Below, one piece after another: positions 1 to 64,000 of a DNA stretch of 64,000 nt. Each line of letters opens with the position of its first letter. Position 1 is the stretch's first letter. Both the position numbers and the translations under genes were made by a program. The notes under the pieces were generated by a model. It was given only the letters and a program-made list of their open reading frames with translations, searched no databases and was not told the DNA's origin. Origin of the DNA: Chrysemys picta bellii. Taxonomy: Eukaryota. The stretch is taken from assembly GCF_011386835.1 (NCBI RefSeq), contig NC_088807.1, positions 1,426,001 to 1,490,000 on the forward strand, in the 5' to 3' direction.

Positions 1-132
1 GGGGGTGTGCTGGGGAACTCGGGGTGGAGAAGGGGGTTGAAGGAGGAGGTGCTGGGGTTTCCCAGTGGGGGGCACCGGGAGCATCTGGCCCAGACCTGCC
101 CTCCCCCCACCCCTCGTGCCAGCTGCACTCAC

Positions 133-858
133 CGTTTTCAGCTTCTTCACAGCCTCTTCGCACACGTGCATCCCCCGGGACTCCTCCACCTCCGCATGGC
201 CCAGGTACTGCAGGGAGCAGAGGTCAGAGCCAGGCCACCCCCCCGGCAAGATCCCAGCGCCCCATTACCCACCCCTGGGTGCAGGACGCCTGGGTTCCCT
301 GCAGGGAGGGGTAGGAGTTGAGCAGGCCCATGTGTGTGGGATGGGGGTGTGTGAATCCCGTGCACACGTGTGTGCATCGCAGGGGAGCTACTGCAAACAT
401 GGGCGTGCAAGCCAAGCGTGCAACCCCCCAGCCCAAGCATGCCCACTGACCCATGTGTGCAAGGCAAGCGTGCACACCCCGGCCTGTGAGAGCAGAATGG
501 GCAACCCCCTGACCCACGTGTGCCGAGTGTGTAACCCCCTGGCCCAAGCGTGCCCATGGACCTGTGTGCACCCTGCTGAGCCGAGCCCGTGCATGACACG
601 TGTGAAAGATACTAGTGCACAGGTGTGCAAGCGGAGGGCGTGCCAGACGTGCCAGCCCGTGGGACTCACCCGCTCTCGTGCCAACGTGCGTGAGCCCCCC
701 CCCCGCCTGACTCACCCGCACGGGGAAGCTGCACTTGCCCCGGCGCACAGCCTCCTCGTCGGCCTGCCACTGGTGGGGCCGGCTGGCCTCGGGCACGTAG
801 GCCGGCTTCTTCCGCCGCAGGCTCTGCCGTAGCTTGTTCATGGCGCCGCCGCCGGGGC
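133..858 (-). CDS. NUMBL: Numb-like protein, two PTB-domain coding exons (gene continues off the left edge)
   Basis: Exon 858-716 (AG at 860-859, GTGAGT donor at 715, ATG at 841) encodes [42 protein letters not shown]. Exon 207-133 (75 nt, CAG/GTGAGT) encodes [25 protein letters not shown]. Both match the NUMB/NUMBL N-terminus; synteny with COQ8B indicates NUMBL. Confidence 0.96.
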
Positions 859-939
859 CTGGGGGGACACGGGGGTGAGCCAACACGCCCGGGGCCAGGA
901 CGCCTGGGTTCTTGCGCAGCTCGGGGAGGAGAGGAGAGG

Positions 940-1290
940 GGAGTGGGGGCTGGTGGGTTAGAGCGGGGGAGGGGGGGGGCTGAGAGCCAGGACTCCTGGG
1001 TTCTCTCCCCAGCTCTGGGAGGGGAGTGGGGGCTGGTGGTTAGAGCAGGGGGGGCTGGGAGCCAGGACTCCTGGGTTCTCTCCCCAGCTCTGGGAGGGGA
1101 GTGGGGGCTGGTGGTTAGAGCAGGGGGGGGCTGGGAGCCAGGACTCCTGGGTTCTCTCCCCAGCTCTGGGAGGGGAGTGGGGGCTGGTGGTTAGAGCAGG
1201 GGGGGCTGGGAGCCAGGACTCCTGGGTTCTCTCCCCAGCTCTGGGAGGGGAGTGGGGGCTAGTGGTTAGAGCTGGGGGGCTGGGAGCCCG
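940..1290 (+). repeat. Tandem ~75-bp tRNA/SINE-head-derived minisatellite (one of about 16 clusters in the window)
   Basis: Unit TAGAGCAGGGGGGGCTGGGAGCCAGGACTCCTGGGTTCTCTCCCCAGCTCTGGGAGGGGAGTGGGGGCTGGTGGT, with starts at 1041, 1116 and 1192. Further clusters at about 3380-3545, 7530-7930, 14075-14400, 15530-15865, 22330-22465, 28210-28430/32461-32590, 33470-33850, 35010-35170, 35450-35810, 38040-38140, 38670-38920, 39700-40000, 41670-42000 and 63915-63960, in both orientations. Confidence 0.9.
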
Positions 1291-2417
1291 ACTGCCCCCA
1301 GGAGCTCCCCATCTGGACAGACACAAGAATCGTTCACGGGGGGCAGGGAGGTCTCTGCCCAGCCAGCCCTAGTCCATGGCGGCTCTGGGGAAGGTGCACC
1401 CCATCTCCGCCCCCCCCCCCAGTTCACACCCCCTCCCTGCCCAAGATGGGTTCTCCCCACTCATCAGACAGCCCCCGGTGCCCCGAAATGGAGCGAGGTT
1501 CAGCGTGTGCCCGAGGCACCAACTGCACGGGGGGGGGGGGGGGACTGTGGGGCCCTGGCACACAGGGGGCATCTGCTGTGGGCCCCACTTCGCCGAGCTG
1601 GCCTGTGCCCCACACAATGCCCCCCAGCTCCTAACAAGGGGCACAAAAGGGGCCCAGATGGAAAAGCCCCCCCCAACCCAGCATCAAACGGACTGTGCCC
1701 TGGGGCAGGGGCCTGAACCCCCCAAGCAGATTGTCGGGGCTGGAGATTGGGGGGCCGTGGCTGGTAGTGGGAGGTGGGCGGGTCAGGCTGGGGGGGGCAG
1801 GGCCGGGGCGGGGGGAAGATGGGGAGGAAGGGGCCAGGCCCACGTCGGGGCCTTGATTTAAAATCGGCCCCAGACAACCGAGTGGCAGCCAGAACAAAAG
1901 GCCGCGGTGGGGGGCCAGCCCCATGGTAACCCCCCTCCCCCCGAGGGAGGCAGCTGCCCCCAATCAGCACAGAGCTCCCGACAGCTGGTCCCCCCCACCC
2001 CACCAGCTGGAGCCGAGCGGGGAGGTCGGGGCCAGGCAAACATTTGGCCAAGGGGGTTTGTTTCCTCAGCTGCTCCCCCCCACCCACCCCGCTGCCCAGC
2101 CCCCAACCCCCCTGCACGCCCGATCTCCTCCCCCTAAATGCCCCCTGCCCCGAGTATGGGGCCGGATTTCCCAGGGGGTGTCCAGCACTGGGAGCTGGGG
2201 TGTTGAGCCTTTGGGGGGGGGAGAGACCCCCCCCAAGCAGGCTAAGGGAATGTGGGGGGTCTCTCCCCACACCCAACAGTCTGGGCAAAATCACGCGCAG
2301 GGAGAATTCGCCTGGGGGGGCGGGGGTCCTGGCTCAGACAAACCAGACCAGGCTGGACAGTGTCTGGGCAGGGGGGGGGGGGGGGGGGGACGACGGACGC
2401 ACGGACTGGAATAGTCA

Positions 2418-2765
2418 AATCAATAACAGACCAACCGCAGCTCCCAGAGACCCTACAACAACAGACCAGCTCCCGGAGCCGCCACGCCCAGAGACCCTAC
2501 ATTAACAGACCAGCCCCCGGAGCCGCAGGGCCCAGAGACCCTACAATAACAGACCAGCCCCCAGAGCCGCCACGCCCAGAGATCCTACAATAACAGACCA
2601 GCCCCCGGAGCCGCCACGCCCAGAGACCCTACAATAACAGACCAGCCCCCGGAGCCGCAGGGCCCAGAGACCCTACAATAACAGACCAGCCCCCGGAGCC
2701 GCAGGGCCCAGAGATCCTACAATAACAGATCAGCCCCCAGAGACCCTACAATAACAGACCAGCCT
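2418..2765. repeat. Minisatellite, ~44-bp unit, about 8 copies (NUMBL intron)
   Basis: GACCCTACAATAACAGACCAGCCCCCGGAGCCGC(AGGGC/CACGC)CCAGA repeated head-to-tail. Confidence 0.9.
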
Positions 2766-5700
2766 GTCCACCCCCTGAAGGGCTGAGCTCCCCAGAGCTT
2801 AGGCCAGCTCCAGGAGGGGGATATAAATATTCCCCATTCACCTCCCCCCCCCATTGGTGCCCAGCTCCCAGCCCTGCGGGAAGTGGGGGAGGAGCTGGGG
2901 GGACCCAGCCCCGACCGCTCCCACGGAGCAGAGCCAAGCGGACGTCTCACCCGGGGATCCATGCGGCAAAGCCGCTGGCATTGTCTGCCCTCGCCCACAG
3001 GAGACCCCCCGTGCCAGTTGCCGCTGGTGGCACACTGGGATTTCTAGCCACATGTGCCCCCCCCCGCCCTGGCACTCACGTATCCCAGTGCCGGGGGCGG
3101 CCTGCAGGGACCCCAGAGCAGAGCCGAGCTCGGGGACCTGCTCCGGCCTGGGACGCAGCCCTGCCGGCGGGGGCAGCTCCAGGGGCCGGTTCCCCTCCGT
3201 GATCCGCTCCAGATGTGGCCACGCAGGGTGGGCCGGGCGGAGCTGCATTTCTGTGGGCACCTGCCAGGGCCCAAAGCAGCTTCGACCCAAAGCTCCTGAC
3301 CCACTTTGGGAGGGAGCTATGCCGGTCACAGGGAAACTGAGTCACGGGACGTGGCCTACCCCACAATGACTCATTGACAGCCTGGAACAGAACCCAGGAG
3401 TCCTGGCTCTCTCCCCCCACAACCAATAGATCCCGCTCTCCTCCCAGAGCTGGGAGAGAACCCAGGAGTCCTGGCTCCCAGCCCCCCCCCGCTCTAACCC
3501 ACCAGCCCCCACTCCCCTCCCAGAGCCGGGGGAGAACCCAGGTGTCCTGCTGTTCCCCTTTGGCTGGAGGCTCCGGCAGCAGCTGGCCTCCGACGTGGCT
3601 CTAACGGATGCTCATAATTCCAGATCGTTTCCCAACTTCCTGTCGGCTCCCGGCCGGCGTCTGGGACCCCTTGAGCTCGGCTGGGTCGGCCCTGGGGAAC
3701 TCGGCGGTTGTCTCTGCCAGGGGCAGGGGAATGGGAGTGCTTCCTGCACACGGCCCCGCGGCGAGCGCTTCCCAGCCTGCCCCATCAGCCCCGCTGCCAA
3801 CCGTCTGCTCCAGGTCCCCAGAACCCCAAAGCCCATCCCCCCTCCTGCTCGGCTGGGCTCCACGGCAGAGAGCCAGGGATTCGCACCCCATTTGCGTAGG
3901 GAAACTAAGGCACCGAGCAATCGCAGTAGCCCGAGGTCAGCACTGCGGAAGCAACAGGGGATTCTGCTAGTTCACCTGGGGGGTGTCAGAGCCCGACGGC
4001 CCCGGCGAGATCCCAGCCTCCGCACAGACTAGAGACAGGATGAATCGCAGCCGTCTCTGGGGTGGGGCGCGGGGACCCGGCGCCAAGATGCAGCCGCCTC
4101 TGGGGCGGGGCAGTTGTTTATGCAGGGAGCTCTCCCCTGCTGGTCCTGGCGTGGCAAGGACCAAGCGCCACAATGTGACCCCTCGAACGTTCCCTCAAAG
4201 CACTTCCCAGACGCCAGCCCTGCTCCGCGGCCGGAGAGCTGGGAGCCACTCATCCCCGAGCCCTTCCTGCGGAGCAGCAGGGAGCGAACCCAGGAGTCCG
4301 GCGGCCTGGGTCCCCCACCCACCCGCCTGCCCAGAGCTGAAGTCGAGCCGCAGAGCCCCGGTCCCCACTGCTCCCCCTCGTGCTGGGCCCTGCACCCAGC
4401 CCCTCCCCAGAGCCAGACGCAGACACTAGGCCTCCCAGGAGCAGCCTGCCAGACACTAGGCTGCAAAATACAGACCCATCGGCTCCCCTGCCCCCCTCCC
4501 CGGGCTCCTGAGTCACCGAGCTTCCAGGGGCCGCATGATTAAGGCAAGCAGCGGAGGGGGGGGCGTTGAGTCTTTTGATCATTGCCTGGGATACGCCACA
4601 TCCTCCTTCCCCAGCAAAATCTGTCACATCCCCAGGCCGGCTGCAGCCGCCACCTGTTCCCAGAGCAAACATGCCCCAGCCTGGGAATTACGGGGCAAGA
4701 AGCCAGAGATCAGAGGGGTCAGGGAAGGGGGAGGGGGGGTTGCACTGGGAAGAGCCCCCTTGCTTTGGGTGTGACAAATATCCGCTCCTCCCCTGCCGGG
4801 GCTGGCACACCCCGCAAGAGATCGGTCACCCCCAGACGTGGTGGCTGCCCCCAAGAAGTAGCTGTTTTGAGGGGTGGGCGTTTCGGCCCCTTCCCCATCC
4901 ACGCGCTCCACAGACAGGCCCATGCAAGCAGCTCCCCTGGGTGCCAGGCTCCCCCGGCCATTCTGGGGTGGCCTGGGATCCCCCCGTTTGTCCACACTCC
5001 CTGGTCTCCTGTGTCTGAAAGAAACCGCCCCGGGCGGGTAACCGGCGCCGATCTCGGGTGGTTTCTTTGCAGCCGAAGGGGGCACGGCCGTGGGGAGACC
5101 CTAAATCCGTTCTCCCGGACGCCGGCTCCTCTTCCGTCCGCACCCCAAGAGTTTACACGCCCCCCACTGGATAGCATCACAGATCAGCGGGCCCAGCCCG
5201 CACGACCCGCCAGCGTCAAGCGGGCCAGACGGGCGCTGTGCAAAGGGGCGCCCCGGGGCGATCGATCGCGCCAGCGTGGTTTGGATCAATCGCCCAGCCC
5301 GCGCCATCTGCCAGCGCTCAGCCCCCCCTCCGCGGCTGCCTCTGGTTTCCAAGGCCCCGAACCACAGTCCTGCCAGATCTGCAAAACGCTAGAAAAATAA
5401 ATGACACATTTCTCCCCCGTGCGGCTCCCACCTTTTTTTTTTTGGGGGGGGGGGGGGGAATTTCCCTTTTCCCAGCACTGACTCCCCCCCCACTTCAGCT
5501 CTGCAAAATCAGTCAAATCCCCCATCCCGACCCAAGGCCCAGACCCCCCCGTTTCCACAGGCCTAGGGAAGGGAGCGACCCAAAGGCCCTGGGGGGCGGG
5601 GGGGGGCACAGACCCCACTCTTATTTCTGTGGCTTTGGAGAAAATAATCGGGGCGGGGGGGGGGAAGCGAGGCCCACAGCCCAGGCTAGGCAGCAGTTCC

Positions 5701-6107
5701 CCTCCCTCCCGGACCCGGCACCAGGGCTGGGGGGGGGACCCCCAGAACTCTCCCCCCCCTCCAGCATGCTGCAGACCGCAGCTAATAAACCCATCCGGTG
5801 CCCCCCCCCGAGAGCAGCCCTGCCCCCCACCCCGACATGGGATCTGTACTAAATGCAGGAAGGGGAGAGGATGGGGGGGGGTCCCGCTTTGTAGAGCCCC
5901 CCCAGCCCCTGTGCAGCCGCCACTCGGGGGGGGCAGCCCCGGGGGGGGCTGGGTTTCGGAGCTGAGCCCCCCCCTTTCCGAGACATTTTTGCAGGGGGGG
6001 GCTGCACCATGGGGGGGGGGGGGGCATTTGCAACGTGCACAAGGCGCGGGGGGGGGGATCGGAGCCCTGCACCCCCCGCCCAGGGCCCCGGGCCGGGCCC
6101 CCCTTAC

Positions 6108-6240
6108 CCGGGCGCTGGCTGGCTCCGCAGGCACCGAGCGGCCCCCCCGGCCGCCCCCGGCTCCGGCTCCGGCCCCGGCCCCGGCCCCTGGTTGCAGTGA
6201 CGCGCACGCGCCGCCTTCGCCTCCCCGGGAGCATTCCAGC
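6108..6240 (-). other. NUMBL: Probable first exon of NUMBL in a CpG island
   Basis: CGG|GTAAGG donor at 6107 and GC/CpG-rich sequence directly below a CCAAT/octamer promoter. The ATG at 6234 gives 127 nt (phase 1), in frame with the 858 exon. Confidence 0.55.
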
Positions 6241-6490
6241 CGCTGGCCACGCCCCCGCCTCACCACTATGCAAAGAGAGCCACGCCCTCCCGTGCGCGAG
6301 GCCTCACGGCCCCGCCCCCTCCATTGGCCACCCCTTGCTCAGCGCCTCTCAGCTCCCCTCCCATTGGCTGTGGCGTCATGAATATGCAAATAGGACTTCG
6401 CTGACCTTACCCCCCCCTTTTTTTTTTTGGTGCAAGAGTCCCTCAGCCTGCTCTCATTGGCCCCCAGGCTCATGCATATGCAAATATACC
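6240..6490 (-). promoter_or_regulatory. NUMBL proximal promoter (3 CCAAT boxes, 2 octamers, GC boxes)
   Basis: ATTGG at 6323, 6363 and 6456; ATGCAAAT at 6384-6391 and 6478-6485; CCCGCCCC at about 6310. Confidence 0.6.
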
Positions 6491-7231
6491 TCCCCCTCCG
6501 TTGATAGGCACAAGGGTTGACCCCCCAGACTGGGCCCGGTGCTCAGAGGCGGGGGGGGGGCATGTGACCCCTTTACCCCTTGGCCACCTTCCTCCGAATA
6601 GACCCCCCCAGACCGCATCCATCACCGGCCCCATCTCACCCCAACCAATTGAGACCCCTGACCAGAGCAAGTGAGAGATGGACCCCCCCCCCACCTGACC
6701 CCTTAGCCCCCCAGATCCCCTCCAGAGTCGGGCGGGGTTGTCGCCGCAGAGAGAAAAGCCCCACCTCAGGGTGCTGCCAGCACAGATCAGAACCGGGCCC
6801 CACGGCCCCTCGCCCGGCCAGGCCCCCCGGTGTTGCTAGTGGCGCCGTTCGATACAGATGGGGGCGGCTTTGTGTGTGTGTGGACGCCCTTAAACCGGTT
6901 CAGACCCGACGGAGGGCAGCTGAGCTAGACGGAGCCACCCGCGGCCACCAGCTCGGTCCATCCGCTGCCACTTCTCTGGCTGGCCCCCCCAGTGCCAGGG
7001 TTTGACTCCGGGGCACCCGTGTCCAGCCAGGGCCTGCAGTTGGCCACGCCAAGGGGCTGAGGTCGAGCCGGGGCCAGCGCCGGCGGGAGCTGTCCCCCAC
7101 GCTCCTTGGAAGCCACGCTGGCGGCAGCTGCTTCCGCGCCCCGCCTGGGCTTTGACCCCACAGGTCGGCCCTCGGCAGCTCCCGGCTTCCTCTGCTCAGC
7201 CGGCTCGCTCGCCTGTGATCCATAACCAGCA

Positions 7232-7353
7232 CAGGGTGACCGGATGTCCCGATTTTATAGAGACAGTCCCGATTTTGGGGTCTTTTTCTTATATAGGCTC
7301 CTATTACCCCCCACCCCATCCTGATTTTTCACATTTGCTGTCTGGTCTCCCTA
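7232..7353. mobile_element. hAT-type MITE, 122 bp
   Basis: Imperfect TIRs CAGGGTGACCGGA ... TCTGGTCTCCCTA and a perfect 8-bp target-site duplication AACCAGCA (7224-7231 and 7354-7361). AT-rich relative to its flanks. Confidence 0.9.
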
Positions 7354-9500
7354 AACCAGCATGGCACTGCCAGCTCTGATGTCATGGGGGGGGGGACTTC
7401 ATGCGGGGAGCGGGGGGCACAGCTGTGAGCCGGGATGGGGCTGTTTGCTCGCACAGGAATGAAAACACTGCCTGGCCAGAGCATTGTTCCAACCCCCCGG
7501 GCAGCACCGTGACAGCCTACACGGGGCAGGACCCCTGGGTTCTCTCCCCACCTCTGGGAGTGGGGTCTGGTGGTTAGAGCAGGGGGGGCTGGGAGCCAGG
7601 ACTCCTGGGCTCTCTCCCTGGCTCTGGGAGTGGGGTCTGGTGGTTAGAGCAGGGGGGCTGGGAGCCAGGACTCCTGGGTTCTCTCCCTGGCTCTGGGAGT
7701 GGGGTCTGGTGGTTAGAGCAGGGGGCTGGGAGCCAGGACACCTGCGTTCTCTCCCCACGTCTGGGAGTGGGGTCTGGTGGTTAGGGCTGGGAGCCAGGAC
7801 TCCTGGGTTCTCTCCCTAGTTCTGGGAGGGGAGTGGGGTCTAGTGATTAGAGCAGGGGGGGCTAGGAGCCAGGACTCCTGGGTTCTCTCCCTGGCTCTGG
7901 GAGTGGGGTCTGGTGGGTAGAGCGGGGGGACCAGGAATCTGGACTGCAGGGGGCTTGTGCCCATCCGTCAGGCAGGCGATAACCAGTTGTGAGCTGCACT
8001 AAATGAAGTTGGCCCAGGAGTGTTGGGCTACGAACCCTCCGCTGCGCAGCAGGGGAGGTCGCTGTGGCCCTGGGATGAACGTGCCAGAGCTGGGGATAGG
8101 ATCCGAGAGTCCTGGCTCCACCGCCCCCCAATGCTGGGACCCTCCGCACCCCACTAACAATAAAGACCAATGAACGACCTCGTGGGCAGAAAGCAGCTCG
8201 CCCCCAGCCCCACGGGCTCGGTGGGGGAGGGAACGGTTAGGGGGTGACGCCCCATCCTGCTGGCCCAGTCGAGAGACGCGAGCCGGGCGCTGGGGGGCTG
8301 AGTTTCCTGCCCAGCTCCGCCAGGGCCTCAGTTTTCCCATCTGAAAAACTGAGATGCTTCTTTGGTTAGACGGTGAGCTCTTTGGGGCAGGGCTCGTTCC
8401 ACCCCGTGTCTGGGCAGCACCTGGCGCGACGGGACCTGATCTCGGCTGGGGTCTGGGCAGCGCCCGGTGCGACGGGACCTGATCTTGCCCGGGGTCTGGG
8501 CAGCGCCCGGTGCGACGGGACCCGATCTCGCCTGGGGGCGATGACTGGAACTGTGACCTAAGGGATTATTTCAGCACGAGACACTCAGGTCTGGCCATGG
8601 CCGCCCGGGTGGAGCTGCGGAGAGCGAACCATCTGGAGCTGGGTTCTGCACGTCCTTGCGGTGGGAAAATCTGCCGTGTTCTTGGGAGCTGCCGTGACGT
8701 TAGCCGGAAACAAACGCTCAGATTAAAACCAGCTGCCTGCTCCCTGCGTGACTCCTGGGGAATGGGCCACGGGGCCTGTCCCCTCTGGGGGGCGCTGGCT
8801 CCGACCCGGCCCCAGGGCGGGGACTGGCTGGCTCAGGGGGGCAGGGAAGGGGCCCGGGGCTGCCCCCTCTAGCGTAGGAGTCTGCCTGGGGCCCGGCGGG
8901 GCAAAGTGCCAGCTCCCGCAGTCAGCAGACGGCAGCAGGAGCTGGTTTCCCGGGGGGCGCACGGCCGGGAACTCCTCTCCGGCAGGCTGGGCTCCCCGGG
9001 GATCCGCGGCGGTTCCCGGAATCGGCTCCTCGCGGCGCTGGGAGGTGCTGGCTGGGGCACTGGGCAGCTCCCTGCTCTGGGGCTGGATTGGCCCAGCGGG
9101 TGAAGCTGCAGCGGGGTGGGGGAGCTGAAGACGGGAGATCAAAGCCTTGGAAAGAGACCAAAAGCGCCTGCCGCTGTCACGGGGCCGGAATCTGGGACAC
9201 TGGGATGGTGCAGAACCGGGGGGGGGAGGGGCTGCAAAGACGGGGGGCCCAACGGGGGGGACCCTAAAATGGGAATCGTGTCTATGTCTTTGCCTGGCTC
9301 TACAGGAACCAGCTGGGGGCTGCAACACTCTGCCCCCCAAGTGCCTCGCACCCAGCTGGGCCAGCCCCTGCCCCCCGCAGCCCTCTCTGTGGGGACAGCA
9401 GTAGCGGGGGCGAAGGGGGAGCACGTGGAATCGGGACCTCCGACTTGGGGAGGGGGGAGCGTCGGGAGAAGAAATCGACAAGGCCCACCCAGGTGTAGGA

Positions 9501-9506
9501 TTTAAT
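9501..9506 (-). terminator. COQ8B poly(A) signal (ATTAAA)
   Basis: TTTAAT on the plus strand, about 190 nt beyond the COQ8B stop codon. No closer hexamer was seen. Confidence 0.55.
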
Positions 9507-9697
9507 GCTCATGGCCCGGCGACAGGACAGCGACGCTGGCGGGCACGGCCTGGCAGGGCCGCGGGCACAGACGGCCCCCGGAGCTCGGCCGAGTTCCCAG
9601 CCCACGGCAGCGAGGGCTGCGGTCGCTTCGGCGCTTCAGATCCCCCAGGTCGGAGTGCAGGGAGGTCCTGTTTGGGGTGCCAGGGCCTGGCCCGGTG

Positions 9698-22143: not shown

Positions 22144-23459
22144 GCTGGAGAGGCTGAGCCCTACTCTCTGTGTGTGTGAGAGAGATGACACCAGAGTTAT
22201 TGGACCTGTGTAGGGAGGAACAGCTGGACTTTCATTCCAGATGTGTGGAATTAGGCCATAATTACCCCTCCCCCAACCTTTCCTCCTAATGAAAACAAGG
22301 CCTAAGGCTCTTGGACAGACCCAGGAACACTCCCCCCCCCACTCTAACCACTAGACCCCACTCCCCTCCCAGAGCCAGGAGAGAACCCAGGAGTCCTGGC
22401 TCCCAGCCCCCCTGCTCTAACCACTAGACCCCACTCCCCTCCCAGAGCCGGGGACAGAACCCAGGAGACATCCCAAGAAATGCATGACACACAACAATCA
22501 TGAGATTTTTGTTTTGAATAATATATTTTGAAATCTTATTTGTGGTTCTGGTTTCGGAGCCTGGAGCCTGCAGGCGCTTCATGTTTACAAGCCGTTCTCC
22601 ACGCCCACCAGGGCTAGCCACTTCCTTTTTATTAAAGCCTAGAGACTCAGGGATTGCCCCGTGACTCCAGGTGCTGGGGCTTTACAAGAGACCCCAAATA
22701 GTAGAAGACAGGTGTGAAAATTGCAAGAGTTGGCCGCTCTGTGCCGGGGAAGACAGACGAATCAAAGACAGTGCGGCCAACTCCCAGGATTTTGTCCCAA
22801 GTCTCGTGCGATTTGGGGGTTTCCTTGGATTCCCGGCTCCTGTGGTCAGGGGTTATGTGAGAGTCTCCAGTCAGGAAGGGGTAGAACCTGCCCCTTTGAA
22901 AGCAGCGGCGTTTGTCACTGATTTCAGCAGGATCAGAAGTCCAGCCTGTTTCTCGCACGAGCGGCTGGAGGAAAGGGCTTTGAAACGGGACTTCAGCGGT
23001 ACCCAAAGGCTGGGAAACCAGCAGGCAAATCAACAGGACCCCCCAGAATCACAAATAGTCATTTGAACCATGGTGATTGGAAAGCCCATCTCATGAGACT
23101 GGGGAGCCTGACGCGTGGTTAAAACGCCTCGGGATTTTGGGCGTGTGCTTCGTGAAACGAAATCTCGGGAGTTTAAACAGACTCCTGTGATGTTGGGTGC
23201 CCCAGCGCACTCGGGGGTGGGGATGCTGGAAAGACCAGGGCGTAAGTGACGTCCGGAAGCGTTGGGAGATTGATGGTGGAACAATCCCAGCCCGCCATGG
23301 TCTGCGGGGTGGGGGGAGCTTTGTTGTAGCTTCAGGGTTGTGGCCTGGCTTGCAATCTCACCCCCCCCCTCCCCTGGGGTTTGTTAGGACTTGTTTGTTG
23401 TATCTGTCCCTTGGCTGGGCTAGCCGGGATATCAGATATCTGCCTGTCTTTGTGTACGG

Positions 23460-23840
23460 GTTGTGTCTGTGTGCGTAGGTCGTCTTTATGTCTCTGGGTG
23501 TGCATGATGTCTGTGTGTTGTGTCTGTGTTTGTGCGTTGTGTCTGGGTGTCATCTCTGCTGTGTCTGTGTTTGTGTCGTCTCTGTGTCTGGGTTGTGTGT
23601 CTGCATGTCTCTGTGTGTTGTCCCTGTCTCTGTATTGTCTCTGTATATTGTGTCTGTGTTTGTGTTATCTGTATGTTGTCTTTGTGTCTGTGTTTGTGTG
23701 TTGCGTCTGGGGGTTGTCTCTGTCTTTGTGTGATCTCTGTGTGTTGTCTCTGTGTCTGTGTTGTGTGTCTCTATGTTGTGTCTGCCTGTTTGTGTTATCT
23801 CTGTGTCTGTGTGTTGTGTGTGTATCCGCCTGTGTTGTGT
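23460..23840. repeat. TG/TC-rich low-complexity tract
   Basis: Degenerate TGTGTC/TGTCTC repeats. Confidence 0.9.
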
Positions 23841-26648
23841 CCCTGGCCTGCATCCCCTTTCAATCCCCTCAACCCTGATCATTTTCCCCAAGCAGCCAGG
23901 ACCAGGGCCCATCTCTATCCCCACTCTGCGACCGGGGCACAATGTAGCACTGACCTGGGGGGACCCGGCTCCAGCCGCGTGCCCTTGGGGGGGGGGGGGG
24001 GCTGGCAGATCCCCTAGCGCCAGCTCTGGGCTGGGCCCGACCCGGCGGACACTGCAGGGAAATGACACATAAGTGAGAAACAAACGAAAGCCGGGCGGGT
24101 GGGGAAGGGGGAAAGGAGCCGACAGTCCAGACGGGCCGAGCGGTGCGGGCTGGGCTGGGCTGGGCGATTCCCGGCTAGATGCCTCCATCCCTTTGCTCTG
24201 GGGCAATGGTCAGGGGATATTGGCTGGACTGGGAGCCAGCGGCCTGCTCTGGCCTGAAGGGAAGCCAGGAGAACGCGTCAGGTCCCTGCTGCAGCCGAGG
24301 AAAATCCCAGCCAAGTCAATTCCCATTTCTCTGCTCCAGAGTGGGCTCAAGGGGATGGGGAGGGTAATAAGGGGTGGGAGCCAGGACTCCTGGGTTCTCT
24401 CCCAGATCTGGGAGGGGAGCAGGGTCCAGAAGTAAGAGCAGGAGGGGGCTGGGCGCCCGGACTCCTGGGTTCCTGGCTTTGCCACTGGCTCCCTGTTTGC
24501 CCATGGGCAAGTCCTTGCCCCCTCTCTTTGCGTCAGTTTCCTGCTCTGTCGTGGGGGGCGAGGCCTTGGCCCAGGAGAGAGCGAAGCCAGGGACTTGAGC
24601 GACGCCCGGGCCCCAGCACTGGCTGCGATGAGGCGAAGGGCCATTGGGACAGCGTTTCCTGTGCGTGGGTACGTTCCGGGCCACAGGACGGCGCGTGCCG
24701 AGCAGCGGGGCCGGCAGGACAGCCGGGGGGCAGGACTGGACCCAACCAGGAGGCCGAGAGACTCTCCGCTAGGGACCACCTAGCCCAGCGTCCGGGCTCC
24801 CGGTGGTACCGAGCGCTGTTCACCCCCTGGGACCCCTTGGCATTTTTCTTTGTTCTTCCCCCCCTTTTCCTGTCGCCAGCTCAGCAAAACAGGCTCCAGG
24901 CTTCCCCTGCCCCGATCCTCTCCTGCCTTCTGGCCTTTAAACCGGAGAGCGGGTCAGGGTCAGTCTAAAAATAACAGACAAACAAGAGTTAAAAATAAGC
25001 TCCAAGCCCCCGGCCACTTTTTGTGGTTTGCCGATGACACTTGCGGGCTGGTTTTAATGACACGCTGCCGCTTTCCCCCACGAAAGAGCCAGACAAACAC
25101 GGGCAAGTGACTAACCGGGCCGTCCGTTTCACTCTTTCCCCCGTGTAATGAAAGTGCTCAAAATAAAATCACCTGGACCAGAAAAACATCTGGCGGGATT
25201 TCCCCTCCTCTCCGGTTCTAGGAAGCTCTGCTCTTACCTGTGACGACAGCCGGTTTTTAAACAATCGGACGTGAGTTTCTCCAGCGAATGGCGTCCCACG
25301 TGAGACGCGAAGGGCTTTTCGACACACACAGGTTGCACGGCTTTAACTGTCCCAGCCGGAGCAGCACAGGCTGCATTCAGATCGTAAGATCCCGGGTTGT
25401 CTGTCTGTCTGTCTGGGTGTCCCTCGGAAGCCTGGAGGTTGGAGACTGGGGTAGCCCCCTGTTGCAACTGCTTCCTCCCATCCCTTTTGCGAGAAACAGG
25501 AGCTGGTTTATGGAAGAAATCGTGCATCGACCTCGCTGGGTCGGCTTAACAGCGGCGCTCACGGGCGTGGATTTCTCCCAGCCCTGGGCGCCGAGCTAAC
25601 TGCAGACCAGGCTTCGATCGGTTAAAACCCAGCCCAAGCCGCCCCTCCCACTGGCACGGGGCACAAACCGCGTGTGGGAAGGCCAGGTCGGTGACAGAAG
25701 CAGCCGACGCCGGGAACTTCGCATTTCCTGGCTCTTGCGGCCCTGATTTCAGAACCGCGACACCAGGGACTTTGCGGGAGGAAGTCCTGGCCAGCGCCCG
25801 GCTCTTCCTGATGAGAGAGATTTAAAACCCAACATCGGGTGTGCCCAGAGTTTGGGGCATGGAAATTGCATCAGTGCAGAGCCTCTGGCCGCGTTTGCCG
25901 AAGCTGGCGAGGGTGGGGACCGGCTCGCTGCCAAGCCCCCACCCACCCGGCCGCTCGGAATGAGGAGGAAGCAATGCCGTCTTGTGCCGCGCCCGTGTGA
26001 ATCGCTGGGGGGGTCAGGCCCGGGATGGCGTGGAAGTGCTGACGCCGCTGGTGGAGGTGCTGACGCAGGCCGCTGAGCAAGGGGGTTCATCTCGACGTGG
26101 CCGTGTCCCGTCTGACGCCCGACCCATTGCTTGGTGACTAACGTGCCCCCGGCAGCTCTCCTTACCCAATGCAGTAACTCCTGGGGAGCATCCGCAGCCC
26201 AGCGCGAACCACCGCCCGTCTCCTTCTCCCGCGGTCCCTCTGCCAGCCACTGCGGGGCGGGCGGTGGGGAGGGCAGCAGTGTCACTGGGCGAGAGGTGAC
26301 ACCTGGTGCCAGCTGCAACGTGGGCCGGGCGATTCAGTCCTCGGCCCGACCGGCGCCTGTCCGGGCATCACCCTTTCCTTGGCAGCTGTCCGGAAGATTT
26401 TTTTCCTGATTTGCCCATGGAAGAGTCAGGAGACAAGACTGACCAGGGCTCGTTGCTTGCTGGGAAGTGAACCATGGGCCCGTAGCCATCACTGGCTGGT
26501 TGCTGGTGCAGAGATACTTGTGTTGGGATGGATTTTCCTTGGGAAGGGAGGGGCCAGGTTCAGCCTAAAACAGCGCCGCTCACTTGTCCCGTGCGGTGGG
26601 GGGGAAACCAGGCAGTGTCCAGAGCGTGGGGCTGGTGTTCATGGGGAA

Positions 26649-27808
26649 TGTGATGGGTTCGGTCACAGAAACCCCCTTGGGACTGTCACCTGATGTGCTG
26701 GAATTACCTCTGAGCCCGTTTTCCCTGCTGGCTTGGGACTTCAGAACCCTGCCTGGTTGAGCCAGACACGCCAGCCTGCTGCAACACAGACCCAGGTCTG
26801 GTCCACGCCCCCAAAGCTGCAGAGTTAACTGAAAACAGCTTAAGACGTGCTCCTGTCTCTAGTGCCCAGACACCCAGCTCCCAACGGGATCCAACCCCCA
26901 ATGAATCCGTTTTACCCGGTATAACACTTATACAGGGTAAACTCATATATTGTCCGCCCTCTATAACACTGATAGAGAGATATGCACAGCTGTTTGCTCC
27001 CCCAGGTATTAATACTTGCTCTGGGTTAATTAATAAGTAAAAAGTGATTTTATTAAATACAGAAAGTAGGATTGAAGTGGTTCCAAGTAATAACAGACAG
27101 AACAAAGTGAATTACCAGCAAAATAAAATAAAAAACACGCAAGTCTAAGCCTAATACAGTAGGCAACTAAATGCAGGTAAATCTCACCCTCAGAGATGTT
27201 CCAATAAACGTTCTCAGGCCAGACTCCTTCCTAGTCTGGGCCCAATCCTTTCCCCTGGTACAGTCCTTCTTCCAGATCAGGTGGTAACTAGGGGATTTCT
27301 CATGACTGCAGCCCCCTTTGTTCTGTTCCACCCCCTTTTATAGCTTTGGCACAAGGCGGGAATCTTTTGTCTCTCTGGGTCCCCACCCCTCCTTCTCAAT
27401 GGAAAAGCACCAGGTTAAAGATGGATTCCAGTCCCAGGTGACATGGTCACATGTCCTGTGAGACCCCCCCCCCCCTCCATTCTTCCCAGCCTGACTCACA
27501 GGACGGCTTACAAGCCAACAGAGCCATTTACAACCAATTGTCCTGATCAATGGGAGCCATCAAGCTTCCAAGCCACCATTAATGGCCCCCACTTTGCATA
27601 ATTACAATAGGACTCAGAGTTAACTTCATATTCCTAGTTTCAGACACAAGAATGATACGTACATACAAATAGGATGACCACACTCAGTAGATTGAAAGCT
27701 TTGTAATGGTACCTTACAAGAGACCTTTTGCATGAAGCATATCTCAGTTACATCATATTCACCCTTATTAGCATATTTCCATCAAACATTATGGAGTGCA
27801 TCGTCACA
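26649..27808 (-). mobile_element. Solo LTR, about 1160 bp (family different from the 473-bp LTRs)
   Basis: TGTGATG...CGTCACA termini (TG..CA with a short inverted repeat) and a sharp AT-rich block. TATAAAA (27342-27336) lies upstream of AATAAA (27054-27049) on the minus strand. No clean TSD was seen. Confidence 0.7.
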
Positions 27809-28430
27809 GAGAGAACCAGGTGGCGCTAGGCGCTGTACAAAAAGCCGGGCGGGCTCCCTCGGTGTCAGATGAGCTGACAGGTGGAAACAGATAGAAGTAA
27901 ACAAGCCATAGAAATTGAAGAGGAATCAAGGGGCTATTTCCCGTGAGGGGGGTTTGCGGAGCTGGGGATTCAGTGTATCTGGGTTACAGGCAATAACCCC
28001 CCACCCCCGCCTGGCTCTGCGTGTCAGGTTAAGGGAGCCGGTGACTTGAGGCCCTGAGCTTAGCCCGAAGGGATCTGAGGGCAGGATCCGGCCTACGGGA
28101 AGGAAGCCAGTGGTTCTCTTGGAACCTGGCGGGAGCCGGGAGAGAGGAACGCGGCTCTGTGCCGTTAAAAGGACTTCCCAGCTGGTTTGCAAAAGAAGTT
28201 AGATGGGGCGGTGTAGTGGTTAGAGCAGGGGGCTGGGAGCCAGGACTCCTGGGTTCTATCCCCGGCTCTGGGAAGGGAGTGGGGTCGTGGTTAGAGCAGG
28301 GGGGCTGGGAGCCAGGACTCCTGGGTTCTATCCCTGGCTCTGGGAAGGACTGTGGGGTCGTGGTTAGAGCGGGGGGGGCTGGGAGCCAGGACTCCTGGGT
28401 TCTATCCCCGGCTCTGGGAAGGACTGTGGG

Positions 28431-28903
28431 TGTCACGGAGTATTGGGGAACTCAGGGCCCTGCACCCCCGGCTTCCTGCGATTCACCATGACTCTCAGCC
28501 AGCCAGTAAAGCAGAAGGTTTATTTGGATGACAGGAACACAGTCCAAGACAGGTCTTGCAGGCACAGACAACAGGGCCCCCCCTCAGTTAGGTCCAGCTT
28601 GGGGTCCCAGGGCATCCCAGCCCCCCCCTTTGGGGGGTCAGAGCCATCTCTGCCTCCCAGCCATCTCTCCAGCCTCCTTCCAGCCTGCTTCCCACACTCT
28701 GCCTTCAGCGACCCCTCCCACAGCCTTTGTTCAGTTTCCCGGGCCCCGGAGTCATCTGACCTCCAACCCCCTCCTGGGTTCTCATGTTACAAGCTCAGGT
28801 ATGTTCCCTTGGGCCGGCTCCCATCCCCCGATGCAGACCATCCTAGTCACACTCCCCTGTCAGCATTCACACACCCCAGCAAGAACAGTCCCAGTTCGTC
28901 ACA
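28431..28903 (-). repeat. 3' LTR
   Basis: TGTCACGG...TTCGTCACA, AATAAA on minus at 28524-28519, and the PPT immediately adjacent. Confidence 0.95.
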
Positions 28904-28917
28904 TCTCTCCCCCCTTC
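28904..28917 (-). other. Polypurine tract
   Basis: GAAGGGGGGAGAGA on the minus strand abutting the 3' LTR. Confidence 0.9.
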
Positions 28918-28969
28918 GAGACCGAACTGAGCAGGGTCACTTTAGCCAGTGACCCGGGGAAGTTCGAAC

Positions 28970-31648
28970 CTACCCCCGTTCCCATGGATGCCCCCGCATC
29001 CCTCCAGTTCCTTGGTGAGAATTACACCAGGCCCCTTCCGTTCCACGCCCCCCCTTAGGTCGGGGTTGCTTGATGGCACTCGCAGTTCGCATGTGGGAAG
29101 GTTTATGCGGCCTGTGCCCTTTTCCCACCCCCATACCTCTGGGGTTCCAACTGGGCTGTGGTCTTCTCCCAGCGCTCCAGTCTGGAGGTCTGTGCTTTGG
29201 GCTCTCTTGGTTTAGAGCCGCCCTTTTAACCTTGGCCACCCTCTGGAAAGGATCCTTTATGCTGGGCAAGGGTCCTAAAGCTCTTTTCCCCTTGTCCCAG
29301 GCCTTCCTCCCCCTCTGACAGGGGTCACAGGATCCGCAGTACTGTCGGACAGTAACAAAGACCCCAGGCCAGTAAAAGCTCCGTAGCAGCCTCTGCTGGG
29401 TACGCCAGGTTCCCTGGTGCCCTGAGAGGGGAATGTCATGGGCCCGGCACAGCAGCTGGCGGCGATACTTCTGGGGTACCACCAGCTGCCTCCTGATCCC
29501 CCCTGACTCCATTTTCCCTGGGGGAGCCCATTCTCGGTACAGGAACCCCTTCTCCCACAGGAACCTTTTCCGGCCACCTCGTTCCATGGTCTGTACCGCA
29601 TTGAGGTCGGCCAGGTCCCTTATCTTCCGCAAGGAGGGGTCTCTCTGTAACTCGGCCTGGAACTCAGCAGCTGGGACAGGGATGGCCACCTGCTCTTTCT
29701 CGCCCGCTGGGTCCGAAGCTGCAGCCTCCCTGAGCCGCGTCCCTGGGCGTTCCCTCCCCACCAGGTTAGGGTCCTGCGCCTCAGGCAAGGCACCCCCCCC
29801 AAGGCCAGGGCGCAGGGCCCCTCGCCGGCTCTGACTGCGGGTCACAACCAGTGCCTTTTGGGGGTTGCTTGGCCAGTTCTCCAGGTCCCCCCCCATCAAT
29901 ACCTCAGTGGGCAGATACGGGTGTACCCCCACATCCTTGGGGCCCTCCTTGGCCCCCCACTTCAGGTGTACCCTTGCCACGGGCACTTTGACTGGTGTTC
30001 CGCCCACCCCCGTCAGGGTCAGGTAGGAGTTGGGCACCACCTGATCTGGGGCCACCACCTCGGGCCGGGCCAGCGTCACCTCTGCGCCCGTATCCCAGTA
30101 TCCATTGACCTTCCTCCCATCCACCTCCAGGGGAACAAGGTACTCTCTCCGGAGGGACAGCCCCGCGCCCACCGTATAAACCAAAAACCCTGAGTCTGGG
30201 GCATCCAGCCCCCTAGAGGAGCTGGCCTGGGGCCCTTCTCTCTCTTGAGCAGTTGATAAGCTGCCAGCCCCTCTTGCGTGAGAAGCCTGCCCCTCGTCCG
30301 TCTGGGCCTCTACCAAGTTAACCCTATGCGGGTTCGGTCTGCTCAGTCTGTCCTTGAGCTTGGGGCACTGGGCCCGAACGTGGCCTCTTCGGCCGCAGTA
30401 ATAGCAGCTCATGTCCTGTGGGTCCCCTCGAGCCGGTCGGTTGTCCCTGACGCTGGGCATTCCCCGTGGGAGGGGATTCCCCATATTCCCTCTTTGGGAG
30501 GTCCCAGGGTGACTCTCTCTCTGCATCGCGGCGGGCCTGTTCCTTTGGGGCTCCTCCCTGCCACCCCCTGACCGGCTCTTTACAAACTCATCAGCCAGCT
30601 GCCCGGCGTGTCGCGGGTTCTCTGGCTTTCTGTCCACCAACCACAGCCTCAGGTCGGATGGGCACCGCTCATACAGTTGCTCCAGTACCAGCAGTTTAAT
30701 CAGGTCCTCCTTCGTCTGGGCCCCACCCGCCCACTTGCTGGCGTATCTTTCCATGCGGACGGCTAGTTGCAGATATGAGATCTCAGGGGTTTTATCTTGA
30801 CTCCGGAACCTTCCCCGGTACATCTCAGGAGTCAGCCCAAACTCACGTAGCAGGGCCTTTTTTAATAGTTCGTAGTCCCCTTTCTCTGCCTCTCCCAGTT
30901 GGCGGTACAATGCCACGGATTTGGGGTCCAGTAAGGGGGTAAGGACCCGGAGTCTGTCCGCGGGATCAACCCGGTGCAGCTCGCAGGCCGTCTCAAAGGC
31001 CTCCAGGAAGTCATCCATGTCCTCCCCCTCCTTGTATGGGGCCATGATGCACTTATCAAAGCTCCGTGCAGTCCTGGGTCCCCCCTCACTCACCGCAGCC
31101 GGGGGTTCGCTGCCCCTCAGTCTCGCCAGTTCCAGTTCATGCTGACGCTGTCTCTCATTCTCCTCCCGTTCACGCTGATGCTGTCTCTCTTTCTCCTCCC
31201 GTTCATGCTGTCTCTGTTGTTCACGATCCTCCAGCTCCCTCAGTTTTAGCTCTTTCTCCCATTCCAGCCAATTCCGCTCCCCGGATGCCGAACGTCGCCG
31301 GGAGGCTCCTCTGCTGGCCGGCGGGCTTCGCCGGGGGGACCCCCTGCTGGCCGGGGGGGTCACGGCGCCTTCGGTATTTGCTGGGCTCCTCCCCACCCTT
31401 CCCCTAGGCATAGGAAGGAGGGGTCTCGGGAAGCCCTCAGCAGCCGGCTGACCACTCCCAGCCGGGACAGACACTGGTGCCTGCGCTGCATTTGCCAGGC
31501 TGCTTCCCTGAGACACAGGGATCAGTTCATTCGCGCGATCTTCCGCCTCCAGCTGGGCAATGAGCTGTTCTTTGGTGAGCCTCCCAATGCGCAGCCGCCT
31601 CTGCTTGCACAGCTCCACCAGGTCGCTCTTAAGCCGCTTGGCATACAT
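28970..31648 (-). CDS. Retrotransposon Gag-protease-truncated integrase polyprotein (892 aa from the first ATG)
   Basis: N-terminal helical LKSDLVELCKQRRL...KEQLIAQL, an E/R coiled coil, and a SCAN-like capsid CTD (EMYRGRF...LVLEQLYERCPSDLRLWLVDRKPENPRHAGQLADEF, about 30826-30583). Then the zinc knuckle CYYCGRRGHVRAQC (about 30406-30365), the aspartic protease WDTGAEVTL (DTG at 30094-30086) and the integrase HHCC HDIPLSGH...CGSCDPC (about 29440-29318). No DDE, YxDD or RNase H motifs follow. Confidence 0.92.
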   Translation of the reverse strand: MYAKRLKSDLVELCKQRRLRIGRLTKEQLIAQLEAEDRANELIPVSQGSSLANAAQAPVSVPAGSGQPAAEGFPRPLLPMPRGRVGRSPANTEGAVTPPASRGSPRRSPPASRGASRRRSASGERNWLEWEKELKLRELEDREQQRQHEREEKERQHQREREENERQRQHELELARLRGSEPPAAVSEGGPRTARSFDKCIMAPYKEGEDMDDFLEAFETACELHRVDPADRLRVLTPLLDPKSVALYRQLGEAEKGDYELLKKALLREFGLTPEMYRGRFRSQDKTPEISYLQLAVRMERYASKWAGGAQTKEDLIKLLVLEQLYERCPSDLRLWLVDRKPENPRHAGQLADEFVKSRSGGGREEPQRNRPAAMQRESHPGTSQRGNMGNPLPRGMPSVRDNRPARGDPQDMSCYYCGRRGHVRAQCPKLKDRLSRPNPHRVNLVEAQTDEGQASHARGAGSLSTAQEREGPQASSSRGLDAPDSGFLVYTVGAGLSLRREYLVPLEVDGRKVNGYWDTGAEVTLARPEVVAPDQVVPNSYLTLTGVGGTPVKVPVARVHLKWGAKEGPKDVGVHPYLPTEVLMGGDLENWPSNPQKALVVTRSQSRRGALRPGLGGGALPEAQDPNLVGRERPGTRLREAAASDPAGEKEQVAIPVPAAEFQAELQRDPSLRKIRDLADLNAVQTMERGGRKRFLWEKGFLYREWAPPGKMESGGIRRQLVVPQKYRRQLLCRAHDIPLSGHQGTWRTQQRLLRSFYWPGVFVTVRQYCGSCDPCQRGRKAWDKGKRALGPLPSIKDPFQRVAKVKRAALNQESPKHRPPDWSAGRRPQPSWNPRGMGVGKGHRPHKPSHMRTASAIKQPRPKGGRGTEGAWCNSHQGTGGMRGHPWERG

Positions 31649-31967
31649 CTTCCTGCTGGCCACTCACCGGCCTGTGTGCTCACAGCTCCCCACAGTTCCC
31701 AGGGGGCCCCCTAGTGTGCCAGCCCTTCTCGAGGTCACCACCTCTCTGCCAGGGTCGAGCTGCAGACTCCTCCGCCCCTGGGACCACTCGCTGTGATCCC
31801 ACGGGGGACCCTGTTACTGCAAAAGTCCTTCTCGCTGGTCACACACTCCCAGGGGTAATAACCGTCTCTCTCCCACTCTTCAGCAGGCCTGGTCCCCGTC
31901 AATCCCCCTTCGTTTTACTGCTCCCCAGTCACTTACTGCAGGAAGCGCCGTCCATGGGGTGCAGTAG

Positions 31968-31985
31968 ATCCCACCGCTGCCACCA
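31968..31985 (-). other. Primer-binding site, tRNA-Leu
   Basis: Minus-strand TGGTGGCAGCGGTGGGAT starts 2 nt inside the 5' LTR boundary. It is complementary to the 3' end ATCCCACCGCTGCCA-CCA recalled for vertebrate tRNA-Leu(AAG/TAG). Confidence 0.88.
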
Positions 31986-31987
31986 GT

Positions 31988-32460
31988 TGTCACGGAGTAT
32001 TGGGGAACTCAGGGCCCTGCACCCCCGGCTTCCTGCGATTCACCATGACTCTCAGCCAGCCAGTAAAGCAGAAGGTTTATTTGGATGACAGGAACACAGT
32101 CCAAGACAGGTCTTGCAGGCACAGACAACAGGGCCCCCCCTCAGTTAGGTCCAGCTTGGGGTCCCAGGGCATCCCAGCCCCCCCCTTTGGGGGGTCAGAG
32201 CCATCTCTGCCTCCCAGCCATCTCTCCAGCCTCCTTCCAGCCTGCTTCCCACACTCTGCCTTCAGCGACCCCTCCCACAGCCTTTGTTCAGTTTCCCGGG
32301 CCCCGGAGTCATCTGACCTCCAACCCCCTCCTGGGTTCTCATGTTACAAGCTCAGGTATGTTCCCTTGGGCCGGCTCCCATCCCCCGATGCAGACCATCC
32401 TAGTCACACTCCCCTGTCAGCATTCACACACCCCAGCAAGAACAGTCCCAGTTCGTCACA
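31988..32460 (-). repeat. 5' LTR
   Basis: Same length as the 3' LTR and, by eye and by the identical ORF-track translations, the same sequence. Confidence 0.95.
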
Positions 32461-34545
32461 GTGGGGTCGTGGTTAGAGCAGGGGGGTCTGGGAGCCAGGA
32501 CTCCTGGGTTCTATCCCCGGCTCTGGGAAGGACTGTGGGGTCGTGGTTAGAGCAGGAGGCTGTGGGTCAGGACTCTACTCCCAGCTCTGCAACTGACCTA
32601 AAGGCCTCAGGTTCTCCCCCCGTAAAGCAAAAGGGACGTCGCTCACGGCGCCGGCGTGGGAGCTTTGACCCCCTCCCGGGAGCGATTTGTCTTTGTATTA
32701 TGATTGTTCAGGTACAGCCCGCTGACCCCTCCCCCAGCCACGGACCAGGGCCCCACTGCGCTCGGCGCTGCACGTAAACCCTGCAGTCATTCCGTTCCCC
32801 TGCGCTCCCAGATTTGCCGAGGGCGAAGCCGGCAGCTGGAAATCGAGTCCAGGTAAAGTTCCACATTTCCCTCCCGAGCCTCCCCCCACCCCCGCCAAGT
32901 CTGGTGCTTTTACACCTCCGGCTTCCTGGTTCAAATCGCTTTTCTTCCCCCCCACCCCCACCCCCATGGGTGCCTGAAAGACCCACACAAAACAGCGAGG
33001 GCAGCGGTGAAACTGACACACAGCGCTGCCAAAATCCCCCCCCCCCCCCCGCCAGCTGGAAAAAGAGCTGATCCCTCCCCACACACACCGCCCCCCCACC
33101 CCGTGTCTGTCAGTTACAGGAATCCTCCGAGGGGCGCTTGCAGCAGGGGAAAGGAAAAACCCTTCATGCGAAGCTGTGCCGATTGCCCCACTCTGCCCTG
33201 CCGTCCGCAGACGCTGCCGGGGAAATCAGAACATCCCCGTGGGGCAGAGATCGCAGGGAGGGGGCCCCAGTCCTCAACCGGCCCTTAGCCAGCGGGCTGG
33301 AGGCTGTTCTCCCCTAGTTACAATGACCTCCCAGCACTGCTGAGGCCTTGTCGAGGGCTGAGGTGCTGCAGGCGAGTGGTTAGAGCTCTGCCTGTGGCGT
33401 CCGGACGCCTGGGTTCTCTTCTCCGCTCAGCGAAGGAGGTGTTGTCCCATGGTGAGTGCAGAGAACTGGCTGTCAGGACTCCTGGGTTCTATCCCTGACA
33501 CTGGGAGGGGAGTGGGGTCAGTGGTTAGAGCAGGGGGGATGGGAGCGAGGACTCCTGGGTTCTGTCCCCGGCTCTGGGAGGGGAGGGGGGTCTAGTGGTT
33601 AGAGCAGGGGGATGGGAGCCAGGACTCCTGGGTTCTCTCCCCGGCTCTGAGAGGGGAGTGGGGTCAGTGGTTAGAGCAGGGGGATGGGAGCCAGGACTCC
33701 TGGGTTCTCTCCCCGGCTCTGGGAGGGGAGGGGGGTCTAGTGGTTAGAGCAGAGGGGATGGGAGCCAGGACTCCTGGGTTCTCTCCCCGGCTCTGGGAGG
33801 GAAGTGGGGTCTAGTGGTTAGAGCAGGGGGGCTGGGAGCAGGACACCTGGGTTGCAGCCAGCTGTCTCACCCCTCCTGAGGAGGACAGGCTGTCCCGTGA
33901 CTGGTGTTGCTGCTGGTATTTACCGCCCTGGCCTTGGTTTGGGGATAAACAGGGCGTGTTTGTGTTCTTGTCTCCCGGGCTGATGCAGGACAGCGTGTGC
34001 CCGCCGGGGAGAGGCTGTGGGCACCGGCTCTTCCTTCCCATAGCCTGGGTGCGAAGGAACCCGGCCCAACCGTGCCCCGAGATGGGGGTAAATGCCCGGC
34101 TCTGCTGTTTGCCCCGGGGCAGAGGGGAGCTCACTGGGGGGGGGGGGCTGACTTGTGCCTTGGGGGGCACAGATGATGTAACCAGCCCCCCCCCCCACGC
34201 ACACTCCTACGCGAACTCACAGCCGCTGGCACCCACGTGTGGGCTTTAAAAATACACGGCAGCAAAAATCCCCATGCGGGGGGGAAATGAACCCAGCCCC
34301 ACCACCGCAGACTCAGCGAGACAGTCCCTGTCCCGAAGGGCCCCCACTCCGACCAGACGCTAGATGGGGAAACTGAGTCTGGCCCGAGGTCGCACAGCAA
34401 GTCCGGGGCCCAGCCAGGACTTGAACCCCGGTGTCCTGTATCCGAGCCCTGCCCCGCATGGGGTGGGCGGAGCGCCCCCGGGTGGCTGCCCCCTGCCCGC
34501 GCCAGGGCCTGTCTCCTGTCGCTGTCATGGAAAATTCTCTGCCAG

Positions 34546-34728
34546 ATGGCCCGGTTGCTTGGCAACCCCCTGGCGTCGTCACCCCCCCCGGGCCCCCCCG
34601 CCCAGGCTTGGATGCCAGCCAGAGGGGAGGGCTCCGGCTGCCTTGCAAAGAGGGAGCTGGCGCCAAGGGGAAGCGTGGGGCCGTGGGGCTGGCGGGCCAT
34701 GAAGCCGCGGGACAGGAGCCCCCATCGG
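34546..34728 (+). CDS. ITPKC: Candidate first coding exon of ITPKC
   Basis: ATG-initiated 61 codons ending ...MKPRDRSPHR at a consensus CGG|GTAAGT donor. It is phase 0 and joins in frame to exon 39169 (NKPWKK). Sequence similarity to the human N-terminus is weak. Confidence 0.4.
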
Positions 34729-37169
34729 GTAAGTACCCGCGGGGCGCACGGGGCAGGTGCGACCGAGCGGGACACGTTGGGGGTTTTGGGGGGTGGGGGA
34801 GGGCGGGAGAGGTGTCTGTAGAAGACAAAGCCCCGAATAGCAGGATGTGGGGTTACCCGAGGTGGGTCCAGGGCTCGGCCCAGGGACCCGGTCTGCTCTG
34901 TGCCTCAGCTTCCCCAGGTGGGCACGAGGGGGCTGACCCAGCTCCCGGGGGCTCCGGGACATTGAGAGGTTACCGGGCACCTCGACCGCCAGCCCGGCCC
35001 CACCCCTCCCCCCGGGGATAGAACCCAGGCGTCCGGGCTCCCTGCTCTAACCACCAGCTCCCCCCACCCCTCCCCCCGGGGATAGAACCCAGCCGTCCGG
35101 GCTCCCTGCTCTAACCACCAGCTCCCCCCACCCCTCCCCCCGGGGATAGAACCCAGGCGTCCGGGCTCCCAGCTCCCCCCGCCCCCAGGCGTCCTGCCCT
35201 TTTATCCAGCGGACAATGGCTCCCCTGCGTGTTGCCATAGCGATTCACCCCAGGCGCTGGGCTTTGTCTGGCCATGGAGGTGGGGGGGACTCCAGAGCCC
35301 CCGCCCCCTGTTGGCTGCCTGCCCAGGGGCCAGACCAGGGGGGCTCTTTGCAGGTGCCCCTGGTGGCTCAGCTCTGCCCCCCCGACGGTGGCGCAGCAGG
35401 AGCAGAGGGGGGGCTACACAGCCGGGGACCCCCCCCAGCAGCGACTGCCCCCTGCTCTAACCACCAGGCCCCACTCCCCTCCCAGAGCCGGGGAGAGAAC
35501 CCAGGAGTCCTGGCTCCCAGCTCCCCCCACTCTAACCCAACAGCCCCCACTCCCCTCCCAGAGCCGGGGAGAGAACCCAGGAGTCCTGGCCCCCATCCCC
35601 CCTGCTCTAATCACTAGTCCCCACTCCCCTCCCAGAGCTGGGGCGAGAACCCAGGAGTCCGGGCTCCCAGCCCCCCCTGCTCTAACCACTAGTCCCCACT
35701 CCCCTCCCAGAGCTGGGGCGAGAACCCAGGAGTCCGGGCTCCCAGCCCCCTCCACTAACCACTAGCCCCTCGTCCCCAAGCCGGGGATAGAACCCAGGTG
35801 TCCTGGCTCTTGCGATGAGCGAGGTTCTCGAGCGCTGTTACCCTGTGGTGCCCTTTGCCCGTGTGTGATCCCTTCCCCCGGCTGACACGCCATGGCAAAG
35901 CCAGGGACTCACTTGCAGCCCCCAGGGCACGTTTGAGTGGAAAGCTGCCAACTGGTCACCAGGAGCCAGGCCCCCGCGCCCTGCCCAGAACCCGGCCCGA
36001 CTCCCAGCCTTTGGGGTGGGGGTGGCGGGACCCCCAGGCCCCTCGTGGAGCGAATGCACCTGGTGCTCATGGGAAAATGTCCCCCACGTCCCAGGCCCCC
36101 GGCTCGTTAAACCCTCGGCCTGGTTTCCCTGGGGAGGCTGGGCGCTGCAGGAGGGGGGGGTCGCCGGGCCGCGGGGGAGCTGGGAGCGGATCGGGTCGGT
36201 CCCTCCAGCCCTCTGTGCTCCGCCAGTGTGGGATAAATCACCCCCCACTGCCCCTGTGTCTGGCCACTGTCCCGTCTGGGTGTGCCGCGTCGGGCTCACC
36301 GGGAGCCCCGTGCCCCTGGGGGGCTGCCCCATGGCCGGTGGGCCCCGGCTGTCGGGAATGAGCCGCGGTTTTCCGAGCCTGAAAGGGGCTCTCGGAACCG
36401 CCTGAAAACGGGGTGAGAATGGGGGAAGGAGCCTGGGGCCTTCAGAGCCGGACTCCTGGGTTCTGTTCCCACACCCTTTGGGGGCCTCGCAGCCGTCCGG
36501 GCGTCCGGCCTGGTGCCGTCTCTCTGCGGCGGGGCGACGCTGGTGCCAGGGCATTGTTTGCAGCTCGCTAGTTAGCAGGTTACCCCTGCCTCGCAGGTGG
36601 GGAAACTGAGCCCCAGGGCGGCAGTGACTCTGGGCAGACCCCGATCTCCTGGGTTCCAGCCCGGGGCCTCCACAAGGCCGGCCTCCCTGGCCCCCAGGTT
36701 CAGTCTACGGCTGCTTGTGGGGGGTTGGCCCTGCTCCGTGCCTCAGTTTCCCCATTCCCCCCTGTAGCACCCGGCTGATGCTCCCTGGGGCGCGGGTGGC
36801 TTCACGGTGCTTTGGAAGGGGAAGAGGAAATGGTCCGGGACGCCGAGTGACGACCGCACCTGCCCCCCCGCCCCCCGGCTGTCACGTGCAGAGCAGACAA
36901 ACCTGTTGGGATGGAAAACCTGACAGGCCCAGCCTCCGCTTTCCCATGACAAGTCTCTGACTCCTGCCCTGCCCCCCGATGCCACCCAGACGCGGGGCGG
37001 GACGGGGCAGGTCCACGCTGCCGCGGCTGGGTCTGGGCAATTACTGGATGGGGCAGCTTGGGACGGGGATTGGAGATCCAGCGAAAATTGGCTTCCCGAG
37101 AGGGGGGATTCCTTAAAAGCTGCTTTCCTGGGTAAGTGAGACCCAGCTGTTAGCAGGGGAGCGCCTTGA

Positions 37170-37580
37170 TGTCCTGACCGAGATCAGGGCCCCGTCGCGC
37201 CGGGCGCTGCCCAGACCCCAGCAGAGATCATGGCCCCGTCGTGCCGGGCGCTGCCCAGACCCCAGCCGAGGTCGGGGCCCCGTCGTGCCAGGCGCCGCCC
37301 AGACCCTGATAGATATCAGGGTCCCATCGCGCCGGGCACTGCCCAGACCCCAGCCGAGATGGGGGCCCCGTCGCGCCGGGTGCTGCCCAGACCCCAGCCG
37401 AGATCGGGGTCCCATCGTGCCGGGGGCTGCCCAGACCCTGACAGAAATCAGGGTCCCATCGCGCCAGGCGCTGCCCAGACCCCAGACGAGATGGGGGCCC
37501 CGTCATGCCGGGCGCTGCCCAGACCCTGACAGAGATCAGGGCCCCGTTGGTCCCGGCGCTGCCCAGACCCGGGCTGGGCG
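37170..37580. repeat. ~43-bp tandem repeat (dispersed family also at 8395-8540, 12320-12405, 44460-44625)
   Basis: GCCGGGCGCTGCCCAGACCCCAGCCGAGATC(A/G)GGG(C/T)CCC(G/A)TCG repeated. Confidence 0.85.
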
Positions 37581-39168
37581 CTGCGCCCATCCAGAGCAAC
37601 AGAGGGAAGGCTGTTCTCCCCATGTCACTGCTGGGGGACTGAGGCCTGGGGAGATGCAAGGAGTTGCCCAGGGCTGCCCCGTACATCAGTGGCAGAGGCC
37701 AGGTGTCCTGACTCCAGTTCCAGGCCCTCGCCGCTGGCCGACCAGTTTCCCCCTCCCCCCCACCCCAGCTTGGTTGTGCCTCGGCCCTGGTCACGCCAGC
37801 AGGTTTCTGCTCGGAGCTCACGGCCGCCTCGCACAGAGTCAGCAAGAAACCACGAGGCGCTTGTGATGGAAAATGTGCGTCAGGCCGGGGCCGGGCCCGG
37901 GGCCCGGGGAAGTGCTCTGGGGGAAGTGCTGAGCGGTGCGGGGGGAGGGAGTGTCTGTTGAAAGGGTGAAGCTGGTGCAGCCGTGAACTGGTTTGGTAAC
38001 AATGGCTGAGGCTCGTGGCTGTGTTGTGTTCTTGAGAAACCCCTAGAACCCAGGCGTCCGGGCTCCCAGCCCCCCCCCGCACTCTAACCACTAGAGCCCA
38101 CTCCCCTCGCAGAGCTGGGGAGAGAACCCAGGAGTCCTGGCTCCCAGACATGAGGCCCACATGGGCTTGTCCCTCAGGGCCCATATGGGGGTGGGGGTGG
38201 CCTTGGCCTGGCCCTCCCACCTCCTGCCCCTGAGCAGAGGGGCCAGCCCGGGGGCCAGTCTCAGCAGCTCCCGGACTAGCTGGTGCCAGCAGGTGGTAGG
38301 GACCCCGCCCCCCTGCACCGACCTGTGCCCTGGGTGAAAGTCCAGGCGGGGGGCGGGGATGGGGACTCTGATCCGCGCCGAGCGGCGGTGCCAAGCCAGC
38401 GTCTTTCCGTGGGGCAGCACCCGCCTTGACCTGGGCTCCAGCCAACCGGCTCTGGGCCCCCGGCGGTTAGCAGGGCCAGACCCCAGCTGACTGGGATGCA
38501 GGAGGGGGCAATGCCAGAGGTCGGAGGGGGCTGGGGGAGGGCGCAGTGTCTGGGTGCCTGCCAGGGGGAGGTGTCGAAGGCCCAGACGGGCGACAGGCTC
38601 ACCTGGGCGGGAACCCCCCATAACCAATGGTCGGGCCCAGCCGAGCTTCCGAACTAGCCGCATGCATGGGGTCAGGGGGGCTGGGAGCCAGGAGTCCTGG
38701 ATTCTCTCCCCGGCTCTGGGAGGGGAGTGGGGTCTGGTGGTTAGAGCAGGGGGGGGCTGGGAGCCAGGACTCCTGGGTTCTATCCCAGCTCTGGGAGGGG
38801 AGTGGGGTCTAGTGGTTAGAGCGGGCGGCCGGGGGGGGGGAGCTGGGAGCCGGGAGCCAGGACTCCTGGGTTCTATCCCAGCTCTGGGAGGGGAGCAGGG
38901 TCTAGTGGTTAGAGCAGGGGTTGGGGGAGGAGTCCCTCCCTTTTTGTTCTTTTCTGAGCTCTGCCGCAGTTATTCTGGGCCTTAGTTTCCCCACCTGTAA
39001 CATGGGGAGAACAATCCTTCCTGTGAGCTGTGCGGAGCAGGTAGGGGCTCTCACTTGGGGTCTGTGCAGCACCTGGCACACTGGGACTGGGGGGGGGTGA
39101 TCTCAGGGACCCTCCTACAGTACGGGGGGTGGCTTGGGCACTAACTCCCTCCCTGCCTTTCTCTGTAG

Positions 39169-42100
39169 AACAAGCCGTGGAAGAAACTCAAGAGCATGGT
39201 CCACTGGTCGCCTTTCGTCGTGTCCTTCAAGAAGCGCTACCCCTGGGTGCAGCTGGCCGGCCATGCGGGTGAGAGGGGCCGCGGGAACGGGGGGCACGGT
39301 AAGCCCGTGCGGGGAGGGGAGCTCTGCTGGGGGGTGCAGCCAGCCCCGATGGTGGCTGGCGAAGGCAGTGCCGTGTGCCCAGCGGGCACGGGCCGGGGTG
39401 TGTCCATGCTCCCCTGACCCCAGCCATCCCCTCCTTCCCCCGCAGGGAATTTCAAAGCCGGGGACTACGGGCGGATCCTGAAGAAGTTCTGCCCGCGGGA
39501 GCAGCAGTGCCTGGAGCGCCTCATGCGGGACTCACTGCGCCCCCACGTGCCCACCTACTTCGGGCTGGCGCAGCGGGACGGCGAGCGCTACAACCAGATG
39601 GAGGATCTGCTGGCCAGCTTCGAGACGCCCTCCATCATGGACTGCAAGATGGGGGTCAGGTGAGAACCTGGCTGCGTGGCACAGGCAAGCTGCCTCAGCG
39701 AGAGAACCCAGGAGTCCTGGCTCCCAGCCCCCCTGCTCTAATCACTAGCCCCCACTCCCCTCCCAGAGCCGGGAGAGAACCCAGGAGTCCTGGCTCCCAG
39801 CCCCCCTGCTCTAATCACTAGCCCCCACTCCCCTCCCAGAGCCGGGGAGAGAACCCAGGAGTCCTGGCTCCCAGCCCCCCCTGCTCTAACCCACTAGCCC
39901 CCACTCCCCTCCCAGAGCCGGGGAGAGAACCCAGGAGTCCTGGCTCCCAGCCCCCTCCTCTAACCACTATCCCCCACAGCCGGGGTAGAACCCAGGAGCC
40001 CTGCGCTGGGAGTGCCAGAGCCAAGGGCTGGCTGAGGCATGGGCCGTGGGGTGAGCGCCCCCGGCTGATCCCCGCTCTGCCCCCCGCAGGACGTACCTGG
40101 AGGAAGAGCTGGAGCAAGCTCGCCAGCGGCCCCGGCTGCGCTGTGACATGTACGAGAAGATGGTGGCGGTGGACCCGGGGGCGCCCACGCCCGAGGAGCA
40201 TGCCCAGCGCGCCGTGCTCAAACCCCGTTACATGCAGTGGAGGGAGTCGCTCAGCTCCACCGCCACGCTGGGCTTTCGCATCGAGGGCATCAAGGTGGGG
40301 GCCACGAGCTGGGGCCGAGCTAGCCTGGCTGGGGGGTCACATCTGGCTGGGGCAGAGCTAGGCTGGCTGGAGCAGGGGCGTCTGGCTCTGGGGAGGGGAG
40401 ATCACGTCTGGCTGGAGCAGGGGCGTCTGGCTCTGGGGAGGGGAGATCACGTCTGGCTGGGGCAGGGGCGTCTGGCTCTGGGGAGGGGAGATCACGTCTG
40501 GCTGGGGCAGGGGCGTCTGGCTCTGGGGAGGGGAGATCACGTCTGGCTGGGGCAGGGGCGTCTGGCTCTGGGGAGGGGAGATCACGTCTGGCTGGGGCAG
40601 GGGCGTCTGGCTCTGGGGAGGGGAGATCACGTCTGGCTGGGGCAGGGGCGTCTGGCTCTGGGGAGGGGAGATCACGTCTGGCTGGGGCAGGGGCGTCTGG
40701 CTCTGGGGAGGGGAGATCACGTCTGGCTGGGGCAGGGCTGGTTCTAGGGGCAGCGGGTCTGACTGGGGCACGTGCGTCCCCCTCGGCCCCCCATGCCCCG
40801 GCCTGACGGGTCTCTGTGTCCCCAGAAAGCTGACGGCACCTGCAGCACCAACTTCAAGAAGACGCGGCTGCCCGAGCAGGTGGTGCAGGCACTGGGCGAC
40901 TTCGTGGACGGCGACAGAACCATTCTGGTGAGGGGCTGGGCTCCCCGGTGGTGCTGCTGGCCCTGGGTGGGGGGGCATCGCCCAGAGCTTGGGCTTTTCG
41001 CTGCCAAGATGCAGCCAGCTCTGGGGTACAGTACAGCGGCTGGCTAGTATCTGTGTGACTTTTGTTTCAACCAGCATGCGGCAGCACAGCGCCCCCTAGT
41101 GCTGTCCTAGCGCCAGCCCTGCCTGCCAGGGGAGAGCGCCCCCTGCTGAGCCCCCATCCCACAGCCCCCCAACACTACCGTGGTGCCAGCACCTGCCGAT
41201 CGGGCCAGCCGCATTCCCCTCCCTGCCAGGGCCCAGACGGGCTGGGCCTCGCTAGTGCTCAGGTGGGTCCCGCAGCGCCTTCGCCCCCTGCTGGCCTCCT
41301 GCAGCTACCTCGGCCTCACCTGTCCACCTCCCCTCTTCCTCCCCAGACAAACTACCTGGGCCGCTTGAAGGAGCTGCGGGCGGCGCTGGAGCAGTCCGAG
41401 TTCTTCAAGACCCACGAGGTAGGTTCTGGCTGGGTGTGGGGCTGAGGGAGGCGGCAGGCCTGTGGGGGAGGCGCTCCCTGACGAGTGGGGGGCCCAGCCA
41501 GTGGCCCTCGCCCTGGGGATCTGGGCCCATGCGCCAGGATGCAGGGTCTGTTCTCCTGCCCCCTGGCAGCCCCGGGTCCGTAGGAAGCAACACGTCTCCC
41601 CTCTGGCCACGCCTGGATGCGCTGGGTTCTACAGCGCCTGCCTCCTGTGGATCCCAGAGCAATGAATGGACCCAGGAGTCCTGGCTCCCAGCCCCCCTGC
41701 TCTAACCACTAGACCCCACTCCCTTCCCAGAGCTGGGGAGAGAATCCAGGAGTCCAGCCTCCCTCCGCCCCCCTGCTCTAACCACTAGACCCCACTCACC
41801 TCCCAGAGCTGGGGATAGAACCCAGGAGTCCTGGCTCCCAGCCCCCCTGCTCTAACCCACCAGAGCCCACTCCGCTCTCAGAGCCGGGGAGAGAACCCAG
41901 GAGTCCAGCCTCCCTCCCCCCCCCCGCTCTAACCACTAGACCCCGCTCCCCTCCCAGAGCTGGGGAGAGAACCCAGGAGTCCTGGCTCCCAGCCCCCCAC
42001 TCACTGAGCTCTGTGTTTGCCCCCCGACAGGTGGTGGGGAGCTCTCTGCTGTTTGTCCATGACCGGACGGGGCTGGCCAAGGTCTGGATGATCGACTTCG

Positions 42101-42234
42101 GCAAGACGGTGCCGCTGGCCGGGGGACAGACGCTGACGCACCGGCTGCCGTGGGTGGAGGGGAACCGGGAGGACGGCTACCTCTGGGGGCTGGACAATCT
42201 CATCGCCATCTTCAGCACCATGGAGCAGGACTGA
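39169..42234 (+). CDS. ITPKC: Inositol-trisphosphate 3-kinase C, CaM-binding and catalytic exons
   Basis: Exons 39169-39268, 39446-39659, 40090-40294, 40826-40927, 41347-41418, 42031-42234 (100/214/205/102/72/204 nt), all GT-AG. IPK motifs PSIMDCKMG (PxxxDxKxG), SSLL and IDFG are present. Paralogue identity comes from synteny. Confidence 0.93.
40370..40738. repeat. 45-bp near-perfect minisatellite, about 8 copies (ITPKC intron)
   Basis: GGGGCAGGGGCGTCTGGCTCTGGGGAGGGGAGATCACGTCTGGCT. Confidence 0.95.
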
Positions 42235-44343
42235 GCCGGGCGCCGGCTCTGTGCAATAGCTGGGCACTGCCGTGCGGTGCCCTCCCTGCCTCTTATTTAT
42301 ACAGCCAGATATGCTACAGCCCCGCTCGGCGCTGGGGCCCATCGCGCCCCGTCTGCCTGGGCCAGCTTCCAGCAGCTCGGCTCAGACGGCCCCGCGCCGG
42401 GGAGAGGATAGGTGCAGTGCCCGGCCCGTCACGCAGACGTCACGGGACCCGGTTTACGCCAGCTAACGGGAAGGGGCGAGAACTGGTCCCATCTCGGAGA
42501 GGAGCCGTTTCCCGCCCAGCCGGGGAAACCCTGGGAAGGCCGAGATTGGAGCTTTGGGGCACTCGACGGGAGACACCCACGTTTCGGAGGGCACTGACTC
42601 GGCGATCCTGCACTCCAGGCCCCGGCAGTGACGCCGGCTGGAACCGAACCGAAGGGGGTTTGGATCCTCCAGGCCCCTCTCCTGTTCACGGCCCATTTTC
42701 CTTCAGCTCTGCTTAATTTCACAGCTGGGCCCGGGGGGCGAGGCCTCCCAGCCCCGATTCCAGCCCCACCACCGGGCTGCTCCAGGGGACCTGATCTGCA
42801 GGGAGCTGCCCGTGGGCGGGGCAGCAGCGCCCCCACCTTACCGATTCATGGGAGGTTAAATTCGAGACACTTTAAAAGACTTTTTGGCAATAGCGACTGG
42901 GCCCTGGCGTGGCGGGCGGCTGTGGGCTCTGAGGCGAGCCTCCCGGGTGGCGGGTCGACCCCCAGCTGCGGCTGCAGGGTTCTCGTCCCTTCCCCTGAAG
43001 CATTCGTGGCCCTGCTGGAGGGTGAGCCGGGCTGGAACGCTCAGCCCGTCTTTACAGGGGTCTCGGCCCCTTGAGAACCAACCGGGACGCCACCTCCTCT
43101 GCCAGCTGTGTGTGGGTCTCCTAGCCAGCCTTGGGCTCTCGCCCTTCGCGCAGGGCCCTGGCACGGCCACCTCCTCTGCCAGCTGTGTGTGGATCTCCTA
43201 GCCAGCCTTGGGCTCGCCGCGGGCTCTCACCCTTCGCACGGGGCGCTGGCACGGCCAGTCGCGGGCCACTTCTCTGCCAGGTTCCCGGCCTGGGCTGAGG
43301 AACGCACGTGTCGCACCTGATTCACAAGGGCCCGAGTGAGGCGCCCGGGTTCCTCTTGCTCGGCCGCGCTCGCTGCGTCTGCGTGAGCATCTCACGGGCA
43401 GAACCAACCCCTTGGGAGTCGCTTCCACCTGCCCCAGCTTTGAGCCTGGCCAATGGGGAGCCTTTTCCAAGGCGCAAGCGACGGCTGGATTCAGGAGCTC
43501 TGGCTGCATTGGGCCCGACCCTAGTGGCAGAGATGACCAAGGGCCCTGCCGGGAGCTGCCTGAGCCGTGGCCGCCCTGCGTGGGAGCCGGTCCAGCTCTG
43601 CCTGAGCACGGACTCACTGCACCCAGGAGCTTGTGGGGGCAGGCGGGCGCGGTTCAGGGGACCCTCCTCGGGCTCAGGAGCGCAGCGTGGAGCTGGCCAG
43701 CGGGGACGGGCCCTTCCGAATCCAGCCGCCAGGGGTTCTGGCTGCCCTCAATAGCGCTGGGTCGCACCGGCAGGGCAGAGGCCAAGCGCTGGAAATGCGG
43801 CTGCCCCGGCTGAGCCACCGGCTCCGAGCCTTTGATTCAAACCTCGGAGAGCAGCTGCCACAGGTGCTAGTCCCTGCTGGCCATTCCCGGCCAGCCCAGG
43901 GCCCCGCAGCGGAACTGACAGCGGCACTCAAGAGTCCCCAGCCGAGATCTGGGCGCTGCACGCACCCCGCGAGAGACAGTCCCTGCCCAAAGAGCTCACA
44001 GTCCAAAGGCGGGGAGGGGAAACTGAGGCACGGAGCGGCGCAGAGGCTTGCCCAGGGTCAGTGGCAGAGCTGGGAATGGAACCCAGGAGTCAGCACCCAA
44101 CCCATGCGACCTTGCTGCCCGAGGCTGTGAGCGGGTCAGCTCCTGGAGGGGGAGTTCTGAACAGGTCCCCCAGTGGTAGCGGAGCCCCTCCAGCCAGTGG
44201 AGCGAGGGGTGCTCCTGCTCCCTGCACGCAGGCAGGACGTTCTCAGGACCGAGCGTTGTCCCTGGCCCATTCCCCTGCGTGGGGCTCTGCCGCCCCTCTG
44301 GAGACGGGAACACGGCTAGGCCTCCGGGGCCGGAACCTGTCAC

Positions 44344-44392
44344 AATAAACAGAACCTGCCGGTGTGGAAACCAAACAGCCTTTGTCTTTAAT
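44344..44392. terminator. Convergent poly(A) signals: ITPKC AATAAA (+, 44344-44349) and ACTMAP ATTAAA (-, 44392-44387)
   Basis: Both hexamers read directly. Each has a U/GU-rich tract downstream on its own strand. Confidence 0.65.
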
Positions 44393-45142
44393 GCATGTTT
44401 GCTGGGCATGGGTTAAAGTTCCCAAGTTCACTGTATGACAGCAGCTCTAGAGAACCGAGACCATCGCGCCGGGCGCTGCCCAGACCCCACCTGAGATCAG
44501 GCCCCGTCGCGCCGGGCGCTGCCCAGACCCCTCCCGAGATCAGGGCCGCGTCGGACCGGGCGCTGCCCAGACCCCGCCCGAGATCAGGGCCCCATCGGAC
44601 CGGGCGCTGCCCAGACCCCGACTGAGAGCCAGTCCCTGCTCTCAAGAGCTAACAGTGGCGGGTGGCAGACAGGAAGCGTTAAGTTATTTTCAGAGCCGGC
44701 CACAAGTACCTGCCGTTTCCTGGCGCCGTGGCCCCAAACCAGGAATCTGGGACATTCTGAAAAGCGTCACTGGGTAGAAGAGCAGTAGTGCCTCTGGAGA
44801 GGGCCTGAAATAGCTGCTCCTCCCCCATGGCCGCAGCCCGGCGGGCATCAGCAAAAAGGGGCCGGGGCCGCACCCGGCACTTTAACCCCAGCGGCTGTCT
44901 CCTCAGTGGGTCTGAGTATGCTACGCTCTGCCCCTCCCTGTGCACCGCTCCGTCTCCAGGCACCTGCAAAGGAGGGCAGGATCATTGGCCCCATTTTGCA
45001 GAGAGGAAACTGAGGCACAGAGAGGGGAAGAGCGGCAGAGCCAGGCCCCCCCGAGTCCCAGATCAGTGCTCCACCCACTAGGCCCCACTGTCCCTTGTAG
45101 CATGGGCAGGGAGTTTGCAGCAGGCGGGCGCTCCGGTGGCGC

Positions 45143-48100
45143 CTAGCGCTCGGCAGCAGGGGGGGGCCCGGCTGGCTGGGGCAGGGCGCTCGGTGCGGTC
45201 CGTGGGTGCAGCAGCACGGTCTTGCCGCAGAGCCCTGCCCTCACGCCTCCCGCGGGCACCACGTAGACCTTGCCGTCGCCCGCCCGCTTGGGGCAGAAGT
45301 CGGTCAGCTGGGCGTTGCTCTCGTGTGCCTGCCGGTAGCTCCACAGCTGGGGGCGCCAGCTCTTGCCCTGCTTGGAGAGCAGGTAGATCTCCAGCACGTC
45401 CTCCGGGGCAGGCGGGGGGCAGGCTGGGCTGGGGTGGAAGAGGCCGGCGATCTCCCCGTCCTCCTGGCAGGCCGGGCTGAGGGCGCCGCCCCTGAGGCCC
45501 AGCAGGAGTCCTGCAGGAGGAGAGGAGCTAGCCAGTCTCCCCAGGGCAGTTCCATCCTGTCCGAGCCCCGCCACGCCCCTGGGATCACCGGGCCAGTGCG
45601 GGGGGCAGCCCCTCCGGACGGGTCCCCGAGAGTCGGCCCGTGCCTGGCCAGCTGCCGCCCCCTTGTGGCGAGCCTTGGAAATGCAGCCAGGCCAACTCGC
45701 CCTCCTGGTTTCTTTCTCCCTGTGCCAAGGGGCGGGTGCAGGAAGCCCGGCTCTGAGCGGGGTTGTCCCCATGCCCCAGGCCTGGGGGAGTTTGGGGGTG
45801 GACCGGGGCAGGTCGCGGTGGCTGCAGGGAGCTGCCTGGGAGCAGGGCAAACGGCCTGGGCAGGAGGGGTCGAAGCCCCGTTCTCCGCAGCCCCATCCCC
45901 CGCCCGGACGTACCTGAGACGACGGCCCAGTGGGCTCTGTAGCCGCGTCTCCTGCAGGGCTCGTGGTTGGAGTCCTCGTCGTAGCTGGGAGGGCCGTTAA
46001 GGTTTGCCAAGGGGGCTGTGGTGGGCCGGCTGGCGAGGCAGGGGCACGTGGGGAGAGCAGGCCGCCCCAGCTCCAGGCACCCGGCTCCTGCCCCTGGAGA
46101 AGTGCGCTCCCCGCAAGCGCTGACTGGGCACACATGGGGCCGCTAAACCTCTCCAACCAGAGAGGGGCTGGAGCATCAAATCTGTTGTCTGTACCTGCGG
46201 GCTCTGGACGCCACCGCAACGGCTGCCTCGGAAGGGTGGGGCACAGGGGGGCAGGCGTGGGTGGGGCATTTAACCACTGGGAGGGAGAAGGCACCTGCCC
46301 CACATTCATTCCGCCCCCCGCCCTACTGCAGCCAGGAAGAGGAGACACGAGAGATGTGACCACATCCCACCCCAGAAGTGGCCGCATCTGCCTCTAAAAG
46401 GACCCCACCAGGCCCGCTCTACGGGGTATCAGAACCGCGCCAGCCCTGCCCACGCGTGCAGGCTGCGGTGCGGATCCCAGGGGGTCACCGCGCAGGGAAG
46501 GATACGGCAGTAGCAGGGGGCAGCCAGCGGTCAGATGGCGAAGGATCCTGCCTCGGTTCTCTCCCTCGAGACCTCCCGAGAGCAGCTCGGCCCGGCACTG
46601 GAACAGCTCCTCGGCCAGCTGGGCCATGTCAGCCGCTGGGATGGACAGGGACAGGAATTCAAGCTGCCCCAGGGCCCACCCCCAGCAGCGCAGCCCGAGC
46701 TCGGCTCATGGCCCCTGGCTTCCGGCTCCCCTAAGCAGCGCTCCGAAGACGCGCCGCCCATCCGCCACGGGCTCTGCAGCCTAGCAAAGGGCGGACATGA
46801 CCCAGCGCCTGGGAGGTGAAGCTGGATAAATTCAGACAGGAAACGGGCACAGATTTGTAACAGGAGGGGAAGGAACCATTGGAACGATTTCCCGAGGGCC
46901 GCGGCGGGTTCTCCGGCACTGGAGCTGTTGAAATCAAGCTGGGCTGTTTTTCGGAAAGCTCCTATTCACACGGGAGTGAATTCAGGCAAGGCCCGTGTTC
47001 TGCGGGAGGTCGGACCAGCTGCTCCCAACGGTCCCTGCCGGCCTGAGACTCCCCCCAGTGAGAGAACACACAACGCTGGCCCCTGGCCCCGTGGCATTTA
47101 TACAGGCCGGGCTCACTGGGACCTGCACTCAGGATTTTATCAGCAGCCCAACGAGAGCTGGTGTTTTTCCTGACAAAGCTCCACCTCCTGGAGTCCCGGG
47201 ATTCCACAAAATCCTCACCTTTCATTGAAAATACAAGTGTCCAGCCCTGCAGGCTGTGGAGAAAAGGTGAATCCCCGGCCCCAAGTGCTCGGTATACGCC
47301 ATGGTCTCGGACTACTCAGGGCCGGCATTAGCGAGGCTCCCGCCGCCTGCCCTGGCTTCCAGAGGAACCTTCTGCCTCGGACAGAAACCTCCAAGCGCTC
47401 ACTCCTCGCGGGAAATTAACAGCCCAGCTGCGGGGGGTTTTCACCTAAATCAAGGAGCTTGCAAGTTTTCAAGCAAACTAATCCCGCGGGGGGCACAGAA
47501 GTGGGAGCTGCTGACGTGCAGAGAGCAGGGTTCAGAGAATAAGGCTGGAAGGGACAATTAGACCATCTAGTCTGACCTCCTCTCCAGCCCAGACACCCAG
47601 CTCTCCCTGCATCGAGCCCCTCCGGGAAGGTGTCCGGTCCCGAGCAACGCTCTAAGGGCCAGAGACCGAACTCCAGCAAGGCAGGAGCAAAGCCCTCATG
47701 CCCTGCGCTACGTACCGCCTCTGGGCACGTCCTCACGCAGTCACAACCCAGACCGGGCCCTGGAGGCTCCCCCCGGGGCCCAGCCCAGCTCCCGGGGCCT
47801 AGTGCAAGGAGGGAGTTTTGAACCCCCCCAGTCACTGACCTGAGAACATTTCCCCTTGGGCGGTGTAGCCTCTCTCCAGCGCCACCTGCACGATCCTCTC
47901 CAGGGAGACGTCCTGGGACAGACTGAGGAGGGAGCCCGCCATCCACAGCGCCACCAGCCCGCACCTAGCGGGGGAGAGAAGAGACATTGCAGGGAGCCTG
48001 GGTCCCACGGGCTGAGCTCGGCCAGTCCCCCTCCCAGGGCGCTGGGTTCAGAGACGGGAGTTTCTCTGCCAGCCTTGGAACGCTTCCTTGGGTTCCTGTG

Positions 48101-51100
48101 TCCTTAGGCCTCCCCCTGCAGCCTGGGGCGCGGGTCACCGGCTGGGCTCATCTGGGCACGTCTCACTCAGTCGATTCCCTGCCATCACAGGGGCCTGGGG
48201 CAGCGGTGGCACCTCGGTGGCTCCTGTTCCCTGCCTGGGCTCACCAGAGCTTAGCCCCGAGGACTGAAATGCTTTGCTCGAACTCAACTCGCTGGGCTCA
48301 CACGTCTGTACATCCAGGAGATCAGGTGACATGAGCGAACGGGCCGTCTGGCCACAGATGCTAGCTCCAGCAAGGCCTTCATTCCTCCAGGGGAGGGGAT
48401 GGCTCGCTGAGGCTATGCCCCTTCCCCCCAGGCTGGAGTTCGGGGGAGCTCCCGCTTTGCCTGGGGGCACCTGTTTAAGATGGAAAAGGCCAGGTGTGGG
48501 GTTTTTAAAGGCAGATCCCGAGTCGGACGTTAAGTTTAGACCAACTCGTCCGCCCTTGTGCCACCTGCTCACGATCCTTTTCCCTCTGACGCAGTGAGTA
48601 ACGTTCCCCCGGCCCTTTGTGCGCTTGCCCGTAAACATCCGCACGGCTCCCTCCTCGGCCTCCTGCGCCCGCTGGGAAACGCTCCTTTGCCGGGACGCCT
48701 CCAACAGACTTCCCAGCGGTTAGGCCGCTGGTGGGCGGAGATCCCTGCCCGCCACGCCAGTGGTACAGCCTCCTTGATTCCCGTGCTCCCTGTCCGTCTG
48801 CATCGGCCGGCTCTTCTCTTAGGTCTCTGGGGCGGGGACTGTCTTTTGGGAGGTTTATACAGGACCTGGCCCAATGGGGGCTGGGTCCATGGTTGGGCTG
48901 CCAAGGTGCTACCGTAATACAGCAGCTGGCCTAGGCTGGCCACGCCTATGCTCCCCCGATGCCCAGGCACAAAAGAGCTCTTGGCAAGTGCTTGGGAGGG
49001 ATCAAGCAGGGGAAGCTGTAGATGCATGGGACTGAGACCCCTGCCCCAGCCCCCTGGGTGGCCCCAGCCCCCGGGGTAAAGCTGCCTCCGGCTGCGTTTG
49101 CCCTGACAGAGAGGAAGCGGTTGCAATACTCACTGAGGCCCCTCTTGGATTAAGGAAGGCACCGCCCTGTTGTAGAGGAGCCACTTGAAATGCCCGCTAA
49201 AGCTGGAAGACAGAACCAAGCAAACACTTACTGGCCATTTGCCGTCCAGCCCCCACCCGCCAGCACTTCCTCCTCTGCACAATGAATGAGACGCTCTCTT
49301 TAAGCAGAGGGCTGACTTCAGCTGCCTCTGGGACTGCGGCTACCTCTGGGCTGTCTGACGGCCACACGGCAATGCCCCACTATGGGACAGGAAGTGGCCC
49401 ACGGCCCTGTACCCAGTTGTCCCTGCAGAGGGAATTTAGGGAGGCAAAATGGAATTAGCTCAGTTAAGGCCTGGCCAGGACACCTGGGTTCACCACACCT
49501 GGACGTTGAGGCAAAGAGCAGAGGCTAGGAACTAGGTTTTATGTTTCTTTTAAATTATGGGCACCTCCAGCAACACAGAGACCTCTACTGTCACCCTGAG
49601 GATTAGGGTCAGGGCTGATTGTGAGGGGAGAGCACCCCGTGCAGAGCCCCCAGCCCAGCGCCCCCTAGCACCGCCCTGGGGCCAGCCCTGCCTGCCAGGG
49701 GAGAGCGCCCCCTGCTGAGCCCCCAGCCCCATAGCACAGCGCCCCCTAGTGCCGCCCTGGGGCCAGCCCTGCTTGCCAGGGGAGAGCGTCCCCACTGCCC
49801 CCGCCCCATAGCACAGCACCCCCTAGCGCCGCCCTGGGGCCAGCCCTGCCTGCCAGGGGAGAGCGTCCCCGCTGCCCCCGCCCCATAGCACAGCGCCCCC
49901 TAGTGCCGCCCTGGGGCCAGCCCTGCCTGCCAGGGGAGAGCGTCCCCTGCTGAGCCCCCAGCCCCATAGCACAGCACCCCCTAGCGCCGCCCTGGGGTCA
50001 GCCCTGCCTGCCAGGGGAGAGCGTCCCCGCTGCCCCCGCCCCATAGCACAGCGCCCCCTAGCGCCGCCCTGGGGCCAGCCCTGCCTGCCAGGGGAGAGCG
50101 TCCCCGCTGCCCCCGCCCCATAGCACAGCGCCCCCTAGCGCCGCCCTGGGGCCAGCCCTGCCTGCCAGGGGAGAGCGTCCCCACTGCCCCCGCCCCATAG
50201 CACAGCGCCCCCTAGCGCCGCCCTGGGGCCAGCCCTGCTTGCCAGGGGAGAGCGTCCCCACTGCCCCCGCCCCATAGCACAGCACCCCCTAGCGCCGCCC
50301 TGGGGCCAGCCCTGCCTGCCAGGGGAGAGCGTCCCCGCTGCCCCCGCCCCATAGCACAGCGCCCCCTAGCGCCGCCCTGGGGCCAGCCCTGCCTGCCAGG
50401 GGAGAGCGCCCCCTGCTGAGCCCCCAGCCCCATAGCACAGCGCCCCCTAGCGCCGCCCTGGGGTCAGCCCTGCCTGCCAGGGGAGAGCGCCCCCTGCTGA
50501 GCCCCCAGCCCCATAGCACAGCGCCCCCTAGTGCCGCCCTGGGGCCAGCCCTGCCTGCCAGGGGAGAGCGTCCCCGCTGCCCCCGCCCCATAGCACAGCA
50601 CCCCCTAGCGCCGCCCTGGGGCCAGCCCTGCCTGCCAGGGGAGAGCGTCCCCTGCTGAGCCCCCAGCCCCATAGCACAGCACCCCCTAGCGCCGCCCTGG
50701 GGTCAGCCCTGCCTGCCAGGGGAGAGCGTCCCCGCTGCCCCCGCCCCATAGCACAGCGCCCCCTAGCGCCGCCCTGGGGCCAGCCCTGCCTGTCAGGGGA
50801 GAGCGTCCCCGCTGCCCCCGCCCCATAGCACAGCGCCCCCTAGCGCCGCCCTGGGGCCAGCCCTGCCTGCCAGGGGAGAGCGTCCCCACTGCCCCCGCCC
50901 CATAGCACAGCGCCCCCTAGCGCCGCCCTGGGGCCAGCCCTGCTTGCCAGGGGAGAGCGTCCCCACTGCCCCCGCCCCATAGCACAGCACCCCCTAGCGC
51001 CGCCCTGGGGCCAGCCCTGCCTGCCAGGGGAGAGCGTCCCCGCTGCCCCCGCCCCATAGCACAGCGCCCCCTAGCGCCGCCCTGGGGCCAGCCCTGCCTG

Positions 51101-54100
51101 CCAGGGGAGAGCGCCCCCTGCTGAGCCCCCAGCCCCATAGCACAGCGCCCCCTAGCGCCGCCCTGGGGTCAGCCCTGCCTGCCAGGGGAGAGCGCCCCCT
51201 GCTGAGCCCCCAGCCCCATAGCACAGCGCCCCCTAGTGCCGCCCTGGGGCCAGCCCTGCCTGCCAGGGGAGAGCGTCCCCGCTGCCCCCGCCCCATAGCA
51301 CAGCACCCCCTAGCGCCGCCCTGGGGTCAGCCCTGCCTGCCAGGGGAGAGCGCCCCCTGCTGAGCCCCCAGCCCCATAGCACAGCGCCCCCTAGTGCCGC
51401 CCTGGGGCCAGCCCTGCCTGCCAGGGGAGAGCGTCCCCGCTGCCCCCGCCCCATAGCACAGCACCCCCTAGCGCCGCCCTGGGGTCAGCCCTGCCTGCCA
51501 GGGGAGAGCGCCCCCTGCTGAGCCCCCAGCCCCATAGCACAGCGCCCCCTAGTGCCGCCCTGGGGCCAGCCCTGCCTGCCAGGGGAGAGCGTCCCCACTG
51601 CCCCCGCCCCATAGCACAGCACCCCCTAGCGCCGCCCTGGGGCCAGCCCTGCCTGCCAGGGGAGAGCGCCCCCTGCTGAGCCCCCAGCCCCATAGCACAG
51701 CGCCCCCTAGTGCCGCCCTGGGGCCAGCCCTGCCTGCCAGGGGAGAGCGTCCCCGCTGCCCCCGCCCCATAGCACAGCACCCCCTAGCGCCGCCCTGGGG
51801 CCAGCCCTGCCTGCCAGGGGAGAGCGTCCCCGCTGCCCCCGCCCCATAGCACAGCGCCCCCTAGTGCCGCCCTGGGGCCAGCCCTGCCTGCCAGGGGAGA
51901 GCGTCCCCTGCTGAGCCCCCAGCCCCATAGCACAGCACCCCCTAGCGCCGCCCTGGGGTCAGCCCTGCCTGCCAGGGGAGAGCGTCCCCGCTGCCCCCGC
52001 CCCATAGCACAGCGCCCCCTAGCGCCGCCCTGGGGCCAGCCCTGCCTGCCAGGGGAGAGCGTCCCCACTGCCCCCGCCCCATAGCACAGCGCCCCCTAGC
52101 GCCGCCCTGGGGCCAGCCCTGCCTGCCAGGGGAGAGCGCCCCCTGCTGCCCCCGCCCCATAGCACAGCGCCCCCTAGTGCCGCCCTGGGGCCAGCCCTGC
52201 CTGCCAGGGGAGAGCGTCCCCGCTGCCCCCGCCCCATAGCACAGCGCCCCCTAGCGCCGCCCTGGGGCCAGCCCTGCCTGCCAGGGAGAGCGTCCCCGCT
52301 GCCCCCGCCCATAGCACAGCGCCCCCTAGCGCCGCCCTGGGGCCAGCCCTGCCTGCCAGGGGAGAGCGTCCCCGCTGCCCCCGCCCCATAGCACAGCGCC
52401 CCCTAGTGCCGCCCTGGGGCCAGCCCTGCCTGCCAGGGAGAGCGTCCCCTGCTGAGCCCCCCAGCCCCATAGCACAGCACCCCCTAGCGCCGCCCTGGGG
52501 TCAGCCCTGCCTGCCAGGGGAGAGCGTCCCCGCTGCCCCCGCCCCATAGCACAGCGCCCCCTAGCGCCGCCCTGGGGCCAGCACTGCCTGCCAGGGGAGA
52601 GCGTCCCCACTGCCCCCGCCCCATAGCACAGCGCCCCCTAGCGCCGCCCTGGGGCCAGCCCTGCCTGCCAGGGGAGAGCGTCCCCGCTGCCCCCGCCCCA
52701 TAGCACAGCGCCCCCTAGTGCCGCCCTGGGGCCAGCCCTGCCTGCCAGGGGAGAGCGTCCCCTGCTGCCCCCGCCCCATAGCACAGCGCCCCCTAGTGCC
52801 GCCCTGGGGCCAGCCCTGCCTGCCAGGGGAGAGCGTCCCCTGCTGAGCCCCCAGCCCCATAGCACAGCACCCCCTAGTGCCGCCCTGGGGCCAGCCCTGC
52901 CTGCCAGGGGAGAGCGTCCCCGCTGCCCCCGCCCCATAGCACAGCGCCCCCTAGCGCCGCCCTGGGGCCAGCCCTGCCTGCCAGGGGAGAGCGTCCCCTG
53001 CTGAGCCCCCAGCCCCATAGCACAGCACCCCCTAGTGCCGCCCTGGGGCCAGCCCTGCCTGCCAGGGGAGAGCGTCCCCTGCTGAGCCCCAGCCCCATAG
53101 CACAGCACCCCCTAGTGCCGCCCTGGGGCCAGCCCTGCCTGCCAGGGGAGAGCGTCCCCGCTGCCCCCGCCCCATAGCACAGCGCCCCCTAGCGCCGCCC
53201 TGGGGCCAGCCCTGCCTGCCAGGGGAGAGCGTCCCCGCTGCCCCCGCCCCATAGCACAGCGCCCCCTAGTGCCGCCCTGGGGCCAGCCCTGCCTGCCAGG
53301 GGAGAGCGTCCCCTGCTGCCCCCGCCCCATAGCACAGCGCCCCCTAGTGCCGCCCTGGGGCCAGCCCTGCCTGCCAGGGGAGAGCGTCCCCGCTGCCCCC
53401 GCCCCATAGCACAGCGCCCCCTAGCGCCGCCCTGGGGCCAGCCCTGCCTGCCAGGGGAGAGCGTCCCCTGCTGAGCCCCCAGCCCCATAGCACAGCACCC
53501 CCTAGTGCCGCCCTGGGGCCAGCCCTGCCTGCCAGGGAGAGCGTCCCCTGCTGCCCCCGCCCCATAGCACAGCACCCCTAGTGCCGCCCTGGGGCCAGCC
53601 CTGCCTGCCAGGGGAGAGCGTCCCCGCTGCCCCCGCCCCATAGCACAGCGCCCCCTAGCGCCGCCCTGGGGCCAGCCCTGCTGCCAGGGGAGAGCGCCCC
53701 CTGCTGAGCCCCCAGCCCCATAGCACAGCGCCCCCTAGTGCCGCCCTGGGGCCAGCCCTGCCTGCCAGGGGAGAGCGCCCCCTGCTGCCCCCGCCCCATA
53801 GCACAGCGCCCCCTAGCGCCGCCCTGGGGCCAGCCCTGCCTGCCAGGGGAGAGCGTCCCCACTGCCCCCGCCCCTTGCAGCATGGGCCCCCTAGCGCCGC
53901 CCTGGGGCCAGCCCTGCCTGCCAGGGGAGAGCGCCCCCTGCTGCCCCCGCCCCATAGCACAGCGCCCCCTAGCGCCGCCCTGGGGCCAGCCCTGCCTGCC
54001 AGGGGAGAGCGTCCCCGCTGCCCCCGCCCCATAGCACAGCGCCCCCTAGTGCCGCCCTGGGGCCAGCCCTGCCTGCCAGGGGAGAGCGTCCCCTGCTGCC

Positions 54101-57100
54101 CCCGCCCCATAGCACAGCGCCCCCTAGTGCCGCCCTGGGGCCAGCCCTGCCTGCCAGGGGAGAGCGTCCCCTGCTGAGCCCCCAGCCCCATAGCACAGCA
54201 CCCCCTAGTGCCGCCCTGGGGCCAGCCCTGCCTGCCAGGGGAGAGCGTCCCCGCTGCCCCCGCCCCATAGCACAGCGCCCCCTAGCGCCGCCCTGGGGCC
54301 AGCCCTGCCTGCCAGGGGAGAGCGTCCCCTGCTGAGCCCCCAGCCCCATAGCACAGCACCCCCTAGTGCCGCCCTGGGGCCAGCCCTGCCTGCCAGGGGA
54401 GAGCGTCCCCTGCTGAGCCCCCAGCCCCATAGCACAGCACCCCCTAGTGCCGCCCTGGGGCCAGCCCTGCCTGCCAGGGGAGAGCGTCCCCGCTGCCCCC
54501 GCCCCATAGCACAGCGCCCCCTAGCGCCGCCCTGGGGCCAGCCCTGCTGCCAGGGGAGAGCGTCCCCGCTGCCCCCGCCCCATAGCACAGCGCCCCCTAG
54601 TGCCGCCCTGGGGCCAGCCCTGCCTGCCAGGGGAGAGCGTCCCCTGCTGCCCCCGCCCCATAGCACAGCGCCCCCTAGTGCCGCCCTGGGGCCAGCCCTG
54701 CCTGCCAGGGGAGAGCGTCCCCGCTGCCCCCGCCCCATAGCACAGCGCCCCCTAGCGCCGCCCTGGGGCCAGCCCTGCCTGCCAGGGGAGAGCGCCCCCT
54801 GCTGCCCCCGCCCCATAGCACAGCGCCCCCTAGCGCCGCCCTGGGGCCAGCCCTGCCTGCCAGGGGAGAGCGTCCCCACTGCCCCCGCCCCTTGCAGCAT
54901 GGGCCCCCTAGCGCCGCCTGGGGCCAGCCCTGCCTGCCAGGGGAGAGCGTCCCCTGCTGAGCCCCCAGCCCCATAGCACAGCACCCCCTAGTGCCGCCCT
55001 GGGGCCAGCCCTGCCTGCCAGGGGAGAGCGTCCCCGCTGCCCCCGCCCCATAGCACAGCGCCCCCTAGCGCCGCCCTGGGCCAGCCCTGCCTGCCAGGGG
55101 AGAGCGTCCCCTGCTGAGCCCCCAGCCCCATAGCACAGCACCCCCTAGTGCCGCCCTGGGGCCAGCCCTGCCTGCCAGGGAGAGCGTCCCCTGCTGAGCC
55201 CCCAGCCCCATAGCACAGCACCCCCTAGTGCCGCCCTGGGGCCAGCCCTGCCTGCCAGGGGAGAGCGTCCCCGCTGCCCCCGCCCCATAGCACAGCGCCC
55301 CCTAGCGCCGCCCTGGGGCCAGCCCTGCCTGCCAGGGGAGAGCGTCCCCGCTGCCCCGCCCCATAGCACAGCGCCCCTAGTGCCGCCCTGGGGCCAGCCC
55401 TGCCTGCCAGGGGAGAGCGTCCCCTGCTGCCCCCGCCCCATAGCACAGCGCCCCCTAGTGCCGCCCTGGGGCCAGCCCTGCCTGCCAGGGGAGAGCGTCC
55501 CCACTGCCCCGCCCCATAGCACAGCACCCCCTAGCGCCGCCCTGGGGCCAGCCCTGCCTGCCAGGGGAGAGCGTCCCCTGCTGAGCCCCCAGCCCCATAG
55601 CACAGCACCCCCTAGTGCCGCCCTGGGGCCAGCCCTGCCTGCCAGGGGAGAGCGTCCCCTGCTGAGCCCCCAGCCCCATAGCACAGCACCCCCTAGTGCC
55701 GCCCTGGGGCCAGCCCTGCCTGCCAGGGGAGAGCGTCCCCGCTGCCCCCGCCCCATAGCACAGCGCCCCCTAGCGCCGCCCTGGGGCCAGCCCTGCCTGC
55801 CAGGGGAGAGCGCCCCCTGCTGCCCCCGCCCCATAGCACAGCGCCCCCTAGCGCCGCCCTGGGGCCAGCCCTGCCTGCCAGGGGAGAGCGTCCCCTGCTG
55901 AGCCCCCAGCCCCATAGCACAGCACCCCCTAGTGCCGCCCTGGGGCCAGCCCTGCCTGCCAGGGGAGAGCGTCCCCTGCTGAGCCCCCAGCCCCATAGCA
56001 CAGCACCCCCTAGTGCCGCCCTGGGGCCAGCCCTGCCTGCCAGGGGAGAGCGTCCCCGCTGCCCCCGCCCCATAGCACAGCGCCCCCTAGCGCCGCCCTG
56101 GGGCCAGCCCTGCCTGCCAGGGGAGAGCGTCCCCGCTGCCCCCGCCCCATAGCACAGCGCCCCCTAGTGCCGCCCTGGGGCCAGCCCTGCCTGCCAGGGG
56201 AGAGCGTCCCCTGCTGCCCCCGCCCCATAGCACAGCGCCCCCTAGTGCCGCCCTGGGGCCAGCCCTGCCTGCCAGGGGAGAGCGTCCCCACTGCCCCCGC
56301 CCCATAGCACAGCACCCCCTAGCGCCGCCCTGGGGCCAGCCCTGCCTGCCAGGGGAGAGCGTCCCCTGCTGAGCCCCCAGCCCCATAGCACAGCACCCCC
56401 TAGTGCCGCCCTGGGGCCAGCCCTGCCTGCCAGGGGAGAGCGTCCCCGCTGCCCCCGCCCCATAGCACAGCACCCCCTAGCGCCGCCCTGGGGCCAGCCC
56501 TGCCTGCCAGGGGAGAGCGCCCCCTGCTGAGCCCCCAGCCCCATAGCACAGCACCCCCTAGCGCCGCCCTGGGGTCAGCCCTGCCTGCCAGGGGAGAGCG
56601 TCCCCGCTGCCCCCGCCCCATAGCACAGCGCCCCCTAGCGCCGCCCTGGGGCCAGCCCTGCTTGCCAGGGGAGAGCGTCCCCACTGCCCCCGCCCCATAG
56701 CACAGCACCCCCTAGCGCCGCCCTGGGGCCAGCCCTGCCTGCCAGGGGAGAGCGTCCCCTGCTGAGCCCCCAGCCCCATAGCACAGCGCCCCCTAGCGCC
56801 GCCCTGGGGCCAGCCCTGCCTGCCAGGGGAGAGCGCCCCCTGCTGCCCCCGCCCCATAGCACAGCGCCCCCTAGCGCCGCCCTGGGGCCAGCCCTGCCTG
56901 CCAGGGGAGAGCGTCCCCACTGCCCCCGCCCCTTGCAGCATGGGCCCCCCGGCCCCTGGGTTCTGCCCGGCGCGTCGCCCGCCCGGCCCCAGCCCCGCTC
57001 AGCGGGCGCGAGCGGCCCGGGGATCCCGGCCCGGGGCCCGACCTGGATTTCCTGCGGCTCAGCAGGTGCCGGACGTCGTCCCCGCTGCCGGGCGCCGGGG

Positions 57101-57260
57101 CCGCTCGCTCCAGCGCCGCCTTGAAGAACTTGGCCTTGTCGAGCCCGTAGGGGGGCAGCGGCCTGGGTGGGGGAGGGGGCGGTGGTGGGGCAGGTGGGGG
57201 AGGGGCAGGGCCCTGCTGGGGGGCAGGAGGGGGTGGGGGCATCCCCCCCCTGTGGGCCAT
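45143..57260 (-). CDS. ACTMAP: Actin maturation protease (C19orf54), about 320-326 aa
   Basis: Exons (minus): 57260 (or 57242)-57043, 49202-49134, 47964-47840, 46635-46506, 45984-45914, 45510-45143, with consistent phases. Motifs: poly-Pro N-terminus, PSLIQEGPQCGLVALWMA (catalytic Cys), YDEDSNHEPC...AHWAV, KQGKSW. The start codon is uncertain. Confidence 0.93.
49650..56945. repeat. 7.3-kb macro/minisatellite, 77-80 bp unit, about 93 copies, filling an ACTMAP intron
   Basis: Unit CAGCGCCCCCTAG(C/T)GCCGCCCTGGGGCCAGCCCTGCCTGCCAGGGGAGAGCG(T/C)CCCC(G/T)GCTG(CCCCCG/AGCCCCCAG)CCCCATAGCA. It shares a ~35-bp core with the 10760-11860 array. Confidence 0.97.
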
Positions 57261-57479
57261 CCCCCCCCGCCTCCGGGGTTGGGGGGCAGCAGGAGGTGAA
57301 AGGGCACAGATTAGAACCAAGGTCACCAGGGCATAGGTTAGAGGTCAGGGGTCACAGGTCAGCTCGCGGGGGTCAGGGGTCACCGCGGGGTAGGGGCGTG
57401 GCCTGGCGGGGTCGGAGGTCATGGGGCCAGGGTCGCCGCTGGGGGCGGCTCAGGGCCCCGCCCGCCCCGCGTCCGGCTC

Positions 57480-57979
57480 GTGCCCCTCCTAAAATGGCGG
57501 CCGCCGGCGGAGCGGGCAGCGGCGGGGTGAGTCCGATCACGTGATTGGATACCAGCCACCCGCTTCCCTCCTCTCAGCCGCCCCTTCCGCGTCGCGTGAC
57601 AAATACCGCCAATCAAATGTGAGAACAGCGGTTACTGACACCTCCAATCAGCCAATGGCCGGCTCTTGTGCGGTAGGCGGGAACTGCCGAGCCGAACACC
57701 AAATCCGAATGCGGCTTGCCTGAGGGGGGCGGGGTAACGCTGAAGAACCGCCTCCTGATTGGTCATTGTGCAGGCCCTGGCACTGCTTTGATTGGCCTGC
57801 CACACACGCGGCCGTAGGCCTTTCATTGGCCGGCGCCGGCGAGGCGTCCTTTTATAGGCTCATAAGTCCGAGGCTGCTTCGTCGTGATTGGCCCGCGCGG
57901 AGAGTGGGCGGGGTTGTCTCTCGGCGGGCTCCTGTGGCGGCGGGCGGCGCTGCGAGGCCTGGGCCTGCGGACTCCATCG
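57480..57979. promoter_or_regulatory. ACTMAP/SNRPA bidirectional CpG promoter with SNRPA non-coding first exon (about 57900-57979)
   Basis: Eight CCAAT boxes (57544, 57609, 57644, 57652, 57758, 57791, 57825, 57887), a YY1-type AAAATGGCGGC at 57491, and a CG|GTGAGG donor at 57980. Confidence 0.75.
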
Positions 57980-58603
57980 GTGAGGGGCCGCGGCGGGGCG
58001 GCGCCATCGGGCCGCGGGGCCGGGGGGGATCGGGCCGGGGGGCAGCGCCCGGCCTGTGTGACCCAGTATGGCCGGGCTCGGGGGGGGGGCGGCGGGGCCG
58101 CAGCCACCGGAGCCGTCCGGGGGGGCGGGGCTTATCCGGGCCCCGCCCCCTGAGCCCCACTTCCGGTTCAGGGCTGCAGCCTGTATCCCCCTCCCCCACT
58201 GGGGGCGGGGCGGTGTCCCTGGGGGCGGGGCCTGGCGCCCCTCGAGGGCTCCCCTGGGGGTGGGGAGGGGGCCCGTTCTCCCCCGCCTGGGGGGGCGCCT
58301 GGCCAGGCCGTGGCAGGAGCTGGGGTGCTGGTAGCCCCCAGGGACCGGCCTGGGGGGGTCCCCTGGTGGTGGGGGAGGGGCCCGAGACCCCAGGCTGCTT
58401 CCCTCCCCCCCCCCCCCCGCCAGGTCTTGGCCCCAGCCCCCCACCCCAAGCTGTCTCCCCCGAACATGGCGTCTGGCTTGGCCGGAGGCGGCGCTCCGGG
58501 GTGGGATTAACCCCAGTCCTGCGCTGCTGGGATCGCTGCCTCCAGCTCCTCGCACTGGTCTCGCCCTCGCCCCGGCAGCACCCGCTGGGTGGGGATCGTC
58601 TGA

Positions 58604-60829
<2,226 letters not shown>

Positions 60830-61166
60830 AGCGCCCCCCCCTTCTCCCCAAGCCCAGAACTGCCCCTCCCCACTCCCCCGTTAGTCTGTTCTGAACCAGG
60901 CCCCCCCTGTTTTTTATCAGTTCCCTGGAAGGTAAGTCTGCCCTCAGGGCCAGCCGGATTACCAGCCCCAAACACCCCCATTCCCCTGAGCCTTGGAACT
61001 GACGGTGTGGAAGTGTCCCCCCTGCACGCCATGCTGCCTTGCTGCTCAGAGTGGGTAAGTGACTCTGGAGCGCCCCCAGCTGGTGATCTCTGCGTCTGCG
61101 ACAAGCCTGGAGCTGGTTCGTGGCGGGATGGTTGGTACAGGGGGTGGGGGCGGCTACTACCCTCCT

Positions 61167-61215
61167 GAAGCATTGTACCCAGAGTCTGCTGCTCAGACAT
61201 TGCACCTGGCGCTCT
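61167..61215 (+). promoter_or_regulatory. U1A polyadenylation inhibition element (PIE RNA)
   Basis: GAAGC-ATTGTAC-CCAG-AGTCTG...CAGAC-ATTGCAC-CTGG-C-GCT. Two U1A-binding heptamers (61172-78 and 61199-205) sit in the known stem arrangement, 10 nt before AATAAA. Confidence 0.93.
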
Positions 61216-61224
61216 CTGTTCTGT

Positions 61225-61230
61225 AATAAA
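61225..61230 (+). terminator. SNRPA poly(A) signal
   Basis: AATAAA directly after the PIE, preceded by TGTA. Confidence 0.9.
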
Positions 61231-62794
61231 AGCTCCTTTGTGACCCCCCCTTTGCCGCGACTGGCCTGTTCCTCGCTTGGCTTCCCGGTGGGGTGGGGTG
61301 AAATCGACCCGCCGGATTCTCTGCGTGGGAGTCTGAGCCTGTGTCCTGAGAGATGGCTCTGAGCCAAGCCCCCAGGCAGGGGCGGGAGCTGAAGGGAATT
61401 ACTCCCAGCCCAGTGATTGTGAAATTGGTGAATTCTGGGCTTACCCCACCACTATCCCAGAAGGCTTTGGGGGGGGCTTGTCTGGTCCGAGCAGCTTGTC
61501 CCTGCTGCCTTTAACACGGAGCCTAGAGATGCGAGGATGCACGGCTGCGTGGAGCATCGCATGCTGGGAGAGAACAGGGTGAAGCGGGTGCCTGGGAGGG
61601 GTCAGGCGCCCAGTGCGGAAGAGGCATCACCAGGGGCTGGGGTTTGACTATGGAGGTCCCCCCCCCGAGGTGACTGCCTACCTCCTCCATTGGGTTCAGA
61701 GCTAGTCTGTTCCCCCCCCGGCTGCCTGAGAGAAGCCCTGCAGTTGCTGGGGGTCCGAGGCTTCCTAGCAGCCCCCCGTGGGTGGGACTCATCCCCGGCT
61801 CTTGGCGGGGGGGGGGGGGGTCTGATGTGTTGAGTCACAGAGCACAGGAAACTGGCGCTGGCACGAGCTAGTACTTGTGCCACGTAGTGACCTGGTGCCA
61901 TCTGCCTCAAAGTGGGATCCCACTGCTGCCACAAGGAGCTTCTGAAGTGAGGGGGGCTTCAGGGGCCTCCCCCTCCCACACAGGGCTGGGGGTGGGGGGG
62001 AGCTTTGACAGTGCAGCTTCTTGGCAGGGTCCTACCCCTCTGTGGGCCTCCGCTGTAGTGAGCCTTGGGACAATGGGCCCAGTATGTTACCCGAGAGCCG
62101 GCCCCTGCGTCAGCAGCCGGCCCCGCTCGCCCTCGCTCCCGCCTTGAGTTTGTGGCACTGGATGATTTTAAAAAGCGGAGCGGAAGGGGGCAGAGAATTC
62201 GGAGCTGGTGACTTGGCCGTGCCCCTCTGCCGGGGGATGGGATTCTGTCTCCCCTCCTCTCGCGCTCTCTGCGCGGCCTGGCGTGAAGACTGCTGGTCTG
62301 TTGTGGACATGCAGCCACCTCTGGGTTGGACTGAAGCAGCACCAGCAGTACGCGGTCGGAGGCAACCGGCCCCGAGGCTAGAGAAGGGCTTTGCCCCGGC
62401 TGGTGTCTGGGACGTGCATCCCCGAGGGCTGGGGGAGCGGGAATGGTCAGGACGCAGGGGCGACGTTCTATCCAAAACCTGGTACCTGCTCCTGGTAGCA
62501 TGGCCCCCTGACAGCCGCGGGGTCCCCCATTGGCAGAACGGCCCCCCAGTGCAGCTGCGGGGCTCAGCCTTCACTCAGGAAAGGGCGCCCCCTAGTGCCA
62601 GCCAAGGCTCGGCACCGCCATGGGGGCAAGGGGCCCCCTGCCGGAGGAATCGGCACCTGCTCTGCCCAATGGGGTGGCTGCTCCGGGATCTCCGAAAAGG
62701 GCTCAGGGCGGTGACTAGAAACACAGCTGGGGCGGGCCGCGCTGCCCTCCCTGTGGGGGCAGTCTGAGCCCGGGGCGGCTGCATTTCGCCCACC

Positions 62795-63729
62795 ATGGCT
62801 ACCACCCGGCTCTGGGCCCGGGCCGCTCTGCTGGGCGCCCTGCTGGGGCTGGTGCAGGGGGGCCGGCGGCTGGGCAGGCTGGCCGAGAAGAAGCTGTGTG
62901 CGGACGCCGACTGCAGCCGTAAGTGTGTGTGTGTGTGGGGGGGGGGGAGCACGAGGGGCTGCATGTGGGGTGGTGCTGGGGGGCCTGGCTGGTGGCACAG
63001 GGCAGCATGGGGGTTGAGGGCCATGGTGTGGCGGTGGGATAGGGCAGGGCCATGCTTGGGGGGGGCGGGGGGTGCTGGTGGAGGTGCAGGGCCCGGGCCC
63101 AGGGAATGACCCCTCCCCCCCCCGCTCTGTCGCCCACCCCCCCCAGATCCGATCTCCATTGCGGTGGCTGTGCAGGATTACATCGCCCCCGACTGCCGCT
63201 TCGTCCCCATCCAGCGCGGGCAGGTCGTCTACGTCTTCTCCAAGCTGAAGGGCCGCGGGCGACTGTTCTGGGGCGGCAGCGTGAGTGGCTGGAGGCGGGC
63301 GGGGGGTTTCCCTGGGCTCTGCTGGGGCATCAGCCCCCATCCCGGCATCATGCCCCTGGTGGAGTGGGACCCAGGGCCACGCAGAGGGCTGGGCCTGACC
63401 CCCGCAATCCCAAATCACCAGTGCCAGCCCCCCAGCACCAGATCCCATCTCAGCCTGGTGGGCTCCTGTGTGACATTTGCTGGGTCTCAGGTCCTGGGAG
63501 GGCCCCATGGGCAAGGGGGGGGGGGGTTGCCCCACCCAGGCTGCAGCTCTGTGGGGGAGGACTGATGTCAGGGGTCTTGGCACCCCAGGTTAAGCCCCCC
63601 CCAATCTCCTCCCCGCAGGTGCAGGGGGATTATTACGGGGAGCACCCCGCCCGCCTGGGCTTCTTCCCCAGCAGCGTAGTCCAGGAGAACCAGTACCTCA
63701 AGCCGGGGAAGGTGGAGGTCAAAACCGAT
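62795..63729 (+). CDS. MIA: Melanoma inhibitory activity (MIA SH3-domain protein), exons 1-3; last exon beyond the window
   Basis: Kozak GCCCACCATGG. Exons 62795-62918, 63147-63280, 63619-63729. Signal peptide, then KKLCADADCSHPISIAVAVQDYIAPDCRF...FWGGSVQGDYYG...LGFFPSSVV. Confidence 0.95.
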
Positions 63730-64000
63730 GTGAGTAGCCGAGCCGCAGCACGTGGGCACCCAAGTATTGCTGGGGGGGAGGGCTCCCCACACCGCAGGGG
63801 GGCTGCCACCACCCAGAGACCACAGCATGCAGAGCGCCTGGCCCTGGGGTGGCTGGCATCTTCGCTCCATGCCTAGGGCACCGAGACGGGAGGAGAGACT
63901 GCGGGGTGGCAGATCTGGGGATAGAACCCAGGAGTCCTGGCCCTCCAGCTCTAACCACTAGTCCCCGTTCCCCAGAGTCCTGCCTCCCAGCCCCCCCAGT

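What the first reader, a model, noticed from the sequence alone, without database searches (positions are those of the whole stretch)
28431..32460. Young non-autonomous Gmr1-like retrotransposon encoding only Gag(SCAN)-protease-integrase Zn-finger
All cis signals are intact: LTRs, tRNA-Leu PBS, PPT and TSD. One uninterrupted 892-aa ORF encodes capsid/SCAN, CCHC and DTG protease, followed directly by the integrase HHCC domain. That PR-IN order, with no RT between them, is diagnostic of Gmr1-type Gypsy elements, the established source of the vertebrate SCAN domain. The ORF leaves integrase at PFQRVAK (about 29230), just before the first catalytic Asp, and RT/RNase H are absent. It looks like a mobile 'Gag-protease-only' parasite that builds and matures its own capsid but borrows RT and IN in trans. 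This architecture parallels domesticated Gag-PR genes such as PEG10 and is a candidate intermediate toward domestication.
Basis: partly seen in the sequence, partly recalled or inferred. Interest (0 to 1): 0.82.

Follow-up and report, generated by a model that had tools for sequence, protein, structure and literature searches.

The report
Gag-protease-only turtle retrotransposon, recently inserted
This is a freshly inserted copy of an old family of cut-down painted-turtle jumping genes that still encode their own capsid and protease but must borrow the copying and integration enzymes from full-length relatives in the same genome, a lifestyle already well known in plants.

Summary
Window 28431-32460, minus strand, holds a 4030-bp LTR retrotransposon. 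It has two identical 473-bp LTRs, a 5-bp target duplication, an 18/18 tRNA-Leu(AAG) primer site and a polypurine tract. One 892-aa ORF encodes Gag (SCAN-like capsid, CCHC), a retropepsin and the integrase zinc finger. It leaves integrase at the codon of the first catalytic Asp.

The host is Chrysemys picta. Full-length relatives there (89-91% identical internally) have the Gmr1-like order Gag-PR-IN-RT-RNaseH in one ORF. They are themselves recently active.

The deletion is not private to this copy. At least 15 annotated Chrysemys proteins share the junction and a 264-bp filler of unknown origin, as do proteins from Malaclemys and Gopherus.

The family is a mosaic. Its LTR and 3' part form their own clade across hosts, while its gag groups with each host's autonomous elements. 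That indicates repeated recombination with the helper.

Protease and linker look constrained. The integrase finger looks relaxed.

'Semi-autonomous' Gag-Pro elements are already described in wheat. This is therefore a new member of a known kind. Nothing supports domestication.

The parts
28426..28430 (.). Target-site duplication, left copy (GTGGG on the + strand)
   Evidence: The same 5 bases follow the other LTR. The pre-insertion site lies inside a 73-74-nt tandem repeat.
28431..28903 (-). 3' LTR of the element (473 bp, TG..CA)
   Evidence: 100% identical to 31988-32460. It carries an AATAAA signal in a stretch conserved with autonomous LTRs.
28904..28917 (-). Polypurine tract (GAAGGGGGGAGAGA on the element strand)
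   Evidence: It is identical in the autonomous elements L004-L008.
28904..28965 (-). Retained 3' end of the autonomous internal region (last 62 nt of pol, including the PPT)
   Evidence: About 91% identical to the end of pol in L004, L005, L006 and L008.
28966..29229 (-). 264-bp 'filler' of unknown origin that replaces the IN core, RT and RNase H. It is read in frame as the last 86 codons, with the stop at 28970-28972.
   Evidence: No match in any autonomous locus, elsewhere in the window, or in 320 related proteins. It is present in every non-autonomous copy. Its peptide is also found in Malaclemys and Gopherus proteins.
28970..31648 (-). Single ORF of 892 aa (Gag-PR-IN N-terminal domain-filler) plus its stop codon. 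An in-frame GTG at 31663 would give 897 aa.
   Evidence: 98-99% identical to Chrysemys picta XP_065442585.1 (P0001).
29306..29479 (-). Integrase zinc-binding domain (HHCC, Pfam Integrase_H2C2)
   Evidence: E 1e-17, 64 bits. The zinc ligands are invariant in 16 Chrysemys copies. Amino-acid change is accelerated on the non-autonomous branch.
29882..30151 (-). Retropepsin-type aspartic protease core (DTG at 30086-30094)
   Evidence: Profile hits to DDI1/2, HIV/FIV protease and the protease part of the Ty3 Gag-Pol polyprotein. AlphaFold model and Foldseek. Sub-threshold in Pfam.
30359..30409 (-). CCHC zinc knuckle (nucleocapsid)
   Evidence: zf-CCHC, 21.3 bits against a cut-off of 20.8.
30572..30829 (-). 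Capsid C-terminal domain matching Pfam SCAN
   Evidence: E 5.8e-11.
31131..31358 (-). Two in-frame 33-nt tandem repeats in the N-terminal part of gag (31131-31217 and 31295-31358)
   Evidence: Their copy number differs between family members and accounts for ORF lengths of 871-930 aa.
31649..31967 (-). 5' leader (untranslated)
   Evidence: Over the first ~55 nt after the PBS, 1 mismatch to Chrysemys non-autonomous and autonomous copies and 4 to the Caretta element. In the sliding comparison, el_sense 492-778 is 97-98% identical to Chrysemys autonomous elements and 89-91% to Caretta.
31968..31985 (-). Primer-binding site complementary to the tRNA-Leu(AAG) 3' end
   Evidence: 18/18 match to the sequence given for LeuAAG 3' positions 68-85 in PMC12452697. 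It is identical in all non-autonomous and autonomous copies.
31988..32460 (-). 5' LTR of the element
32461..32465 (.). Target-site duplication, right copy (GTGGG)

Best explanation
The element is a very recent insertion of a 'semi-autonomous' deletion lineage of a turtle Gmr1-like (Ty3/Gypsy-type) LTR retrotransposon.

Shown:
- An ancestral element lost about 2.3 kb, from the first catalytic Asp of integrase to 62 nt before the 3' LTR. It gained a 264-bp filler in its place.
- The derivative kept the LTR ends, the tRNA-Leu PBS, the leader, the PPT and a Gag-PR-IN(zinc finger) ORF.
- It has since multiplied. Independent 5-bp TSDs are seen in Chrysemys picta, and proteins with the same junction and filler peptide occur in Malaclemys and Gopherus.
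- It shares the genome with intact, recently active autonomous elements that encode Gag-PR-IN-RT-RNaseH as one ORF.

Inferred:
- Its RNA is packaged into particles and is reverse-transcribed and integrated by the RT and IN of the autonomous elements.
- Co-packaging of the two RNAs explains why its gag is repeatedly replaced by the resident autonomous gag through template switching.
- Its own Gag-PR product probably takes part in particle assembly and maturation, adding Gag to a system whose autonomous members make Gag and Pol 1:1 from a single ORF.
- The integrase zinc finger and the filler tail are probably carried along without function.
For: Structure.

Domains.

Gmr1-like order SCAN-CCHC-PR-H2C2-rve-SH3-RVT-RNaseH in full-length relatives. 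This matches the published definition (bioRxiv 10.1101/2025.03.03.638093).

Shared junction and filler:
- 15 annotated Chrysemys proteins plus the window.
- Seven further DNA copies.
- Malaclemys and Gopherus proteins.

Transposition, not segmental duplication: a distinct 5-bp TSD at every one of the 7 full-length non-autonomous loci and the 4 autonomous loci with paired LTRs.

Youth: LTR pairs are 98.3-100% identical.

Helpers in the same genome:
- ORFs of 1619-1644 aa, each found as an identical protein at two loci.
- LTR pairs 99.5-99.8% identical.

Shared cis signals: the PBS, the start of the leader, the PPT and the first 7-8 nt of the LTR are identical or nearly so. The LTR body is only about 64% identical.

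Recombination:
- The window's gag is 95-100% identical to autonomous copies but only 76-81% to other non-autonomous copies over el_sense 1862-2360.
- Its 3' part is 92-100% identical to non-autonomous copies but 78-85% to autonomous ones.
- The two regions give conflicting, well-supported trees, and AU tests reject the alternatives: p 3e-4 and 4e-5, with the non-autonomous clade at 100/99.9 support.

Constraint:
- Protease omega is about 0.2, p below 1e-6.
- Linker is 0.23, p 0.003.
- Residues 621-860 overall are 0.43, p 0.01.
Against: - No direct evidence of expression, particle formation or trans-mobilisation.
- The copies examined were found through annotated intact ORFs. The share of intact copies in the genome is therefore unknown (ascertainment bias).
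- Low dN/dS in gag and possibly in the protease may have been acquired while those segments sat in autonomous elements. Within the eight non-autonomous copies, the gag ratio is 0.82 and not significantly below 1.
- The integrase finger shows 2 synonymous against 11 non-synonymous variants within the family. Its branch omega is 0.53-0.66, against 0.16 in autonomous elements.
- The last ~30 codons differ in frame between copies.
- LTR bodies differ strongly from those of the sampled helpers, so the true helper subfamily may not have been sampled.
- The groups used in the AU tests were named after a first tree had been seen.
Confidence: 0.82

Rival explanations
1. Pure cis-parasite. The element needs only its LTR ends, PBS, leader and PPT. 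The long ORF has no role in its spread. It stays open only because copies are young and because gag (and perhaps PR) is regularly overwritten by recombination or gene conversion from autonomous elements.
For: - Gag is 95-100% identical to autonomous copies and groups by host rather than by element type.
- The gag ratio among the eight copies is 0.82, not significantly below 1. The IN finger shows 2 synonymous against 11 non-synonymous variants.
- The reading frame of the C-terminal tail varies.
- A simulation shows that a 240-codon stretch stays stop-free with probability 0.2-0.5 at 2-5% neutral divergence, so recent ORF integrity carries little weight.
Against: - The family-specific 3' segment (residues 621-860) is not shared with any sampled autonomous element, yet it shows an excess of synonymous change: 16 synonymous against 22 non-synonymous, ratio 0.43, p 0.01. 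The linker is 0.23, p 0.003.
- The window-type protease is a distinct lineage with branch omega of about 0.22 over dS of about 0.19.
- The junction and the reading frame are preserved as far as a Gopherus protein at 78% identity.
Confidence: 0.3
2. Host-domesticated, or on the way to domestication: a Gag-PR gene like PEG10, or a Gag-derived restriction factor that interferes with the autonomous elements.
For: - Gag-PR coding capacity is retained.
- NCBI annotates the copies as protein-coding loci.
- A few gene models join the SCAN-like Gag part to host domains (P0020, P0030, P0005). These were not examined.
Against: - The element is multi-copy, and each copy has LTRs, a PBS, a PPT and its own TSD.
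- Insertions are very young.
- Copies differ in length and in the reading frame of the tail.
- There is no evidence of an orthologous, LTR-less, single-copy locus.
Confidence: 0.04
3. A private post-insertion deletion or an assembly collapse of an ordinary full-length element.
Against: - The same breakpoint and the same 264-bp filler occur in eight DNA copies on different chromosomes, in 15 annotated proteins, and in two other turtle genera.
- There are no N runs in the window.
Confidence: 0.01

Closest known systems
Gmr1-like Ty3/Gypsy LTR retrotransposons of deuterostomes (the source of the vertebrate SCAN domain)
   Same: - Gag whose capsid C-terminal domain matches SCAN.
- CCHC knuckle.
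- Protease followed directly by integrase. Full-length turtle relatives have PR-IN-RT-RNaseH in one ORF.
- Such elements are reported as particularly abundant in turtle genomes (bioRxiv 10.1101/2025.03.03.638093).
   Different: This element lacks the integrase core, the RT and the RNase H, and carries a 264-bp unrelated filler instead. It cannot transpose on its own.
Wheat/barley RLG_Sabrina_SA ('semi-autonomous', GAG-Pro ORF) with its proposed helper RLG_Wilma (PMC9744471)
   Same: - A Gypsy-type LTR element that keeps an intact Gag-protease ORF but has no RT or IN.
- It has persisted for millions of years beside an autonomous partner.
- Homology to the partner is concentrated in a few essential motifs.
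- It is proposed to contribute Gag to a shared particle.
   Different: - A plant chromovirus-type lineage with thousands of copies and almost no remaining homology to its helper.
- The turtle family is 89-91% identical to its helpers in the shared internal region and visibly recombines with them.
- It also retains the integrase zinc finger, because of the Gmr1 gene order.
RLG_Quinta / RLG_Cereba pair of wheat centromeres (PMC11302176) and plant TR-GAG elements
   Same: A non-autonomous derivative that evolved from its autonomous partner and still encodes GAG. The partnership is inferred from a conserved LTR, PBS and PPT.
   Different: Quinta and TR-GAG encode Gag only, with no protease or integrase remnant. 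They are plant lineages.
Mouse IAP I-delta-1 and ETn/MusD (from my own knowledge, not checked here)
   Same: Vertebrate LTR elements in which internally deleted derivatives are mobilised in trans by full-length relatives and can out-number them.
   Different: These are class II endogenous retroviruses. ETn has no coding capacity, and I-delta-1 makes a gag-pol fusion rather than Gag-PR.
PEG10 / RTL1-type domesticated Gag-PR genes
   Same: Gag plus retropepsin coding capacity derived from a Ty3/Gypsy-type element.
   Different: Those are single-copy host genes without LTRs, conserved at orthologous loci. This is a multi-copy mobile element with fresh TSDs. No feature of domestication was found.

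Membership tests
LTR retrotransposon | Two direct LTRs ending TG..CA, flanked by a short target-site duplication | tested here: met
   473-bp LTRs, 100% identical, with a 5-bp TSD GTGGG.
LTR retrotransposon | PBS complementary to a tRNA 3' end next to the 5' LTR, and a PPT next to the 3' LTR | tested here: met
   18/18 match to the tRNA-Leu-AAG 3' end. The PPT is at 28904-28917.
Gmr1-like clade of Ty3/Gypsy | Integrase placed upstream of RT (order PR-IN-RT-RNaseH) | tested here: met
   In the window, PR is followed directly by the IN zinc finger. Full-length relatives P0008, P0009 and P0010 show SCAN, CCHC, H2C2, rve, SH3, RVT_1, RNaseH in that order. The Chrysemys full-length copies, 89-91% identical at DNA level, carry the same Pfam set in one ORF.
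Gmr1-like clade of Ty3/Gypsy | Gag capsid C-terminal domain homologous to SCAN | tested here: met
   Pfam SCAN, E 5.8e-11, above the gathering score.
Gmr1-like clade of Ty3/Gypsy | RT/IN phylogeny placing the family with the type element Gmr1 of Gadus morhua | not tested
Placement rests on domain order and the SCAN-like Gag, the criteria used in bioRxiv 10.1101/2025.03.03.638093.
Non-autonomous / semi-autonomous LTR retrotransposon | Lacks RT, RNase H and the integrase catalytic core | tested here: met
   No rve, RVT_1 or RNaseH hit. Homology to full-length elements stops at window 29230 and resumes 62 nt before the LTR.
Non-autonomous / semi-autonomous LTR retrotransposon | The deletion is a family trait: several copies at different loci, each with its own TSD | tested here: met
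   Eight DNA copies, including the window, and 15 annotated proteins share the junction and filler. TSDs differ at every one of the seven full-length loci. The eighth copy, L010, is 5'-truncated.
Non-autonomous / semi-autonomous LTR retrotransposon | An autonomous partner in the same genome sharing the cis signals | tested here: met
   Intact 1619-1644-aa elements with LTRs 99.5-99.8% identical. The PBS, the start of the leader, the PPT and the LTR termini are conserved. The LTR body is only about 64% identical.
Non-autonomous / semi-autonomous LTR retrotransposon | Actual mobilisation in trans by the partner's RT and IN | not testable with these tools
   Only indirect evidence: the same 5-bp TSD length, and mosaic sequences that imply co-packaging or recombination.
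Domesticated Gag-PR host gene (PEG10-like) | Single-copy, LTR-less locus conserved at an orthologous position | tested here: not met
   Multi-copy, with intact LTRs and fresh TSDs at every full-length locus examined.
TR-GAG (plant terminal-repeat retrotransposons with a GAG domain) | The internal region encodes Gag only | tested here: not met
   A protease and the integrase zinc finger are also encoded.

The most novel reading that the evidence does not exclude
The Gag-PR ORF of this lineage may be actively maintained because the lineage acts as a long-term 'Gag supplier'. On this reading it is a co-operating partner rather than a mere parasite of single-ORF Gmr1-like elements, which otherwise make Gag and Pol in equal amounts. 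The partnership would have lasted since before emydid and testudinid turtles separated, with gag kept compatible by recurrent recombination with each host's resident helper. It would be the first vertebrate example of the plant-type 'semi-autonomous' retrotransposon consortium. It would also be a standing pool of expressed SCAN-type capsid genes from which host genes could be drawn.
Probability: 0.25. Interest if true: 0.55.

Novelty: new member of a known kind. Interest (0 to 1): 0.35.

Why it matters
- It gives a clean vertebrate case of a coding ('semi-autonomous') non-autonomous LTR retrotransposon. Its helper is identified in the same genome, both appear to be currently or very recently active, and there is a readable record of helper-parasite recombination.
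- That makes the painted turtle a possible system for a specific question: does a non-autonomous element benefit from making its own capsid and protease?
- It is also a practical annotation warning. About 15 'uncharacterized protein LOC…' entries of Chrysemys picta are copies of this element.
- It does not open a new category, and it does not bear on SCAN or PEG10 domestication beyond analogy.

Tried and rejected
1. Origin of the 264-bp filler. I ran sensitive blastn and tblastx against autonomous loci on both strands, blastx against 320 related proteins, a search of the rest of the window, Pfam, and a database search restricted to residues 800-892. Only the family itself was found.
2. Origin of the deletion from a spliced subgenomic RNA, as in copia. 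The window has AAG|GTT at the 5' breakpoint, but the autonomous elements read ATG|GAC there, and the filler is foreign. I rejected this as unsupported.
3. Target preference for the 73-nt tRNA-like tandem repeat. The repeat is very common in this window (67 hits), and it does not abut the insertion site at any other copy examined (only two distant hits, in L001). The insertion there is probably chance.
4. SAP domain at the Gag N-terminus. Pfam finds SAP at the same position in alligator, sea-urchin and softshell-turtle relatives, but not in the window protein. BLASTP and a PDB search were negative.
5. ORF integrity as proof of selection. A simulation shows it is uninformative at the low divergence within Chrysemys.
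6. tRNA genes in the window or loci, to check the PBS directly. None were found, so the PBS was checked against a published tRNA-Leu-AAG 3' fragment instead.
7. Rfam and the bacterial promoter/terminator scan gave nothing relevant.
8. DNA for the Gopherus protein P0014 was not on record. Synonymous divergence across hosts could therefore not be measured.

Full report
**What is there.** Window 28431-32460 holds a 4030-bp LTR retrotransposon on the minus strand.
- The two LTRs (28431-28903 and 31988-32460) are 473 bp, begin TG and end CA, and are identical at every base.
- The five bases GTGGG flank both ends. The pre-insertion site lies inside a 73-74-nt tandem repeat.
- On the element's strand the 5' LTR is followed, after two bases, by an 18-nt PBS (31968-31985). 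It is the exact reverse complement of the 3' end of tRNA-Leu-AAG as printed in PMC12452697. That sequence is human; I assume the turtle tRNA is the same.
- A polypurine tract (28904-28917) abuts the 3' LTR.
- A single ORF runs from the ATG at 31648 to the stop at 28970-28972, 892 aa.
- Pfam finds SCAN, a CCHC knuckle and the integrase H2C2 zinc-binding domain above threshold. It finds no integrase core, RT or RNase H.
- The protease is below Pfam thresholds but is real. A profile of the family's protease region hits DDI2, DDI1, HIV, FIV and Ty3 proteases, best E 2.2e-7. An AlphaFold model with pLDDT above 90 over the core matches retropepsin structures at probability 1.0. The DTG motif is at 30086-30094.

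**Host and relatives.** The closest database proteins are 'uncharacterized protein LOC…' entries of Chrysemys picta bellii, 98-99% identical.
- Full-length relatives from sea turtles carry SCAN, CCHC, H2C2, rve, SH3, RVT_1 and RNase H in that order in one ORF.
- This is the Gmr1-like order. A recent survey uses it as the defining feature and reports such elements to be particularly abundant in turtles (bioRxiv 10.1101/2025.03.03.638093).
- Chrysemys itself has full-length elements with ORFs of 1619-1644 aa.
- Two of these proteins are each encoded, without a single difference, at two different loci. The LTR pairs of those copies are 99.5-99.8% identical, and each copy has its own 5-bp TSD.
- The autonomous lineage is therefore recently active in the same genome.

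**The deletion.** Against every full-length copy, from Chrysemys and from Caretta, homology runs from the LTR through gag, protease and the integrase zinc finger. It stops at window 29230.
- That base is the first of the codon that encodes the first catalytic Asp in the full-length elements.
- Homology resumes 62 nt before the 3' LTR. In the full-length elements this stretch is the end of the pol ORF and contains the PPT.
- The 264 bp in between (28966-29229) match nothing in the autonomous loci, the rest of the window or 320 related proteins. Its origin is unknown.

**The deletion is a family trait.** Fifteen annotated Chrysemys proteins of 871-930 aa share the same junction and tail.
- I retrieved DNA for seven of them, on six different chromosome records. 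All have the same breakpoint and filler.
- Six are full-length, with LTR pairs 98.3-100% identical and a different 5-bp TSD each. One is 5'-truncated.
- The same junction and filler peptide occur in proteins from Malaclemys terrapin.
- They also occur, at 78% identity over 170 residues and with one zinc ligand lost, in a protein from the tortoise Gopherus evgoodei.
- Unless there was horizontal transfer, the lineage predates the split of emydid and testudinid turtles. From memory that split is tens of millions of years old; I did not check the date.

**Relation to the helper.** The LTR of the deletion family is only about 64% identical to the LTRs of the sampled autonomous elements.
- The first 7-8 nt, the terminal ACA, the stretch around the AATAAA signal and the PPT are conserved. 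The PBS and the first ~55 nt after it are identical or differ at one base.
- A sliding comparison shows a mosaic.
 - The window's leader and gag are 95-100% identical to Chrysemys autonomous copies. Part of that stretch is only 76-81% identical to other non-autonomous copies.
 - The segment from the end of the protease to the junction is 92-100% identical to the other non-autonomous copies and only 78-85% identical to autonomous ones.
- Trees say the same thing.
 - For residues 621-806, all non-autonomous sequences, the Gopherus one included, form one clade with support 100/99.9.
 - For capsid-nucleocapsid, sequences group by host: Gopherus non-autonomous with tortoise autonomous, Chrysemys non-autonomous with Chrysemys autonomous.
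 - AU tests reject the opposite groupings, p 3e-4 and 4e-5. The groups were named after a first tree had been seen.
- The simplest reading is recurrent recombination between the deletion lineage and whatever autonomous elements live in the same genome. For retroelements this is expected when two RNAs are packaged in one particle. Gene conversion at the DNA level is not excluded.

**Selection.**
- Pairwise dN/dS between non-autonomous subfamilies is 0.43-0.46 over the 806 shared codons and 0.17-0.19 in the protease. Because of the mosaic history, part of this divergence may have arisen inside autonomous elements.
- In a three-sequence branch decomposition, the integrase finger has omega 0.53-0.66 on the non-autonomous branch against 0.16 on the autonomous branch. 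Amino-acid change is four to five times faster at similar dS.
- Within the eight non-autonomous copies, counting variant codons gave the following:
 - Linker (621-720): ratio 0.23, p 0.003.
 - Integrase finger: 2 synonymous against 11 non-synonymous variants, consistent with no constraint.
 - First 54 filler codons: 0.28, p 0.08.
 - Protease: 0.23, p below 1e-6.
 - Gag: 0.82, not significant.
- The last ~30 codons differ in frame among copies.
- A simulation shows that ORF integrity alone is weak evidence at the divergences involved.
- I conclude three things. The ORF is not evolving neutrally as a whole. The protease and the adjoining linker are constrained. The integrase finger is probably a passenger.
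- Whether the element's own Gag-PR is needed for its spread remains open. I put that at roughly even odds.

**How it most likely works.**
- Shown: the architecture, the shared junction, independent recent insertions with integrase-type TSDs, co-resident intact helpers, conserved cis signals and mosaic ancestry.
- Inferred: transcription from the 5' LTR and translation of Gag-PR-(IN finger).
- Also inferred: packaging of the short RNA, often together with a full-length RNA, into particles built from both elements' Gag.
- Also inferred: reverse transcription primed by tRNA-Leu and integration by the helper's enzymes.
- Because the autonomous elements make Gag and Pol from one uninterrupted ORF, a Gag-PR-only transcript would add Gag to the system. 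This is the same argument made for wheat 'semi-autonomous' elements (PMC9744471).

**Comparison with what is known.** Non-autonomous LTR elements that keep coding capacity are established in plants.
- RLG_Sabrina_SA encodes GAG-Pro and is called semi-autonomous (PMC9744471).
- RLG_Quinta encodes GAG and is cross-mobilised by RLG_Cereba, from which it evolved (PMC11302176).
- TR-GAG elements encode Gag only.
- I found no description of such a derivative for Gmr1-like elements or for turtles in the searchable literature. Repbase could not be consulted.
- I therefore rate it a new member of a known kind.
- The analogy with PEG10 rests only on shared Gag-PR content. None of the hallmarks of domestication is present.

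**Limits.**
- The copies were reached through annotated proteins, so broken copies are invisible here.
- No turtle genome could be searched directly.
Branch tests used individual natural copies.

Noticed in passing
window 28201-28430, 32461-32580, 33375-33853 and about 60 further places (e.g. 972-1253, 14132-14404, 35045-35809, 41719-41998): A 73-74-nt unit with tRNA-like A- and B-box-looking motifs (GTGGTTAGAGC ... GGGTTCTATCCC) occurs in short tandem arrays all over the window (67 blastn hits). The element inserted into one such array. ARAGORN and Rfam do not call the units tRNAs.
   Followed up: partly
window 18527-20607 (ORF 17616-21491, minus strand): An 83/166-bp G-rich minisatellite of about 25 copies keeps all six frames open and produces a spurious 1291-aa ORF with no Pfam hit.
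   Followed up: partly
window 1-64000: The whole window is very GC-rich (66.6% G+C, CpG observed/expected 0.47). It has no N runs. No long ORF other than the element's has a Pfam match.
   Followed up: partly
window 31131-31217 and 31295-31358: Two in-frame 33-nt tandem repeats lie in the charged N-terminal part of gag (ERQ/EREE-type 11-residue units). Their copy number varies between family members and explains protein lengths of 871-930 aa.
   Followed up: partly
window 31540-31640 (Gag residues ~4-38): The Gag N-terminus resembles a SAP motif. Pfam finds SAP at the same N-terminal position in relatives from alligator (P0205), softshell turtle (P0023, below cut-off) and sea urchin (P0222). 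It does not find it in the window protein.
   Followed up: partly
L002:163-456: Upstream of the P0003 copy lies a second, older fragment (84-86% identical) made of filler, PPT and LTR start of the same non-autonomous family. The locus also sits in a large tandem-repeat field.
   Followed up: no
L005:7825-7930: The autonomous copy encoding P0178 has an intact 1622-aa ORF, but its 3' LTR matches its 5' LTR over only 96 bp. This suggests an internally deleted 3' LTR.
   Followed up: partly
L010:1415-4816: The copy encoding P0293 lacks its 5' LTR and leader (it starts at element position 727), yet keeps the full ORF and is annotated as a gene.
   Followed up: partly
proteins P0005, P0020, P0030, P0319 (Chrysemys picta gene models): Several NCBI gene models join this family's Gag/SCAN part to host-looking domains. 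Examples are 'cyclin-dependent kinase 12-like', Ig domains, 'guanylate-binding protein 1-like' and 'dystrobrevin beta'. They could be annotation chimeras or real exonisation.
   Followed up: no
L006/L007 and L008/L009: Each of two autonomous polyproteins (1619 aa and 1644 aa) is encoded identically at two different loci, each locus with its own 5-bp TSD. This is evidence of very recent autonomous transposition in Chrysemys picta.
   Followed up: yes

What the first reader, a model, noticed from the sequence alone, without database searches (positions are those of the whole stretch)
49650..56945. 7.3-kb CTCF-motif macrosatellite inside ACTMAP, abutting the ACTMAP/SNRPA promoter
About 93 units each carry CAGC(G/A)CCCCCTAG(T/C)G (reverse core CACTAGGGGGCGCTG), and many also carry GAGCGCCCCCTGCTGA. 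That gives on the order of 100 same-orientation CTCF-like sites, all CpG-containing. The array shares its core and 77-bp period with the COQ8B array, and monomers occur at about 41085-41150 and 62585. This points to a dispersed, amplifying family of motif-carrying satellites that could create methylation-sensitive, copy-number-variable chromatin boundaries, conceptually like DXZ4/Firre. I do not know of a description of this for reptiles.
Basis: partly seen in the sequence, partly recalled or inferred. Interest (0 to 1): 0.75.

Follow-up and report, generated by a model that had tools for sequence, protein, structure and literature searches.

The report
Fast-evolving CTCF-like minisatellite in ACTMAP intron
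A real 7.3-kb run of 93 short GC-rich repeats fills the first intron of the painted turtle's ACTMAP gene beside the shared ACTMAP/SNRPA promoter, but its CTCF-like motifs are only moderate matches and other turtles carry from about 1 to 35 copies, so it looks like an unstable minisatellite, not a proven chromatin barrier.

Summary
The array lies at 49,652-56,932, with 93 units of 75-81 bp at 94% identity. All motifs share one orientation.

The details are weaker than stated:
- 88 units carry the first core.
- Only 10 carry the exact second core; 43 carry a loose form.
- No site matches the 15-base CTCF consensus perfectly; 38 sites are one mismatch away.
- The unit size makes it a minisatellite, not a macrosatellite.

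The array fills 93% of ACTMAP intron 1. It starts 110 bp past the exon-1 donor and ends 1.8 kb from the SNRPA start codon.

I fetched the same locus from eight other turtle assemblies. It sits at the same position in hard-shelled (cryptodiran) turtles, but copy number varies widely:
- Relics of about 1.5 units in Pangshura and Gopherus.
- About 13-35 copies in Chelonia and Caretta, and shorter arrays in the other sea turtles.
- A 461-bp difference between two hawksbill assemblies.
- Nothing in a side-necked turtle.

Within the array the CTCF-like cores vary most, and CpG is depleted. My best reading is a neutral, recently expanded VNTR that grew from a unit carrying CTCF sites. CTCF binding is possible but untested.

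The scan has already noted many CTCF-motif minisatellites elsewhere in this genome.

The parts
49652..56932 (-). Minisatellite array of 93 units of 75-81 bp. It is GC 77% and C-rich on the + strand. CTCF-like cores read on the minus strand, which is the ACTMAP sense strand. A degenerate partial unit starts near 49,619.
   Evidence: TRF; unit split; unit alignment; motif counts; composition
49203..57042 (-). ACTMAP intron 1, 7,840 bp. The array makes up 93% of it.
   Evidence: Donor AG|GT at 57,043/57,042. Acceptor before 49,202. The annotated isoform X1 protein P0218 reads ...RRKS|SFSGHFKW... across this junction.
57043..57260 (-). Coding part of ACTMAP exon 1, with the start codon at 57,260-57,258.
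   Evidence: ORF. The exon-1 peptide hits actin maturation proteases just upstream of their ACTMAP-like_C domain. The annotated CDS start of L002 maps to window 57,260.
49134..49202 (-). ACTMAP exon 2, 69 nt.
   Evidence: Sequence; 86-100% conserved in tblastn against eight turtle loci; P0218
46397..48047 (-). Region holding the two ACTMAP exons that encode the ACTMAP-like_C domain, inside the ORFs 47,835-48,047 and 46,397-46,705.
   Evidence: Pfam PF21646, E 1.8e-13 and 2.1e-7
56933..58741 (.). CpG-rich divergent ACTMAP/SNRPA promoter region. It has eight CCAAT/ATTGG boxes at 57,544-57,891 and a YY1-like AAAATGGCGGC at 57,491. It has no CTCF-like site of 13 bits or more.
   Evidence: CpG o/e 0.68; box positions; sequence; PWM scan. 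Promoter role is inferred from gene orientation, not shown by RNA data.
58742..60829 (+). SNRPA (U1A) coding region.
   Evidence: RRM_1 exons; annotated gene range in L002 mapped through; exon ORFs
61163..61238 (+). U1A polyadenylation inhibition element in the SNRPA 3'UTR. It identifies the gene as SNRPA.
   Evidence: Rfam RF00460, 68.3 bits, E 1.3e-13
10766..11858 (-). Homologous array of about 14 copies, 68-77 bp each, in an intron of the ABC1-kinase gene in the COQ8B position. It carries 10 perfect CTCF consensus 15-mers.
   Evidence: TRF; ABC1 exons at 13.4-16.1 kb on the minus strand
41083..41297 (-). Solo family unit (41,083-41,160) plus decayed remains in an ITPKC intron. Other turtles carry 2 to about 15 units here.
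   Evidence: orthologous arrays

Best explanation
This is a lineage-specific, recently expanded GC-rich minisatellite (VNTR). It grew by unequal exchange or replication slippage from a 1-2-unit seed in ACTMAP intron 1. The seed unit, about 80 bp, carried two CTCF-type sites. The same unit family also sits in neighbouring ITPKC and COQ8B introns.

In the painted turtle lineage the seed grew to 93 copies. The dominant unit type has lost the better of the two sites, and the remaining cores are decaying at CpGs. The array is therefore most likely methylated intronic DNA with no required function.

Its practical effects, all inferred:
- It lengthens ACTMAP intron 1 about thirteen-fold compared with tortoises.
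- It places a G-rich stretch on the sense strand right after exon 1.
- It offers many weak-to-moderate CTCF/BORIS sites that could be occupied if unmethylated.

Shown: the anatomy, positional orthology, copy-number turnover and motif quality. Inferred: methylation, neutrality and any protein binding.
For: Recent block duplication: identical stretches of 200 bp or more recur at offsets of 705 and 1,331 bp, and few variants are private to one unit.

Variation by part of the unit: diversity is 0.060 in site A, 0.141 in site B and 0.016 in the 28-bp spacer. The derived 77-bp unit with a destroyed site B makes up about 50 of 93 units. The solo unit and the COQ8B array keep site B intact.

CpG: observed/expected is 0.39, against 0.68 in the adjacent promoter. 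High-frequency CpG-to-TpG/CpA variants occur inside the cores.

Comparative data on ACTMAP intron 1:
- Chrysemys: 7,843 bp.
- Platysternon: 1,769 bp.
- Pangshura: 630 bp, relic only.
- Gopherus: 589 bp, relic only.
- Caretta: 3,060 bp, 34.6 x 75 bp.
- Chelonia: 1,862 bp, 13 x 87 bp.
- Lepidochelys: 1,248 bp.
- Emydura: 327 bp, no family sequence.

A shared 3' anchor lies 413-486 bp before exon 2 in eight of the nine cryptodire assemblies; the search did not find it in Gopherus. Two Eretmochelys assemblies differ by 461 bp inside the array, with flanks 97.6-99% identical. No species has a site of 18 bits or more in this array. Unit consensus identity between Chrysemys and sea turtles is 88-92%, against 84-85% for unique intron flank, so there is no clear extra constraint.
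Against: - Both CTCF-type cores are still recognisable in arrays of lineages that split roughly 100 My ago (the date is from my own knowledge of turtle phylogeny).
- 38 sites within one mismatch of the consensus, packed into 7.3 kb next to a promoter, could give real occupancy.
- The same genome holds many other CTCF-motif minisatellites (scan notes). That hints at a non-random process.
- CpG depletion is partly built into the unit, so it is not independent evidence from each copy.
- Within-array diversity reflects homogenisation as well as selection.
- No methylation, binding or contact data could be obtained.
Confidence: 0.6

Rival explanations
1. The array is a working, one-directional CTCF (and germline BORIS) platform. 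Many co-oriented sites spaced 31-47 bp apart would stall cohesin arriving from the ACTMAP/ITPKC/COQ8B side. That would shield the ACTMAP/SNRPA promoter, with strength set by copy number and methylation.
For: - 88 site-A and 43 site-B cores, all on the minus strand.
- 38 sites within one mismatch of the consensus, with a window-wide excess of 63 against 5.2 expected.
- Spacing of 46-47 and 31-34 bp fits the under-100-bp rule described for paired '2xCTS' sites near active promoters (PMC5973138).
- A 21.7-bit forward site at 17,143 is convergent with the array.
- Turtle CTCF binds sites predicted from mammalian motifs, and its binding was lost when 5mC rose (PMC5481183).
- The cores are retained in sea-turtle arrays.
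Against: - There are no perfect consensus sites. The best site scores 16.5 of 26 bits.
- Summed naive affinity is about 0.7 of one strong site.
- Single sites elsewhere in the window are stronger.
- The cores are the most variable part of the unit.
- CpG o/e is 0.39.
- Gopherus keeps only a relic whose best score is 2.2 bits, and Emydura has nothing.
- The PWM was recalled from memory, so bit scores are approximate.
Confidence: 0.2
2. The main effect of the array is structural. It puts 7.3 kb of G-rich sense-strand DNA just after exon 1, which would favour R-loops or G-quadruplexes and so modulate ACTMAP elongation or promoter-proximal chromatin. The CTCF resemblance would be incidental.
For: - GC skew is -0.24 on the + strand, so the ACTMAP non-template strand is G-rich.
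- 23% of 25-nt windows reach G4Hunter 1.5 or more on that strand, against 7% window-wide.
- GC-rich, G4-forming minisatellites are known to be unstable (PMC3486850, listed).
Against: - No canonical G4 with loops of 7 nt or less is present.
- Species with 0-1.5 units keep the same gene arrangement.
- No RNA or R-loop data are available.
Confidence: 0.1
3. The length of the array in this assembly is an artefact of over- or under-expansion during assembly of a perfect repeat.
For: Perfectly identical blocks of more than 500 bp occur at offsets of 705 and 1,331 bp. This is the kind of structure assemblers can miscount.
Against: - The window contains no N.
- 39 distinct unit types occur in a non-periodic order.
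- Independent long arrays sit at the same position in five other assemblies.
- The presence of the array is therefore secure. Only the exact copy number is open.
Confidence: 0.07
4. The unit is part of a transposable element that spreads CTCF sites, as SINE B2 does in rodents.
For: Three loci of the family lie within 46 kb, all in the same orientation. Scan notes report other CTCF-motif minisatellites in the genome.
Against: - The flanks of the three loci share no similarity.
- The unit is unrelated to the abundant 74-bp SINE-like repeats (z about 0).
- The loci are old and positionally orthologous across turtles.
Confidence: 0.03

Closest known systems
GC-rich human-type minisatellites / VNTRs (for example CEB1, CEB25, HRAS1; PMC3486850, PMC8096271)
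   Same: Unit of 10-100 bp, GC-rich with strand asymmetry, interspersed unit variants, block duplications, and rapid copy-number change between species and between two assemblies of one species.
   Different: The unit carries two CTCF-type cores. The array fills a first intron 110 bp from the exon-1 donor, beside a divergent promoter. At 7.3 kb it is long for a minisatellite.
DXZ4 / ICCE / FIRRE tandem repeats that bind CTCF on the mammalian inactive X (PMC3491370, PMC6125249, PMC4820808)
   Same: Tandem, co-oriented CTCF motifs containing CpG. Copy number varies, and the sequence turns over quickly while the motif is retained.
   Different: Those units are hundreds of bp to 3 kb, their binding and long-range contacts are shown by experiment, and they are tied to X inactivation. 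Here units are 77-81 bp, motifs are weaker, nothing is shown in vivo, and two lineages have all but lost the array.
Paired '2xCTS' CTCF/BORIS sites near active promoters (PMC5973138)
   Same: Adjacent same-family motifs less than 100 bp apart, next to a CpG-island promoter. BORIS exists in amniotes, so it could be relevant in the turtle germline.
   Different: 2xCTS are pairs of robust motifs. This is up to about 130 moderate or weak motifs in series.
Tandem arrays of one transcription-factor site in imprinting control regions and first introns (H19 ICR CTCF sites, Peg3 intron-1 YY1 array; PMC2665242)
   Same: An array of a single site type in a first intron beside a divergent promoter. The sequence is poorly conserved while the motif persists.
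   Different: Those arrays hold 4 to about 10 sites whose number is roughly conserved, and binding is proven. Imprinting is not known in turtles (my own knowledge).
CTCF-motif-rich satellites in primates (gamma satellite, rDNA spacers; bioRxiv 10.64898/2026.07.18.739380)
   Same: GC-rich tandem repeats enriched for CTCF motifs, with likely occupancy depending on methylation state.
   Different: Those are pericentromeric or acrocentric, with a monomer of about 215 bp. This array is genic and euchromatic.
47-48-bp CTCF-motif minisatellites noted elsewhere in this genome by the scan (s1-322502, s1-322505, s1-318396)
   Same: Same genome, co-oriented CTCF motifs in short tandem units, and lineage-specific copy number.
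   Different: Those are reported with one near-perfect site per unit. This array has two weaker sites per 77-81-bp unit. I could not compare the sequences.

Membership tests
Minisatellite / VNTR | Head-to-tail units of roughly 10-100 bp | tested here: met
   93 units of 75-81 bp
Minisatellite / VNTR | Copy number varies between genomes | tested here: met
   Copy number runs from about 1.5 to 93 units across cryptodires. Two Eretmochelys assemblies differ by 461 bp.
Minisatellite / VNTR | Interspersed unit variants and block duplications from unequal exchange | tested here: met
   39 unit types; identical blocks at offsets of 705 and 1,331 bp
Macrosatellite (DXZ4 class) | Unit of about 1 kb or more | tested here: not met
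   Unit is 77-81 bp
CTCF-bound tandem-repeat boundary (DXZ4 / FIRRE / ICCE) | A CTCF motif in most units | tested here: inconclusive
   88 of 93 units have a site-A core and 43 have a site-B core. None is a perfect 15-mer, 38 are within one mismatch, and scores are 8.8-16.5 of 26 bits on a PWM recalled from memory.
CTCF-bound tandem-repeat boundary (DXZ4 / FIRRE / ICCE) | CTCF occupancy in vivo | not testable with these tools
CTCF-bound tandem-repeat boundary (DXZ4 / FIRRE / ICCE) | Insulation or long-range looping at the array | not testable with these tools
   No Hi-C data were available. The only pointer is orientation logic: a convergent forward site at 17,143.
CTCF-bound tandem-repeat boundary (DXZ4 / FIRRE / ICCE) | Array and motif retained across related species | tested here: inconclusive
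   The position is orthologous in cryptodires and the cores are retained in sea turtles. Pangshura has one 13-bit site, Gopherus has no site above 2.2 bits, and Emydura has no family sequence.
2xCTS clustered CTCF/BORIS sites | Two or more motifs less than 100 bp apart | tested here: met
   Spacing is 46-47 bp from A to B and 31-34 bp from B to the next A.
CpG island | CpG observed/expected above 0.6 | tested here: not met
   0.39 in the array against 0.68 in the adjacent promoter
Transposon-borne CTCF sites (SINE B2 type) | Copies share element sequence beyond the motif-bearing unit | tested here: not met
   Flanks of the three loci are unrelated. The unit is unrelated to the 74-bp SINE-like repeat.

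The most novel reading that the evidence does not exclude
In emydid and sea turtles the expanded array is a copy-number-tunable, methylation-sensitive, one-directional CTCF/BORIS barrier. It would shield the ACTMAP/SNRPA promoter from the ITPKC/COQ8B side. It would be one example of a turtle-wide habit of building insulators by expanding minisatellites seeded at CTCF sites, perhaps because bound CTCF sites are prone to breakage and duplication.
Probability: 0.12. Interest if true: 0.7.

Novelty: new member of a known kind. Interest (0 to 1): 0.35.

Why it matters
If the array did bind CTCF, turtles would offer a natural dosage series. The same site carries 0, about 1.5, 13, 35 or 93 repeat units in different species. 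That series could show how the number of clustered CTCF sites relates to insulation strength.

On present evidence the array is mainly a well-documented case of minisatellite birth, expansion and decay at one orthologous intron. It also cautions that a high count of CTCF-like motifs in a tandem repeat does not by itself indicate a boundary element.

I found no description of such arrays in reptiles in the searchable literature.

Tried and rejected
- Link to the abundant 74-bp SINE-like tandem repeats in the window: alignment is no better than shuffles (z 0.2-0.3).
- Origin of the unit by internal duplication of a site-bearing half: only the shared 10-mer aligns, and 248 of 1,000 shuffles do as well.
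- A larger transposon around the unit: the flanks are unrelated.
- The '62,585 monomer': not a family member.
- Two scans of metagenome contigs for the unit: no hits. This was expected, since that collection is not vertebrate DNA.
- Pfam on ACTMAP exons 1 and 2 and the last COQ8B-like exon: no hit.
- Word search with the 151-aa exon-1 ORF: no hit, probably because proline-rich words swamped it.
- Contig look-ups for a chimpanzee protein and a bat protein: not on record.
- Canonical short-loop G4 motif: none found.
- A joined, spliced ACTMAP model was not built or searched. Exon 1 was searched alone by reference. The exon-1/exon-2 junction was read from the annotated protein that a tool returned.
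The consensus-pattern counts do not depend on it.
Full report
**Source of the window.** The reverse complement of window 39,143-63,260 is identical to a locus fetched from Chrysemys picta bellii assembly GCA_011386835.2, record CM062334.1. The window is therefore painted turtle DNA. The region is GC-rich (62-77%) and gene-dense.

**The observation.**
- Tandem Repeats Finder reports one array at 49,652-56,932, period 77, 93.0 copies, 94% matches.
- Splitting on the conserved core gives 93 units: 77 bp x43, 81 bp x25, 78 bp x14. They fall into 39 distinct types.
- The second core, GAGCGCCCCCTGCTGA, occurs only 10 times exactly. A looser form occurs 43 times, and 50 units carry a derived form that destroys it.
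- The window holds 63 matches within one mismatch of the CTCF consensus CCASYAGRKGGCRSY, against 5.2 expected from shuffles.
- None of the 11 perfect matches lies in this array. Ten lie in the small array at 10.8-11.9 kb.
- In the big array 38 sites are one mismatch away, almost always at the first C.

**Motif strength.** I scored sites with a weight matrix recalled from memory (JASPAR MA0139.1), so the values are approximate.
- The array's sites score 8.8-16.5 of a possible 26 bits. The small array has ten sites at 21.7 bits.
- Treating bits as log-affinity, the whole 7.3-kb array sums to about 0.7 of one strong site, and the small array to about 10. This is a rough measure.
- Several single sites elsewhere in the window are stronger than any site in the array, for example 17,143 (+, 21.7 bits) and 45,653 (-, 21.6 bits).
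- The unit size makes this a minisatellite, not a macrosatellite.

**Gene context.**
- Pfam places ACTMAP-like_C exons on the minus strand at 47.8-48.0 and 46.4-46.7 kb.
- RRM_1 exons lie on the plus strand at 59.0-60.8 kb, and IPK exons on the plus strand at 39.4-42.2 kb.
- ABC1 kinase exons lie on the minus strand at 13.4-16.1 kb.
- Rfam finds the U1A polyadenylation inhibition element at 61,163-61,238 (68 bits). That fixes the RRM gene as SNRPA.
- The order COQ8B-like, ITPKC, ACTMAP, SNRPA matches human 19q13.2. That comparison rests on my own knowledge.

**ACTMAP exon 1 and the intron.**
- A minus-strand ORF at 57,043-57,260 looked like ACTMAP exon 1.
- Its 72-residue peptide, searched alone, found six proteins (E 3e-5 to 3e-4). 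Five carry ACTMAP-like_C just downstream of the match, and these five are named actin maturation protease.
- The annotated painted-turtle isoform X1 (P0218) begins at window 57,260. It reads straight from exon 1 into exon 2 (49,202-49,134).
- The array therefore lies in ACTMAP intron 1 (7,840 bp) and fills 93% of it.
- It starts 110 bp after the exon-1 donor. It ends 328 bp from the ACTMAP start codon and 1,810 bp from the SNRPA start codon.

**The promoter region.** The stretch between the array and SNRPA is CpG-rich (observed/expected 0.68). It holds eight CCAAT boxes and a YY1-like motif. 'Inside ACTMAP, abutting the shared promoter' is correct. Transcription start sites are inferred, not shown.

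**Internal structure.**
- Variation among units sits at a few positions, each shared by many units.
- Identical stretches of 200 bp or more recur at offsets of 705 and 1,331 bp. This is the signature of recent multi-unit duplication.
- Diversity per position is 0.060 in site A, 0.141 in site B and 0.016 in the 28-bp spacer. The CTCF-like cores are the least conserved part of the unit.
- Several of the common variants are CpG transitions.
- CpG observed/expected is 0.39, below the window mean of 0.47 and the promoter's 0.68. This points to germline methylation. The caveat is that the ratio is partly built into the unit.
- The solo unit and the COQ8B array keep site B intact. The dominant 77-bp unit with a broken site B is therefore derived, yet it has spread to about half the array.

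**The repeat family.**
- The COQ8B-intron array is clearly homologous (score 189 against 31 +/- 9 for shuffles).
- A profile of the units finds one more significant copy in the window, at 41,083-41,148 in an ITPKC intron (E 7.5e-17). The 62,585 site is not significant.
- Flanks of the three loci are unrelated, so there is no sign of a transposon carrier.
- The unit is unrelated to the 74-bp SINE-like repeats that pepper the window.

**Comparison with other turtles.** Turtle ACTMAP proteins found by the word search let me fetch the locus from eight other assemblies. Exons 1 and 2 were located by tblastn, and intron 1 was measured. All motifs lie on the ACTMAP sense strand, and none reaches 18 bits.

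| Species | Intron 1 (bp) | Array | Sites at >=10 / >=14 bits |
|---|---|---|---|
| Chrysemys | 7,843 | 93 x 77 bp | 114 / 38 |
| Platysternon | 1,769 | degenerate array; short-read assembly with one N | 13 / 4 |
| Pangshura | 630 | relic | 1 / 0 |
| Gopherus flavomarginatus | 589 | relic | 0 / 0 |
| Caretta | 3,060 | 34.6 x 75 bp | 43 / 10 |
| Chelonia | 1,862 | 13.1 x 87 bp | 26 / 13 |
| Lepidochelys | 1,248 | short array | 20 / 5 |
| Eretmochelys (two assemblies) | 1,464 and 1,003 | short arrays | not scored |
| Emydura (side-necked) | 327 | no family sequence | 0 / 0 |

- A shared 3' anchor lies 413-486 bp before exon 2 in eight of the nine cryptodire assemblies; the search missed it in Gopherus, whose intron reads alike by eye.
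- A shared 5' anchor is present in the four testudinoid species.
- The locus is therefore positionally orthologous. The distance between anchors is 86 bp in Pangshura, 1,248 bp in Platysternon and 7,317 bp in Chrysemys.
- The Pangshura and Gopherus introns show about 1.5 decayed units between the same flanks.
- The two hawksbill assemblies differ by 461 bp inside the array. Their flanks are 97.6-99% identical.
- Unit consensus identity between Chrysemys and sea turtles is 88-92%. Unique intron flank is 84-85% identical. I see no clear extra constraint on the unit.
- The ITPKC-intron locus is present in all seven species that could be examined, including Emydura. Its copy number runs from 1 to about 15.

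**Interpretation.**
- The locus is old in cryptodires. Its copy number, unit length and motif strength are not conserved.
- Either the ancestor had an array that collapsed in the tortoise/geoemydid branch, or a seed expanded independently in emydids and sea turtles. Each scenario needs two events.
- In both cases a large array is dispensable. Chrysemys simply has the largest expansion.
- Together with the variable cores and the CpG depletion, this favours a neutral, unstable VNTR that inherited CTCF-type cores from its seed (confidence 0.6).

**The barrier reading remains possible (0.2).**
- There are many co-oriented moderate sites 31-47 bp apart next to a promoter. This resembles an extreme form of the paired '2xCTS' class.
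- Turtle CTCF binds sites predicted from mammalian motifs, and that binding fell when 5mC rose.
- By the convergent-motif rule (established knowledge), minus-strand sites would face leftwards. They would pair with the forward site at 17,143, not with the co-oriented COQ8B array.

**A second side effect.** The G-rich sense strand could also matter. G4Hunter reaches 1.5 or more in 23% of windows, against 7% window-wide. No short-loop G4 motif is present.

**Literature.** Searches for CTCF with tandem repeats, satellites, turtles, reptiles or microchromosomes found no description of such arrays in reptiles. The general kind is known in mammals:
- DXZ4, ICCE and Firre.
- Clustered sites in imprinting control regions.
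- CTCF-rich gamma satellite.

The scan itself has 33 notes on CTCF-motif minisatellites elsewhere in this genome, on other DNA. I did not test those.

**Limits.**
The array length, within-species polymorphism in Chrysemys, RNA splicing and transcription starts are unchecked at read level.

Noticed in passing
window 61163-61238 (+): The U1A polyadenylation inhibition element, which is the autoregulatory structure in the SNRPA 3'UTR, is present in the turtle at 68 bits over the full model.
   Followed up: partly
window 936-1288, 7527-7929, 14074-14405, 15533-15866, 28216-28430, 33474-33853, 34998-35175, 35448-35809, 38675-38822, 39700-39977, 41670-41998: Eleven short tandem arrays (2-6 copies) of a 73-76-bp unit with tRNA-like box motifs (GGTTAGAGCA..., GGGTTCT...), in both orientations. 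This is a dispersed SINE-like family that occurs as mini-arrays. It is also seen in the Caretta locus (L001 16619-16950). It is unrelated to the CTCF-like unit.
   Followed up: partly
window 17143-17161 (+) and 45653-45671 (-): Two isolated near-consensus CTCF-type sites (about 21.7 and 21.6 bits on the recalled matrix), stronger than any site in the big array. The first is convergent with the minus-strand arrays to its right.
   Followed up: no
window 18527-20607: A 2.1-kb GGAT-rich minisatellite (83/166-bp period, about 25 copies, GC skew up to +0.7) in the 5' part of the COQ8B-like gene.
   Followed up: no
window 8408-8537, 37173-37570, 44469-44619: A second dispersed minisatellite family with a 43-44-bp unit (...GGGCGCTGCCCAGACCCCA...), seen at three loci in the window. 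A 45-bp two-copy repeat at L003 12046-12141 in Emydura looks similar.
   Followed up: no
window 40363-40737: A 45-bp minisatellite of 8.3 copies at 99% identity in an ITPKC intron, apparently a very recent expansion.
   Followed up: no
L004 13811-14429 (Pangshura tecta, ITPKC intron): The ortholog of the window's solo unit is here about 15 copies of a 41-bp unit. Each keeps one CTCF-like core of 14-15 bits, and a 19.9-bit site lies just upstream. The same family expands at different loci in different turtles.
   Followed up: partly
window 57544-57891: Eight CCAAT/ATTGG boxes within 350 bp, plus a YY1-like AAAATGGCGGC at 57,491, in the divergent ACTMAP/SNRPA promoter. The window average is 0.9 boxes per kb.
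   Followed up: partly
window 47835-48047 (-); proteins P0212, P0207: A 223-residue ACTMAP isoform that lacks exons 1-2 is annotated in Chrysemys. It is the only form annotated in two Gopherus species. This hints at an alternative start downstream of the array.
   Followed up: no
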